DNA of 64,000 nucleotides from Tubulanus polymorphus (lineage: Eukaryota > Animalia > Nemertea). The stretch spans positions 8,680,001 to 8,744,000 of the forward strand of contig NC_134025.1 in assembly GCF_964204645.1 (NCBI RefSeq). Reading direction: 5' to 3'. Every line of letters begins with the position of its first letter. Positions within the stretch are counted from its first letter, which is position 1. The position numbers and the translations under genes were made by a program. Of this stretch, positions 1 through 64,000 are shown piece by piece. The notes under the pieces were generated by a model. It was not told where the DNA came from. It was given only the letters and a program-made list of their open reading frames with translations, and did not search any database.

Positions 1-2428
1 TATCTAATCCACACACCCGACACTTTCATTTCTGACAAAACATTTATCAAGAGAAATAATGTGCATTGCTTAGCGCTTTCTTTCAGTTTTGGCATTACTT
101 TTGGGAATAGTTCCTCATAAATCATGGTTTACTTCATTGACTGACGTTGTACTTAACAGTTTTGCCAGAAGAATTCCATTACTCAAAACGCGTAATTGAA
201 GCTGATACCTGTCACAGCATGTACTTTCAGGTTTTTACGGTAGCAACGTCTCAACATTAGTACTTCGTCGACAAATCAAATTATCATCAATAGATTTTCC
301 ATCGGAAAAATTTGATTAATATTAATTGCTAGAAGCAGGTTCCTGCCAAGACTTAAAACGATGTCGTCCATTCTATCATTGCGCAATGAAGATGAAACAA
401 TTAAGCAAATCAGGTGTAATTTTTTTCTGATTGCAAGCAAATGTGCAGGAAATTTTTCAGCGCGCTTGGTGAAAATTCCTGACAAGGAGATAAGAAATTT
501 GATGCGGCAGGACAATGATTCTTGAATGGAAAATAACATTTTTACTGACAAAATGATTGTTTGGTAATCATTCAGATACAAGTGTTTATGTTAAAATGAC
601 AAAGGAACTGTATTTCGCAATGGCATGCACCACTAACAGCCTTGTGAACATCCATCTTTAGTGATAATACGCCGTGATTGAATTAGCCACAATGCCAATA
701 TGAAAGCCGCCTTTATCGGCAAAGCTAAGTGGCAACTTTTATTAAACCTGGCAAGTACGCCTGGTCAAACTTATGAAGGAATGGAAGAAAAACTCGGAAT
801 TCTCAACAGAAGCAACAGTTTGTTATCCGCGTTACCTTGGTTACGCGTGAGAAGGGCACGCTTTCCCGATACCGTCGCAGCCCGTAGGTACAAATTAAGG
901 AACTCCATTAAACGAGGAGGCAGGCGAAGAGGTTTATCGCGCGAAGGCGCGTGTGGACAGGTAACAGTGATACTGGAATTACATGAGGGGTTTTTGTAAG
1001 GATTCCATCAAGAGAGCAACAGGTAAAATCATAATGAGAAGACACTTCGAGGACGGAGATATTCCGCTGGCATGAGATGATTTTCATGTAAGCCTATTCA
1101 ATTCGCGCCTATCGTGTACTCAACAACAGCTGAACAAAGTAACCGAGCAGATTATTAACATTATCAGCATATAAGTAATACTACCTTCGAAAGAAGATAG
1201 AAATATTTATACAGAATGTAAATAAACACATACAATTATTTTTTCAAAATTTTTCTTTTAATATCATTCTCCAAAATATATCATAAGACTTCTACATAAA
1301 ACACATCAACGAAATATGATTTTTTGTTTAAGTGCTAATTGATAAAATTCAATAGAATGGAATATATGCAGTCATCGTCCGAATTCTATTCTAGGCCTGA
1401 TGGAATGCGATCCGAACCAGTATCGATAAAAAGCATGTCTGAGCAAACGCACAATATATGGACAAGAGCTTTGTCAATACGAGAAATGATATCCAAACAA
1501 GGCCAACAACTTCGATTAATGCTAAATGACTTCAAGCTGCAACTTACATCTTTCCCCGGCAATGGAGATTTTGCAAAGATATTCATGGATGCCAAAAAAG
1601 TCTTCCTAGTAATTTTCTAATGAAAAATAATCTTTAACTCATTAACACAAGAGGATTTTACCAATGTGATATTTGGTAAATGCAGTTGCAACAAAAACTG
1701 TTAGAATTGAATGAATTTTTTATTTTCCTTTGGAAATATGATTAAGGTGTAACAAATATTGAGAATCGAAGCTGTAAGGTTCCGTTCAAGTATTTCCGAC
1801 AGGTACATCTACAACAGCGATCAAAATCTCCGTGCGAGAAAACCAATTTGAAGAATGCAATCACATCAAACGACAGTCATTACGGATGTAATGTCATTGT
1901 GGGGACGCCGCGCGTTTTCATTTCTGCTCCATCAAAAATTCATAATCTTAAGATGATCTCCGATTTCTTGCCTGTTAACTGATATACCTCGGTATTAATC
2001 TTCCGGTCCGATCAGCAATACAAACAAATCACGGCAGCAGCGGCTGCGATGATGAGAATACCGGCGCCGGTTTTACCACAGGCTCTCAATGACTGGATGC
2101 AATATAAATACTTGCATCGTATCGTGTACGACGACGACGACCGGTAAAAAGAAACCCGAGATGAAAAGACGATGATATCGCTGCTGGCAACAGGCAGCAA
2201 AGATAGAACTTTTAGCATGCAACAATTATTATTCGCTGCAACAATAAAAAAAGAATTTGCAGTAGCGAATAGTAATCAAAAAGTATGATATACGTTGAAT
2301 TAATCCGTTACCGGAGACACTCTAGCGATTGTAACGGGATACATTATATCTTAATCACCGTCTTAGAATTCTCGAGAATTTCTAATGAATCCCAAACAAG
2401 TTATTCAGTCACTGAGGCTAACACGTCA

Positions 2429-2693
2429 CATGGGCGTCCCCAGGAGCTTTCATAGGGGGTTCGAAGAAGCATCAATCCAGTATCCATGCACAATGTCGGG
2501 TGTTTGGTGGGCCTCCCCCAAAAAACTTTTTAAAAATTGGAGGCTTTAGAGACGTTTTCCAGGCTTAGAGTTAAAAGACTAGTCAAATTGGCAAGAAATA
2601 TCTTGAACATTGAATACATAGTAACTTGAGAAGTTAGCTATCTTGAAAAGGGGGTGCAGGGGTGGCGGACGCACCCCCCTTGAGGAGCCTATG
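2429..2693. mobile_element. Short GC-rich non-autonomous element (MITE-like) with imperfect terminal inverted repeats and an internal GGGGGTGC...GCACCCCC hairpin
   Basis: Left end CATGGGCGTCCCCAGG (2429) vs right end CCTTGAGGAGCCTATG (to 2693) are imperfect inverted repeats; hairpin at about 2650-2679; GC-rich island in AT-rich DNA. No clear TSD. Confidence 0.4.
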
Positions 2694-4715
2694 TGTCAGT
2701 TGAAGCTCATTTTTACTGCATAATCAGGCTGATTTTAAAAGAATATTTGATAATTCCAGTCATGAATTTGCAACTTATATAGGCCTATCTAACTAAAGTT
2801 TTCAGCATTCAAAATCTTGAAGTTCAAATATGCGGATTGTAAGAACGTTTTCACAAGTCTGTCTTATCCACTCTGACATGTCATTGTTGGTGAATGAGTA
2901 GACAACATCTTTGTGCTGTAATCTTTATCGACTAAATGATCCTAACATCTCCCAACTACTACAACGAATCTTACATTCAGTAGAAACAGGAAATCCATAT
3001 TGGTAACATTTGATGATCATTGTTGTCTGTAGGCCTATATCTTCATAAAAAAGATACTCACTTCATAAAAAAAGATACTAACAAGCGAGCTTGCATTGTC
3101 ACCGTGATGTTTAAAATAGGAATTGATGAAATTGTCAAATTATGTGATTATATTATCACGTTTAGTTGTAAATATAGGATGAATTTACATTGATTCAAAC
3201 TGTTTACTTCAGAATATTTAATGGAAATAAAGAATTTCAAAAATTTTTAATAAGCCTGGCGAGAAGTATTTTCTTTTATTCGGATTCTTATGTTTACCTT
3301 GAAATTTGAATGAAGCAATGCAGTTCATTTACCGGGTACTCGAGTTCGTTCAAATATTAAAGAAGCACATTCGAAATGCCGGAAGCCCAGCTTGAAACAA
3401 CTGAGATTCTATAATACCTGATTACATCGAGTGAAGAATGCCGTCAATTGACATGTCCTTTGAATTTCCGAATGCTTGTTCGGCAAAGCTGTGCATTTCC
3501 CACCTTAACCAGCTTCTCGAACAATCGAAGCAACAGTTTTTTCACCTTCACAAGCGAGCGGATGAGCTAGCGAAGAGGTTTTTTGCTCCTCAGTTCGTGC
3601 GAAGGCGTTTTACTGCCGACGAATACCTCGTAATTATACTAATTTCTGATTGATTGCAGTTGACAGTGCTGCAGGGTGGTTTTACCTGCATTCTCATAGC
3701 CTGACTACATAATTATTCTTTTCATATCGACGGCATGAAGGGTGGCGAAATTGGCACCAATTTCGTGGGATGGTCAAATTGCACGCCCCATGAAATGTTT
3801 ATCACAAAGATATCCGAGAAATGACATCCACCAGCTTTTCTATTGGTGCTATAAACGATATCATAAAAAAATTTTGAAGCTTTATCGACAGATACCAAAT
3901 TTCTTTTTGCTCAATTAAATCATAATCCGTTTTGATCAGCTCTATAAAGAAATCTTTTATACAACAGAAATGAAGTTTTGTCAGTGAAAACTCGCAGTTT
4001 GTAGAGATAAGAATTGATTTTGTGATAGGCCTGCAGCTTTATATCGTCAGATTGCATCGGAGATTGCATTTACTTCGACAGCTGTTGCTGCAAGTCATCG
4101 GTGTTAGGATCAACAGGCCCAATAATTGCTGATGAAAAAATAATGCTGACATAACTATGCACCTAAAAACCAATAACCGATTCTTCAGTTACTACCAGAG
4201 TCAGCATAACGATTTTCACAATACATTCACCCGGAACCACAGTAGCATGTTGTTTTTCTGATTTTCATTAGTTTGAAACCATCTAGTACGAGTTAAAATT
4301 TAACTTGTAATAGTGCAGAAGTAAGTAATTTTAAATGTGAAATTAAAATCACTGAACTGGGCCCAACCTTAGCCTAGGCCTATAAGCGGGTATGATCAGA
4401 AAAACTCAATTGTATCATTTTATACGCATGTTTAGATTTTCCAAAGTTTGGAAAAAATATGCAAATGATATGGTAATAGTGGGCAAATTTAACAGGGTAA
4501 AAGAAGAGTAGAAAGAATTACCGTACAGAAAAACATAGGATTAGGAATGTATGATAATCAGGGAAAAACAGTTCTAAGGAATACGCCTTTAGTTTAAGCA
4601 GATGATTTTATTGAATAGTGAGGCAAACAGGATTAATAAATTATGCTCTAAAGGATATTATAATTGTGCTGGAAATTTCATTTTTAATTTTCGAAACACC
4701 AACATTGAAACTTAC

Positions 4716-5171
4716 CTCAACAGTTTCTTCTTGTGTTCGACATACTTGCGGCTGCCATCTCAGCCGTGACGAAGACCTTCTTCTCGATCCGCCACTAACC
4801 CTTGAATTTGGGCTTGAGCCCGAACTGCTGTACGCCAGTGGTGAAGGTGAACGCGATGACCCGCTTTTTATAATCCTAGAGACAGTCTTTGATACGGGTA
4901 TCCTCGGCTCTGGAGACTGAGATGCCGATCTTTTCGGAACCGGGATTCGACCTCGACCGAGCAGAGTATATTTTGGCTTTGCTTTATTTGATTTGTTGCT
5001 ACTTGCATTCGATTTCGCAGAAGTAGCAGGTGACACTGGACACGATTGTGTTTGTCTACCTATAACAGCAGCTGGTATTCCGGTAGTCGACAGAAAACCA
5101 TAATCTCGAATTTGAACCTTATCCGATGACGATAATTTTGCAAGTTTACTTTTAGCAAATCGAAAAGACAT
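4716..5171 (-). CDS. Probable first coding exon (152 codons, Ser/Arg/Lys-rich, low complexity) of an unidentified gene continuing left, probably beyond the window
   Basis: ATG at 5171 opens MSFRFAKSKL...RWQPQVCRTQEETVE, ending exactly at a GAG|GTAAGT donor (GT at 4715-4714, phase 0). CpG-rich sequence upstream at about 5400-5700. No family recognised. Confidence 0.65.
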
Positions 5172-7024
5172 GTCTACTACTACAAATCAACGGAAATCCA
5201 CAATTTCGTCGACAATATGGAGAATAAACGAAAAACAGCATCATTTTTTAAGCGATGAAATTTTTCAACAGTTACGTTTTGACGAGCGCATTAAACAAAA
5301 AAAAAACGGAATAGATAGGCCTACACTCAAAAATAGCACCTTCTCAGTCTCAAGTTGTGTTGACCACCGGCATGAATCCCGATAAAACCATAACATAAAT
5401 TCATCATTGAACCGTGTGATGGTCATTCATTCAATACCAAAGCGATGAATGATGACAAAATACGCGCGGGATCCGCCATCATCGACGCAGCACGTGGCGC
5501 CGTATCTACTCGAACTGTCACATAAACCCACGGCCCACACTCACACTGCTCAGATCGGTCGCCATCTATCAGGTTTCCCCCCAGCATCCTCATTTGCCGC
5601 AGCAGGTTCGTTGTATTTGTGACGGATACCGTCGTTGGCACCATACGGTATTGTTGAAGGCTTGGTGCAACGTTAAGCGTCCGGGTTTCAATTTATTTCG
5701 TATAATTCCTATATCGAAAATAAATGGTAGTTATCGCTCATTAGGACAGATTAGTCAGCCTAATAAGTGGCGTCGAAATCGTGCATTTAAAAATCAAACC
5801 GTCTATTTTAGATAAATAATTCTTAACAATGGATCATAATACGAGTAAAATAGAAAGAGACGACAGACAGAGATTGAAATGAAGTGATCAGCCAGATATG
5901 CATTATTAACACTGAAAATAATAATTATGTTTTATACAGAGACAGACAAAAATAGGGATCATCCATTTACTGCATACTCCTTCTCTAGCCCCCTATACGC
6001 ATTTTTGAGCATTAGTAGATTTTATTTATTCCCCTCCCCTGCTGTGTATGTAATAGATGGATCATCCCTGATAATTCCATAGATATTCAAAAAGGCCATA
6101 TTTTCAGTAGAATTCTATATATGTTTGCTTAGTTAAAAAGCTTCATTGCCATAGTTGTGTAGCATATACCGCGTAAAGGAGGCATGAATGAAAGTCTTCC
6201 TGTTTTCAGTTCCTGAATTTATACGATATCAAAATGAATTTATATTTTAGTAAAAGGTAAATACGCATGACTTGTTGCGCACTTAGAGCTTAATTTTCGC
6301 TATTTAGAAGCTTTTTGAAGATCCGTCTTGTTGAGTGGAATCCTGAAATTAAAGCAATAGTTGTTGTACAAGAAATGAATGATGATTATTGAAAAAGATT
6401 TATTCATCAGTTAAAATTACAAAGTACGTACATGTAAAATGTATTTGAATGTTGAAGTATTAATGTTACTAGATGACGCTATAAGCACGATTGAATGTCA
6501 CCCCTGGAATATATTATACTGTACGCAATTTGTATAAATTATATACTTTCATTCGATATGAAATTGTAAAATAAAGAAGTGTAACGTGTTTTTGTTGTTG
6601 AGGGTTCTGATTTATTGCTCATGGAGGATTATTAGCCAGGAAACTGCAACTGATTCAACTGCCAGGGATCGTAAATAATTCACGGGCCGGCCGGTGAAAA
6701 GCAGTGAATTAATAAAAGGGCAGTGAAATGGGGGTGTTACTAAAACTGCGCTACTTAAACGAAGACCTATGCGCTTAGAGGTGTAAGAACTATGCATGAC
6801 TAAAACGAAGACTGAAGACCTACTGCACTCATTAGAAATCATCACTCGGGGCGCTATCTGTGTATTCAACCACCTCTGCCAATGAGTGCAGGCATCCATC
6901 CATCCTCCCAGACAGGGATTGACAAATTTCAAAATCATATTTATTCTCATACAACAATTATACAAAATGCCAGGAGTAATTATAATGTGAGCTCGTCAAA
7001 CACGTGGACTTTCAAAAACGACTA

Positions 7025-7181
7025 GTCCAACCACCATAGGTGTATAAACTATAAACGAGAGTTTATACGCCCATAGTCCAACGCCATAGACTAAAACAAA
7101 AGAAGTCTATGGTCCAACCATGGACTCAATAGTCCATGGCCCCCGCACTAAAACCAGAGATAAACCTGGCCAAATACTCTG
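7025..7181. repeat. Cluster of four miniature CANRG...CYNTG hairpins, three associated with GTCCAAC direct repeats
   Basis: GTCCAAC at 7025, 7076 and 7112. Hairpins: CATAGGTGTATAAACT/AGTTTATACGCCCATA (7035-7075), CATAGACT/AGTCTATG (7085-7111), CATGGACT/AGTCCATG (7119-7138), CAGAG/CTCTG (7155-7181). Confidence 0.7.
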
Positions 7182-7753
7182 GAAAGCGTAGGATTAAGTA
7201 ATCAATCTGATTTACATTTTTTTCATCATTTTAATTTCACATATCAAATTATTACCTCTTAGCTTATTTTCTCAAATTTCTATAGTAATTCTATTGCTAT
7301 TACTGTGTATGAAATTGTACTAACTTTAAAACCACAAAAGTTACATGTAAGGTATTTCGAAGTCTTTATCTACGATACATTTCCACTACAGCTGATTTAT
7401 ACAATTTGCATCAACAGGAAAATAACAAAATACACAAAGAATTAGAAACTTTGATGCATAAAACACCAAAACACGACTAGTCTGAAAGCCTAGTATTATG
7501 AATTTGACACTTCATGAGGTCAATATAACCGACACTTTGTTATATTTCATGAAATATGGATCTATCATGTCAACTTTTCAAATGACATTGAGATTGAGGA
7601 TATCTCAATTATCAAGAAAAAGCTCAACTATATTCGATGGGACCTTAAATCAGTGTTTTATGAACAACAATAATTATACCTAAATGACAGGTATTTGTGT
7701 ACTTGAGGAAGTGCCTCAGTCATTTACAAAAACATGACCTGTATTTCAAAAAA

Positions 7754-8893
7754 AGTCTCCAACATAAAAACATTAAAACCTGAGATAAAAACACAAATTC
7801 AAACTGGAAAGCTTATGATTAACTAAACAGTCTTTTATTTAATTTTCATCAACTTTATTTTACAAGATAACTAGAGTTTTGCCACCTTTGCTCAGACATG
7901 AGCAAATTGGTTATTTTCTCACATGTTACATTTAATGCAAAAGTATTTTTGGAGGTATCCTCTTATATGCAATCAACAAGATAAAATTGTTCACCTGTCA
8001 ATTTGAATACAGTTGGCACAATTTACTAACTTCATATATCCTCATTTATCAGGAGACTGCTCCTCTATTTTCCATAAGAACCTTAATAAAAAATAGTATC
8101 TTATGAACCAATGATTGAAAAGCACCACAGTGAAAAAGTTGCCCACTCAATGTAAGGGATGAATGTGTCACAATCGCACTGCTCATGTAGGACAGGTTGA
8201 TTTTTGAGGGTCAAGTGATAATACATATATGCTTGCCCCAAGGTCAAGTGGCATTTATTCCTTAGATCAAACCCGGCAAACTATTATAAAGGTTTTTCTT
8301 CGTGACAATTCAAGATAAATCGAGTATCTTCAAACAAATATCGTAACTGACAAAGCTACAGTAACGTTTTATTTATATTATTCAACGTGATAGTAGATAT
8401 AAATACAACTGTATATAAAGATCAGAAATTCTTCGAGTCCAGATATTACAGGCCCCACACAGACGCGGTTAAACCGATAATCAAAACAAAGCTAGGACAG
8501 TTGACCAATTAGCACTGTATCCTAAAGCTATCAAGAAACTGCTGCTATTTTCGACAGGCCCTTAATTAAATCAGCATTTTATGAACCACTGAAAAGCACT
8601 AAAGTAAAATTGTTGCTATAAAACTTAACAACTGAAATGTTTCAACATGGATGATGAAAATGTACATCGTTTTATTCACACAACAATAATATCTTAATCG
8701 AGGAATCATCATGCAAGTTCTTAATTTACAAACATGCAAAATGTGTCATAATAACAGTCTCCAACATAAAAGCATTAAAACTAGAGATGAGACACTCGGA
8801 TTCACTCTGGAAATCTAAGTATCAATTAATCAGTCTTAATTTCATTTTCATTAAAATTACTTTCACTAGAATTTTGCCAACTTTTCCCTGACT
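7754..8893 (+). repeat. Diverged direct repeat of about 140 bp (about 7754-7897 and 8756-8893)
   Basis: Both copies start AGTCTCCAACATAAAA(A/G)CATTAAAAC and end with ...TTTGCCA(C/A)CTTT...GAC, with colinear similarity in between. Confidence 0.7.
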
Positions 8894-9113
8894 TAAGATT
8901 ACCTAACACCTTGACATTACAAACTAAGTATTCTGACGTTTTTTCTTCCAGCTTTAACATCAATAACTAAGTTTATAGCTGTTTAACATTCTTTTAAAAA
9001 AGTAAAAAGTATTTACCAGATTTTAGATAGTAAATCTACCCATGTATAACAATAAACAGTCACAGCAGTGATTGAGCGCGGCTAGTTGAAAGGACGGGTC
9101 GATCTTTCATCAC

Positions 9114-9233
9114 AGTTATTCAAAGCATTCTATCATATCAGTTATTTTTTTAAATGTTTTCGATTTAGTTAAGGTTTATGGTTATTTGTTTTGTTCATTA
9201 CAATAACTGAGTTGATAGAATGCTTTGATTAAC
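9114..9233. repeat. Inverted repeat (about 32-bp arms), probable MITE remnant
   Basis: GTTATTCAAAGCATTCTATCATATCAGTTATT at 9114 pairs with AATAACTGAGTTGATAGAATGCTTTGATTAAC ending at 9233. Confidence 0.65.
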
Positions 9234-10364
9234 AACAGAAAAGATCTCGGGTTTTCGCTACACTTAGGGAAGGTTGTTCGATAAATGAAGAACCTTGTTG
9301 ATAAATATTTTAAAAAATGCCTTTTCATGTAAATAGAATTTTAATTTATTTTTTGTTTGTATTGTTGTTTATTCTATTTATTATTTATTGGTTTTTTTAC
9401 TTTTTAGAATTAATTTATGTACTTGTAGTTTGTAGTTATGTATTATTTATACTCCTCTATCTACAACTGCAGGCATTTTTTCACTGTAAAGTCCTGGGGC
9501 CCATTTTAAAAAAAGCGCTACCGATTCACTGCCACTCCTTAATAATCATTATACACCCAATTTGAAGCTAAGTGATTATTCACGAGAGCCATCTCGTGAA
9601 ATGGATTTCCCAATTACAATAAAAGAAGTTCATACAGCTATAAACAATGTTAAAACGTTCAAAATTAGTCCTAGCTATAACTTTATGCCTCGTTATTCCT
9701 AGCTTTACCTCTCAAATGTAATAATGGTCTCCTTTCAGATAAAGCTTTAGTTTTCAAATACGTAGCTATGATCATCAAACAGATTGATGGAGGCTTAAAG
9801 GTCAATGTGAAAATCGAAATCTACGATTTCAAATTTGTCAAATTGGTTACATGGGCCTTCCGAAAATATCAATGCCATCAAATTAGTACATCTACAATTC
9901 AGCAAATAGTTAATATTTGTACATCAACACTGGTCTAACGTTATGTTCTATGTTTCCTAACTATGTGATATCTAGGGCCTAGCAAGACAGGAGCATAGCC
10001 ACTGTTGACTATGTTTAACTACGGTAAGCATGATGATAAAACTCACAATATGATGTTGAAACTATATCTCAGTTTAGGAGTTAACTCAACAGACCTACAA
10101 GTCCAAACTAGGCGCTCGACACAAACATTTACCCCTTGTCACTAACCTAACTTGACTTATCTATCGACCAAGGATCGAAGACCAACATCTTGAATTGAAT
10201 TAATGGAGCTAAGCTTTTATTAGACTCTCACATTGCATAAAACATTATAAAATAGTTTCCTCGAAAACACTATATTATCCATCAGACTGGTTTGAAAAAG
10301 GGTAATAAGTAAAAAAATCAATACTTTACTACAATGTGCTATTATCTTCGCCACTCCTGGATTT

Positions 10365-10540
10365 CAGTGTTTATAAGATGCACTATTGTTTATGCTGCTC
10401 CTCAATTTATAAGATATACTATTGTCTTTGCTGCTTCTAAAACAGTGTTTATCCTGTATCAGTGTTTATAAGATAATCCATTAGCATTGCTGTGCGAATT
10501 AGTGTTTATAAGATACACTTTTGTCTCTGCTGCTCCTGAT
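10365..10540 (+). repeat. Degenerate minisatellite, about 35-45 bp unit, about 4 copies
   Basis: Recurring (CAGTG)TTTATAAGAT..ACTATTGT.T.TGCTGCT at about 10365, 10406, 10460 and 10501. Confidence 0.7.
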
Positions 10541-11364
10541 AAAATCTTTCATAGAAATCAACCACCGATTGAAGAAGAATCCATCGTTGAGTGATTAATC
10601 CGTTGCTGGCTCCTCAACTTATCACCTGGGCTTTTGCAATTTGCATCAGCAAATGGGTCAATCAGTAATCGTTGTGGGTGTCTTCTCGATGATGTTAGTT
10701 TGACTGAAACAAAGTGAAGAAAGCAAAACATTTCAGTCAGATTTATCATACCGGTAATTTACATGTCATTTCAAATTACAGGCCACCGTGTGTTTCACAA
10801 AGTAAAATTCATTGACGTCAATTGTCGATTTAGACCCAAATTATTAATTGCAGTAGTAGGACTAGTTCATCATTGTTTAAGACTAGTAAAGATAAAAGAT
10901 CAGCCATTTGGACCGGTAAATAAATTTTGATGATAGTCACTTATAAAATGATATTCATATGAGGCTTGAAATTTCTATATACCGGTAATTCCATGTACAT
11001 GTATATCAACTTACCTTTAAAGATTGCTGGGTTCAGTTCTGGCCTTTTCTGTGCACCGTTCCGGTTTGTAGATTTTGGACGAGGAGTTGATCTCAAGCTG
11101 GGCTTTTTCGTATAGTTCAAATTTAGCTGCAATGATCATAAGAAGATATCCTGTAATGACAAAAGATTTCATTTAGAATGAATCAAAATTTTTCCATGAA
11201 CATCAAGTTACCTTTTATGATTGCTGGGTTCATTATCGACGTGGATCATCTAAGTTTGTTGGCCGATGAGTTGAATTCAAACTGGCCCGTTATGTGAGCT
11301 TTTCTCTCATCGGCAGATTTTAGATGAGTTGTTGATCTCAGGCTCTCGTTTGACTTTTTGAGTA

Positions 11365-13660
11365 CAGATATAGTTGTGATCTGCGGTCAATCTAGCATAA
11401 TTTTTTTTCGAAATCGAAGGAGTCCGAAAGTTTACAAGGTAGAATTTTGTCTAAGTTTTACCTATTTTTACAGTTTTTTTTTAAATCGAAGTGTAGATAT
11501 AGTTGTGTGATTGGCGATCAATCTTACATAATTTTTTTTCGAAATCGAAGTAGTCCGAAAGTTTACAAGGTAGAATTTTGTCTAAGTTTTACCTATTTTT
11601 ACAGTTTTTTTTTTAAATCGAAGTGTAGATATAGTTGTGTGATTGGCGATCAATCTTACATAATTTTTTTTCAAAATTGAAGTAGTCCGAAAGTTTACAA
11701 GGTAGAATTTTATCTAAGTTTTACGTATTTTTACAGTTTTTTTTTTAAATCGAAGTGCAGATATAGTTGTGTGATTGGCGATCAATCTTACATAATTTTT
11801 TTTCAAAATCGAAGTAGTCCGAAAGTTTACAAGGTAGAATTTTATCTAAGTTTTACAAATTTTCACAGTTTTTTTTTCAAAATCGAAGTGCAGATATAGC
11901 AGTCAATCTTACATCATTTTTTTTCAAAATCGAAGTAGTCCGAAAGTTTACAAGGTAGAATTTTATCTAAGTTTTACATATTTTTACAGTTTTTTTTAAA
12001 AATCAAAGTGCAGATATAGCAGTCAATCTTACATCATTTTTTCTAAAGATCGAAGTAGTCCAAAAGTTTACAAGGTAGAATTTTATCTAAGTTTTACATA
12101 TTTTTACAGTTTTTAAAAAAATCGAAGTGCAGATATAGCAGTCAATCTTACATAATTTTTTTTCAAAATCGAAGTAGTCCGAAAGTTTACAAGGTAGAAT
12201 TTTGTCTAAGTTTTACATATTTTTACAGTTTTTTTTTCAAAATCGAAGTGCAGATATAGCAGTCAATCTTACATCATTTTTTTTCAAAATCGAAGTAGTC
12301 CGAAAGTTTACAAGGTAGAATTTTGTCTAAGTTTTACCTATTTTTACAGTTTTTTTTTTAAATCGAAGTGTAGATATAGTTGTGTGATTGGCAATCAATC
12401 TTACATAATTTTTTTTCAAAATTGAAGTAGTCCGAAAGTTTACAAGGTAGAATTTTATCTAAGTTTTACATATTTTTACAGTTTTTTTTTTAAATCGAAG
12501 TGCAGATATAGCAGTCAATCTTACATAATTTTTTTTCAAAATCGAAGTAGTCCGAAAGTTTACAAGGTAGAATTTTATCTAAGTTTTACATATTTTTACA
12601 GTTTTTTTTTTTAAATCGAAGTGCAGATATAGCAGTCAATCTTACATAATTTTTTTTCAAAATCGAAGTAGTCCGAAAGTTTACAAGGTAGAATTTTATC
12701 TAAGTTTCACATATTTTTACAGTTTTTTTTTAAAATCGAAGTGCAGATATAGCCGTCAATCTTACATAATTTTTTCTAAAGGTCGAAGTAGTCCAAAAGT
12801 TTACAAGGTAGAATTTTATCTAAGTTTTACATATTTTTACAGTTTTTTAAAAAATCGATGTGCAGATATAGCAGTCAATCTTACATAATTTTTTTTCAAA
12901 ATCGAAGTAGTCCGAAAGTTTACAAGGTAGAATTTTGTCTAAGTTTTACATATTTTTACATTTTTTTTTTCAAAATCGAAGTGCAGATATAGCAGTCAAT
13001 CTTACATAATTTTTTTTCAAAATCGAAGTAGTCCGAAAGTTTACAAGGTAGAATTTTATCTAAGTTTTACATATTTTTACAGTGTTTTTTAAAAACCGAA
13101 GTGCAGATATAGTAGTCAATCTTACATCATTTTTTTTCAAAATCGAAGTAGTCCGAAAGTTTACAAAGTAGAATTTTATCTAAGTTTTACATATTTTTAC
13201 AGTTTTTTTTTTTTAAATCGAAGTGCAGATATAGCAGTCAATCTTACATAATTTTTTTTCAAAATCGAAGTAGTCCGAGAGTTTACAAGGTAGAATTTTA
13301 TCTAAGTTTTACATATTTTTACAGTTTTTTTTTTAAATCGAAGTGCAGATATAGCAGTCAATCTTACATAATTTTTCCTAAAGATCGAAGTAGTCCAAAA
13401 GTTTACAAGGTAGAATCTTATCTAAGTTTTACATATTTTTACAGTTTTTTAAAAAATCGAAGTGCAGATATAGCAGTCAATCTTACATCATTTTTTTTCA
13501 AAATCGAAGTAGTCCGAAAGTTTACAAGGTAGAATTTTGTCTAAGTTTTACATATTTTTACAGTTTTTTTTTTCAAAATCGAAGTGCACATATAGCAGTC
13601 AATCTTACATAATTTTTTTTCTAAATCGAAGTAGTCCGAAAGTTTACAAGGTAGAATATA
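11365..13660 (+). repeat. Tandem satellite array, about 120-bp unit (131-bp variant), about 19 copies
   Basis: Unit AAAATCGAAGTAGTCCGAAAGTTTACAAGGTAGAATTTTATCTAAGTTTTACATATTTTTACAG(T)nAAATCGAAGTGCAGATATAGCAGTCAATCTTACATAA(T)nC. Starts at about 11411, 11542, 11673, 11805, 11926 ... 13500, 13623. Confidence 0.97.
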
Positions 13661-14680
13661 ATTTTGTCTATGTTTTACATTTGTTGGTTGTTTTTCTCGG
13701 TTATATGTTGGATGTCTTCATCCTCCAAGTTGCTTGTCCCGCGTGTTGACTAGGGAATGATGTTGTTGGAACGTCCAAGAGTGCCATCGGACTCAGTCAC
13801 GGAGTCGGATTATGGATGTTGGTATCACCAGACTTCCCACCACCGGAGTTTGACTTCTGGCTAGCGAAATGACAAGATGAAGAGAGCATATTATATATTA
13901 GGTCAAAATGTTTGTCAGACAGAGTCTGACCACTGTGGTTTGAGAAAGCTTTATCTCATAACCATCCCTATCCCTAGTATTAACTATTATTGTGCCACAG
14001 ATTTATGCCAGCTCCTTTCGTGTCTGGGTTAGGTACATATACAGCCAAACCATGTACCTCTTTCCACACGATAAGCCAGGTTTTTTGAGAACGGAATGTC
14101 TGAGTTTTTTGCCTTAGAGCTAGTAAGAAATTAACACCATAATACCACTAGCCCCTCCTAATGCCAGGCTTTTTTTTCTGAGAATCAAACACCTGCATTT
14201 TTGAATTAGTAAAAATCAACCCCTGATATACCACTATTGCCCCAAGTAATGAGCTGAAATTAAATAGTACATAATCATTGATTAACAAGACGAAATTTGC
14301 GACTATATCTAACTTTGATAGTGGATGACGAAAATGATGAAAGGCCAGGATGAGGAGTCTGAATCAGAAATTGAAGCTACACAGTTTACGATGTATATGA
14401 AGTACACAAAAGATGTTCGAGATTACAGAGTTTACGAATACATTATAGACGTTTATCATCTGCTGCGACAAGAAAAACTGGGAAAGATTTTGATGGAAGG
14501 GGAAAGAACCTTGGATGAAAAATTAAATTTCCAGAGTTTTACGGCTTAAATTGAAGTACAACTATATAGACGCTGGTAATACATAGTTTTAACGGCTTTA
14601 TATCATATTTGATCTAACCTGAGAAAGAGAAAGAAGTCAGCACAGAACTTCTGGCTGATAACAGCAAAGTCTTAGTTCTC

Positions 14681-15272
14681 AGGGTTCCAACTGGCAGTGG
14701 CAGAGTCGGAGTTCTCTAACGTGGCCTCGTCCCAGCTAGCGGCGGGGTGCTGATGACACGGGTGTTACTACGGAGGACCCGCAATCAGAGTAAGATGGGA
14801 AGCGACAAACATCTTCGGCTTCGGGGGATATCCGATCTTCAAGCATCGACACCAAAAGACAACCGGCACCCAGATGACAGAGAAAAACTGGGTGAACGGG
14901 GAACCCAATCGGCAAGATGCCAATGGGTAGCCTTAGGCGAAGAAACCAGCCGATTCAGACTAGATGGACCAAACTGGGGACCCAATTGAGCACACTACCT
15001 AAGACAACCGACACTCAGATGGCAGAAGCCAACTGGGTGAACGGGGAACCCAATGGGTAGCCTTAGGCAATGAACCAGCAGATTCAGACTAGAAAGGACC
15101 AAACTGGGGACCTAAAGATCCAACAGCCCTCTCAGTCGAAGATTGCTACCGCCCCCATCTTATTCTGATCGCAGGTCCCCTATTGTAACATCCGCATCAC
15201 CTGCACTCCGCCACTAGCTGGAATGAGACCACATTAGAGAACTCCGACTCCGCCGCTGCCAGTTGAAACCCT
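14681..15272. mobile_element. Foldback-like element: about 140-bp diverged inverted repeats enclosing two direct repeats of about 110-135 bp
   Basis: AGGGTTCCAACTGGCAGTGGCAGAGTCGGAGTTCTCTAA...CATCTTCGGCT (14681-14820) is the reverse complement of AGTCGAAGAT...TTAGAGAACTCCGACTCCGCCGCTGCCAGTTGAAACCCT (15134-15272). Inner direct repeats AGACAACCG...ACCAAACTGGGGACC at about 14857 and 15002. Confidence 0.8.
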
Positions 15273-15762
15273 AAGATTGAGAGGGTGGGGGCGAGGGACG
15301 AATGAAATGAAAGAAAAAAAAATGAAAAAACAAAAATAATATAGAAAGATAATGAAAAACATAAGATATAAAATAAACCACACATTCATACGACACATAT
15401 AAACTCCATTTACTCCTCTTGCACACACCGCGCACACAACTCCATCCACTCCGCTTGCACACACAACTCCATCCACCGCACACATAAATCCATCCACCGC
15501 CACCGGCGCCACGCCACCACTCCGAAATACTCCGCGCCACAAGATCACCAGGAAACACAGCAAAAGCTGAAGAGCTCGAGAAAACGCCATCCGATCGTGT
15601 CAAAGACTAATGTCTATTTATTAATTGATGAGACCTGTTTTTCTTGGATATTTTGCTTACTTTTTGGGGTACATACCTCATTTATGTCTTAACAGAATGC
15701 CAAAAATCGCGGACAACAACTGAATATCCGATATATTTCCAGTTCTGTACCAATTTCATTTT

Positions 15763-17636
15763 ATGTTTACCACATGGCGTGTCAGGCCCCAATATGGCGT
15801 GACAAGCCTCGGGGCTTGTGACGCCATATGCAGCAGGTCTTAAGATTGCCCTAGATGCTGTGAATGCTGTGATGAGTGAAGTCAATCTTAAGAATCAGCA
15901 GAACATGGCGTCACAAGCCCCGAGGCTTGTGCATTTCAAGCGTCACAAGTAGAAGACAGCGTGATTTAAGGAGCTTTTTGAAACAATATTTGTCTTTTTT
16001 CTAAGTCTAAATGATTGACAAACCTTGAATAATGATTAAACTTTGAATATTTATGATAATTAGTGACAATTATTCATCAATTGAAGCTATTCTGCAGACC
16101 GTTCGGGGCCTGACACGCCATATTGGCTGCAGAACATTTGGGGCCTGACACGCCATGTAGAAGACAGCGTGATTTTAGGAGCTTTTTGAAACAATATTTG
16201 TCTTTTTTCTAAGTCTAAATGATTGACAAACCATGTAGAATGATAAATCTTTGAACATTTAACACAATTAATGACAATTATTCATTTGTTTATACGGAAA
16301 ACCGTTCGGGTCCTCTCACGCCATGTCTCAATTGAAGCTATTCTGCAGACCATTTGGGGCCTGACACGCCATATTGGCTGCAGAACATTCGGGGCTTGAC
16401 ACGCTATAGAAGACAAATCGCGGTTTTTCTAGCAGTATTTGTTTTGTTTTCTAACACTTTGTGATTGTCAAATCATGAACAATATATAACTAATTGAAAC
16501 TAAAGATATAATTAGTGACAATTAATTGCTTCCATAGAAAACCGATCGGGTCCTCTCACGCCATATTGGCTGCAGAACATTTGGGGCCTGACACGCCATG
16601 TAGAAGACAACGTGATTTTAGGAGTTTATAGTAACAGTATTTGCTCTTTTCTAAGACTAAATGATTGACAAACCATATAGTATGATTAATCTTTGAACAT
16701 TTAAGAGAATTAGTGACAATTATTCATTTGTTTGTAGGAAAACCGATCGGGTCCTCTCACGCCATGTTTCAACTGAAGCTTTTCTGCAGACCATTTGGGG
16801 CCGGACACGCCATGTAGAAGGCTTAGTGATTTTAGGAGCCATATTGACTGCAGATCACACTAGATTGGAGCCTGGCTCACCATATATGTTTTTCTAACAT
16901 TATCTATGTTCTTCTAAGACTAATTGATCAACAAATCATGTGAAATAGATGAATGATTCATTGAAATGTAAGATAGTTCATTAAAATTTTTATTCTGTAA
17001 AACTCATTCAGTAGATATGTAATGTTTTTGTATCTTTCATATGCTGGCGAAATATGTGATTGTTTAAATTGTGTTTCAAAATAAAGTGTGTACACTGCAT
17101 TAGATTAACAAACAACGATCAATTTCTATTCTGTAAAACTCATTTTGTAAATATGTATGCCAGTGAAGTAGGATAAGATAAGTTTTTAATTGTGTTTTAA
17201 GTGTAAAATGTTTTCAATCTATCAATACATTCCGTAAATAGATATGTTAAGTTTTACCTTACCCTGGTATTTTCCTGTTCCATCAGATTCTTACAAAATA
17301 AGAAATTCATATCAAATAAAGTTTGATTCAAACATTACTCGTTATAAGTAATTGATTAAAAGTAATCTTCTGAATCAAATCATTTTCATATATGCGATGT
17401 AATATGTAGTTCTTATTATGTATATATAGTACGTTGTAAATCATCTATGACAAATAAATATCCAATCGAATATTTCAACTTCGGAAGAAAAACCCGCGAG
17501 ACGTAGTCGACGTTTCATCTCCTGCATAGGATTTGATTTTGATGTTTACCACATGGCGTGTCAGGCCCCAATATGGCGTGACAAGCCTCGGGGCTTGTGA
17601 CGCCATATGCAGCAGGTCTTAAGATTGCCCTAGATG
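15763..17636. mobile_element. Non-autonomous repeat element bounded by identical 95-bp direct repeats, with a subterminal inverted copy and internal 200-250 bp tandem units
   Basis: 15763-15857 and 17542-17636 are identical as read. Inverted partial copy CAATCTTAAGA...ATGGCGTCACAAGCCCCGAGGCTTGT at about 15883-15930. Internal GGGCCTGACACGCCAT / GTAGAAGACAGCGTGATTT units at about 15950-16830. Confidence 0.8.
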
Positions 17637-19139
17637 AGAAATTCCGCCTGCGATCAAATGCAAACCCAAATGTAGATATTTTATTGAACGGAATTGATTA
17701 TCAGTCCACGTCAGTTGAAAACCCGCTTTGATCGATGTTTTATTGTTTATTTTAAATATAAATTAGATTTAATACCTACGGTTATTGACTAATATCTAAT
17801 TGTACTGTGAGGGTTAGATTAAAGGATCGCAGTTGAATTTCCTGCTCGCATGCCACAGCTCTGTAAAATCTCAACCGTCTCGTGCTGCCCCTAAATCCTG
17901 TGGCGAATACATAAACTAATCGATTACTCTACCCGTATTTGTACAAGGCCTACGAGCAATCATCTCAACTTCAGATAATTGCTCGTAGCTCGTAGATGAG
18001 GAGGCCTACCATTTACTTATCTTGCTTAGTTTACGTCGTTCGTGTCTTGTGGTATCCTAAGACCATAGATCATATTGGATCCATTTTCAGCGGTAGAGCG
18101 AGAAGTTTAATTAAATGATAATGATCCGAACAGTAAAGATTGTTCTATTTTTCAAATAACTTTCTCCACGTCAATGTTGATAGTTTAAAAATTCAAAATA
18201 CAAATTTCACAAACAACAACTCGTTGACCCACTGAAAGATAGCAGCAAAACAATCTCGGGTAATAAATGTTAGAATAAAAGGTTATCTCTTAGGGCCTAT
18301 GGAAAAAGTACTAATTAGCAAAGGAAAGGTAGGCCTATCCATGTAGGCTTACAATATCCAACTGTCTTGACGAGAAAAGAAGAATTAGCAACACAGGGCC
18401 GTCGGGACAGAACCTGAAGTCTACATCAAGGACAGGGCGGCCATTTTGCAGAATCTTGGGAAGAAATCCTTTGAGGAAGCGATGGATAAAGGCAATTACA
18501 TCTAATTAAAAAACATGTTTATGAATGTATGAACATTAGTTTCCATGATATTGAAAGTATGCCTAGTTTACAGTATTTCTCATTAAAAAACCAAAACCAA
18601 CCCTGAAAATATATTCATTCTGCAAGGAGGTTGGTTGGCAAATTAGGTGGTATAAAATTATTGGAGATTTGGCTGTCGGAGTATGGAATCACATTATGTT
18701 TCATTTAGAAGCCGTAGGCCTACGTCGTAATACATTGACGTGTTTGTGTTCAGATTTCACATGATCACAGTCGAATGATCGTGGGTGCAGGGTATTTATC
18801 TCAGGGAATTGACTATCTACGCCTGTTCAATTGAGTCTATTCATGCTCGTAACACAAACTAAGTCCCGTACTATTATACCAGCCCTACCGTCGTGTCATA
18901 TGTTGTTTTATTAGAAAGCCTTCGTCTGTTTATTTTGTAAAATGATCATGAAAGTTACTATGTATTCCCATACATTATAAGTATTAGCGGAGTTAGTACG
19001 TTATTCTGTAAATTGGCGAAAAGCGTAGAATGATTAATTTTTGGATTGAAACGATTTCGTGCAAACAAACTAAACTTAGTTCAATTCTCTATAAAATATC
19101 TTTTAATTTGTATTTCAATGACATGTTTAAGAGCTCCAG

Positions 19140-19530
19140 GCTGTTGTTTATTAAGAAGACTACGGTCTTTCGTCTTGACTGTTTCAGGGCCGGCGGAAGG
19201 AGAAACACATTGGTACGGCCAAGCACTGGTAGGGGATGATTCGGGGGTCCTCTATTTGAAAAAGCTTTTGAAATGTTTAAAACCAGGAGGTGCGTTTTAA
19301 CGAAATTCTGGCAGGAGATATATGAAATAAATCCCCTTACATCGGGACACAATTCACGGCAAGATGATACTATAGATTTTATGCAAAATTTAGTACGATT
19401 ATCAGCATCAACATAAATTACGTCAAAAAGTGAAACATGGTCGGCAAAGTTTTGGTCCGGCCAAGGCCGCCCCAGTTCCGCCAGCCATGTGTTTTTGGTC
19501 ATTGTTCGGAAGGTTGACGACATTTCATCT
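19140..19530 (+). pseudogene. Possible decayed P-loop packaging ATPase (Polinton/Maverick-adintovirus type) remnant
   Basis: Fragments across frames: FVLTVSGPAEGETHW (degenerate Walker A-like), KFWQEIYE, VFLVIVRKVDDI (Walker B-like). Interrupted by stops and frameshifts. Resemblance judged by eye only. Confidence 0.25.
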
Positions 19531-20394
19531 GGGTTTGCATGCAGACTTTTCGGATTTGTCTGCCCAGGTCTTGTTAGCGGTTTGAATACTAATTGGTGGT
19601 TTCCTTAGGAGATTGTCGATGGAGTTTCTTTTTTGTATCCTAATAGCCGCCCAGTCCGGATGTTTCAGTCTGGTGGTGGTTATAAGGGTTTTTATGTTGT
19701 TTCACAGAAAAACCTATTGTAATCGTCGTGATTAATATTCATCCACTTTTTTTAACAAAAAATATCCAGATCTTCACGAGTCTGATTCCACTACTGTCCA
19801 TCCTCAGTGGGCTGACATATTCAGTACGGCCCCGGCGATCATTTACCGGACATTATGAGTTTTCCGGTTTGCTCGGCTACCCGTACTGGCGGGGTAGTCT
19901 AGAGAGGCCAATGAAAACTCCGGTTTGCTGAACCACCCCTCTTTGCGGGGATGCGGTATGATGTTTGATCTGACAGTTTTAAGTGGTTAATGGCTGTTTC
20001 AAGTGCTTACAACGATGCTTATTACTTCGTGGTACATGGTGGTTTAAAAAAAGATTTCATAATGATACGCTCACCGCGTGGGCTTCGTAGAAAGACCACT
20101 ACCTGTGACCTTCCCAAATTTTAATTGTCCTGTCCGATTTGGTTTCATCCAATTGAGAGACTGCCTTTTCCAGTTAGGGCATTTTTGGATCACGTCACTC
20201 CAGGAAATGACTTAACGCTTTTGGGCCCCTTCGTCGGTTCCACATGACTGTTTCATTTGAGCTATAGACCACAATGGTGACACCATGATGGTCAGTAACT
20301 GACCAATTGAGATATCCCCGAGTCTGAACACTTGACTTCGAATTTCGGAAATTTATCATGTAATGTTTGTTTTCAAACTACTAAGGAATCATAA

Positions 20395-20780
20395 TTGCAA
20401 ATTCATCACTGACCATCACTGACCACCAATGACCAATTCAAACTTCTCGAATATGAAAACGATATACCGCGTTATGGTGTCAAACTAGAAAGGATTCGCC
20501 ATTGAAAATTAATAAATTGACCATCACTGACCACCACTGACCAATTGAAACTTCTTGAAAGAACGATATACCGGTACCGCATTTGATGTGAAACTAGAAA
20601 GGAGTCGCCATTGAAAATTCATAAATTGACCATCACTGACCACCACTGACCAATTGAAACTTCTTGAAAGAACGATATACCGGTACCGCATTTGGTGTGA
20701 AACTAGAAAGGATTCGCAATTAAAATTCATAAATTGACCATCACTGACCACCACTGCCCAAGTGAAACTTCTCAAATATC
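20395..20780 (+). repeat. Tandem repeat, about 108-109 bp unit, about 3.5 copies, built on GACCA(T/C)CACT subrepeats
   Basis: GACCATCACTGACCACCA at 20411, 20519, 20628 and 20736; degenerate copy at about 20270-20310. Confidence 0.92.
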
Positions 20781-20924
20781 GTGGTCGAATTCGAAAGTGC
20801 TTGTCGTCGTATTGCTATTTCTAGAAACCAGCAGAAAGTTTTGCTACTGTTTTTGAATGGCGTTGACATGATGGAAATTTATTACCCATAAATGGGTTAC
20901 ACATCTGGATCACAGCACCTCACT

Positions 20925-22380
20925 TATGGGCGGCCATTCCCGCCAAAAATCAGCGTTTCGTCTATTTTTCTGTACTTCGACAAAATGTCATAGTACACCG
21001 CCAAAATGTGTTAGCGTAACGTCAAATTGTGTAATGCGGCTAAATAACACAGGAGGGCGACACTGTACGGACAGTATTTTGCGGTATATCTTCTCGCATT
21101 GCGATCATCTCAAGGTCGTTTTATTGAAATAATTTTGCGAGTATCAAATCGACAAATCGTATCATATTCCCCAAACCCAATAAAATGATTTTATTGTTAC
21201 TTTAGTTTGTTAATACTATAATATATAGTAATAATGTACGGTAAAATAGCGGAAGTAAATACTTTGCCGTAAACCTATGGAAGCCCTGAGACGACATCTT
21301 GAGTTCATGAGTTCCGAGTTCATAACTTCCTGAGTTCTCAAGTTCATGAGTTCGTCTAATGAAAAAAGCCTGCGATACCGAAACGTCGAATGTAAACACG
21401 ATGCTCTATCAAAGACCCGGGTCTCAGGCTCAGACGACACTGAATAACCAGCGATTAATGGTATGTTGAAGGGCGCCTCCGTTCCTCCTCTGGTAGGTAG
21501 CTCGGATTTTCTGTGCGCGGGCTAGAGAGAAGGGTGACTCCGATTAACCGGTGACTCTCGATGAATCTGCTCAGGTTTTAATGATGAAAAAGATAACAAA
21601 CGCTCGTTATGAGAAATTTTTAAACATCTATTTATTTTCTATAAACCATTAAGAAAGCTGATGTCTGATGATAGACTGGTTGCCGGTCGACTTCATATGA
21701 CTGCCAGTGCAGAATTGGGCACAGTCAACCAGTCTTGGTTGATGCTGGACATCATTTTTTTTAGTTAATTCATGACGTAATCGGATTTAACATCCTTATA
21801 ATAGGATTCTCTCGCATAATTTCATAGTGTTGTACATGCCCAAATAAACTCGAAATATCTTCACCAAGAATCTTAGTGTCTGATGTACCACAGTTGTACC
21901 ACAGTTGGTTACACTAGGATCGTAGAGCGACGGACATCACTGGTGTAGACAACCACTGCCAGTGCTGGGTGAAGAAATATCATAAACTCTGGAAGTTATG
22001 AACTTGGGAACTCATGAACCCAAGGTGTCGTCTCAGAGCTTCCATATATGGCCTCCATACCTGAGACGACATCTTGAGTTTATGAGTTCCGAGTTAACTA
22101 ATAAAGTAATAATAAATTCATTTTATTGGGTTTAGGGAATATGATACGATTTGTCGATTTGATACTCGCAAAATTATTTCAATGAGACGACCTTGAGATG
22201 ATCGCAAAGCGAGAAAAATACCGCAAAATACTGTCCGTACAGTGTCGCCCCCCTGTGTTATTTAGCCGCATTACACAATTTGACGTTACGCTTACACATT
22301 TTGGCGGTGTACTATGACATTTTGTCAAAGTACAGACAAATAGACGAAACGCTGATTTTTGGCGGGAATGGCCGCCCATA
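20925..22380. mobile_element. Non-autonomous DNA transposon (1456 bp) with about 280-bp TIRs and a target-site duplication
   Basis: TATGGGCGGCCATTCCCGCCAAAAATCAGCG... (20925-about 21205) mirrors ...CGCTGATTTTTGGCGGGAATGGCCGCCCATA (about 22100-22380) with few mismatches. CTCACT flanks both sides (20919-20924, 22381-22386). The mirror ORFs 20926..21132 and 22179..22385 are artefacts of the TIRs. Confidence 0.93.
21276..22046. mobile_element. Second inverted-repeat pair (about 60-bp arms) nested inside the 20925-22380 element
   Basis: TATGGAAGCCCTGAGACGACATCTTGAGTTCATGAGTTCCGAGTTCATAACTTCC (from 21276) vs GGAAGTTATGAACTTGGGAACTCATGAACCCAAGGTGTCGTCTCAGAGCTTCCATA (to 22046). Extra direct copy TGAGACGACATCTTGAGTT at about 22062. 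Confidence 0.75.
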
Positions 22381-25300
22381 CTCACTTACCGCAGTGCGTT
22401 ATTTTCACTGCATAGTAATGCTAATACATAAACTTTTTTACTACTTGACTCGAATCATCTGAACAGTACTGCGTTTGAAAACTCAACGAATAGAAAATGT
22501 TTGCGGGAAGCGCCTACAAATTAGTTATAATAAGATTAATTAATCGATGCATGAAAAACAATTAAATCACAAGGTGACTAACACTCGTCTTTCAACCAAT
22601 CTGCGCGATACCAATTAATTAAATCATTAAACGCATTGGGTTCCTAATATTTGAAATCATGTGATACAATAGTTGTTCTTTAGACTTGGCCACTTTCATT
22701 TCAGAAAACCGCGTACTAGACCAGTGATCACCGAGGCATTAACCATTCCTTCAAGTTTTGAAAATTCAATGGTAACGCGGATTCTTCGCCTCTAAAAACT
22801 GTTTCGTTAATAGTTTTCTTTATATGAAAAGTGTTCATAGGAATTGAAATTTGGAGTGATATCAGTCACAGCTCCTGTAACCCTTTTTCATTGTCAGTTC
22901 TTTTTTGGAATTCAAGTAGATTAGTGAAAATATCAATGATGAAGTTCACTTATTATATCAAGTACCATTTTTACTGTCGCATGCGAGTCGAAACAAAAAG
23001 ATCTATCCAACTGCATATCTTCGGGTATAAACTGTGATATCCTTCAGTATGTTATGAATATCTTTAAAGATTTGTGTTCTAGTATAATACCCGAAGGTTT
23101 AACTATCGGACACATAAAAGATTCGCCATAGTCAAAGTTTTTAAGAAAATCTTTCTTCGAGAAAGAAAGATCTTTAAAAGAACGATTGGCGTCAAACTAA
23201 ACCATAATGGACTGTTGTGAATTTATTGAATAATCCACCTGAGAAATTTAAAGATTTCGCAGCGAAATTTATTCATATAAATCAAAAATGCATGAATAAC
23301 TTGACCTTATTTGCGGGTCTCATGAAACGCTTTCGTGCGCTCTTTTTAAATCTAAAATAGCATAAATACATGCGTGTTTCGTTATAAACAAGGTCAAATT
23401 CCAAACGCACATGAAATATGGAGCCTGTATCACACGATATACACATCTTGAATTTTCTCTAACTACGTAGGCCCTTTCCGAATGGGAATTGTTCAGTTTT
23501 TTAACGGCCGACATTCAGAGGCACCTAAAAAACCGGTTGTATAGCACTTGAGATTTTCAGTGTAGGGCACATCTCACATTGACTCGGCTCGCGGTCGGTG
23601 GTTTAATGGGAACACATCTGGTTGTTACTAGTTTAACAGTTGACGAATTCAGAAAACTTTTTTCAAATGTCTTTGATAACTTTTTAAACATAGTATTCTT
23701 CTTAATTACATTTCGCTGATTCCATAGATATTTTTTCATGAAAATTGCTCCAGTTATAACGGATTTAAACATACATGTAAAATGATTATTTTCAAAATAT
23801 TCAATTTTCTCCGATTTTGAAGAAATTCTGACACAATATCATCTCCACTCGACACATGATTTTACTTCGGCGCCTTTGAAGGGAGTGTCACTTGTTGTTG
23901 AGTTCATATTTAGTCAAACAAGAAGATATGCCTGATTCCTTTTCAGAATTTAGATTTCGACGGATATCATCAAATTACTAGAAAGGGACAGCAGCTTTCG
24001 GTCATCCGCAAAAAATACCTAAAATTCTCTCCTAGGGTTATGGAAAAAGATGTCACGAAACATACGGAAAATCCTTTGTTTGGTAGACTGAAATTGTTGA
24101 ACTCTTAAATAGCAACATTTAGAGAAACAAAAACATAAGAATATATTCTCACCCGCGCTTGAAAAAAACAACGTGATTTCAATTAAAGATGACACGTAGC
24201 CTCATATCAAATGATTATGAACGCAACAGACAGAGCCTATTCATTCTCTTTACGAGGATGGGTCTCCACATTCATAGGATACGATACGAGATTCGTGGGT
24301 ACGAATGATGAATACAACTGATAAAGCGCCAATTTCACTGATTCTTGCACAGAAAGGTGTTTTAGAGTAATCTAGTTAACAGGTGTGTTTTAGGAGTATT
24401 TTGAATTTAAATTCAAATCGGGGTTCATGACGAATATTGAGCATTCTAGGGCTGGAGCAAGAAACGTGTGGGATCGTCCGCCAATCGTATCGCCAAAGAA
24501 ATAATAAGGAGCCAGTCCGTGGTGGCTATTGAAAGCGACGACCGCATGTGAATGCATTGATTGAATGACATCTCAGAAGTCAGATTATATAAAATTGAAC
24601 ATGATATATGGATAGGTTATTCCATATATACTGGTAAAAATGATGCCCAATATGTGATATAAATGTTCAATTAAAAAGTAGAAACCGAATCCATAATTCA
24701 GTCTGGTATTGTTATAACATCAAACACTCAAATTTAATCCTTTGTTAGATTGCTAGCCAGTGTAGATGAGCAAGAATAGTGGTCCCTAATTTTAATGTGG
24801 ACTGTTCAACAAGTTGGAGTTTGTGTAGAGATGAATGAGTTTAAAATGGAGTGGAATTTCGATAATACTGTTTGAATGTCTATTACTCAATATTTTTATT
24901 GATCATAAAAAATTGTGGTAAAATATTTGACTCTAGGGTTGGTTTTAGATTGTATCTCTCCACGCCAGAGGTAATCACGGATATTGGACTACACAAAATT
25001 CCTTGTGTACAGCTCAACTTTTAAAATGCCTGGAAAAGCTCGCCACGGATATACCTCAGTAATGATAAATTTTCCCACAAATTCTCCCCTTCGAAAAACC
25101 TAAACAACCAATGAACGCTTGCTCTAAGTTTCCCAATGCACTATTGTTACCTTTTCTAGCTATTTGCACTAGCTGTTTGTCGCAAATAGATTGCATCCTC
25201 TATTACAGGAGTAAAGGATACAGCTCTGGGACCCGTTTCTTAAAAGATAGTTTAAATTAACCATCATCCAATATGATACATGACTAAATACACTGAAAAA

Positions 25301-28300
25301 GATCAACTATGTACACATTTCAAATTTCAAACCATGTTTTATCATTAGAAAATTACGACACAACGTTCGATCTCTCACTAGAGATAATCTTTTTGAATTT
25401 GTACACTGAGTTTTCGTATCGTATTATCGTATTTTCAATTCTCTGCTTTTGAGTCAACAAGTACAAAGTTATTTTAGCAATGAAAATTTAATCGTCATTA
25501 TAAATGTTAACTATCCACTGGTAAACTTACTTACTTTTGGCAACTGACCTTAGATCGTGGAATGGTCTCAGGTGGCCTGCTGATCCCCTCTTTATTTATA
25601 CTACTGAAGAAATATACAGTATAAGACGTAAAAAGTATATGAACATATTATTTATCTTTATATCGCGATAATTCGTGTACGTATGATTGAAAAACGATAT
25701 TCTATCGAATCTCATGGTACTTATGATTATTGTGTATAGAATCAATAATAAGCAACCCTCCACGGATACGAAGCAGCCTAAGTTTACATCCTACCAAAAT
25801 TATCCTCGAAACTCTCAGCATTATTTCAAGGGTCGGTCTTAGAAAATATATGAAGGACGTGCTCACAGGTTAACGAGGCCAAAAATCTTCCCCAAAATTT
25901 CAAATTTTTACAAGCAAAGATAATATACTTCATGCTTTTGGTGCAGAAAAAAATACATGTCCACAAAATGCAAATTGTGTTTTCAAAGTAAACGATTGAG
26001 TGTGGAATTGTTTCGAATTCAAGGTTTTCCCATTAACACTCCGGTATTTTTCAATAAGTCAAATAAAACTATTGTTGATGTGATCAGATGGCCAGTTGAA
26101 TACTTCATCATTATATTGAAAGATATGTTATACTTAATGCATCTTTTCTTAGGCCTTACAGCTTTCTCTATTGGTTAGCGTTGTGATCACTCAAAATTAA
26201 CCATAAGTTTGAATTCTCACTGATCTACTACATCTCTACAACAAAAATATATTTCATATTAGGCGATTAACTTTGATCTGTGGTCAGTGGACAGCAGCTA
26301 CGAAACATTTCAAACTACTACATTATCATTCCATCTATTCGTGTATATATAATATGATATGATATCTTCTTTGTTCAGTTTAAAAGTCTTGATCGTAAAA
26401 GTTTGACAAGTCTCGCATGTTGGTACCGATACGCACGTTCACGCGAGTGAAATGTGCACGTTACAGGCTCAAATGCGCACGTTACAATTACAAATGGAAA
26501 CGTTGTTCGTTCAAAACCCTACGTAAAAATCTTATGCATTTTAGCGGAATTTCAAAGTCAGCTAGCTACCTACAACAAAAATCGGACAAGACTTTTTCAA
26601 GCGACACATTTAAATGTAAGAGCTAGTAGTACTAACGAAGGATTCACTAAACATATAAATTACTTATGGGGGTTCTGGTTAGCACTGGTAACTGGTCTGT
26701 ACTGGTCAAGCATTGGTCAGTTAAACAATTTTTAGATTAATGCCCACATCATATCTATTTATTTGACACCAAACAACTTAATTGTTTGCAAACAAATAAT
26801 TTACTATATGGTCAGTACTGGTCATGCATTGGTCAGTTAAAAGACCATGGTCCACGCCACATTTGATACCAAACATGATCGGATTGTGTCGTTTCGAAAA
26901 TTTATCGGTTGGGCAATCTGTGGTCAGCCCTGGTTCGTTAGGTTCTTATTTTGCGGGCATTTTATCTCGAACCACCGAAAGACCGAATCACTAATTAATT
27001 CACCAGATCGTTAATTGCTGATAATGAAGATTAGTGTTTAACTAACAGTCCTTGTCTGAACAAAATGTCTCTGGTATGGGTCCTATGGAATCATGTCCTT
27101 AACTGTACACCGTACTGTATCTTTGTACTGTATCTTTTTATTTTCACTACTACCGTAATTGACTATGATGTTTTCAAGTGGTCCTAAGTACCGCTAATAG
27201 CCGAAAGTCGTTGATTTATGTGAAATTTACATACAGCGCCACCCGTTGATAGTAAAACTAACCCGAGCAATACGGGTGTTAAATAGATACGCTAGCAAAG
27301 CGGCATTCTCATAATGCTCACCCAATTAATTAGGCAAACTCTGAATATCCTACCCTTCAACGGCACTGTGTGGTGTGTGCTCTTTAACGATATCAATTTC
27401 ATTAACGTTTAAATGGCTATACTTGACTTTAAGATATCACATTTGAATATGGTCATTTGTCGATTTTGCCGACGGGCCCGCCGCGGTACGCAGTTCGTGG
27501 TGACATCCGTTGCCTAAAATCTGGGGCCGCAATATAGGCTTACCCTTCTCCGATACACGTCCATGAAGGTCGTCGACCATGATTGCGATTTTGACAGCTT
27601 GCTTAGTCTGGCTGGGTTTACCAGTACTTAAGTATTTTAAAAGAATCGTCAAGTGATATATGCATGCCCTAACGCTAACAGACCCTAAAAGAATTCAGTC
27701 TGCCACATATTTTCTGGGCAATCCAACCGATCGGTGAGTAGTAGGCCTATAATCAATAATGAAGTAGGCCTAATTCAATTGGCTAATACTTATAGTTATA
27801 CAACTTTTAAGCACCATCGGCGTCGTCGTATCTGTGGTGGTTTACTAATTAGTATGTCCTAGTCGAAACTTAATTTAGCTCACAGCTGGAAAATTAATTT
27901 TGTCAAGTGTGACTAAAATGGACAGTGCACTACTACATTCAACAATATAATTTTGCACTATCCGAGAAAACCTTGTGAAGTATTGTCATTGAGAAAAAAA
28001 TGAACACACAAAAAATAAATTGCTCCGTGAGTGAAGAAGCTCCAAAAACTATGCGGGGGTGAACTGAAGGAAATGAGTATTAAGCACAAAATAAGTTACT
28101 TAGTACATAGCAATATCCATTCCGACCCATCATTTTCGAGCAGATTCTAGCCAATGCCCATGATTCCCGGATATAAGCAACACTTTTTGAGAAGGGTGAT
28201 ATGGAAAAAAATGGGAAATCTGAAAAATCTTCACACACAAAATTTACCACCAATGAATTGGTAACTAACTGAGTCAACTGAGACATCGACCCGGGCATGT

Positions 28301-29816
28301 CGGTGTATATTCGGCGAGAGGCACTGGAGGATAATTGTTGGCCTCCTACTTTTCAGGAATACTTCAAAGAGTCACTTGAAACTTCTGTCCCCGTATGAAG
28401 CTTGGCTGCCATGATTTTTAAACAAAACCTGAGTCCTTGATAACTTAGTATTGAAGAATTGCTGGCAAAGCTGCGCATAGGTGCAATATAGAAAAAAGTG
28501 TAAAATACTTGAATGTGGCAATCTTTTTGGAAAGCTATTAACCTTTGTTACGATATGAAATCCTGTTATTACATGATAATACAGGTGATATCAAATGAAA
28601 ACTACCCGGATTAGGTAATAAATAAGATTCCATCAGACACTGACACACATCTATGTAGATAAATCATCACTCATAGAAGGGTAACTATCATATATGTAGG
28701 CTAATATGTAAATGTTAGATTAAAGTTTACCATTGTTTTAGCCTTTCATTTTACATGTTACACTACCCCTATCATTATTGAAGAGTAAATCATAATTGTC
28801 AATCATTTTAGGTTGCACAAGGCATATGACAAGCGCACTATAGAGGCCCTAATTGTGTCCAGTCCAAGAAGATGTCTGCAAATGAATATGTTGCATTGAC
28901 TACGTTTGGTAAGTATGTTTAACCATGCTTAAATTGAAGCCTTTGAGATGTTCAAAATCATTGACATTGATTTATGTGGATAATTTCAACCATAGACATA
29001 CTATAGTAAGCACGGATTCTTTTTACATCTTGTATTTCAAATAAATGAAGAAAGGGTTTCAAACCGAAAACTGTATCTCAACATCATATTTCACGGAAAA
29101 TTGCTGTCTATTTGAAAATATCAATATGAGACACATCCGACCGCATAGGGAAATGCTGTTAGGCCTTTATTGAAGTTGGTAAACATCTGCTTCGAATAGG
29201 CTTATGTCGAGCTAAGTTGTATGGTAACAGATGGGGGAAATTTGCATTAACCGGCAATGTTTCGAAATAGTGTTGAAATATTTGTCACTGAATTCCTTTG
29301 TTGTGGTAGCGTTTTAGGTCTTCGTATTCACAGCGATTACGCTTATGTGTGTATATATGGACCTAAGATTGATGTTGTGTCCATAACTGGCATCTTTACG
29401 CCAAAAAGTCAACTTTTATTCTGGGCCCAAGCACAATCATACTTCCGGTTTTCATTGAATGGCGGCATTGGTGTACTGCCACCACCAGTAGCACTGATCT
29501 GCGGGCAATTTTAGATAATTGCTCGTAGCACTGATCAAAACATATAATCGCAGTGTATGAGCATCAGTAGGCGATGTTGCTTAGTGTCTATTGACAACAG
29601 ATGCAATAGGTCCTGAAAACATATTTCAATAGCGAATTGCAATAATGAATTATAACAACATAAGTAGCAGTAGCATGGAATATAGTTTTTTTTATCAATC
29701 TGCGTATATTTGTTTGCCATGGTACCTATAGTTCCGTTACCTGTGGCCTCCCACAGTCCCCACGGGCTCAGGTAAAATCCAAGTTCCAGAGATCTCATAT
29801 GGTATCTACGGGCCCT

Positions 29817-29954
29817 GGGGCTGGTTCCATAGTCATGACTTTAACTTAAGACTAGTCTAAGACTCTTAGTTATATAGCTAATCTAACAGCTTAAGATCAG
29901 TCTTAAGATTGAAGACCACTTTTGGACTTAAGTCTCGACTATGAAACCAGCCCC
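29817..29954. mobile_element. MITE of about 138 bp
   Basis: TIRs GGGGCTGGTTCCATAGTC / GACTATGAAACCAGCCCC, with internal CTTAAG-rich inverted repeats. Confidence 0.8.
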
Positions 29955-31878
29955 TACTGCATGATATACATACAGGTATATTATAAAATGATTCGAAAAG
30001 TTTTAAGTTCTGGTAAAAAAAAACCTCATCTGGGATACCTGGGGGATTTTGCTATTAATGATTTATACATGTACTAGTAGGCCTGTCATCGTTGTTCATC
30101 TTGGGCGTAGATGATACTTGGATCATTTAAACTGTTCTCATCAGGTTTATTAATGTTTGCATGCAAATATTATATGTCTATTGGTAACAAAATATTAAAA
30201 TTTCCATTGTTTTTTCTCTCTGAAGACCATTCATTGATAACGATTCCCTTTGGCAAAGTAAGTTCTTATCTGGTGAATATAACACGATTAGAAGCAATCC
30301 GGTACTTGTATTTTCCGGCCAATAAGTTGAGGACACTATTTTAGCTACAAATGCATGGATTTTGTACGGCTTCAGCCAATAAGTGAGGCCCGTCGTCTAA
30401 ACGTTTCGTCAACTGATTGGCCTCATTTAACTCCTTGGCCAGAAAATATGTTACCTCCTTATTTGCATGAAAGTCCTTTGGCAAAATATGTTGGAAACAT
30501 ATTACCTAAGCCTAAGCCTAAGCCTCTCTATCGCATCATGCATCTAAAAAATTTATCAGCTTTTTTCTAGATATGCATGTTTTTCCCATTGGTATTCTGG
30601 TCAATCAGGTCACACATTACCGGTAAATAATATAATAAAAAGAATTTGTAAGATTTGTAATTTGTAAGTTTCTATCATTTTAGAAATCAAATTCTGACTA
30701 ATATACCTAGTACATTACGTGTAGTGACACATTAAAAGTACATACAGGCCTGTGCAAACAATGAATTATGAAAAGTGAAACTCATTTCCATTAATAAAAG
30801 AATGGTTATATCTGGGTACAGGTCAACTAATATGATGAGATTAATTTTTTTTTTGAAGTGCTACTTCAGAAGATTGAGAATATAGGAATAAGTCTTAATC
30901 TACATCATTATATGAGAATATTGTTAAAATGAATGAGGTGGTTATTTCAATGCGTCAGGTGGCAGCTTGTGTCTAAACCTATTAATAATCCTGATCCCTT
31001 TTCTGAAACTATCGATCTACAGCATATTTGTTGAGTTTTGTAGGCTAGGGCTTCTAGATATGGTTTAGCGCGACCATTTGTCTTAGGCCTAATTGTTATC
31101 AATGCATTCTTTACACTGACTGTGCAGCTTAAATGTCAATCCCCTATGCATGCATTAGTATGTCCCTTACAAACTGACCGGGAAGAACGTAATGTGCTTT
31201 GGAAATCGGAGTACAAAACATAGACGAATGGTCAAATATTTTTTCTTATTTTTAATTAGATAGCTGATTCATTTATCACTGCTGATGAAATAAGTGTTCA
31301 AAAGAATTCGAATAATAAGGTGGTTTATCTACAAATATTATTCAGATTTTGTTGTGCCGGGTTCATTCTCTGTCAGCCCAGTCTACAGGTAAATGGTCAC
31401 TCAGCCATATAGGTCATTTAACGTTTAATGATAAATTGAGTATCAACATGTTTCTTATGAACGGAGATTGAGTAGAATATTTTAGGATATGAAGAATTGA
31501 ATGAAATCGATTACAAGTTAGTTGTGGAAGACACTGGAACACAGCGACAGCCGGTACAGCTGTGCGTTCTAGGTCTAGTCATGTCTAGTCTATAACATCA
31601 CACAGATCAGCACAGTTTTCTGCCGTGGACAGTTTGAAGTCTGTAATTTGGATGGAAGTCTTCACAATACTTTGCTGAATTGATTGATAGGATATATTAG
31701 TAGTTATATACAATTTGAAAACACATTTGAAATAGAAAAAAAATCATTGTGCTAGTTTCAATAACTACTGCACATATGTCATGCATATTTTGGTCAAGTA
31801 GTTATGTTTCTTCGACGACGTAAATATTCGGTGGAGTATATGTAAACTGAATGCTGAGGTTTATAAACACGGAATAAA

Positions 31879-34800
31879 ATGGGCGTGAAAAGTAGGAACA
31901 AATCTGACTATGTGGAATTAAAGGATGCTGGCAAGAAAACGGATAATAAGGAAAAACAGCCAAGTAAGATAAATAGAAACATTTTTCATCTGTCACATTA
32001 TCAGAATAGATGTAGATTTTATAGGCTGGAACTCTATACTTAGAGTATGAAATTATGTGTCTACAAATAACGGTAATACTTTTTACACCGGTCTGTAGGG
32101 AGTCGTATAGAATTCAAAATGATACATGTGGATATAGAATAATTTAATTCTATATAGCTACACATGCGTATGTGATCAATAATCTTCTTGATCCATATTT
32201 TTCAATGTTGAAAAAAACCTGGAACGCAATTGATTAGAACACTTTTGTCATATGCGCAGCAGTAATCCGCAGATCGTAATTTCATATCAACAGAACATTT
32301 TTATTACTTGCATCGTAAAATCAGAATTTTGGGTTGAAGAATCATTTCAAAAATGTTCTTGACACAACCAACATCGCATAAATGAATTCCACATAAATGT
32401 AAAGGATGTCAATGGATGAACTGAGAATAAAAGAAAGATGTGTTTATGATGTATACAAAATGAGTGCATTTATTTCGTCTGAAAGCATGCTACAGTAGTT
32501 TGTATCTTAACCATGGTGGTCTTTTTTTTTCATAAGCATAGCGTTCAATCATGCATATTACTGTATCTAGAGTAAATACAATGTAGTTCTATAAAATGAT
32601 CATTTTTCTGGCTTACCCTGGTGCACAGTGATGATTATCTATTCTGTCTAATTAAATTAACAGATGGAGAACCTAATAACACTAGTGATGAAGATGACAA
32701 TCCTTCACATTATACAGCTGACAATGCAGTTGAAAAAATCGGCTTCGGCTGGTTCCAGATCAAGATTATGGCAGTTGTCGGAATTTTCTCAGTAAGTATT
32801 CAATTAACTGAATTTCAGGGCAGCAGAAATACCTGTTCTACCTATTTTATTATGTAATGCATTTGGATAAAATTATATCAGTGAATATTTTTTCTTTAGG
32901 CAGCTGATGCTTGTGAAATGTTATTATTGGCCGTCCTATCTCCCGTACTGAACTGTGAGTGGCGTCTTCAGGAGTGGCAGGTTGCATTGATTACCACTGT
33001 AAGTTCCATTGAATTCATGTACTGAATAGTTTTTGATATCACTTTTTGGACAGTAAGTCAATTGCAATTGAATCAATTCATATGTACTATAAAATGAATA
33101 CTTAGACCCAATACACCCTAAAAATAGCCTGGAAAACTTTTGGCAACATTATATTCAATTGAGATAAGCTATTTTTTTACAATTTCACAAAATTAGACGC
33201 GATGGAAGAAAAATATGAAATGTGCTTATATCGATAACTATTTTCAGGTTGTTTTCTTAGGAATGTTTTCTACTGCACCTATATGGGGATCATGGTGTGA
33301 CAAATATGGCCGCTGGCCTGTAAGTGTATTCTTTCTTCTCCTTGGACAATCCTTAAATATATACATACATGGTGATATATGAAAGTAGAAACAATATGCC
33401 CCCTTGTTTTTTTCAAGATAATGGTGCTTGTATCATCTTGGATATTTTTCTATGGTATATTGACATCAATGAGCCCGACATACTGGTGGGTGCTGGGCAT
33501 GAGAATGATGGTAGGAGTCGGAATAGCTGGTGGAAGTTTTGCGTAAGTATTCTGTTCTTTATTTATATACAGGTACTCAATAACAGCATTCAATTCATAC
33601 AGAACCGGTGCATCTGATCAAAACTAAAATGTTCAGTGTGGTAGAATATGTTTGTTTAACTGTACCAGAACAATCGAGAGACCATTCAATTTTACACAGC
33701 TGTTCATCGTTGATGAAAATTCAGCGTGTTATTCTTTTTAGATCTTTTGACAATTCATCGAACCATACCCTTTTCTATAGTCTAGGATCAAAGTATTATG
33801 AACTGGAAGATCGAATTTATTCCAGATTGAAATCTTTTCTCCATCTAGCAATGATATGTATATAGCGGCATAGTGTGCAAATGTGAAATAACTGATATCA
33901 GTGCACTGGTGCCTTAAATCTACCTTATGCAAATATAATTCATGTAATGGCATACCTACGTGATTATTTCAGGTTTACATATCTTACAGAATACATTCCA
34001 TTCAAATGGAGATCAAAAATGCTTACTGTTCACCAGGTAATATTCTAGAGTAAAACATAAAATTTCAGTTAGTTAAGTTAACAAGTGGATAACTGCAATG
34101 ATGGAACTGCATTTTTCACTGTGGTAGGTATCCAACCTTTGAGCAGCTGGCCCCAGAACTATGATCTTCAATTGACTAAAATACTTCTTCTGCTATGATA
34201 ACATTTCATTGCAAAATCAATCTGATTTTATATCTTGTATTGTAGGTATTTTGGGCACTTGGATCAGTTTTAGAGATTTTATTAGCATATTTAGTTGTTC
34301 GCCAGTGGGGCTGGAGATGGTTCGTAGCTTTATCCTCCATACCACTTGGAGTTGCTGTGATAACTATATATTGTGTAAGTAATATGCCAGGCAAGAAATT
34401 TGAGATGAATTCATAATATTTGAAAATTTTCAAGTTGCATATTTTGTCTGTACATCTGAACATGTAGCTCATTTTTGACATGTTCATATTTTTGATATTC
34501 GCAGTGTATACCTGAATCTGTTCGATATCTAGTCACAGCCGGACGAAAAGAAGAGGCTGTCTCTGTACTGAAAGATGCTGCCAGGATAAATGGAACTTCG
34601 ATTCCTGATGGAGAACTTATAGGAACGAAAGTTGTGAGTAAAATCTGAATTGTCAATTTACCAATTCTGTATCAATTTCTGTAACAAAAATATTCAAGTG
34701 CTAACAATTGCTTCATAATTGTAACTTTTGTACTTTAAGAAAACACGAGGTACGATTTGGGATCTCATTTCGCCCGAATATCGATGCACCTCAATGTGTT

Positions 34801-36144
34801 TAACTATGGTATGGTTTACGGCAGCTTTCTCATATTATGGAATGGTTTTGACAAGTTCTGAGATCGAAAAATTTCAGTCTCACTGTGCTGTGCCACCACC
34901 AGGTAAATTTCAATTTTCTAACAGAAGGAAACCTGCCATGTGGGAATAACCTAAGGTTGAACAAATTGTACTACCAGTATTTTGATGTTGTGTAATTCCA
35001 TTCAATCTGGATCAGCTTTTTTATTCAGCTTATAATAGTGAGTGATATATGGAAATTTTCTGTTTTCGATACAGATAAATTTCATTAGTAGCAGATGGTA
35101 ACAGTTTAAGCGTTAACATTTTGCCTATATATTATTTGTTTATGATCTCTAATAGATTTTTTTTCAAATTGTTTATTTCAGCTGTAAGCCAAGGTAACCA
35201 TACAATACAAAAATATCAGTGTTCTTTGAACTGCCATGAGTTAGCTGATGATGATTATATTACTATGATCATATCGGCTTTGGGAGAGTTTATATGTAAG
35301 CATATTCTTGTTGAACTCTAATTGATTTGAAACAAAACCTTTCCTGTACAATTAATTTGACCTTGTTTTCTAAATCTATCTTTTCAGCTATACCTATAAA
35401 TTTTGTACTACTTGACTATATTGGAAGGAAATACACTTTAGCAGTGAACTGTTCACTGGCTGGTATTGGCTTCATGTCTTTACAAATATGTTCGTCACGG
35501 GCGGTATTATCTGGCATTTCTATGGTTATTCGCTCATTTTGTACTGGTACATTCCTCGCTACATACATCTATACATCCGAGGTATATCACGGATTTAGAT
35601 CTATAAGAATGAATCCATTTTTCAAAAAAAGACATTCATAAAATATTAAAATACCAATATCTATCTTTAAGGTCTATCCCACAACAGTGCGTTCTTTAGG
35701 ACTTGGGATAAATAGTTCTTTTGCACGAATTGGTGCGATGGTAACCCCTTTTGTAGCTCAGGTAGGTATGGAAATTATCATGGAAGTATCATCTGCAAAG
35801 AGATTATGACAATATTAATGTAAATCTAACCCAACAATTTTCTCTAGGTGTTGCTAAATTCATCTCCACATATCACTGCGTTCTTGTATGGTGGCGTGTG
35901 TATATTAACTGCTGTCATAGCCTGCCTTCTTCCAATAGAAACAAAAGGCCGAGAGATGCCAGTAAGTACTTGGTATCTTTAAAATATACAGCTTTAAACA
36001 ACTTCTTTTGTAAATTTAACTATGAAGTACAAATAGCTGAGTATATGGTGCATTGTACTGATAGTTTTGATGTATGATAGTCTTTTTGTTCTCTTTCAGC
36101 AAACTGTTAGTATGTATGAAATACCTATGCCCGATGGAAGATGA
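31879..36144 (+). CDS. SVOPL: SVOPL/SVOP-like major facilitator superfamily transporter (SV2-related, SLC22 clan), about 516 aa, 14 exons
   Basis: Phase-consistent GT-AG exons 31879-31963, 32664-32791, 32900-32998, 33248-33319, 33418-33542, 33973-34036, 34246-34374, 34505-34633, 34740-34902, 35182-35295, 35388-35581, 35672-35761, 35848-35961, 36100-36144 (1551 nt). Motifs [90 protein letters not shown] and the overall pattern favour SVOPL over SVOP (judged by eye). Confidence 0.92.
34066..34156. mobile_element. Partial MITE in SVOPL intron, same family as 60251-60383
   Basis: AGTTAACAAGTGGATA core and ...CCTTTGAGCAGCTGGCCCCAG terminus shared with the 60251-60383 copy. Confidence 0.55.
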
Positions 36145-36611
36145 GGAAATTTCAGAATTAAAACACTTGTACAAGTTTTAACATTGAATATATTTACAGA
36201 TACTTTTTTGAGGTCATGTGTTTGCTTACACCTGACTACATGCATATTATGCTATAGATGATGCAATATATTTCTATTGTTTTTAGTGGAAATGGAATCT
36301 CTTCAGCCAGTAACACTGAAATAGATAGGCTGGATTACTATTTGGTGTAAATTTTTGTTAACTGTGATATTGTGCAGTACATGAAGATAAATTTTATTCA
36401 CTTGGTATATTGTAAAGTAACATGTTATAATTGTCTGTAATTGCAATACAAAAGTTTGAATCATGAATTTTACAGTAAAATATCATGAGAATATATTTTA
36501 TTGTAAATGTTTTACGGCTATATTGCCACATGTGATTTTATCCACACATACATTATTTTAGTAAACTCTACAAAATTCTAGATTAATAATGTTACCAATA
36601 TGTAAATGTGG

Positions 36612-36621
36612 AATAAATAAA
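36612..36621 (+). terminator. Candidate polyadenylation signal of SVOPL-like gene
   Basis: AATAAATAAA about 470 nt after the stop codon, at the end of a UTR-like AT/TGTA-rich tract. Confidence 0.55.
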
Positions 36622-37386
36622 TGTAGATGTACATCATTAGAGTTGGTCTTGATTTAATTATTCATCAACTTCATCACTACATCAAATTTCTATCAATCTG
36701 CCCACGAAAGATCTTTCGTTTCTGTCATTCCACATTAGGACCAGACCAAAGGAACAGAATATTGATTTTCTCTGATCAAATTTTGGGATGAAAGATTTGA
36801 ATGTAGAGGAAATGTTAGAAATGTCTACATATTCAAAGATGACCACAAAACAGGGAGAATGGCACCGATCATTTAGAGTATACCCATACATTAACAATTG
36901 TGACTATAATGTGGTTCAGTGAACGGAGTATATCCTCTTATTAGTGTACAGGACATTCCAACATGCTATAATCAATTAGATTGGATTTGAACCTGGACCA
37001 ACACTGTCCTATTTTCCACATCTGTAGAAATGAGTCCTTAAGCTTTTTTTCATTTTGGTGTTTGACTGATGTCGATAAACTGCATATGCCCTCTAGTGAC
37101 TTAGCATAACTATGAACCTTCCGAGACATCCAAGTTCTAATACAGCAGATCTAAATCCTTGAATTCATTACCGAAGTTCGAATTTAAGACACCCTATTGA
37201 GTTAGAACATGGGGAATGCAACCACCATAAAAATGCATGACATGGTTGACATTTTCTAACGTTGACATGAAGAGAGATTCAGTCCATGATTAGCTCAGCC
37301 GAAATTCAAGCATCCTTGAAAAATAGGGAATACAGATCCAGATACAGACAGCTATCATTCATTTAAATATCACCATAAATAACTGA

Positions 37387-37392
37387 TTTATT
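37387..37392 (-). terminator. Candidate polyadenylation signal of afadin (3' UTR about 2.5 kb)
   Basis: AATAAA on the minus strand (TTTATT forward). 37390-39900 is TGT/T-rich on the minus strand with no coding signal, as expected of a UTR. Confidence 0.4.
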
Positions 37393-39908
37393 GTTGAAAT
37401 ATATATGTAAAATGACAGAATAATCAATATTTGTTAGCATAATACATTACAATAATAATACAACATGACCAAGCTGATAAAAACCTAAACAAATAAACAA
37501 TGAGAGAAAAGCCGTGCACCATGCTGTGAAAATTTAGTACAGTGTATCATAAAAAGCCCACTCGACGTTTCATTACTAACTGCCCTTCCCAGTGTGAGAT
37601 AATAAATACAATTTGAGCAGTTTTCTAGGAGTTTAAATTTCCGAGTACACTGTACAAGTAACATTCAAGTGTCCGTTCAATTTAGTAAGAAAAGAGATGA
37701 GAACTGAGTTAAAGTTGTTATGAAGATAAATACAAGATAAAAGTTATCAGTTATAAAACAAAGAATGGTATTTTCGTTGATTTTTCTGAATGCAAGTAAT
37801 ATACTTAATGAAAGATGTTTTTAGATAATATGGATGTCGTTGATACTGTACATATTTATATACCACTAGTTATTTCGGACATTTTGTTTAAGGCAGAGCT
37901 TTAAAAAAAGAGAATTCTTGAAAGCTACATCAATAACTACTGCTATAAGTCATTTTGGCAATTTTACCAATGATAAGCAATTTTCTCGCATTGACGTATA
38001 TTACAGATACAATTCGAATATCAAAGCATTTCTCTTCTTATAAAACATGATAATTTACACAATATTTACACACAGGACGCGACGGCTATGCCCCTTTTTT
38101 TAGAAAAAAAGAATACACAAATCACATAGACAATTCACTATATACACACAATACATTATGATTGATTTAATAATTTATTGCTATTATAATATACGTAAGT
38201 GACACACGCTGAACAACAGCATTTGATGTTATCCTTTCTCATCTTGGGTCCGACTTACAACTAAAACAATCAAAAATCTTGCTTACGACATTTGTGAAGT
38301 GATGCATGGATCGCACACATCGTGCACTGCTGACACATGATCACAAAGTGCTTCGAAACAACTACGTACTACTAAACTACCAACAATTAATAACTGGAAT
38401 GTCACAACTAGTGTTAATTTTATCAATCGATCTTCGGAGAACTGTTTAAAAATCTTTCTCAAAAGAAAACCAAACAAGCACACAGTAATAATGATAATAA
38501 CAGTAATAATAATGATGTTGATAATAATCTAATCTTCTAACTCTATGCATGGAATGCTTTATGGTTAATGATCGTTTTGGTAATAAAGTGACAGACCAGG
38601 AAAATAATTCATCTGAACAGTAATTTGTATCTCATCTGAACAGTAATTTGTATTTCAGATGAATAAAGAGATGACTAGCGATGTGAGAGGACGGCTTGGA
38701 TACATTGCAATATGTTAACACCGCCACCAATTAGTCTAAAGAACAGGTCAGGATTGTTTGACCAAATTTCATTCTACCGCATAAATATTTTACCTTTGTC
38801 AGCGAATAGTAAAACAATACAATCCCCTACTTATTTAGAATAAGTTTTTTTACTCCTTTTCTGATTGAAGTGAGAATAATTTTTTGAGCGCGAGCCACTA
38901 ACATAAGAAAAACATTATCTTGAGTCATTCTGATCTTAAGAGAACATATCATTTTTTCCCACACTCAAATTAGATCCAGTTAGAATTAACACCTCATTCA
39001 TGTATCCAAAAAAATAACATATTTCGACAACCACGTTAAGTGTAACGTAACTGTAGATTTGAATCAAAGTAGGTGTATTAATGAAAAATTCCAAGGTTAG
39101 CGCTTCATAATTCAATTCCCTAAAAACCCCTGTAAAACAATACTCCACCAAAACAATGCCAACAGATTAAACAGAAGTTGGGTTTTGAGATATTTTATCC
39201 CAACAATTCATTTCATGAAATCATTAAAACTATTATTCAAGTTTATGAGTCTATATACAATACAACATACAGTGAGCGATAAGACAGATAAAACAGGTAT
39301 ACAAAACGCAACTGATATGCTGTTATTCATGCATGTAAAGTACACGTGATATGTATCAAATCGATTTCCCATCGTTATTTAAGGCAGGATTAAAGATGGC
39401 AAAAGTCATCGATAAATTTATAGAAAAGATAATAAGTAGCGAATACATGCATATATCATTTCAGAATTTCTAGCATAACGCATAAACTATAAGATAAGTC
39501 AATATATCATAATCCAATTTTGACATTTTCATCTTTGATAAATTTACATTTCTAAAAATAGCTTTTAGGATGGATGAATGGCAGGAATGAACAGTAAAAG
39601 GTCTACAAAAATTCTTCTGGACGTAATATGCATTGGCTGGATAGATTTCCAAGCTGCAGCGTACAAGTGGTAAATATTTTCAATGATCCACTTATGAAAA
39701 AATTGGTGAAAAAGACTGCCAACAACACAATAACTTACATAGATAAATACATATAAGAATAATCAGGGGATATATCAACTAAGCACAATATTCTGTGGAT
39801 TTTGTAAAATAACGATCAATGAAAGTTATTCATTTTCCACCTTTTTAAGATACATTGGGTTACATGCACATGCAGCCAGGTGGTAATGAATGCCTTTAGA
39901 TAAAGCTA

Positions 39909-42900
39909 TCAAGGCGTTGCGAATTGGTGTTCCAGTAACTGTTGGGTACGTGAAGTTTTATTCTTTTCAACTGGCGTATTTTCTCCCGCTTCTTGAGCAA
40001 ATAGCTTCATTTTCTCTCTGAACGTAAGCTTCTCACCTGGAGCTCTCGAGTCATCGTGCTGTGAACTTCGTTTCGTGGCTTCGATACGTGAACGAGGATC
40101 ACGGTATACTTCTTGTCCACCGACAACACCTGGAGTATTCGTAACCATGTAATGCGGCTGAGATTTTTGGGGTGGTGTCGAATCAGGATCGTAATCAAAG
40201 ATCGAACCTGGTGTTGATGGAGATGTGGGCGTGTGTGGTTGGAATCCCGATGAGGAAGACGAATTTGTGCGGTATGATTTTGGAGCAGTATTCGGCTCAT
40301 AAGGCTGGAATCCTTGCATAGACAATGAAGCCGGAATACCGCTGTTTGTAGAGTTATTGTTATTTTTGTAAACTTCAGTTGTCAGGTTTGTATCGAATGA
40401 AACGCTCTTTTTCGGAGGAACGGCAGGTGGAATACGAGATGTACGATTGGTGTTCTGGCTAGGAGGTTGTTGACGATGCTGATTCATTAATGCGTATGAA
40501 GAATTACGCTGCGGAGGAGGAGGACCGTCACTCCTTTCATTGTGAACTTTGCGTGGGCCTGAAGAATTGATGTTTTGATTGTTCACTGAGATATTGAACT
40601 CTGGTCGATTTTGGTTAGAGTCCTGAGGTGAATATGGCTGCTGATAGTTAGCGTATGAGGATGTCAATGGTTTTGTATATTGGAGATGTTCCATTTGTTC
40701 TTGACGTCTGCGTTCATCCTCTTGACGTCTCCTCTGTTCCTCTTCTCTCATAGTACGTTCTTCTGCCTCCCGAACCTCCTGCATCTCACGCAATTGTTCC
40801 TTTTCCTGGAAGAAAAAATGATTTTTAACAATCCAATAGGTCAGAAAATTAAACCATTTCTCAGTCATAAATTCTTACCATTTCTTTCTTTCGACGAATT
40901 TCTTCCAAACGTTTCTGTTTTAGTTTCTCTTCCTCTTGAAGAACAATGCGTTTATTTTCTTCTTGTTCCATTCGCTGTTTCTCTCGAATTTCCTAAAAAA
41001 TTTTGGAAGTGTGAGAATGAAATAAGTGTATTGCACATTCCTTTAAAAAACTTTCAGATTGCAACATACATTTTGGTTGAAACGATTAGAAATTAAATTT
41101 ACTTTTAATCAAATTTTCTAAATCAAAACAAATTCAAGCAAAATCTTATTTAGTTCCTAAATCAAGCAAAAACAGTTAACAAGCGCATTTTCATTGAAGC
41201 AAATATCTTTGTAGTACAGGCGAAGTTTGTCTCATCAGGGGACTAGCATTTCTGATTATCAACATCAAAAATGAATGAGAAAAGATTCAAATATATATTG
41301 GTTAGAATATGTCACATTTGCTAGGTTCATGGACATCATTATATATCATCAGTCATACATAAGGAAAAAGATGCTGAATTATTGTTAATAAGTGCAATAG
41401 AAGTAAAGACTGGATAAGGTTAGTAATTTCGAATAAAGCTTGTAGTTAATAGGAAGGCCTAACATATAGCTTTGGCACCCTGTACTACTGACACAGGCTT
41501 GACAAGAAACACTACAAGCACAAAGCAGCAAATCAAAACAATAAAAGTGCTAAGTTATTATGAAGTAAAAAGGACACAACACATAAACTGATTCAAAGCG
41601 AGGTACAGTATTAGTAATCAGTGTTAGAAGTATCTACATGATCAGTCAGAATGCTTAATATTACTCATGAATGATTTATTGGTACAAGATGCAAATTAAT
41701 GATTGCTTAGCTTCAATTACATCTAATAGATTTCTTACACGAATCTGCACCAAAAGTAAATCAAATTATTCTCATTAAAAGCATAATTTCAAGTTAGCAC
41801 ATTTGGATTGTTAGGTGTTTGTATGTATGAGGTATTGCAGATTTTTGTTGGATTACTCAATACAAACTGCCAATAGTGTTAATAATGAATCATCTAATTT
41901 GATTCTGTTTCTGTTTGAAGAACAATCATTCTGCTGATTCGTGTGTTTATACTAACGCTAACCTCATGGAACGACATGCGAGGTGCATCAAGTTGTCCCC
42001 CTACCCTCTGTTTACGAAGCAATGCTTCGTGTTCTCGCTCTTGACGCTCATGTTTTCGCTGGAGACGCTGACGTTGCTCTTCGCGTTCCTGGTCGTACAT
42101 TTGCAACATACGTTCGTGCCTGAAAACAACACCAAAATTAGATTTCAAGTTGGCTTTAAATAAATTTTAAAAATAATAAAATAAAGATCAATTCTTGTAT
42201 GCCAATTGGAATATTAAAGTTTTACCTTTCTTGCGATTCCTTCTCAATTTCGATATCTCGGATCTTCTCTTTTTCTTCCTGTTGTTTTCGCATTATCTGT
42301 GACTTTTCCAGTTCCTCGATAATCATTCCCGTGAACTTCTGCCGAGTCTGCACAACAAAATGCACATGAAAAATCAGAGATTCATATAAACTACAACTAA
42401 CAAATTCAATTGAAGGATATCTTACCTTAGCTTTATCAAGAATATCATGATCATTATCGTCTTCATCATCATCTTTCTCCTCAGCTTCTTTGACTCGTCG
42501 TTGAAATTCTTGTTCAATTCGTAAATGCTGCAAACGTGACAATTCCTCATTTGTCAAATGTCCTTTTGCTTGTAGCTCAGCAATTTCACGTTCTCTGATT
42601 AACCATGAGTCTCTCTCCCGTTGTTTGGCTTCTCGTTCCTTCTCCTCTTTCTCCCATGGTGATGGCGAAGCAGGAGCCTCTGGTAAAACAATCCGCAGTT
42701 TCGCTTGTGATTCGTGGGTATTGATTGTTTTAAATCTATCAGCTGAATTATTTGAGCTATATGGTGGATAAGTTGGGCTCAATTTGTCAAAGTTAGATTG
42801 TGGAGCCATTGATGGTGGTTGGTACCGCTGATTTTCAGGCAAACGCTTTCCATACGGATCATCGATATCATGCTCGTATTGGTACGCAGTTGGAGGAGGT

Positions 42901-45900
42901 GGTGGGGGTGGTAGATCAGGAACTTCTTGATTGATGTGCTCATTGTTATCAGGGGGAGGTGGTGGTAAGTGATCAGAGGGAGGCGGTGGGAGATCTGGTG
43001 CCTCATTCGTTTTTTCAGGAAATGTCTTAAATATTACACGAGGCTCGTAATTATATGCCGATGGTGACCTCGGTATCTGATTATCTTGATTATACAATGA
43101 AGATCTGTTCTCACTTGGAGGGCGTTTGCTACCAGAAGACAATCTATATTCTGGCTCTCGTCGTTGTTCTACATTTCCATTCATTCTCAATTGTGGCTGA
43201 CCATAACTAAACGGCTGCTTATCACCTTCATAGAAGTGAGGTTGGGTTCGTGTGTGGTCAATACTTAACTTCGGTATCTCATGTTGAGTAATCTTAGGCA
43301 TATCTGGCTTTTGTGCAACTTTTGGTTTTGGAGGTGTAGTCAGTGCTCTTTCCTTATTCTTTAGTTGGAAGAAAGGCGGTGTCATTTCTCTGGATAAAGG
43401 TTGCGTATTCTGATAGAACGAAGGTTGTGTGAATTCATTTTTTTTGCGAGGTACATCGAATTCATCTTCGATTCGACGCATTGAGTCCTGACGAGCAGTT
43501 TGCCCTTGGGGTTCATGACGATAACCAGTGGCCGGGTCAGGTTGGTTCTCTTGCGACGGAGGTGGTGGATAATAATTTGGACTGCGTTGGTCATAGGTCG
43601 GACTTTGAGGTATTTCAGGTCTGTTATTATAGCTTTGACCAGCTGGCTCTTGGCGTAACGCATTCTGTGATTGATTCATATAATTGGGATTAATCTGCTG
43701 TTGCTGGTAATAACTATCAGGTCGACCTCCTTGATTGGCAAAGTCAGATCTGATGCTCTGATTAGACACATCGTGTGGTGGCTGGTCATTGTACTTTTGG
43801 TGCCATTCTTGCATTTTTGGATTCTCTAGTTCATCTGATTTTGGACGATATTGGTTCACATCAGTACTATTGTCTTGGTAGCGGGAACGTGGTCTATCAT
43901 GTTCTGAATTGACTGGTGGTCTGCTGTTGCCATACGGGTCATTATTACGCATATTTACGTCACATCCATAGTATGGTGCGTTTTTATCAATGCCGGCATT
44001 TGCAAGGTTTGGATTCGATTTCGAAAATTGGTTATCTGGTCTTCTTGTGTATTCATTCTGTAGTTGTTGTTGTTGTTGATGTTGGTGGTATTCACGAGGT
44101 AATGTACTAGACGACTGATTTCGTTTACGAGATTCCTCATGTTCGACATCGCTATCGAGATTTGATGTAGATTTTGATCGATTTGAAGCATCTCTAGATG
44201 ACTGTGATCCATAGGCTGGCCTAATAATAGGTTGCGGTGGTCGAATATAAGGATCTCGTGGTTCATCATCTGCAAGAGAAGAAAATGACTTTAATATATA
44301 TCCAATGACTCAAGTACCTATTATGCTTAACTGCATTCTTTACTTTATACACTTTCATTATCTAATCACTGATACTGAATTAAATACTAACGCATAAATT
44401 ACCAAATTAAATAACTGAATGAAAAAATTTAATTACTATGAAGAGAATCATGCTACACATTTGGAAACACATGTACAAGAAATAACATAATATACAGTAA
44501 AATTTATATACCCGTCTTTTATATGAACAAAACCTCATGTTTTAGAGATTTTCTTCATAGCCACTGCTACTTATGTTCACTGATAGATCTGGTGAACTCC
44601 GGCTTTTTTCGTCCAACTTTTCAGCCATTGAAATACGCTTTTTCACCGATCCAGACGCACAATGCTGACCTACACTGAACCGACTTTCACATTTTTTGGC
44701 CACAGTGTCTTTCGGTTCCTCGAGGTCGCTGATTAGATCTTTTAATGACCGAGCTTTACGAACACTACTGCTACCACCGAATAATTCCTTACGCGCTTCA
44801 CTGAGTTTTTCAGAAGAACCCTTATACCCACCGCTACTACTTAGCCGTTGTAGCCGACTACGCGAACTGTCATTATTACTACTAGCACCACCAAAATTAA
44901 GTTTTAAATCTTTCATAGATTTTGACTTAGTTTTTAACAGAGCCATATTACTAATACTTGGAACACCTGTAATGTCTTTCTTAGAAGGTAAAACGTCACT
45001 GGACAGGTCAATGTCCATTAAAACACGATGTCGCCATGAATTACCACTTTCCGACGCTCGGCGATTAGCATCGTTTTTATTATTGTTAGTAGTTTTCGAT
45101 AATATTCTCGCGGATGTTTCTGAGTATTTTCGAACGGGTAATCGTGAATATTCATTTTGAACGATCGGTTCATTTGTAACACGAGCGACGGGGCGAGCTT
45201 TATTTACAATCACAGCATCAACGCTATCTGATGAACTTATTTCCCTTTTAGTGTCTTTATCTCGAGAACGCCTCCGCCGGCGTTTTGAAGCTGTTTCAGT
45301 TGGTGTTATTGATACCGGAATTGACGATATACTGTGCCGCACTATAACAGGACGTTGAACATTGCTAAGATTTATTGTTGCACTAGACCGAAAAACACTA
45401 TCGGATAAATCATCAAATGCACTTGAAATTTCAACTTTTGGTTCATCATTTTTTGGTATTGGATCAAAGTCAGTGTCAATCAAATCAAATGCTTTTTCAG
45501 CTGTTGATTTTTCAAAATCGACAGCTCCTAACTCAGCAAAGAGTTTCACCTCCTCAGGCTCTGGTGTTGGTTCCCGTTTTAACACAGGAGCAGGCTCAAT
45601 ATCCAGTTTTTTTGATGACAAGTTCTTCATTGATTGTGAATGGAATCTAGAAAGTGAATTTAGTTCAGCACCGACTACAGGCTTTATTTGTTTCTGTTGA
45701 TCAGCAACCGGAATCAGAGTAGCTTCAATCTGCTTTAATTTTGATTCTGATAGCAACGGTTCAGTTTTCATCGCTTGAACTTCAAATTTTTGACTTAAAC
45801 TTTTCAATGTTCTTGATCTAATATTACTCATGGCTTGTCTGTCAAGTTTATCATCTTCGATCTTCCGTTTATCTTCTTCACTTTTTGGCACTCGACTTTC

Positions 45901-48900
45901 AAGTATTTTTGTTAAGTCTTTTAATGAACCAGATTTAATTCTACTCAATGTAGCTTCAGCTTGTTTATTTTTTTTTGCTTCAACTTTTTGATATCGCTGT
46001 TCCATCATCTGTGTCAAATCTTTAAACGATTTTTCCTTTGGTTTTGCCTTAGCTTCATCAGCTCCTGTTTTCACCATCCACTTTTCAACTACCCTAGTTA
46101 TGTCAGAAATATCACCCGATTTCACAAGAACCTCCTCATCTTCATCAGACCCAACTTGTTTCAGTTCATCAGCTTTTGGAATATCATTCAGATCAACATT
46201 TTCCATGTTTTTCCATGATCTTGATAAATGACGTGTAAAATAACTGGTTTTTCTTCGAGGATAAGCAGATTTTAGCTCGGATGGTTGAGATTCAGTTGAC
46301 TTAGATATATCTTTACTCTCAGTAGCAAATTGTTCACTTTCACTTTTTGGCATTCCTTTATCCGAGGCCTCTTGCAAGACACCAGTTATTTTGGTTTCAG
46401 TGACAAGGTTATCTATATCAAGTGTCTGCTGAGACATTTTCATGGCCTTTTCTTCTGTAGTTGGAGAAGCTACTTTAACAGCATCATTTGTTGTATCAAG
46501 AACACTTAATTGCTCAGAGGAATCTTTTGCATTTGATTCTTTAGAGCAGGATATAGAGGAATTTACTTCAACATGAGTAGTTTCATCTATTGGAACACTT
46601 GAAGACACATCATGCTTTATTTCACATTCAATTTGAGGTTCTTCCGATACAGTAATAACAGACTTGTCTTCGAAGTCTGTATTGCGATGAACCAAGGACG
46701 TCATATCATTAGAACTTAAAGATTTTGAATTTTCTACAGAATGTACCATATCACTTGTTTCAGGGCCATTATCCTTTTTAGAACCACGAAAGCTGAAAAA
46801 CGATGGCTTGCTTTCTTGATTCGATTTGGTGTTTGAAGATTCTTTTTCATCTTGAGGTTGAGCATCTTTGATGTTAAAAAATCCTTTCACACTTTTAATT
46901 ACTTTAGACATAGCACCATCTTCATTGCTTTGAGCATTAGGTTGGGTGGAATCATTGGTGATTGATTGACTAACAATGCAATCAGGTACATTTGATTCAT
47001 CAACTTGTTCCCTTAGTTCAATTGAAGATATTTCATCAATCGTGCTCTCAACTTTTGATCCATCAACTTGTTCACTTAGTTCAATTGAAGATATTTCATC
47101 AATCCTGCTCTCTACTTTTGATCCATGAACTTGTTCTCTTAGGTCAATTGAAGATATTACAACAATCTTGCTTTCTACTTGTGATCCATCAACTTGTTCT
47201 CTTAGGTCAATTGAAGATGTTTTATTTATCTTGCTTTCCACTTCGTCATCTTTTTGTTCAACTTCTCCTCTTAGGTCAATGGAAGATGTTTCATTTATCT
47301 TGCTTTCCACTTTGTCATCCTTTTGTTCAGAAACATTTGTGATTATACCAGTATCCTCCGAAAATTTAGTTTCAACAGGCGTTGCAGGCAGTTTTCTGCC
47401 ACTGGACCTTCGTCTGATCCTTGATTTATCCTCACTCTGCTCCAAATGTTCAGGTTTTTTGTAACTATTTTCATCTTGACTACTCAAATTTCCTTGAGGT
47501 AGTGTATTACGCTTTATTTCATTATCATTCGATATTTCTAGATTTTCATCTTCATTGGCAGAATTTCTATGTGGGCGTCTTCTGCGAATAGGCTCACTAC
47601 TTTTCTCAGCCACAGGTGGTGTATTATAATCAGAATGTTTTAAATCTTCTTCTCTACCAGTAGATTTTCTTTGAGGGCGACGTCTTTGAGGCTTTCCCAC
47701 ATTGTCATTCGATATTGTTTCCATTGGAACAGAACCTTCCAAATTGACATTTTTTACCATATTCAATACCCCAATTTCAGACTCCTGTTGTGAGGATGAA
47801 TCAACAAGGGTGTCATTTACAAATGACGGTGCACTTGGCTGAATCTTTTCATCGCTTTTACTTGCTCGTGTACGCCATCTTCGTGGCAGTGTACCGGCTT
47901 TCAATGTATCATTCATTGGATCCACTTTTTTGCCAAGCCCTTCATTTTTTGCGAATGAAATACGTCCTTGCGGCAATGTACTGTCTCTAGTTTGAACTGC
48001 TTCCTGTTTAGACGATAGAATACGTGTTCGTTGTAGATTTTCCTTAGACTTATATTCATCCATTGATACCAAGTTTTCTGAATCGGAACGAAATCTTGAT
48101 TTGGCAGGAATTGATTTTTTTGGCGGCGAATCAACATCAGCTTTTTGCTCAAGTGACTTCAAACGATCCTTTAAAGATAATCCAACAGAAAAACTAGATT
48201 TGCCTGATGCAATAGATTGAGCACTTTTTGCACTCTCTTCTTCGAAATGATGAACTGAATGTCGGAGAGACCTTCTTTTTGATACATGATCCTGTGATTT
48301 GGGCTGCTGGTCACTTTCAGCTTTATCAGTTGTATAAAGCGATCTCAAACGCATTTTTAGAGATGGTATATCAGTCTGTATTTTTTGTTCTTTGGCTTTG
48401 ACATCTGTTACAGCACTTTTAGCAGCTTCATCTTCAAAAAGATGGATTGATTTACGTAAAGAACCTCTGGACACTACATCAGTTTTTTCAGGTGAAGTCT
48501 TTTTCACTCTCAGAGTTACAATTTCTTTTTCACTGTCAGCAGCATCTAAAGATTCAAACTTTTTGGCAAAATTTTTAAGTGAGCCGGGAGGTTTACGTCT
48601 TTTGTCTTTCTTTTCTGGCGGAGGTAATTTCCTATTTTCAAAGGCTTTTGCTTTGTCTTGAAACGACTTTGATGCACTAATCAAATCAATAGGCTCATCA
48701 TCATTTGCAATTATGTTATAAATAGCTTCAGAGTATTCAGGTGAATGATTTATTGTACTCAATCTTGCAGACGATTTCTCTATTTGAGTTTCAGGACAAC
48801 CAGAACTGATCTTGCTTGGAATCAAATTATCACTTTCACTTTTGGCAGCTGGAACATTGATGGGTTTTTCAACTTCAGATTTTCGCCTCACTCTTTTTAC

Positions 48901-51900
48901 ATCATCAATATCATTGTCCATTTGTTCCTGAAATTTATCAGCAAGACCTTGCAGTCCTTTTAATTTTGGCTGAGATTGCTTGTCATCAGTAGCTATATCA
49001 TGTCTTCTTGGAGGAGCCACAAAAACCTCCCCATCAGAGGTATCAGGAGCTGATTTCATCTTACCAAGAGATATCTTCCTTACAGGAACAGAAACTTTGG
49101 CTTGTTCCTCCAATCCATTTTCCTTGTGAGCTGTTTCAACATTTGTTTCACCAACTTTTGTAGTGATATCTACATTCAGTTCAATATGTTCATGAGATTT
49201 AGGAGATTCCTCAGTGACTCTTTCTTTATCTTTTCTTATAGGTGACTCTATAATTCCTCCAAGAATCTCTTTACTTAAACATTCTAGTGGCTGACTTACC
49301 AATTTGCTATCAGTAATTTCAGGTTCAGTTTTTTTCACTTGTGCAAAGTCTGAAATGAAATTTTCAGGTTTCATTTGCACTTCCTGTTCGTCGATAACAT
49401 ATGAAGAGTTCTTTTCAGAAGTTGCATCTTCACTGTTGTCAGTTTCCACCTTATCTTCTATGAATTTGCCATCATCATAACCAGAATACATATCAAAACC
49501 ATCTTGTTTTTGGATGCCAAAATTCCTTCGGTCGAGACTTGTAGTTTTCCAAGAATTGTCACCAACTGAACTCGTAAATGCATGTCTCTGTGAGTTCATT
49601 TGTCTACGGTCTAAGCTCCCATAGCTTGAAAGTGATTTTACTTTATCACGAGGTGAATAACTACCAACTGTAGCTCGTTTGTCATTTTCTTCGAATTTCT
49701 GAGTTATGTTTTTCAAAGAGCCAGATGGAACTACTTCCAAATTGCTAAGTCTAGAGGAGCTTAAAGATGAACTTTCCCGGGATTTTACTTTATGATCTCT
49801 CTCTTCACATGCTTGTTTGATATTTCTCAAAGATGTGCTAGCAGATCTTTCAGCACTACTAAGTCTTGGAGAACTTGATTCATAGTCACCAGCTCTCTTA
49901 TCTCGTTCTTCATATAATTTAGTTATATCCTTTAGAGACCGAGATTTCATCTTATTCAGACTCCTATTATCTGCATTGTTAGAACCATGACTTCTACCTG
50001 GCTTTTGCCTGAGCACAACTTCTCCTTCAGCCGCTTTCTTATCATTGGCTTCAAACGAATTTGTTAAGTCTTTCAATGATTTAGATTTCCACAAACTACC
50101 GATTTCGGAATGGGTACTGATTGATTTCTTTGGTTTGATATCTGCAGGCACCTTGTCCCTATCAACTAATGTCTTCGGGTGTTTGCTGGCTTTTTCAACC
50201 TCTTCAAAACTCTGAGTCAAGTCTTTTAATGAGCGAGATTTGCTCATACCAAGTGATGATAGAATACTGGCCATTTTTTTAGGCTTTGTTTTATCTGCTT
50301 CAGCTTCAGTAGTTGAATGAGGAGCTGTGTTTTCAAAAACATCTCTTAGTGATTTAGTTCGTCTCATTGCTCCAAGTTCTTTTTCTACATAATTCCTTTC
50401 AGCAGAAATAGAATGTCTGCCTTCTGAACCTTTCAAAGATTTGACAGGTGTCATTGGACTTGTCAGTCTATGGGCCTTTTCATTGATATCAATAGGAACT
50501 GTGCTGAGTGAAAGTGGTCGAGAATTAGATGCTGAAGGTATATCTGACGACACATTTCCTGTGCTTTTCAATCTACGATCTCGAAGAACTGGTTTTGTTG
50601 CTACTGGAGGTGGACATTTTTCTGAACTGGTGGTGTTTTGCTTCAAAATGGGTTTCACTGGCATGGTTGGCTCATTCACGCGACTTTCAGCTTTTTGAAT
50701 CATATCAGATATAGATTTGCCTCTGGTTCTCAAGGCTCTTATGTCTCTTACTCCTTCACTCACTTTGCGAACACGCTCAACAGCCAGGGCAGGGTCTGCT
50801 TTGCCTTTGTCCCAAGACTCTAGATTAGTGATGAAGGAGCCGCGACGGTACTTTAACCCTAATTTGTCAACTCGGTACTCCATGTTATCATCGATATCAT
50901 CATCACGATCACCATCATCAGGTTGACTTCCAGAAAAGGCATCGTCGATTAACTGTTCTTCAGACACAACTGAAGCACTATCTGAGCCATAGACATCACT
51001 TCTGTCCGAACTTTGACCACTTAATTTTCTATTTGTACTGAAACCGCTGTCAGAATGATTTTCATTACGATCTGTTTCTTTTTCAGTAACAATACTGTAT
51101 TCCTGTCGTGGGCTTCTTGGATTGAATGAACTATATTTTTTTGAATTATCAGCTGGGCCCTTGTCAGTGATTTCATATTTTGTATTCTCAATATCCCCAA
51201 CATGAACTGGCACATTCGTGACCTTCAAAGGCATCATTTTAGGTGGTGAAGAAAGTTGCCGATCGATTTCATCTTTTAATCTTTGTTCTTCCTCAGTCAA
51301 CTCTTCATCACTGAAGATATCGCTTAAGTTATTTGCAGCAAGGTGATCACTGTTGCCTTTTACCTCTTGATTTGGCCTCTGATGTTCTTCATTGAGAATG
51401 TCAATTTGTATAATATTTTCTTTAACTAAAGCATCATTGTTGGATTCTTGATTGCTATCAGGTGATGGCATTTCCTTGTCGGAACTCCTATTTCTGTCGG
51501 TTATGGTGGAGATTTCCTTATCTTCATCCGTCAATTGAGCCTCATCTAAGTAGATTACCTCCTCCGATTCAGAATTTGGTTCATGGCAGCATGGTAATAA
51601 TGTGGAATTTTCAATGGGATCAGCTGTTCCATCAAACGAAGGCACTAGTTCATTGATGGAATATTCTTTCATCATTCTAGTTTCAGCAGTAATGACAGGT
51701 ATTCTTTGTAAGTCAATATCACAGTCAGTTTTGTCAAAGCATTTGACTTCAGCAGTAGAGTGAGTGTCTTTCTCAGACAATTCACTCATATCACAGACTG
51801 GTAAGCAAGGAACAGACTGCCCCAAAACATCAATTTTACTTTCATCATAAACAGCTTCATAATCTAAGTCTTTCCCTTTCACAAGATCATTTCTAAGGTC

Positions 51901-54900
51901 ATATTCATTCTTTGGCTCACTAGATTCATTGGCAGTACAATGAATCAAGTCACCATTTACAGCAGCTTCCTGATTGATACCTGCAGAGTGATCATTTGAA
52001 ACCAATGTCATCTCAGAGGAAAAATATTCTATATCATTCTTAGACTTTGCCTTTTTAATTTCCTTTTGTTCATCATCTTCCAAGATTTCACCAAAATGCA
52101 TAGATTTATCCTCTGATTCATTTGTCAAACTGCTATCATCTTTCATTTCAGATAGATTGGATCCTTTTCCAAGATCGAATAAATCTGATAACCTCTGCTT
52201 AAGTACACTATCCTCAGAACTTGTCTTTGAATGCACTTTGTCTGTGTTGTCTGTATCCGCTTTTTCAAGATTGAGCAGATCCGACAATTTTCTTTTCAAA
52301 GGGAATTTTTGTGGGGTTGTATTTAGCTTTTCATCTTGGTCACTTTTTTCACAAAACAAAGGCGTCTTATCTGATATAGTAACATTATTCAGCTCATTTT
52401 GTTGGCAGGTAACTGCTTCTAATGTTTTACATTCATTCTGATTTGAATTAGGCATAGCATTCTCTGATGACTTTTTGCGGTTATCACGGAATTCAAAAAA
52501 CTTTGAAATTTTTACTGATATAGATTCATCTTCAATCATAGTTTCTGTATCACTGGCTTTTGATTTATTTTGTTTTGCCAGATCACCTGAATGGTCAGGA
52601 AGATTAATATCCCCGGAATCTTCAATTCTTTTACCTAATATAGCATTATTTTCTGGCAAACTATTGCTCTCCTTTGCAAAATTTGATGTTTTATCATCAA
52701 TATTATCATTTATCAATTGAGAATTATCATTTTTGCCATCAGTGCCAAAACTGAAGAAGTCTTTTATCTTATTTACGAAACTATCCTCTCTTTCTGGGTC
52801 CGACATTTTTATATCAATATTCGTTTTAATTGTTTTTTGCTCGCCCCGCTCGCTATCACCGTCGGTATTCGACACCGAACTTTGAAATTCACTCATATTT
52901 GATAACGCGAATATATGTAATCCTTTATCGGTTTGATTGAGTGTTGGAGTGCGCAAATCCTTGGCCTCAGTAGCTATTAAGTCCCTCCTCAGGCTCTGTA
53001 TAAAGAGATAAAGAAACAAAAGGGATGACACATCTACTCACTATCTACACAGTGAGTCGCTGAAATAAAAAAGGATGTGCAAATAATGGATCGCAGATCA
53101 ATCACCCTTACCCCAGTAACAACCACAAAAATATTGTATATTATTAACCAAATTACTATGATTCTTAGTGAAGTTTGTTTTAAGGGGAGAACATATCATA
53201 TCCATTGTTTGCACAACCACTCGCGTTAGTACCTGGGTTAGTGTACATGGACACAAACAAATGTGCCACAGGTAACTTACTTAATGATGGAGTAGATTTA
53301 GTCTGATCTTGACCTTTGAGCAGACGACCTTGGAATTCTCTTGGTTCAGGTGCTTTGTTATTGTAGCGTCTCTTCAAAGTTACTGAACTTTCACCATCTA
53401 TGTCTACCTGGTACCTAGCTGCATCTTCACTACGGGGCCTGGATGGCTTTTCGATCTGCGATGTTGGCCTTCTCGGTGATGCTGCAAGGGAATAAGAAAC
53501 TAACAAAATGAAGACTTTCAGAATTTCAAGGCTGGTTTCAAGAGATTTTTTGCAACGGGAGTCAGTAGTTCTTATGTGTCTACGCTTCACTAATATTTTC
53601 GTGATTGTTATAACTGAAGCCCCTGAGTCAAGAATTACTTGCACAGTGACAGAACTATTAATAATGACCCAAATACCCGTGAAACCAATCCCTTTTACAA
53701 AAGACATGGATCAACATTCATGCATAACTGCCATTAGCGTAAGGGAATTCATTACAACTGTTGACTAACACCTCTACTTTAAATCAGATATTACAATACA
53801 AAACAAGACAATTACCTCTTTGTATTTCAGGGGATGGTTGATTCAGTAAGGTGGCAAGTCCATGGTAAACTGCAGCTTTACGGGCAACTTTCAGTGTTAC
53901 TCTGTCACCTGTTTTTACCATCAACTCAGCAGCCCTAAAACAGCAATATAGATGGTTATCATTAATCTCAAATACCAGATAAATAGCATAGATTAGACAT
54001 AGAAATAAATATATAATCTGTGTGGGAATAGTTTTTAAGAACTCACTTTTCTTGAGAGACACCAATTAAACTCTTGCCATCTACTTCTAAAAGTTGATCC
54101 CCTGCTTGTAAACGGCCATCCTGAATAACAGAAGTTATATCAGTTCACTCTCTAGAAATCTAACCATCAAGATGGCGTTTTATGACATGAGAATGCATGC
54201 TTACCAATGCTGCTGCCCCATCTGGCACGACAGACTTGATATAAATACCACGTTTATCCTGATTTTCGCCCTAGAGAAAAAATAAAGCTATTACAAAGCT
54301 GACATTGATATTACAGATAAATATAGTGCATCAACGGTAAGGATGCATGGTGGGCTACACAGAGGCATGCTTTCAAACACTTCATATCATTCAAATACGA
54401 AAACATGAAATGAATTTATGTGGCAATTATCTTTAGACAAAGAGCAATACAATAAATTGAATTTTCAAAACATATCCATAAATGACGATGAAATTTTTCA
54501 TCTAAGAATGAGGCCCAGCAATTGACGCTTGCCATTTTATTGTACAGCGATTATACTGTGTATGAAGACAAGACATTCAATGTGTAAATAAAGACCTGTC
54601 TACATAGAAATTCTTTAGACATTCGACAATAGGGCAAAAATTATGGGGACACTTTTTATTTCCCAATATAAAAGTCTATCTTCCACTTCAATGAATTCAA
54701 AATATTTTTGGAGATCAGATTTTCTCGCCTAGTCGAAAAACATTGATATATGTAATATAAGGGCCAACATTCCTTAGATGTTTAAGTCTTTTTTTCATAC
54801 CAAACATCGACAACCCATTCTAAAGAAATATAGATTACATAAGGAATGTTTAAATATTGATTCGAGGAATGTTTGAATTTCGATTCGAAGAGTATAAAGA

Positions 54901-57900
54901 AATTATTCCAAGCTATTAAAACAACATTGCTACCTTTTTGAGTCTTTTAATGTATAGCCTATTTATACATGTTAAGTCAGATTTAAGAATGATTATGATA
55001 AATCTAGACGACCGAGTAATACAATGAATTACACAAAATCTTAGTATACAATAAAACCAACTTCGAACAAACATGGTATGTCTTATAAAATCAACCATTA
55101 AATTCTCCATGACAAACTTATTTCATGAAAACATGCCTAAGAGATATTAAGTGCAAGCCACCATGCAAGGAAGGTTCAATCACAATTAATTTACAGCCTA
55201 AGAACGAACAATTAAAAACATTGTTCAATAATGGATGGTCACGGGCTGAGACAATATTATTCAATACAGTATGACAAGTATGTAATTCCATGGGTGAAAC
55301 TTTCTGAATGCAATTAATTGATTAAAATACAGTTACAACTGGGTTTAATAAACGCATTTGAACCTGAAATCCCTTGAAGTGTTTATATCAGATATAAAAA
55401 CTGTTCCAAATATTCTGGTAGCACGTTTGTAAATCAAAGCTTTCAGAAAGTTTATCCCACTCAACCACAACACACCACCATTCACGCAATAAAAAGCAAA
55501 TGTTGAAATCCGATTGAATATGATGATAATTTCTAAGAGTGGAATTGCTCTTAAATTCCTGTGGTATGTTAACGAAAATCGAATAATTATGTTAACCAAT
55601 CGTAGAACTATTCAAAGAAAAAAAGTGTGGCCACAAAAATAATTGAATCTCAACTGGTATGCTTTTTATCATAAAAACAAGAAAATAATAAACAGTTGAA
55701 AAAGGTTAGCATTTGTTAATAATACGCAGTCTCGCAATACACATTCATACACATGTAATATAACGATAAAGTATAAAACATCTAGAAAATTAACTCAATG
55801 AATACCCAACTAAAAATCCTACATTGGCATAAAAGAGAGCTTCGCCTCAGTGACCGCATTGAAAATATATCAAAATAATAAAACATATACCGGGTACACA
55901 CCCTAGTCAATAATCAGGTATGACACAAAATAAACTGAATTGAATTTGGGTCATCAAATAACGTGATTTGAAATAATTTCTCTTCTTTTATTCAGAAACT
56001 TATCCAGAAGACAAGGCATATATGAATCTGATACAAACTTACCAGTCTTATCACGATAATACTGAATCATATTGGCCAGTTTGTCATCAGATCTGAAGGA
56101 TTCCGCTCGACCTAGACTTACGCGTAAAACTTTTCTCATACTCAGATAGAAAGCCTGCTGTCTGCTACATTAGCAATACTTTTATAATGAACTCATAATG
56201 AACTCCTAATAAACTGGGTTTTGAAAATATTGTATTGGGATTTTCTTACACTATTTCAAAAATATCATTGTTTCAAATTTGACGAATGGATCGTGAAGAT
56301 AAGATAATGAGGACAAAGAGGAAAAATGATGACAGAAGATAAATCAAATGGTGATATTCTATTTTCATATAAAATTCTATATCTGAAATGTTCTTCCAAT
56401 TGTACGCAAGTTAGAATTAAGGTATACTGATCACTTGCTTAGGTAAATACTCTCTTTAACGAACATAGGGTGTACGAATATATGTGAATCGGCGCCAAAA
56501 CAAAACAGGAGGGGTCAATTACATTCTTTATGTCAGACTGAAAATGAAGCATGTCCAGTAATGCGTAAAATTCCCTTGAAGTCACCACAGTTTAGCAATT
56601 TGGAATTAGCACGACATGGCCATATACAATGAACAAATTGGAACCAATTCAATTAGAGACAGTTCATTCAATTCAATCAACCAAATATTTCTCTTATATC
56701 CTGAGTAAAACATATAATCAACAATTTACAGCTTTTATAATGGACTTGGCCGAAATAAAATGGTTTGCCAGAGTTTAATGAATGCATACAAACTAAAATC
56801 TTTGCACGACCAATAGCAATGGTATTTTGATTTAAAGAATAATTTGCCAAATCAAGTATGAAGTCTGAAACACAGCAATTTTAGTTACTAATGCTGATAT
56901 ATGTTAATTTTAATCAATCATAATAGATCTACATTCATATCTTTTCATTTCTATTTTGAGATTTGTTTCGTAAGTTATATATTCAATTTCTATTCAATTA
57001 AACAATAAGGGCATCTTGAAAACTAAATGAAAAGCCAAAATGTAACTATTCAGCAAATCGACTATAAAATCAAATCATTGAAAACTACAAACTTATTTCA
57101 GTTTTAATGATTTACGAATTATGCAATTTAGATGATTAGTGATAATATAATATCCCTCGCTTTACCTCGTTAAGTATCAATCCGTACTATCCGAGTATCT
57201 GTCGTACATATGTCTATAGTCCAAAACACATTTACAGCACTCACAATGTCATGGGTAAGGAAGAAAACTTTTTGCTATGACCTATTCATTATGGCACTGT
57301 CACTGCGATGTATTGCTAGTACTGAGTGGGACGGTCTGCGCTTTATTTCGGTTAAGGCTCGCACCAAGCAGGTTTTTCAGTCACGGACGAATGTATGTGT
57401 ATAATTCAGCGTTAATACCCCTGCATAGAAATCCATTGAGCTTCCATGGGAGAAAATACATAAACCCGCGATTTCCGTAGACAAAAGCGTTTTCGTTCAT
57501 AAACGCGCATACCGGTGCAAGAATAGGTGAAAATATGCAAAGCATGCACAATTTAATGTCTCACCAATAGAATTTATGGTGGTATCTCATTTTGGCTCTA
57601 AAACGGTCTGAATTCTTGCCACTGTGCGACGTATGTGACAATATTCTAAAGCCTATTGCCGAGAAATGTTACAAATAGTTAACAAATATACCGAGCCATT
57701 CTATATTTTGTTGATATTCTAATGGGGATAATAAATTATATACACAAAATGTACATATTAGGACATTATACTAAAAGGATTGGAATTGAGAAGAAATGAA
57801 GCTCTTTAGAGACAATATTTAATCTAATACTTAGTATTTTTAAATGAAATATTATGGTTGAGGTTTACTTTAAAAATTCCAAGAGAAAATGAAATAAATT

Positions 57901-60900
57901 CTTCATATTTTTAGGGGGATTTCGACAACATCAAACACAAGCGCTAATATCACACATCACAAGTGTAAACCAGTAGCGTGGCAGACTACAGGAGGTCTGA
58001 TCCCTGCATTGAAATAATTTCTGATTCCTCTTTAGTATCCTGATTGAAATATAGTGACACTAATATAAATCATGAGCAAGCACTTTCAAACCATACAACA
58101 TTTTTCTTGACACTAAGTTAAACGACACTATGACCAGAAAAAAAAACATAGGCTACAACAGAAGACACCCATGACATAAATATTCCTTCCACCATTAGGG
58201 AATGCGTTCTTCTTTTATTACGGTATTATTTGAATTAAAGTCTGAAGAGTCACATTAGTGCATTAATGCAAAAGTGCTTTATATCGCTTTCTCTTTTAAG
58301 AATATAATTCAATTTAGAATATTTCTAGAATAAGCAAGCCATTCTAATCTATAGAATTGCTTGAAAAAAGACCTTCATTAAGTATGGCAGTGTCATGCTG
58401 ACAATAGACAGCTTAATCAATATGCGCATTGTATGATTTTTCAAATACCTAAAATGATACTTCTTTTTAGTCATCAAAATTTTATATTATCTGAACAACG
58501 AGCTATTTCATGATTACTAGGGAGGTATGAATTTGTCACTAATACATAACAAACAAAGCCATATTCCTCTTTCCGCGCCGAATGGACAAATACAAGCAAT
58601 CACACGCATACACACATACATACATAAACTAGATAGGTTAGCAAGGATTATAATACCATAAACACGTATAATATAACAATTTGTCATGAAAGTTATTGCA
58701 AACGTTCTTTATATATAACCAATGTCTCATTCAAAGCTGGCATTCAACATATATGCAGATTTGTATCATTGATCAGAAAAAAACTTACCGTTGCAGCAAC
58801 GATGCTCAGACCCATGCTGCCCTTTACTTTGTTGAAGACAATCGTACAAACTTCGGGCTCGTTAGGGACATCATTGATGGACCCTCCAGCACCAGGTTGC
58901 CTCGGGGGTGGAACCTGAAATACATAAAACATTGTACTCACTTTGGAACTACCCTGATACTCATTCTATCATAGGTTTATCTGAGAATAAAAAGCCACTA
59001 GTAATGAAATAATTCAATACATTGAAGCAAATCAACTTAGAATTGTCCCAAAAAATGATATGAGAAATTCAATACCTTAGCTAAGAATTTGGGAAAGACT
59101 TTGTAATTAGCCTTGTGCTTCCTTCTATGAGCATGAAAAAACAGATCTCGACTAAAGAAAATCTGCATCTCAAATAAAACTCCTAGCACAATATCACATA
59201 ATCCTCAACTTCCATACATGATCCAGCAATAATTACTGAATTTAAACGCATATGGTACAGTTCGAAACACAGCGTCATGAAGATGTAATCACACTGCTGA
59301 GCATAGAGAAACTAATGCACAATGTGAAGAACATAAAAACATCGTAGTCATGGAAAAGCCAATGATCGGTTGAGCAAAACAAATAGCTAAGCGGATATGT
59401 AGCATGATAATGAAAATCAATGAAACCTGTCACAGCATCAACTACAGCGCTAGAGATATACCAATCAACTTAATGAGATCAAAATATGCTATCAATTTGA
59501 AATATTAACGACCACATGTAGTGATGGGTACATTATACAAATGGTAGGTAGGCGCGAGATAGATATAAATGGAATATTAATTAAAAGCTTTGATGAATGA
59601 TGATGAAAGATGCTATACAACTACAGATCCTCATTTCTTTGGACTAAGACATAAACTATACTGACTTTATATCATATGTCATATGTAGAGGAATAATTTA
59701 GACTTAATAGACATCATCATTATTCATGAAATTATGAAAGCAATGCTGCAATTAATTTTTCTCATACCTCATTTGGCGGGCCCATGTACACCTTCCACAT
59801 ACCAGGAGAATTATGATTGATGATCAAGCGACAAATTCCTACGAAAATTAATGTACATTTGATTACTTCAATTAGGAGTGAATTCCTACAAAATTCATAA
59901 ATTAATCAGGGTTTTACTAGTATTCAATTTCCCACTATTCACTTTTCAGTTTCATTTTATTCGATCATTAGGTACAATTAATAAAATGCATGAGAGGAAT
60001 ATTTACCGGTTTTACATAAAGGTTCAACGTATTCTGGTAAGCCATTTGGCACGTCACGAACTATATCACACGAATAACCATCTTCGGGAAGTAAAAATGG
60101 CAAGTGTAGATTGGGATCCTCTTCAAGGTGTATATCGCGACCTTCACTACGTATCAGTTCATCATTTGATGTTTCAGCAATGTTCACCATTCTATAAGAA
60201 ATAATATCACAAAATAAAACTACTGAAATTTGAATTAGCTTTCACAAGTTCAGAGGCCATATACTCAAAAGTTGGTTTGAGTTAACCAGTGGATAGTTGA
60301 CATTGGGAAAATCAAAAGTCCATTGTAACTGTGGTATTTATCGGCCAGTTATCTTAAACTAACTTTCGAGCGACTGGCCCCAGTCCTACACTGATGAAGA
60401 GGCAGAAATGAAAACAAATTAATAAATGTTTTTTCTAACGCAGACTTACTTAAGGATGAGATCATGCGGAATACTTTGTTCATCTCTCATGGGTATATAG
60501 TTCTGTAGAAGTACACGCATCTGCAAGGAATTCAATTTGAACCACGACGCGCTACGATTGATCAGATCATTCGGATTGCTTTTCGGCATTTCCAGTAAAT
60601 CAGACGCTTGCAGAATACGGGCCAGGTGACAGTCAGCGGCCAATTCGAGGCCTTGTTTCTCTGCCCAAACTTCGACACGACCGAGTCGTCGATGCAGCCG
60701 ATGGCCCCACAGTCGAGAACACAACTGCAAACGCGGTTCGAGTACGAGTTGGTTAAAAAGCCACATATTGATGAAATGGAAAAGTTGTGAAAACAATTGG
60801 ATGGTCAAAGCTGCGTTAACGCGACATCTTCTCAGTAATGACATCGCAGCTGACATTGTGGATAAAACATCACCTGCAAAAAGAAAAAATGCAATGTCAA

Positions 60901-63900
60901 TTCCACAAAAGTTTATCGATGTTGCAGGGAATTCATATCTCCTTTATATTCTCTGAGTAATAATTTTCCTTCACATATGATTATAGTATAAAGATGTCTC
61001 CATTTTTATAAATTTCAAACTCCCATATCAACTGATATGCAACAAAAATTTTGGAAGTACAAAAAAGCTAGAAAAAAAAAACATTCAAGCTTATTAAGAA
61101 ATTGATTAAAATAAGCAAAGAAAACCATCAGCTAGGGAACAACTTTGGAGTCCATATGACTACAATTATAGACAAGAATATATTCAGGGTGCAAAAAACA
61201 CTTTGTCAGTAATAGAATTATTACAATATATATCAGCAGTGGAAATGGGATAAATTTAGGCATGCAAGAATAATTTCAACTGAACATTGATTTACCATAG
61301 GTTTGTATTTGCATTTTTACGAAGATTTCATTATATAATTTGTACATTAAAATCTATGATTTCAAGCATGCAGTTGGTGCACGAAAGATAACAATTTTTA
61401 ACTAATCAAAGCCCTTAATGATAGCTGTCTAACTATTGATGATCCTCAGTTTCATGTGTTCATAGACAATTCATGCATATAACATTGATACATTTGTATT
61501 TAGTGCTTCATTCAGTGTGTCATATATTAGACATACATGTATTTTAGTTAGCAGCTGTAATCTACACTAAGGTATTACTAAGCTCATCTTAGAAAAATCA
61601 CTCATTTGAAGTTTTCTCTTTTTTGTACGTGGAAGTATAGATACAAACATACTGTTTAATGAGATTTCATCTAGATTAATGATCTTTAGAAAATCAACAG
61701 GAAATTCATCTTCTTAAGAAAATCTGCAGATTTGAAGTCATTTGAAAATGAATTTCTCAAATCCAGGCCTGCACCTGACTCAATAGGTAAAGGAAATCAT
61801 ATCCACAGAACAAATGATGATTCTAGAAATTTAAGAAATTTAGATGACGGAATCGAATTTGTTTACCCATAATTGGTCGATTTCTTTGAAACCGATCACG
61901 CATCGCTGAAGAGCGGTCTTCTGAAGAAAAAAGAACTAGCCCTTTTAACGTTTTTGTCACTTTTACTGCTTATTAAAAGAAATATACTAACCCGTCAATA
62001 AGAATCTGGGATTGAAATAATTGACATACGGGGACAAAATAATGACTGGGGAACGGCAGCAAGATTCATATGCATGTAATAATGTCAATGAAGCAAACGT
62101 AAAACAGGAAAACTAGGCTATTGGAAACAAATAATTCTATATAATTTCTCTCATCCCAATGTCCTTTTTAACTAATTCTCAATATAAAATACAATATGAA
62201 ATAACATGAATTGCAATGATATTAAGGATCATTAAGATGATCTGAGAATTTACCATTGTTCCAATCTTCATCGGTGTCGTCGTCATTGTTGTCGAGGAAT
62301 GCTGGCATCGCTTGTTGCAAATCTCGCTCTAAACATAACACCAAGTGATTGAACCCGACCTCCACTGTTTCCGCGAGCACGTTCTGTGCATCTACGCTGT
62401 AGGCATTCAGGTCGCGATCTTGTTTGAAGAAGTTCAATATCTCCGATGCATTCGCCATCCAAAAGGAGAGGCCAGCTGCGTCATCCCGATTTTCCTATAT
62501 GATAACAAAAATATTCTTAACTCTACTTAAGACAGGGTACCCCATTAATTACCACTGTTTGATTTTATGCGCAACCTAGCAATTTCATCTGTTTAAAAAA
62601 ATTTCCTGACTGACTACTGTATTCCCTGATTTTTTTAAAGAAGAGAAACTGCCCTGACTTCTCTGATTTCCAGTTTAGAAGCCACCCTGTTAGATATACC
62701 AAATTTTAAGAAACAATTGACAAATATATTCACCTCAATAGTGCACTGCACGAGGCTAGCGATTTTGTTCACGAATGCTGTCAGTCGATGTGCACGTTCA
62801 GACGGATTATGTGGGTATGGACCTGTCACACGAAATCTCGTCGCCATATACAGCGAATACGTCGGAGCTAACTTAAACATCACACTCAGCGGGTCGATAT
62901 CAGTTATCAATGAAGCCAGGAAAGCATCTTCTCCTAGGAAAAAAGATCACATCATTCAGTTACGGTCTGAGTGTTCTTTTCACGTTAGCAGCGGTGAAGG
63001 TTGATCAAATATTTACCATCATCTCTAAATTCTAGAGAAGCGGGGAGTACGTCCTCCTGGTAATCAGTGCTTGGTGGTGGAAGAGTATTGGGATCTTGCA
63101 TGGCCCTAGAAATGACACATAAACATACTGATCTAAATACTCATTATCTTAAAATACACAGAATCACTAGTGGTAGTAGTGTAAATACCTATGTTGCATC
63201 ATATCGTTGTGTGGTGGATAGGGTGCCTTAGGGTCACCTTCATAGATCGGATCTGTGGATTTCTGCAGTGGAGACGTCACTCGTTGGAGCTGCTTCTTTA
63301 AAGTAATACTCTAATTAAAAGACACACCGACGAAAAAGACGAAAGGTGTTAATTGAAAGCGAGATAAACTATTAAAAAAAAAACTGAACTGAAAAACCTG
63401 TCGTCAGTACATAAACTAAACTAGGACAAACCATGTTGCCTTTAAAATGCAGAGGTACATAAGGTGTAAGGATTGAGAATAACCAAATGGAGCAATGTGG
63501 ATGTCTGTGACTAAACCAATTCATAATAGGCTACTGGAAAAATGATTAGTGCGAGTGAATAAATCAGGTTAATTTCTAGAGAATGAAATCTTTAAAGGTA
63601 CACAAAAAATGTGCTCATCCGTTTAACAGTAAGGGATGTGAATATGATTGCTTAAGCAATTTTTTCTGTTCTAACAAAACTTGTAATAAGGTCAGAACCC
63701 ATGAAAGTTGCAATTTATAGTTGCTTACCTCACCGACTAATGGATCGACAAAGCGGAATAGATTATGCTTGCCAAAACGAATAGTGTTATTGTCTTGCAG
63801 TAAAGTAGTTTCATAAATTCGTTGGTTGTCGACATAAATTTCAGCATCTTTCACAATTGGCGTGGCAGTAACTATACCTTCGGCATGAGCGATTACACAA

Positions 63901-64000
63901 TGCCGAGGCATAATATGTTGCCCGTATAACTGAAGATGTTGAGCTGCTGTACCGAGAGCTTGTCCGCTACCGATTTCAGTCATGTCAAATTTCAACCGAT
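39909..64000 (-). CDS. AFDN: Afadin (AF-6/canoe), partial: about 1770 aa in window, 5' RA-domain exons beyond the right edge
   Basis: 19 phase-consistent GT-AG exons: 63729->64000 (FHA: HCVIAHAEGIVT...IRFGKHNLFRFVDP), 63189-63295, 63017-63105 (LPASLEFRDD), 62734-62933 (FKLAPTYSLYM), 62254-62494 (FWMANASE), 61867-61920, 60450-60873 (DIL: SLLRRCRVNAALTIQLFSQLFHFIN), 60007-60191 (LPFLLPEDGYSCD), 59768-59838, 58789-58914 / 54205-54270 / 54047-54120 / 53816-53934 (PDZ: GSMGLSIVAA, GIYIKSVV, DGRLQAGDQLLEVDG), 53281-53481, 42426-44269 (Pro-rich), 42226-42347, 42005(or 41963)-42119, 40879-40992, 39909-40805 (TPGVVGGQEVYRDPR, LTFREKMKLF). Confidence 0.97.
44542..52995 (-). CDS. Giant intronic ORF in afadin: candidate 8454-nt alternative (terminal) exon, or nested gene from ATG 52896 (2784 aa); Ser/Lys/Glu/Asp-rich with about 20 S-L-K-D-L-x-x-x-F-E motifs
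   Basis: More than 2800 stop-free codons in AT-rich DNA. Strong acceptor CCCTTTTGTTTCTTTATCTCTTTATACAG| at 52996, in frame (phase 0). Lies wholly between afadin exons ending at 53281 and starting at 44269, which join each other in phase 1. ATTAAA on the minus strand at 44428-44433 after the stop. Confidence 0.88.
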   Translation of the reverse strand, partial: SLRRDLIATEAKDLRTPTLNQTDKGLHIFALSNMSEFQSSVSNTDGDSERGEQKTIKTNIDIKMSDPEREDSFVNKIKDFFSFGTDGKNDNSQLINDNIDDKTSNFAKESNSLPENNAILGKRIEDSGDINLPDHSGDLAKQNKSKASDTETMIEDESISVKISKFFEFRDNRKKSSENAMPNSNQNECKTLEAVTCQQNELNNVTISDKTPLFCEKSDQDEKLNTTPQKFPLKRKLSDLLNLEKADTDNTDKVHSKTSSEDSVLKQRLSDLFDLGKGSNLSEMKDDSSLTNESEDKSMHFGEILEDDEQKEIKKAKSKNDIEYFSSEMTLVSNDHSAGINQEAAVNGDLIHCTANESSEPKNEYDLRNDLVKGKDLDYEAVYDESKIDVLGQSVPCLPVCDMSELSEKDTHSTAEVKCFDKTDCDIDLQRIPVITAETRMMKEYSINELVPSFDGTADPIENSTLLPCCHEPNSESEEVIYLDEAQLTDEDKEISTITDRNRSSDKEMPSPDSNQESNNDALVKENIIQIDILNEEHQRPNQEVKGNSDHLAANNLSDIFSDEELTEEEQRLKDEIDRQLSSPPKMMPLKVTNVPVHVGDIENTKYEITDKGPADNSKKYSSFNPRSPRQEYSIVTEKETDRNENHSDSGFSTNRKLSGQSSDRSDVYGSDSASVVSEEQLIDDAFSGSQPDDGDRDDDIDDNMEYRVDKLGLKYRRGSFITNLESWDKGKADPALAVERVRKVSEGVRDIRALRTRGKSISDMIQKAESRVNEPTMPVKPILKQNTTSSEKCPPPVATKPVLRDRRLKSTGNVSSDIPSASNSRPLSLSTVPIDINEKAHRLTSPMTPVKSLKGSEGRHSISAERNYVEKELGAMRRTKSLRDVFENTAPHSTTEAEADKTKPKKMASILSSLGMSKSRSLKDLTQSFEEVEKASKHPKTLVDRDKVPADIKPKKSISTHSEIGSLWKSKSLKDLTNSFEANDKKAAEGEVVLRQKPGRSHGSNNADNRSLNKMKSRSLKDITKLYEERDKRAGDYESSSPRLSSAERSASTSLRNIKQACEERDHKVKSRESSSLSSSRLSNLEVVPSGSLKNITQKFEENDKRATVGSYSPRDKVKSLSSYGSLDRRQMNSQRHAFTSSVGDNSWKTTSLDRRNFGIQKQDGFDMYSGYDDGKFIEDKVETDNSEDATSEKNSSYVIDEQEVQMKPENFISDFAQVKKTEPEITDSKLVSQPLECLSKEILGGIIESPIRKDKERVTEESPKSHEHIELNVDITTKVGETNVETAHKENGLEEQAKVSVPVRKISLGKMKSAPDTSDGEVFVAPPRRHDIATDDKQSQPKLKGLQGLADKFQEQMDNDIDDVKRVRRKSEVEKPINVPAAKSESDNLIPSKISSGCPETQIEKSSARLSTINHSPEYSEAIYNIIANDDEPIDLISASKSFQDKAKAFENRKLPPPEKKDKRRKPPGSLKNFAKKFESLDAADSEKEIVTLRVKKTSPEKTDVVSRGSLRKSIHLFEDEAAKSAVTDVKAKEQKIQTDIPSLKMRLRSLYTTDKAESDQQPKSQDHVSKRRSLRHSVHHFEEESAKSAQSIASGKSSFSVGLSLKDRLKSLEQKADVDSPPKKSIPAKSRFRSDSENLVSMDEYKSKENLQRTRILSSKQEAVQTRDSTLPQGRISFAKNEGLGKKVDPMNDTLKAGTLPRRWRTRASKSDEKIQPSAPSFVNDTLVDSSSQQESEIGVLNMVKNVNLEGSVPMETISNDNVGKPQRRRPQRKSTGREEDLKHSDYNTPPVAEKSSEPIRRRRPHRNSANEDENLEISNDNEIKRNTLPQGNLSSQDENSYKKPEHLEQSEDKSRIRRRSSGRKLPATPVETKFSEDTGIITNVSEQKDDKVESKINETSSIDLRGEVEQKDDEVESKINKTSSIDLREQVDGSQVESKIVVISSIDLREQVHGSKVESRIDEISSIELSEQVDGSKVESTIDEISSIELREQVDESNVPDCIVSQSITNDSTQPNAQSNEDGAMSKVIKSVKGFFNIKDAQPQDEKESSNTKSNQESKPSFFSFRGSKKDNGPETSDMVHSVENSKSLSSNDMTSLVHRNTDFEDKSVITVSEEPQIECEIKHDVSSSVPIDETTHVEVNSSISCSKESNAKDSSEQLSVLDTTNDAVKVASPTTEEKAMKMSQQTLDIDNLVTETKITGVLQEASDKGMPKSESEQFATESKDISKSTESQPSELKSAYPRRKTSYFTRHLSRSWKNMENVDLNDIPKADELKQVGSDEDEEVLVKSGDISDITRVVEKWMVKTGADEAKAKPKEKSFKDLTQMMEQRYQKVEAKKNKQAEATLSRIKSGSLKDLTKILESRVPKSEEDKRKIEDDKLDRQAMSNIRSRTLKSLSQKFEVQAMKTEPLLSESKLKQIEATLIPVADQQKQIKPVVGAELNSLSRFHSQSMKNLSSKKLDIEPAPVLKREPTPEPEEVKLFAELGAVDFEKSTAEKAFDLIDTDFDPIPKNDEPKVEISSAFDDLSDSVFRSSATINLSNVQRPVIVRHSISSIPVSITPTETASKRRRRRSRDKDTKREISSSDSVDAVIVNKARPVARVTNEPIVQNEYSRLPVRKYSETSARILSKTTNNNKNDANRRASESGNSWRHRVLMDIDLSSDVLPSKKDITGVPSISNMALLKTKSKSMKDLKLNFGGASSNNDSSRSRLQRLSSSGGYKGSSEKLSEARKELFGGSSSVRKARSLKDLISDLEEPKDTVAKKCESRFSVGQHCASGSVKKRISMAEKLDEKSRSSPDLSVNISSSGYEENL
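46990..47330 (-). repeat. In-frame 63-bp (21-aa) tandem repeat inside the giant ORF, about 5 copies
   Basis: SKINETSSIDLRGEVEQKDDEVE / SKINKTSSIDLREQVDGSQVE / SKIVVISSIDLREQVHGSKVE / SRIDEISSIELSEQVDGSKVE / STIDEISSIELREQVDESNV. Confidence 0.9.
53042..53059 (-). CDS. Candidate 18-nt frame-preserving afadin microexon (adds TTHCVD)
   Basis: TTTTATTTCAG|CGACTCACTGTGTAGATA|GTGAGT; phase 1 in and phase 1 out, matching the flanking exons (53281 donor, 44269 acceptor); no stop. Confidence 0.45.
56043..56139 (-). CDS. Candidate internal alternative first exon of afadin (MRKVLR... start) with two GTAAGT donors
   Basis: ATG at 56139. CGC|GTAAGT after 18 nt (exon end 56122, phase 0, in frame with PDZ exon 54270). 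ACTG|GTAAGT after 97 nt (exon end 56043, phase 1, in frame with exon 53481). Confidence 0.45.
60251..60383. mobile_element. MITE of about 133 bp in an afadin intron
   Basis: CAGAGGCCATATACTCAAAAGTTGGTTT ... AAACTAACTTTCGAGCGACTGGCCCCAG form imperfect TIRs; related copy at about 34066-34156. Confidence 0.7.

Follow-up and report, generated by a model that had tools for sequence, protein, structure and literature searches.

A giant internal exon of a nemertean afadin gene could encode a predicted disordered tail with candidate F-actin motifs

Long afadin tails, giant exons, and short actin motifs

Afadin binds Rap1 and adhesion molecules through its RA, FHA, DIL, and PDZ domains, and the way in which the disordered tail of afadin/canoe couples junctions to actin is debated. 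A study of canoe regards even the site of actin binding as controversial and describes two Drosophila isoforms, CnoRD and CnoRI, in which a 718-aa Ser-rich (14.2%) alternative exon replaces the disordered tail (PMC10399776). The Tubulanus polymorphus gene analyzed here is alike in having a long, probably alternative exon past the PDZ domain, an unrelated Ser-rich tail (14.0% in the open reading frame, or ORF), and loss of the C-terminal actin-binding region. It differs in length (2,817 codons here), in that no motif array is mentioned in the fly study, and in that the fly isoform is described there as continuous, in contrast to the frame-changing splice seen here. The likeness is one of layout and composition, and the host here is lophotrochozoan. 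Our literature search found no report of a giant exon or nested gene in afadin, but the fly isoforms are a precedent for what a preliminary description of this DNA had considered without parallel in afadin/canoe. A second relevant form is s-afadin, a short splice variant that is said to keep the RA domains and to lack the C-terminal actin-binding region (PMC4436838). The splice observed here yields a comparable short form, although s-afadin lacks only the last ~174 residues according to the fly study (PMC10399776) and the form here would lack the whole 731-aa tail.

Giant exons are known from ankyrins. ANK2, ANK3, and Drosophila ankyrin each have a multi-kb single exon encoding an extended unstructured polypeptide in a junction or membrane scaffold, and these exons evolved independently in different lineages (PMC6660793). 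The exon described below belongs to this class in being multi-kb, spliced to host exons, and predicted to encode a disordered product, with the limit that the one entry splice observed changes the reading frame. Giant ankyrin exons are read in frame and the proteins bind microtubules; here the predicted ligand is F-actin, contacted through many motif copies, and in-frame entry is only predicted.

Short linear F-actin motifs (SFMs), which include Lifeact and ITPKA/F-tractin, form the third point of comparison (PMC13364712). In the table of human proteins in that paper most have one copy, ANK2 and ANK3 have one each, the largest number among the matches listed is 9 (XIRP1), and afadin is not among the matches listed, although supplement files may add to them; a de novo origin of the motifs is proposed (PMC13364712).

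The host gene and its giant exon in RNA

The window, the whole 64,000-nt stretch that was analyzed, contains most of an afadin gene on the minus strand. RNA evidence comes from contigs of a single run (X2), from one sample in one study. The basis for treating X2 as RNA is that 10 GT-AG introns are precisely absent from its contigs, whereas the DNA-like runs X3 and X4 from the same sample skip 0 of 10; a further run, X5, contributed a single 33-nt low-complexity piece and was uninformative.

53816..64000, minus strand: upstream afadin exons (FHA, DIL, PDZ), placed by a DIL match (E 1e-25), afadin homologues, PDZ exon joints in X2, and an open spliced model
53281..53481, minus strand: afadin exon after the PDZ domain, with main donor 53281 (phase 1, used in X2) and a predicted internal phase-0 donor at 53408
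44512..52995, minus strand: giant internal afadin exon, 8,484 nt, a multiple of three; the flanking afadin sites are both phase 1
44542..52995, minus strand: stop-free ORF, 2,817 codons from the acceptor at 52995
46987..47329, minus strand: in-frame tandem repeat, some five copies of a unit of 63 or 69 nt (21 or 23 aa)
44270..44511, minus strand: 242-nt intron between the giant exon and exon 44269, removed in X2, holding ATTAAA at 44433
39909..44269, minus strand: downstream afadin exons (Pro-rich, coiled-coil, C-terminal actin-binding region), supported by X2 joints and matches to other afadins

The order of a DIL and then one PDZ domain, together with an afadin-type coiled coil and C-terminal motif, identifies the host as afadin/canoe. 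Exons 53481-53281 and 44269-42426 join in phase 1, as the preliminary description had read them, and give an open afadin frame of 1,478 aa. This length is counted from the window edge; the RA domains should lie past base 64000, and full-length homologues imply ~370-440 further N-terminal residues. None of the 102 short frames scanned in 1-39500 matched a Pfam family.

Between these two exons, 8,454 of 9,011 nt are ORF. The minus-strand frame is stop-free from 53037 to 44542 (2,831 aa stop to stop; 2,784 aa from the ATG at 52896), the remaining five frames contain 76-425 stops each, and the chance estimate for such an ORF is ~1e-94, which upholds the preliminary observation of the long ORF. The ORF is 36-37% GC, with codon-position GC (47/39/26%) resembling that of afadin exons, and it is rich in Ser (14.0%), Lys (10.1%), Glu (9.3%), and Asp (8.4%). 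Its product is predicted to be disordered: a FoldIndex-type score is below zero in 89% of 51-aa windows, and a low-confidence single-sequence AlphaFold2 model of 935 residues places 715 at pLDDT <50. Both tandem and dispersed repeats in the ORF have frame-preserving unit lengths. Three SNPs, too few to weigh, fall in the ORF, and two change residues.

Searches for relatives were negative. None of 7,978 candidates of 1,549-4,930 aa in a word-based search was a homologue, phmmer returned no match for the 935-aa part among 1.84 billion representatives, and PDB sequences gave one chance match (E 1.7). In the ESM Atlas, every match fell below 0.9 with low recognition (971 and 1,085); disordered actin-associated clusters were included, as leads only. 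By domain content and exon ends, a transposable element is unlikely: no Pfam family matched the ORF at E 0.1, in agreement with the initial failure to see transposase, reverse transcriptase (RT), or integrase motifs, and the exon ends lack matching terminal direct or inverted repeats.

In X2 contigs, the giant exon is spliced to afadin at both ends, by joints 53281-52995 and 44512-44269. The proposed strong acceptor at 52996 is therefore real and used, and transcription of the region, which had been named as the check to make, is seen across both junctions and parts of the interior (at least 4,564 of 8,484 nt). Continuity of the exon is inferred from these pieces rather than from a single spanning contig; by bin arithmetic X2 has no cover at 52549-52785, 51058-51554, 46215-46608, or in the 285-nt intron between 53281 and 52995, and contigs drop rare forms. 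Because splices occur at both of its ends, the exon is internal, not terminal, in the RNA seen, although other tissues may have a terminal form. The preliminary description had proposed an alternative terminal exon ending at an ATTAAA, but X2 RNA continues from a donor 30 nt past the ORF stop (44512) to 44269, and that ATTAAA sits inside the intron removed. Of that description, what holds is that afadin has a giant exon, that it is transcribed, and that the tail it would encode is predicted to be disordered. Contig depths (20.7 on the PDZ side, 2-12 within the ORF, 132 in the 3' contig) permit no ranking of isoforms. The skip join 53281-44269 is in frame by sequence; this junction, 53408-52995, and 44670-44269 are not among the listed X2 joints, an absence that proves nothing as contigs lose rare forms. 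A 1-nt deletion at 52344 in one depth-3 X3 contig, absent from X2 and X4, was taken as an error.

A predicted array of F-actin motifs

The ORF is predicted to carry an array of Lifeact-like F-actin motifs, with 10 to 18 looser copies. The preliminary description did not mention it.

49690..50715, minus strand: first SFM-like (Lifeact/F-tractin-type) cluster, 6 copies, 4 strict, all six in predicted helices
48150..48666, minus strand: second cluster, 5 looser copies, 3 of 5 in predicted helices
45780..46029, minus strand: third cluster, 3 copies, 1 strict
44620..44919, minus strand: fourth cluster, 3 degenerate copies by the ORF-derived pattern, of which 1 also fits the table-derived pattern

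First, the published core pattern VxxLxxxFE, applied strictly, occurs 5 times, compared with a shuffle mean of 0.28 (0 of 5,000 shuffles reach 5; the reversed protein has 1), and all five copies have hydrophobic residues at P1 and P4, an aromatic residue at P8, and Glu at P9. Second, a Ser/Thr-anchored version occurs 10 times (mean 0.38), and a pattern widened to the table residues with the anchor retained occurs 18 times (mean 2.4; 0 of 3,000 shuffles; reversed 7). By contrast, the wide pattern without the Ser/Thr anchor separates poorly (28 versus a mean of 13.0 and 23 in the reversed protein). A 17-copy pattern and a profile, both derived from the ORF itself, are descriptive only. Third, in the low-confidence AlphaFold2 model, 9 of the 11 copies in the 935-aa stretch fall in isolated helices; helix in all accounts for 296 of the 935 residues. 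The SFMs of ANK2 and ANK3 lie in their giant exons. Like described SFMs, the copies here are VxxLxxxFE-type nine-mers in predicted single helices within disorder, often with Ser/Thr before P1 (PMC13364712).

Unlike the table proteins, the ORF has Leu at P1 in most copies rather than the commoner Val, and its copies appear to have multiplied by duplication rather than de novo. Duplication is suggested because some copies are 67-77% alike in DNA. The first cluster forms a DNA-level repeat family (D3) with spacings divisible by three, and diverged copies keep P1, P4, P8, and P9. In contrast to the repeat carriers XIRP1 and XIRP2, the ORF has no Pfam Xin match.

No afadin of this size turned up in a set of 90 matches of 2,243-5,000 aa: the coiled-coil and C-terminal regions are retained in nearly all of them, and the longest that has a PDZ match is 3,171 aa. 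Nor was such an array seen in 210 proteins from afadin searches, none of which matched the ORF (best E 0.5) or exceeded 2 strict motifs. In one flatworm afadin the wide pattern occurs 9 times (1 of 1,000 shuffles), but these matches are scattered and unlike the ORF motif.

Routes into the long frame

Donor 53281 is phase 1 and the ORF requires phase-0 entry, so the sole entry splice seen in RNA, 53281-52995, is out of frame with the ORF. Because this splice changes frame, it cannot give the ~4,000-aa protein first proposed for it; afadin stops instead at the TGA at 52969-52967. Assembly error was rejected as a cause of the mismatch, the X2 piece 52995-52786 having no other letters and no gaps.

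52967..52969, minus strand: TGA ending the afadin frame nine codons past the 53281-52995 splice, giving a short afadin of 756 aa from the window edge
52897..52995, minus strand: open leader of 33 codons ahead of the ORF's ATG, with a weak coding signal in the frame of the ORF; it contains the afadin-frame stop
52894..52896, minus strand: earliest ATG past the acceptor, in frame with the ORF and with A at -3; predicted product 2,784 aa
52808..52830, minus strand: candidate poly(A) signals for a short afadin RNA, ATTAAA (52830) and TATAAA (52813), called from the letters only
44670, minus strand: predicted phase-1 donor (score 6.7) in the ORF's last 42 codons, which would fuse the ORF in frame to the afadin C-terminal half

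The reading we favor, at about an even chance, is that a giant afadin isoform of ~3,900 aa is made through a predicted phase-0 donor such as 53408, and that the 53281-52995 splice makes short afadin. The upstream exon would have two donors. The distal one, 53281, would serve canonical exon 44269 and, when joined to 52995, would give short afadin ending after the PDZ domain. The RNA for this form might be polyadenylated near 52790. The PDZ-side X2 contig ends at 52786, 27-44 nt below both poly(A)-like hexamers, and has no loose end; no poly(A) tail was seen in X2 contigs. The proximal donor, for which 53408 is the best candidate, would join 52995 in frame to yield 3,522 aa from the window edge; exon skipping from 54205, 58789, or 59768 into 52995 would also be frame-compatible, and an in-frame internal acceptor at 52586 scores only -0.6. 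The giant isoform would retain the RA, FHA, DIL, and PDZ domains and exchange the canonical tail for a ~2,800-aa predicted disordered arm bearing predicted F-actin-binding helices, in which 10 to 18 weak Lifeact-type motifs could grip filaments at many points, making a long multivalent junction-to-actin tether or bundler. Translation would stop at 44542, leaving the later afadin exons as 3' UTR. If true, a natural Lifeact-like array would here provide a clear instance of weak, multivalent binding to actin, on an arm about four times as long as the fly's alternative tail and richer in motif copies than any of the human proteins listed in the SFM table; SFMs could then be sought in CnoRD/RI and in other unannotated afadin introns.

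The giant isoform is favored by the splicing of the ORF on both sides, the open leader, the closeness of the 53408 score to that of the used 44512 donor, the motif excess, and the precedent of CnoRD/RI. With a gene-trained matrix 53408 scores 3.9, compared with 4.1 for 44512 and 6.0-12.1 for other afadin donors, and below all 18 training donors. Against this isoform, the sole observed entry is out of frame, the X2 contig bearing 53281-52995 continues unbroken past 53408, and the coding signal of the leader passes few shuffle tests. In three of four models the leader scores above every one of 610 overlapping non-coding windows that are free of stops and come from 38 distinct stretches, and in the fourth its score is reached by 37 of the 610. 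With stop-free shuffles of matched composition, the leader score is reached by 11 of 2,000 in the best model (10 of 2,000 for a control piece after the ATG), which is the one shuffle test of six that the leader passes; the remaining counts are 118 to 1,007 of 2,000. Openness over 33 codons is shared by 17% of shuffles.

A separate 2,784-aa protein starting at ATG 52896 is the main rival and, in our judgment, less likely. It could arise from a promoter or first exon internal to the afadin unit, or by re-initiation on the same mRNA once short afadin has terminated, and it would borrow the last afadin exons as 3' UTR or fuse to them via the 44670 donor (3,473 aa). This protein fits the observed splices: the first ATG after the 52967 stop is the ORF's own, 70 nt on, and the 285-nt intron has predicted donors at 53112 (6.3) and 53149 (5.4) for a non-coding first exon. 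The open, partly coding-like leader argues against it, as does the lack of a first exon or start site in X2 contigs. The preliminary description had offered a nested gene from the same ATG; the start survives in this rival, but a free-standing gene does not, because the RNA runs into afadin exons at either end. Re-initiation following a long ORF is documented chiefly in viral RNAs that have a structured element where stop and start overlap (PMC10275272). Here the stop and start are 70 nt apart and local folding is no better than in shuffles (z 0.33), unlike the overlapping or adjacent stop-start and upstream structure of TURBS-type termination-reinitiation.

The observed RNA might itself be a two-product message, coding for short PDZ-ended afadin and then, by re-initiation or +1 frameshift, a 2,784-codon predicted multivalent actin binder. 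We regard this as improbable; if true, an animal junction gene would have a cellular mRNA that is bicistronic or recoded under the control of splicing, and the frame mismatch offers a simple test of such an unusual translation route. A programmed, antizyme-like +1 frameshift at or before UGA 52969, whose rate would determine how much giant afadin is made relative to the short form, is very unlikely taken alone. The ORF occupies the +1 frame, which is open where the afadin stop falls, and afadin-trained models favor the afadin frame in the first 30 nt and the ORF frame in the next 69 nt. ORF-trained models, however, favor the ORF frame in those first 30 nt, and there is no conspicuous stimulatory hairpin. 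UAC, the codon just ahead of the stop, is not known to be an antizyme +1 shift codon.

Equally unlikely is a poison or relic exon whose inclusion only truncates afadin or triggers decay, the long frame being untranslated: it would suit a stop placed far upstream of several exon junctions, the lack of an ORF homologue in word-based and phmmer searches, and the residue-changing SNPs (two of three, too few to weigh), but 2,817 stop-free codons at 36-37% GC, afadin-like codon-position GC, frame-keeping repeats, and diverged motifs that retain P1, P4, P8, and P9 together point to selection on protein. Gene predictors would miss or split the giant exon owing to the frame mismatch.

A giant exon of the afadin gene

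The afadin gene of the window contains a real and transcribed giant exon, in which we predict a multivalent array of actin-binding motifs. The parts concerned are:

53481-53281 (-), afadin exon past the PDZ domain, donor at 53281
52995-44512 (-), giant exon, 8,484 nt
52995-44542 (-), open reading frame (ORF), 2,817 codons
52995-52897 (-), leader, 33 codons before the first ATG
44269-42426 (-), downstream afadin exon, acceptor side at 44269

On sequence grounds the host gene is afadin, because Pfam matched a DIL domain (E 1e-25), afadin homologues matched the DIL exon at 62-74%, and a spliced model, followed from the window edge, stayed open over 1,478 aa, which also bears out the 53281/44269 join of the preliminary description. 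In a tree from FHA to PDZ (n=33), the window protein clustered with molluscs (support 96/91) among 32 sequences picked from 210 fetched proteins, whose named rows held no annelids, nemerteans or phoronids; the host is therefore a lophotrochozoan without a close annotated relative. The ORF proposed from the acceptor at 52996 was indeed stop-free on the minus strand for 2,817 codons counted from 52995 (53037-44542, 2,831 aa stop to stop). The remaining five frames held 76-425 stops each (chance estimate for the ORF ~1e-94), and codon-position GC (47/39/26%) resembled that of the adjacent afadin exon (57/41/30%).

One sequencing run, X2, was taken as RNA because its contigs exactly skip 10 GT-AG introns; none of these joints was present in X3 and X4, runs of the same sample. 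X2 joined 53281 to 52995 (contig piece 52995-52786, 0 differences, 0 gaps) and 44512, 30 nt past the ORF stop, to 44269, and covered at least 4,564 of the 8,484 nt between among the pieces listed (13 more pieces). The ORF is thus exonic and tied to afadin at both sides. These data are contigs from one sample, none spanning the whole exon, and cannot prove a junction absent. The ATTAAA cited earlier as following the ORF sits inside the intron removed by the 44512-44269 splice.

Two RNA contigs met at 44699, where they shared a single letter and one first letter stayed unaligned (44728-44670, -); this may be a plain coverage break. K-mer arithmetic would put branch points at 44728 (after AG) and 44670 (before GT); the latter GT is a predicted in-frame donor toward exon 44269. 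A 163-codon antisense frame across the ORF 3' end (44669-45160, +) probably just mirrors the coding strand.

The encoded protein and its predicted motif array

Ser, Lys, Glu and Asp abound in the ORF protein, and 89% of its windows scored as disordered. We found no transmembrane-like stretch, no Pfam family, and no homologue in two large sequence searches or in PDB. A repeated motif (e.g. SLKDLTQSFE at 50232) fits VxxLxxxFE, the short linear F-actin motif (SFM) pattern of Lifeact and ITPKA (PMC13364712). First, the published core pattern occurred 5 times, compared with 0.28 in local shuffles (reached in 0/5,000), and a Ser/Thr-anchored form 10 times, compared with 0.38. Second, a pattern widened to residues of the PMC13364712 table, plus the anchor, gave 18 copies versus 2.4 shuffled (0/3,000) and 7 in the reversed protein; without the anchor it was weak (28 versus 13.0; reversed 23). 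Third, when 935 aa were modelled with AlphaFold2 from the single sequence, low-confidence coil prevailed (mean pLDDT 42.6), interspersed with isolated helices; in this low-confidence model the helices held 9 of 11 motif copies. Finally, five copies share 67-77% DNA identity at spacings divisible by three. Actin binding by the ORF protein is predicted.

Among entries listed in the SFM table, no human protein has more than 9 copies (XIRP1), and afadin was absent from the supplementary listings searched (PMC13364712). More than two strict motifs occurred in none of the 210 fetched afadin-search proteins.

Routes to translation

Because donor 53281 is phase 1 and the ORF needs phase 0 at acceptor 52995, the observed join reads nine codons and then TGA (52969-52967), and the direct afadin-ORF fusion envisaged through it fails. 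The first ORF ATG, at 52896, is also the first after this TGA. Two further features lie between 53281 and 52995:

53280-53180 (-), afadin frame open 33 codons beyond 53281; intron retention would yield another short afadin ending
53059-53042 (-), candidate 18-nt microexon with the region's best acceptor (11.1; 52995, 8.3) and an adjacent GTGAGT donor

The microexon, not seen in the RNA contigs of this one sample, would keep phase 1, lengthen canonical afadin by six residues (1,484 vs 1,478 aa) and leave the ORF entry frame unmended.

We rank first, at roughly even chances, a giant afadin isoform made through a predicted phase-0 donor such as 53408 in the upstream afadin exon (score 3.9; used donor 44512, 4.1; training donors, 6.0-12.1). 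Joined to 52995, it would encode ~3,900 aa in total, 3,522 of them inside the window. In-frame entry at 52995 has moderate support, since the leader is open (as are 17% of shuffles) and its coding score exceeded all 610 stop-free non-coding windows in 3/4 models; it passed only 1/6 composition-matched shuffle tests (11/2,000 shuffles reaching the score), with power on true ORF windows of 16/28 in one model. On this reading the short afadin would come from the out-of-frame splice, and the in-frame junction, part of a very long mRNA, would have escaped capture. Short afadin forms are known (s-afadin; PMC4436838).

The observed splices fit directly with a separate protein of 2,784 aa started at ATG 52896, but this reading is appreciably less probable: re-initiation past a long ORF is documented mainly at structured viral sites (PMC10275272), and no structured site stands out here (folding z 0.33). 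That the observed mRNA is bicistronic or recoded we consider unlikely. Weaker than either the giant isoform or the separate protein, a +1 frameshift at the afadin stop and an untranslated poison exon are both very improbable.

Known relatives and neighbouring features

The claim that nothing similar had been described in afadin/canoe does not hold: in Drosophila CnoRD/RI, an alternative exon of 718 aa with 14.2% Ser takes the place of almost the entire disordered tail (PMC10399776), so this kind of Ser-rich, tail-replacing exon is already known. Giant disordered exons are also known in ankyrins (PMC6660793). Our literature search found no work on an afadin giant exon or nested gene. None of the 210 fetched proteins matched the ORF (best E 0.5), and, among 90 matches of 2,243-5,000 aa, afadins that had a PDZ match ran to 3,171 aa at most. 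Ser-rich inserts past PDZ bring hymenopteran afadin models (P0155-P0194) to 2,900-3,170 aa; these models retain coiled-coil and C-terminal regions, and many are labelled uncharacterized.

Other features of the neighbourhood are:

~31000-36500 (+), multi-exon membrane transporter gene, by eye, tail to tail with afadin; presumably SV2/SVOP-like major-facilitator type; no match when short frames were run against Pfam
~54760-55085 and somewhere in 57022-57427, X2 contigs that lie unspliced in a 4.5-kb afadin intron; both extents are estimates from depth bins
54819-54801, 19-nt stretch overlapped by the first contig, with a good acceptor and phase-0 donor; its ATG (54818) opens six codons (Gly2, Cys3, Cys5); possibly an alternative first exon or micro exon
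42425-42348 (-), 78-nt afadin intron, stop-free, a multiple of three and spliced out in X2; retention would add 26 residues to the coiled-coil region

Follow-up and report, generated by a model that had tools for sequence, protein, structure and literature searches.

The window (the whole 64,000-nt stretch of Tubulanus polymorphus contig NC_134025.1 analyzed here) harbored an afadin gene on the minus strand, recognized by Pfam matches to FHA and DIL and by tblastn to named afadins. This gene contained (i) FHA and DIL exons at 59969..63998 (Pfam and tblastn), the 5′ end of the gene lying outside the window; (ii) PDZ exons at 53816..58900 (..-58789, 54270-54205, 54120-54047, and 53934-53816; RNA joints, translation, and tblastn); (iii) the last afadin exon ahead of a giant exon at 53281..53481 (RNA joints and tblastn), which ended in phase 1; and (iv) the canonical C-terminal exons at 39909..44269 (44269-42426, 42347-42226, 42119-41963, 40992-40879, and 40805-stop; RNA joints), which a frame check placed in frame with exon 53281 when the giant exon was skipped. 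The C-terminal exons carried afadin's own FAB-region motif (39996..40025, minus strand; two Phe seven residues apart, at P1 and P8); a similar motif had been pointed out near 40030 in the preliminary description of this DNA, and it was present at 40025. The C terminus around it had 52% identity to mite afadin (tblastn), and the Phe pair recurred in four other afadin loci. A candidate frame-keeping afadin micro-exon of 18 nt (53042..53059, minus strand; strong acceptor, 11.8; donor, 6.1) was absent from the RNA and leaves the giant ORF out of frame.

The giant exon (8,484 nt; 44512..52995, minus strand) was bounded by acceptor 52995 and donor 44512, both RNA supported and with GT-AG confirmed, and its length was a multiple of 3. 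The giant ORF announced in the preliminary description was recovered inside the afadin gene by translation: a minus-strand frame open over 2,831 codons (44545..53037; stop codon 44544-44542), with its first ATG at 52896 (2,784 aa) and the next in-frame ATG at 52806. Stops in the introns occurred at 0.064 per codon, i.e., every 16 codons, and codon-position GC in the giant ORF was biased (0.47/0.39/0.26). Three variants fell within the ORF, two of them changing a residue and none being nonsense, and one 1-nt gap was confined to one low-depth contig. Pfam had no match to the 2,831-aa frame at E up to 0.1; the predicted product of this frame was Ser rich (10-21% by segment), and a young coding tandem repeat with 63-69 bp units (46987..47329, minus strand) lay in an acidic motif-free spacer between clusters 2 and 3 (see below).

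The RNA evidence came from one run (X2) in the form of assembled contigs, which cannot show RNA ends and were classed as RNA since they skip GT-AG introns; the extent of the X2 pieces inside the giant exon was obtained by depth arithmetic. RNA was present over most of the 8.5-kb exon, and RNA joints tied it to afadin on both sides (53281->52995 and 44512->44269), i.e., it was spliced to afadin between the PDZ exons and the canonical IDR/FAB exons, the placement of an alternative IDR exon of the cnoRD/RI type. Depth arithmetic gave no intron cover beside either exon end. No single RNA contig spanned the exon, and cover was patchy from about 52760 to 50970. The skipping join 53281->44269 was absent among the 10 RNA joints in these contigs, which drop rare variants. 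The 5′ contig of X2 stopped about 200-240 nt into the giant exon, just beyond an ATTAAA at 52830; a poly(A) site there was set aside as a hint only, such a hexamer lying 10-35 nt upstream at 6% of exon positions. An assembly error at the exon start was rejected, with no indel in the spanning DNA contig X1 (which may itself be the source of the window) or in X2, which came from another sample.

The join 53281->52995 was out of frame: afadin stopped after nine residues (afadin-frame tail and stop at 52967..52995, minus strand; stop at 52969-52967), and the giant ORF lay in the +1 frame. The afadin domains are thus never joined to the array by that route, and junction localization does not follow; the exon swap proposed earlier, one afadin motif for about 20, fails on this join, while the array itself is likely to be made as a separate protein. 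A TAA at the splice junction shut the giant frame upstream, the afadin tail and the giant frame overlapped by 10 codons, and the 70 nt from the afadin stop to the ATG of the giant ORF were ATG free, that ATG being the next one. Splice-site scoring, based on a matrix built on just 10 introns, found no strong in-frame route into the giant exon: the in-frame donors were weak (phase 0 at 53407, scoring 3.8, and phase 0 after 58789 and 54205, both of which break PDZ), and so were the in-frame internal acceptors at 52587, 50820, 49350, and 48078 (5.0-7.5), all of them scoring below acceptor 52995 (11.4); acceptor 50820 was crossed unspliced by RNA contig 50630-50970.

The giant frame was open for 33 codons between the acceptor and the ATG (chance, 0.11), and these codons together with an exon length divisible by 3 gave mild hints of an upstream coding join. 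No start site or promoter was apparent in the contigs; this and the same open codons count against a separate start. At the other end, the stop of the giant ORF lay 30 nt ahead of donor 44512 and was followed by five introns. A stop codon with introns downstream is a layout inviting nonsense-mediated decay in vertebrates, and it counts against the reading as a separate protein.

Human proteins served in 2025-26 to define the class of short F-actin-binding motifs (SFMs), whose core is VxxLxxxFE; according to the accessible part of PMC13364712, the motif mostly occurs in one to three copies per protein with Val at P1, a residue its authors held essential. Its table of 124 motifs nevertheless allowed Leu, Phe, and Thr at P1 (Leu in 12 and Phe in 2, counted by eye), the Leu-P1 rows being mostly predictions (PMC13364712). 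Nineteen motif copies of the giant ORF aligned gap-free and fell into three clusters on the minus strand: (i) cluster 1 at 49690..50724, with P0 at 50715 (marginal), 50232, 50079, 49938, 49833, and 49719; (ii) cluster 2 at 48148..48966, with P0 at 48957 (fails), 48666, 48582, 48462, 48363 (fails), 48270, and 48177; and (iii) cluster 3 at 44620..46038, with P0 at 46029, 45927, 45810, 44919 (fails), 44748, and 44649. A 20th listed copy (about 50358, in cluster 1) had the P1/P4/P8/P9 spacing only in a shifted register, with Thr at P1, and was excluded from the alignment. By leave-one-out scoring, 15 of the 19 copies stood out clearly, with no more than 0.05 such sites expected in a shuffled protein, while 50715 was marginal (0.75) and 48957, 48363, and 44919 failed. 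The peptides and three clusters of the preliminary description were readable in the translation, and its count of about 20 held for these 15 clear copies only; the motif as it was first formulated matched only 4 copies.

The array displayed the SFM spacing, with hydrophobic P1, P4, and P8 plus acidic P9, and the proposed enrichment over shuffled sequence was borne out: the SFM-derived pattern with Ser/Thr at P0 had 12 matches versus 1.19 expected (0/1000 shuffles), and without the P0 requirement, it had 18 versus 6.2 expected. Hydrophobic-x6-F-E occurred 9 times versus 0.9-1.0 in shuffles, none of 1000 reaching 9. Shifting the P4-P8 gap in the pattern with Ser/Thr at P0 left 0-2 matches, making the enrichment specific to SFM spacing. 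Across the 19 copies, P0 was Ser/Thr in 18, P1 was Leu/Phe/Ile/Met/Val in all (Leu in 14 and Val in 1), P4 was hydrophobic in 13, P8 was Phe in 10, Leu/Tyr/Met in 6, and Ala or Cys in 3, and P9 was Glu in 16; upstream, P-3 was basic in 11, P-5 hydrophobic in 8, and P-2 Ser in 10. Phe at P8 was enriched 13-fold, and Glu stood at P9 in 15/26 anchors. The exact V-x-x-L-x-x-x-F-E core, with the canonical Val at P1, was found in 0 copies.

Synonymous codon identity among the copies was 0.39 (113/291) versus a background of 0.38, which indicates that their likeness is held at the peptide level by selection on the peptide; recent DNA duplication was rejected on the same figures as the origin of the motif cores. 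Flanks were alike in copies 49938, 49833, and 49719 and in copies 48462 and 48270, a pattern that points to old internal duplications; the spacers were hence not all unrelated as first described, while the selection on the peptide suggested with them was upheld. Neighboring copies were mostly 28-57 residues apart, and by segment charge, the clusters were basic while the long spacers between them were acidic.

Single-sequence AlphaFold2 modeling of 50940-49600 gave a pTM of 0.19, with 261/447 residues at pLDDT <50. All six aligned copies of cluster 1 were in predicted helices, four of them starting at P0 or P1; cluster 1 copies are accordingly modeled as short helices in a disordered chain. For krill cytoplasmic actin (P0006, residues 263-638), a complex prediction with the 32-aa peptide of copy 50232, run without alignments by a tool unproven for peptides, scored 0.03 versus a mark of 0.34, which weighs neither for nor against binding.

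Sequence homologue searches covered the part of the giant frame with clusters 1 and 2: residues 650-1700 retrieved 0/7,977 candidates among proteins of 1,530-4,871 aa, and 50940-47938 retrieved none among 1.84 billion representatives at E up to 0.001. ESM Atlas leads were all <0.9 with low recognition scores (CRYBG1 at 0.87, DUF4592, TNKS1BP1, LIMCH1, AMER2, and NCKAP5) and were not counted as evidence. Of 48 afadin loci fetched, 7 had a PDZ match reaching the conserved helix region, including the near-identical L036 and L038 and thus representing 6 distinct loci; those left out were L037 (matches in both orientations), L045 (ending in PDZ), and 39 without a PDZ match. These seven loci from other animals contained no frame >878 aa and no motif array. 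The closest FHA match was 57%, so that orthologues were compared without close relatives, and the above searches yielded no orthologue in which conserved core positions, a check named in the preliminary description, could be followed. No description of the array was found in the literature on afadin alternative exons and such arrays.

Taken together, the locus is best explained, with a probability of roughly 0.47, by a separate, transcribed, lineage-specific multivalent actin-binding disordered protein that is encoded at the afadin locus, has its own ATG, and bears 15-20 helices. A splice absent from this RNA run might instead make the giant exon an in-frame alternative tail of a protein of about 4,000 residues, the array replacing the disordered tail and FAB of afadin. 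The Drosophila cnoRD/RI exon, with 718 Ser-rich residues in the accessible part of PMC10399776, is a precedent, and the Ser-rich content right behind PDZ, the weak donor 53407 and four internal acceptors, the open codons ahead of the ATG, and the loss of rare variants from contigs all fit; we nevertheless hold this tail to be possible but somewhat unlikely, because the sole join seen into the giant exon was out of frame, acceptor 52995 outscored every in-frame one, and RNA ran unspliced over 50820. It is quite unlikely that one mRNA gives both short afadin and the array, whether ribosomes re-initiate across the 70-nt spacer or shift to the +1 frame in the 10-codon overlap. Both exon ends were spliced to afadin in the same RNA run without flanking intron cover, the spacer was short and ATG free, and the skipping join was not among the 10 joints (an absence that proves nothing in contigs), but no contig crossed the exon, cover was patchy, and the overlap folded no better than shuffles (z 0.33), leading us to reject a frameshift-stimulating structure there. 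We know of no recognized frameshift signal in this overlap, and re-initiation is generally considered inefficient once a long ORF has been translated. The fuller version, in which the 8.5-kb exon truncates afadin past PDZ and the same RNA gives a separate 300-kDa array protein with up to 20 helices as a phosphorylation-tunable bundler, is improbable; if true, a single splice choice would swap afadin's actin link for a free filament bundler.

There is also a slim chance that the copies belong to a scaffold and serve as basophilic kinase/14-3-3 sites or as helices on which some other partner docks. The AMPK/MARK consensus has a basic residue at -3 and hydrophobic residues at -5 and +4 around Ser, and the copies resemble it in their P-3, P-5, and P4 tallies, with Ser frequent at P-2 and a P1 that differs from the Val of SFMs. 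Kinase sites would leave the Phe at P8 and the Glu at P9 unexplained at their fixed spacing, and Ser/Thr is itself enriched from P-2 to P0 in SFMs (PMC13364712, accessible part), so that phosphorylation would fit as a means of regulating an actin anchor. That the ORF is a relic, either in decay or not translated, with exon inclusion merely truncating or degrading afadin mRNA, is hardly credible: the out-of-frame inclusion with its early stop, the two residue-changing variants, and the lack of a homologue in sequence searches would suit it, but the 2,831 open codons, the codon-position GC bias, the motifs retained alongside saturated synonymous sites, the absence of nonsense variants, and the restriction of the 1-nt gap to one low-depth contig all speak against it.

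As a separate protein, the array would be translated from ATG 52896 or 52806 of a transcript arising near the 5′ end of the exon, the afadin 3′ exons serving as its untranslated tail, while the join 53281->52995 would give a short afadin with its folded domains kept and no actin-binding tail. Each copy would be a short helix, predicted to begin at P1 and to be preceded by the P0 Ser, and would fill the actin cleft with its P1, P4, and P8 residues at a weak affinity like that of SFMs (13-89 uM; PMC13364712, accessible part); three basic clusters with long acidic spacers could together make an avid filament binder or cross-linker. In SFMs, Ser/Thr is enriched from P-2 to P0 and the P0 Ser bonds actin Asp25 (PMC13364712, accessible part), which fits the phospho-regulation put forward earlier, and P0 phosphorylation would likely switch actin binding off. 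If true, the array would offer, in 15-20 Leu-P1 variants on a single chain, a natural test set for P1 tolerance and would inform how weak anchors sum and whether P0 phosphorylation switches binding. A giant exon spliced to afadin at both ends and out of frame would also be misannotated by gene predictors, and its translation route is a testable question.

The array and the SFM class shared the P1/P4/P8/P9 spacing, the Phe-Glu end, Ser/Thr at P0, and a short helix in a disordered region (predicted for the array). The likeness to frabin/FGD4 and neurabin noticed at the outset stands, as both are SFM entries (PMC13364712, Supplementary Table 3) and the copies have their spacing, while afadin was absent from the text and table of that paper. 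The array differed from the class in having Leu rather than Val at P1 in 14/19 copies, in its 15-20 copies versus the one to three mostly listed, and in being an invertebrate, lineage-specific, putative actin binder. The Xin-repeat proteins XIRP1 and XIRP2, with 9 and 5 SFMs, respectively (PMC13364712), are likewise very long, mainly disordered, and rich in SFM-type helices and may be its nearest functional analogue; the array had no Pfam Xin match, other residues, and irregular spacing, and Xin genes nested in afadin were not described in the literature consulted on the subject. In Canoe, F-actin co-sedimentation by the FAB depends on a pair of Phe residues seven positions apart (10.64898/2026.09.28.754968), the same Phe spacing as in afadin motif 40025 and in P1/P8 of the array, and the Canoe/afadin FAB sticker has been modeled as a helix-turn-helix (PMC12132324; 10.64898/2026.09.28.754968). 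The FAB motif ranked outside the four best afadin sites on the array matrix (all below -1.5), and this comparison thus does not show that array and FAB share an origin. The Drosophila cnoRD/RI exon is described as replacing nearly the whole IDR and FAB within the Canoe protein (PMC10399776, accessible part); it and the giant exon are both long Ser-rich alternative exons past PDZ that remove the normal IDR and FAB, the latter being absent from mammalian s-afadin as well. The giant ORF differs in its fourfold length, its motif array, and a reading frame that does not match afadin's through the observed splice. Besides flies, this would make a second animal lineage whose afadin locus carries an alternative coding exon of giant size.

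The window is eukaryotic DNA (GC 36%) from an invertebrate animal, and the afadin gene lay on its minus strand, with Pfam matches to FHA in the exon at 63998-63618 (-) (E 1.4e-7) and to DIL in the exon near 60877-60425 (-) (E 1.2e-25); its PDZ and C-terminal exons were 46-66% identical to afadins of a spider and a mite (tblastn). A giant stop-free frame of 2,831 codons extended over 53037-44545 (-), flanked by the PDZ exons on one side and by the canonical C-terminal exons on the other; it had no Pfam match, and a young coding tandem repeat (46987-47329 (-), 63-69-bp units) was located in its acidic spacer. Elsewhere in the window, a satellite with 120-bp units occupied 11386-13657 (about 15 copies, 92% identity), and short frames at about 32600-36100 (+) resembled exons of an SV2/SVOP-kind membrane transporter; three pieces of them that were tried had no Pfam match.

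The assembled contigs of X2 (a run taken as RNA) displayed 10 GT-AG joints in 39000-58900, two of which, 53281 to 52995 and 44512 to 44269, lay on the two sides of the giant exon (52995-44512 (-)). Much of this exon was covered by X2 contigs in separate pieces (those listed: 44699-46214, 46609-47617, 48584-49884, and 50630-50970), while its flanking introns had no X2 cover, and bin depths fitted exon-only cover (7.89/7.88, 8.07/8.04, 42.65/42.4, and 123.7/123.8). X2 cover at low depth was also found at 54272-55599 and 56928-57591, in the 4.5-kb intron splitting PDZ, possibly representing alternative first exons or nascent RNA. The afadin exon 53481-53281 ended in phase 1, and if the giant exon is skipped, joining 53281 to 44269 keeps the reading frame of canonical afadin; the listed X2 joints did not contain this one, an absence that in contigs proves nothing.

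The giant exon had been described preliminarily as an exon swap into afadin, but the join seen in RNA (53281 to 52995) gave an afadin tail of nine residues followed by a stop at 52969-52967, with the giant open reading frame (ORF) in the +1 frame relative to afadin and a TAA at the junction closing the giant frame. No indel near the giant exon start was reported in X1 (a DNA run that may be the window's source) or in X2 (X2-X4 being from one sample). In-frame alternatives were weak: the donor at 53407 scored 3.8, and internal acceptors reached at most 7.5 compared to 11.4 for 52995 (matrix from ten introns). Given this out-of-frame join and these alternatives, the data do not show a swap, and an in-frame fusion with afadin is unlikely, although it is kept alive by Drosophila cnoRD/RI, in which, according to the accessible part of PMC10399776, a 718-aa Ser-rich exon stands in place of the disordered tail and the F-actin-binding region.

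The first ATG after the afadin stop was that of the giant ORF (52896, 70 nt downstream), and the giant ORF stop lay 30 nt upstream of the donor at 44512, which scored lowest among the ten donors. One mRNA specifying two proteins, a short afadin and the giant ORF product, is a still more doubtful arrangement than the fusion. The giant ORF more probably has a separate translation start (probability about 0.6): an mRNA beginning near the giant exon, with a start that we infer, would in a eukaryote be the simplest way to make a protein that is evidently under selection. Nearby, a candidate 18-nt frame-keeping afadin micro-exon was located at 53059-53042 (-), where the acceptor was strong (11.8) and the donor resembled the consensus (6.1); it was not seen in X2 contigs, and because a mere 46 nt separate it from the acceptor at 52995, it and the giant exon may be mutually exclusive. 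Two ACTAAC elements at 53242 and 53230 (-), just after the 53281 donor, follow the pattern of Quaking/HOW binding or branch points and may regulate the giant exon.

The motif array in the giant ORF is real. Nineteen of the 20 listed copies aligned gap-free in 32-residue windows, and the 20th, near 50358, fitted when shifted in register, which placed Thr at P1. The 19 aligned copies had Ser at P0 (17/19), Leu 14, Phe 2, Ile 1, Met 1, and Val 1 at P1, Lys/Arg at P2 (16/19), Asp/Asn at P3 (13/19), Leu/Ile/Met/Phe 13 and Arg/Lys 4 at P4, Phe 10 and Leu 4 at P8, and Glu at P9 (16/19). Leave-one-out matrix scoring passed 15 of them, with 50715 marginal and 48957, 48363, and 44919 failing, and no additional copy stood out in the giant ORF; the exact motif proposed along with the preliminary count of about 20 copies fitted four copies only. 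The pattern hydrophobic-x6-Phe-Glu had nine matches in the giant ORF versus 0.9-1.0 in global and local shuffles (0/1000 reaching 9). Because copy-derived patterns are circular, residue classes from the published table of short F-actin-binding motifs (SFMs) were used as well, taken by eye after the copies had been seen: this SFM-class pattern gave 18 matches versus 6.2 expected from shuffles (0/1000 reaching 18), and with Ser/Thr at P0 it gave 12 versus 1.19 (0/1000 reaching 12), which bore out the enrichment over shuffled sequence that had been set as a test. With the P4-P8 gap varied from 1 to 5, SFM-class matches with P0 Ser/Thr numbered 2, 1, 12, 2, and 0, respectively; the reversed giant protein had two, and the pattern was not enriched in the same gene's afadin C-terminal part or in spider or mite tails (0-2 matches).

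Synonymous identity among the copies (0.39, 113/291) was at background (0.38), and selection on the peptide would be the simplest reading of their likeness. The spacers had been called unrelated, which did not hold for the neighbouring copies 49938/49833/49719 and 48462/48270, whose similar flanks indicate that part of the array stems from old duplications. Most neighbours within clusters were 28-57 residues apart, and the gaps between clusters were 254 and 716 residues; motif-rich segments were neutral to basic, while the long spacer was acidic, as were the first 600 residues. Single-sequence AlphaFold2 gave no fold for 50940-49600 (pTM 0.19; pLDDT <50 in 261/447 residues) and predicted helices on all six aligned copies therein, four of them beginning at P0 or P1. 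A predicted helix run just before cluster 1 (50850-50690 (-), model residues 35-88) did not fit the motif and is possibly another binding site.

The giant ORF is real, transcribed, and lineage-specific, with a real SFM-like array. Among 48 afadin loci from metagenome contigs, seven spanned the stretch between PDZ and the conserved helix region, and a giant frame or an array was present in none of these seven; protein searches, in which the animal was represented by distant relatives only, found no relative, and a literature search yielded no description of an invertebrate afadin gene with a giant alternative exon. A spider afadin (P0001) harbored a ~290-residue insert directly after PDZ (residues about 1045-1330), located one exon boundary upstream of the giant exon's site and having no SFM-class match. 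In one metagenome contig (L003:150-6119), an afadin frame of 1,990 codons lacked introns and had a long, charged tail resembling a coiled coil.

ITPKA and Lifeact on F-actin served to define the SFM, VxxLxxxFE; its affinities range over 13-89 uM, and binding is lost upon P1/P8 changes (accessible text of bioRxiv 10.1101/2025.04.16.649135). In the available portions of the journal version (PMC13364712), Supplementary Table 3 includes FGD4 and neurabin, in agreement with the likeness to both noted earlier, as well as nine SFMs of XIRP1, and afadin is absent from that table; P1 in the 124 listed SFMs, counted by eye, is Leu in 12, Phe in 2, and Thr in 6, Ser/Thr are enriched at P-2 to P0, and P0 Ser bonds actin Asp25. 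The array resembled SFMs on every feature tested except Val at P1, and it was thus classed as an SFM variant, not a member; judged from this likeness, F-actin binding by the array is quite probable.
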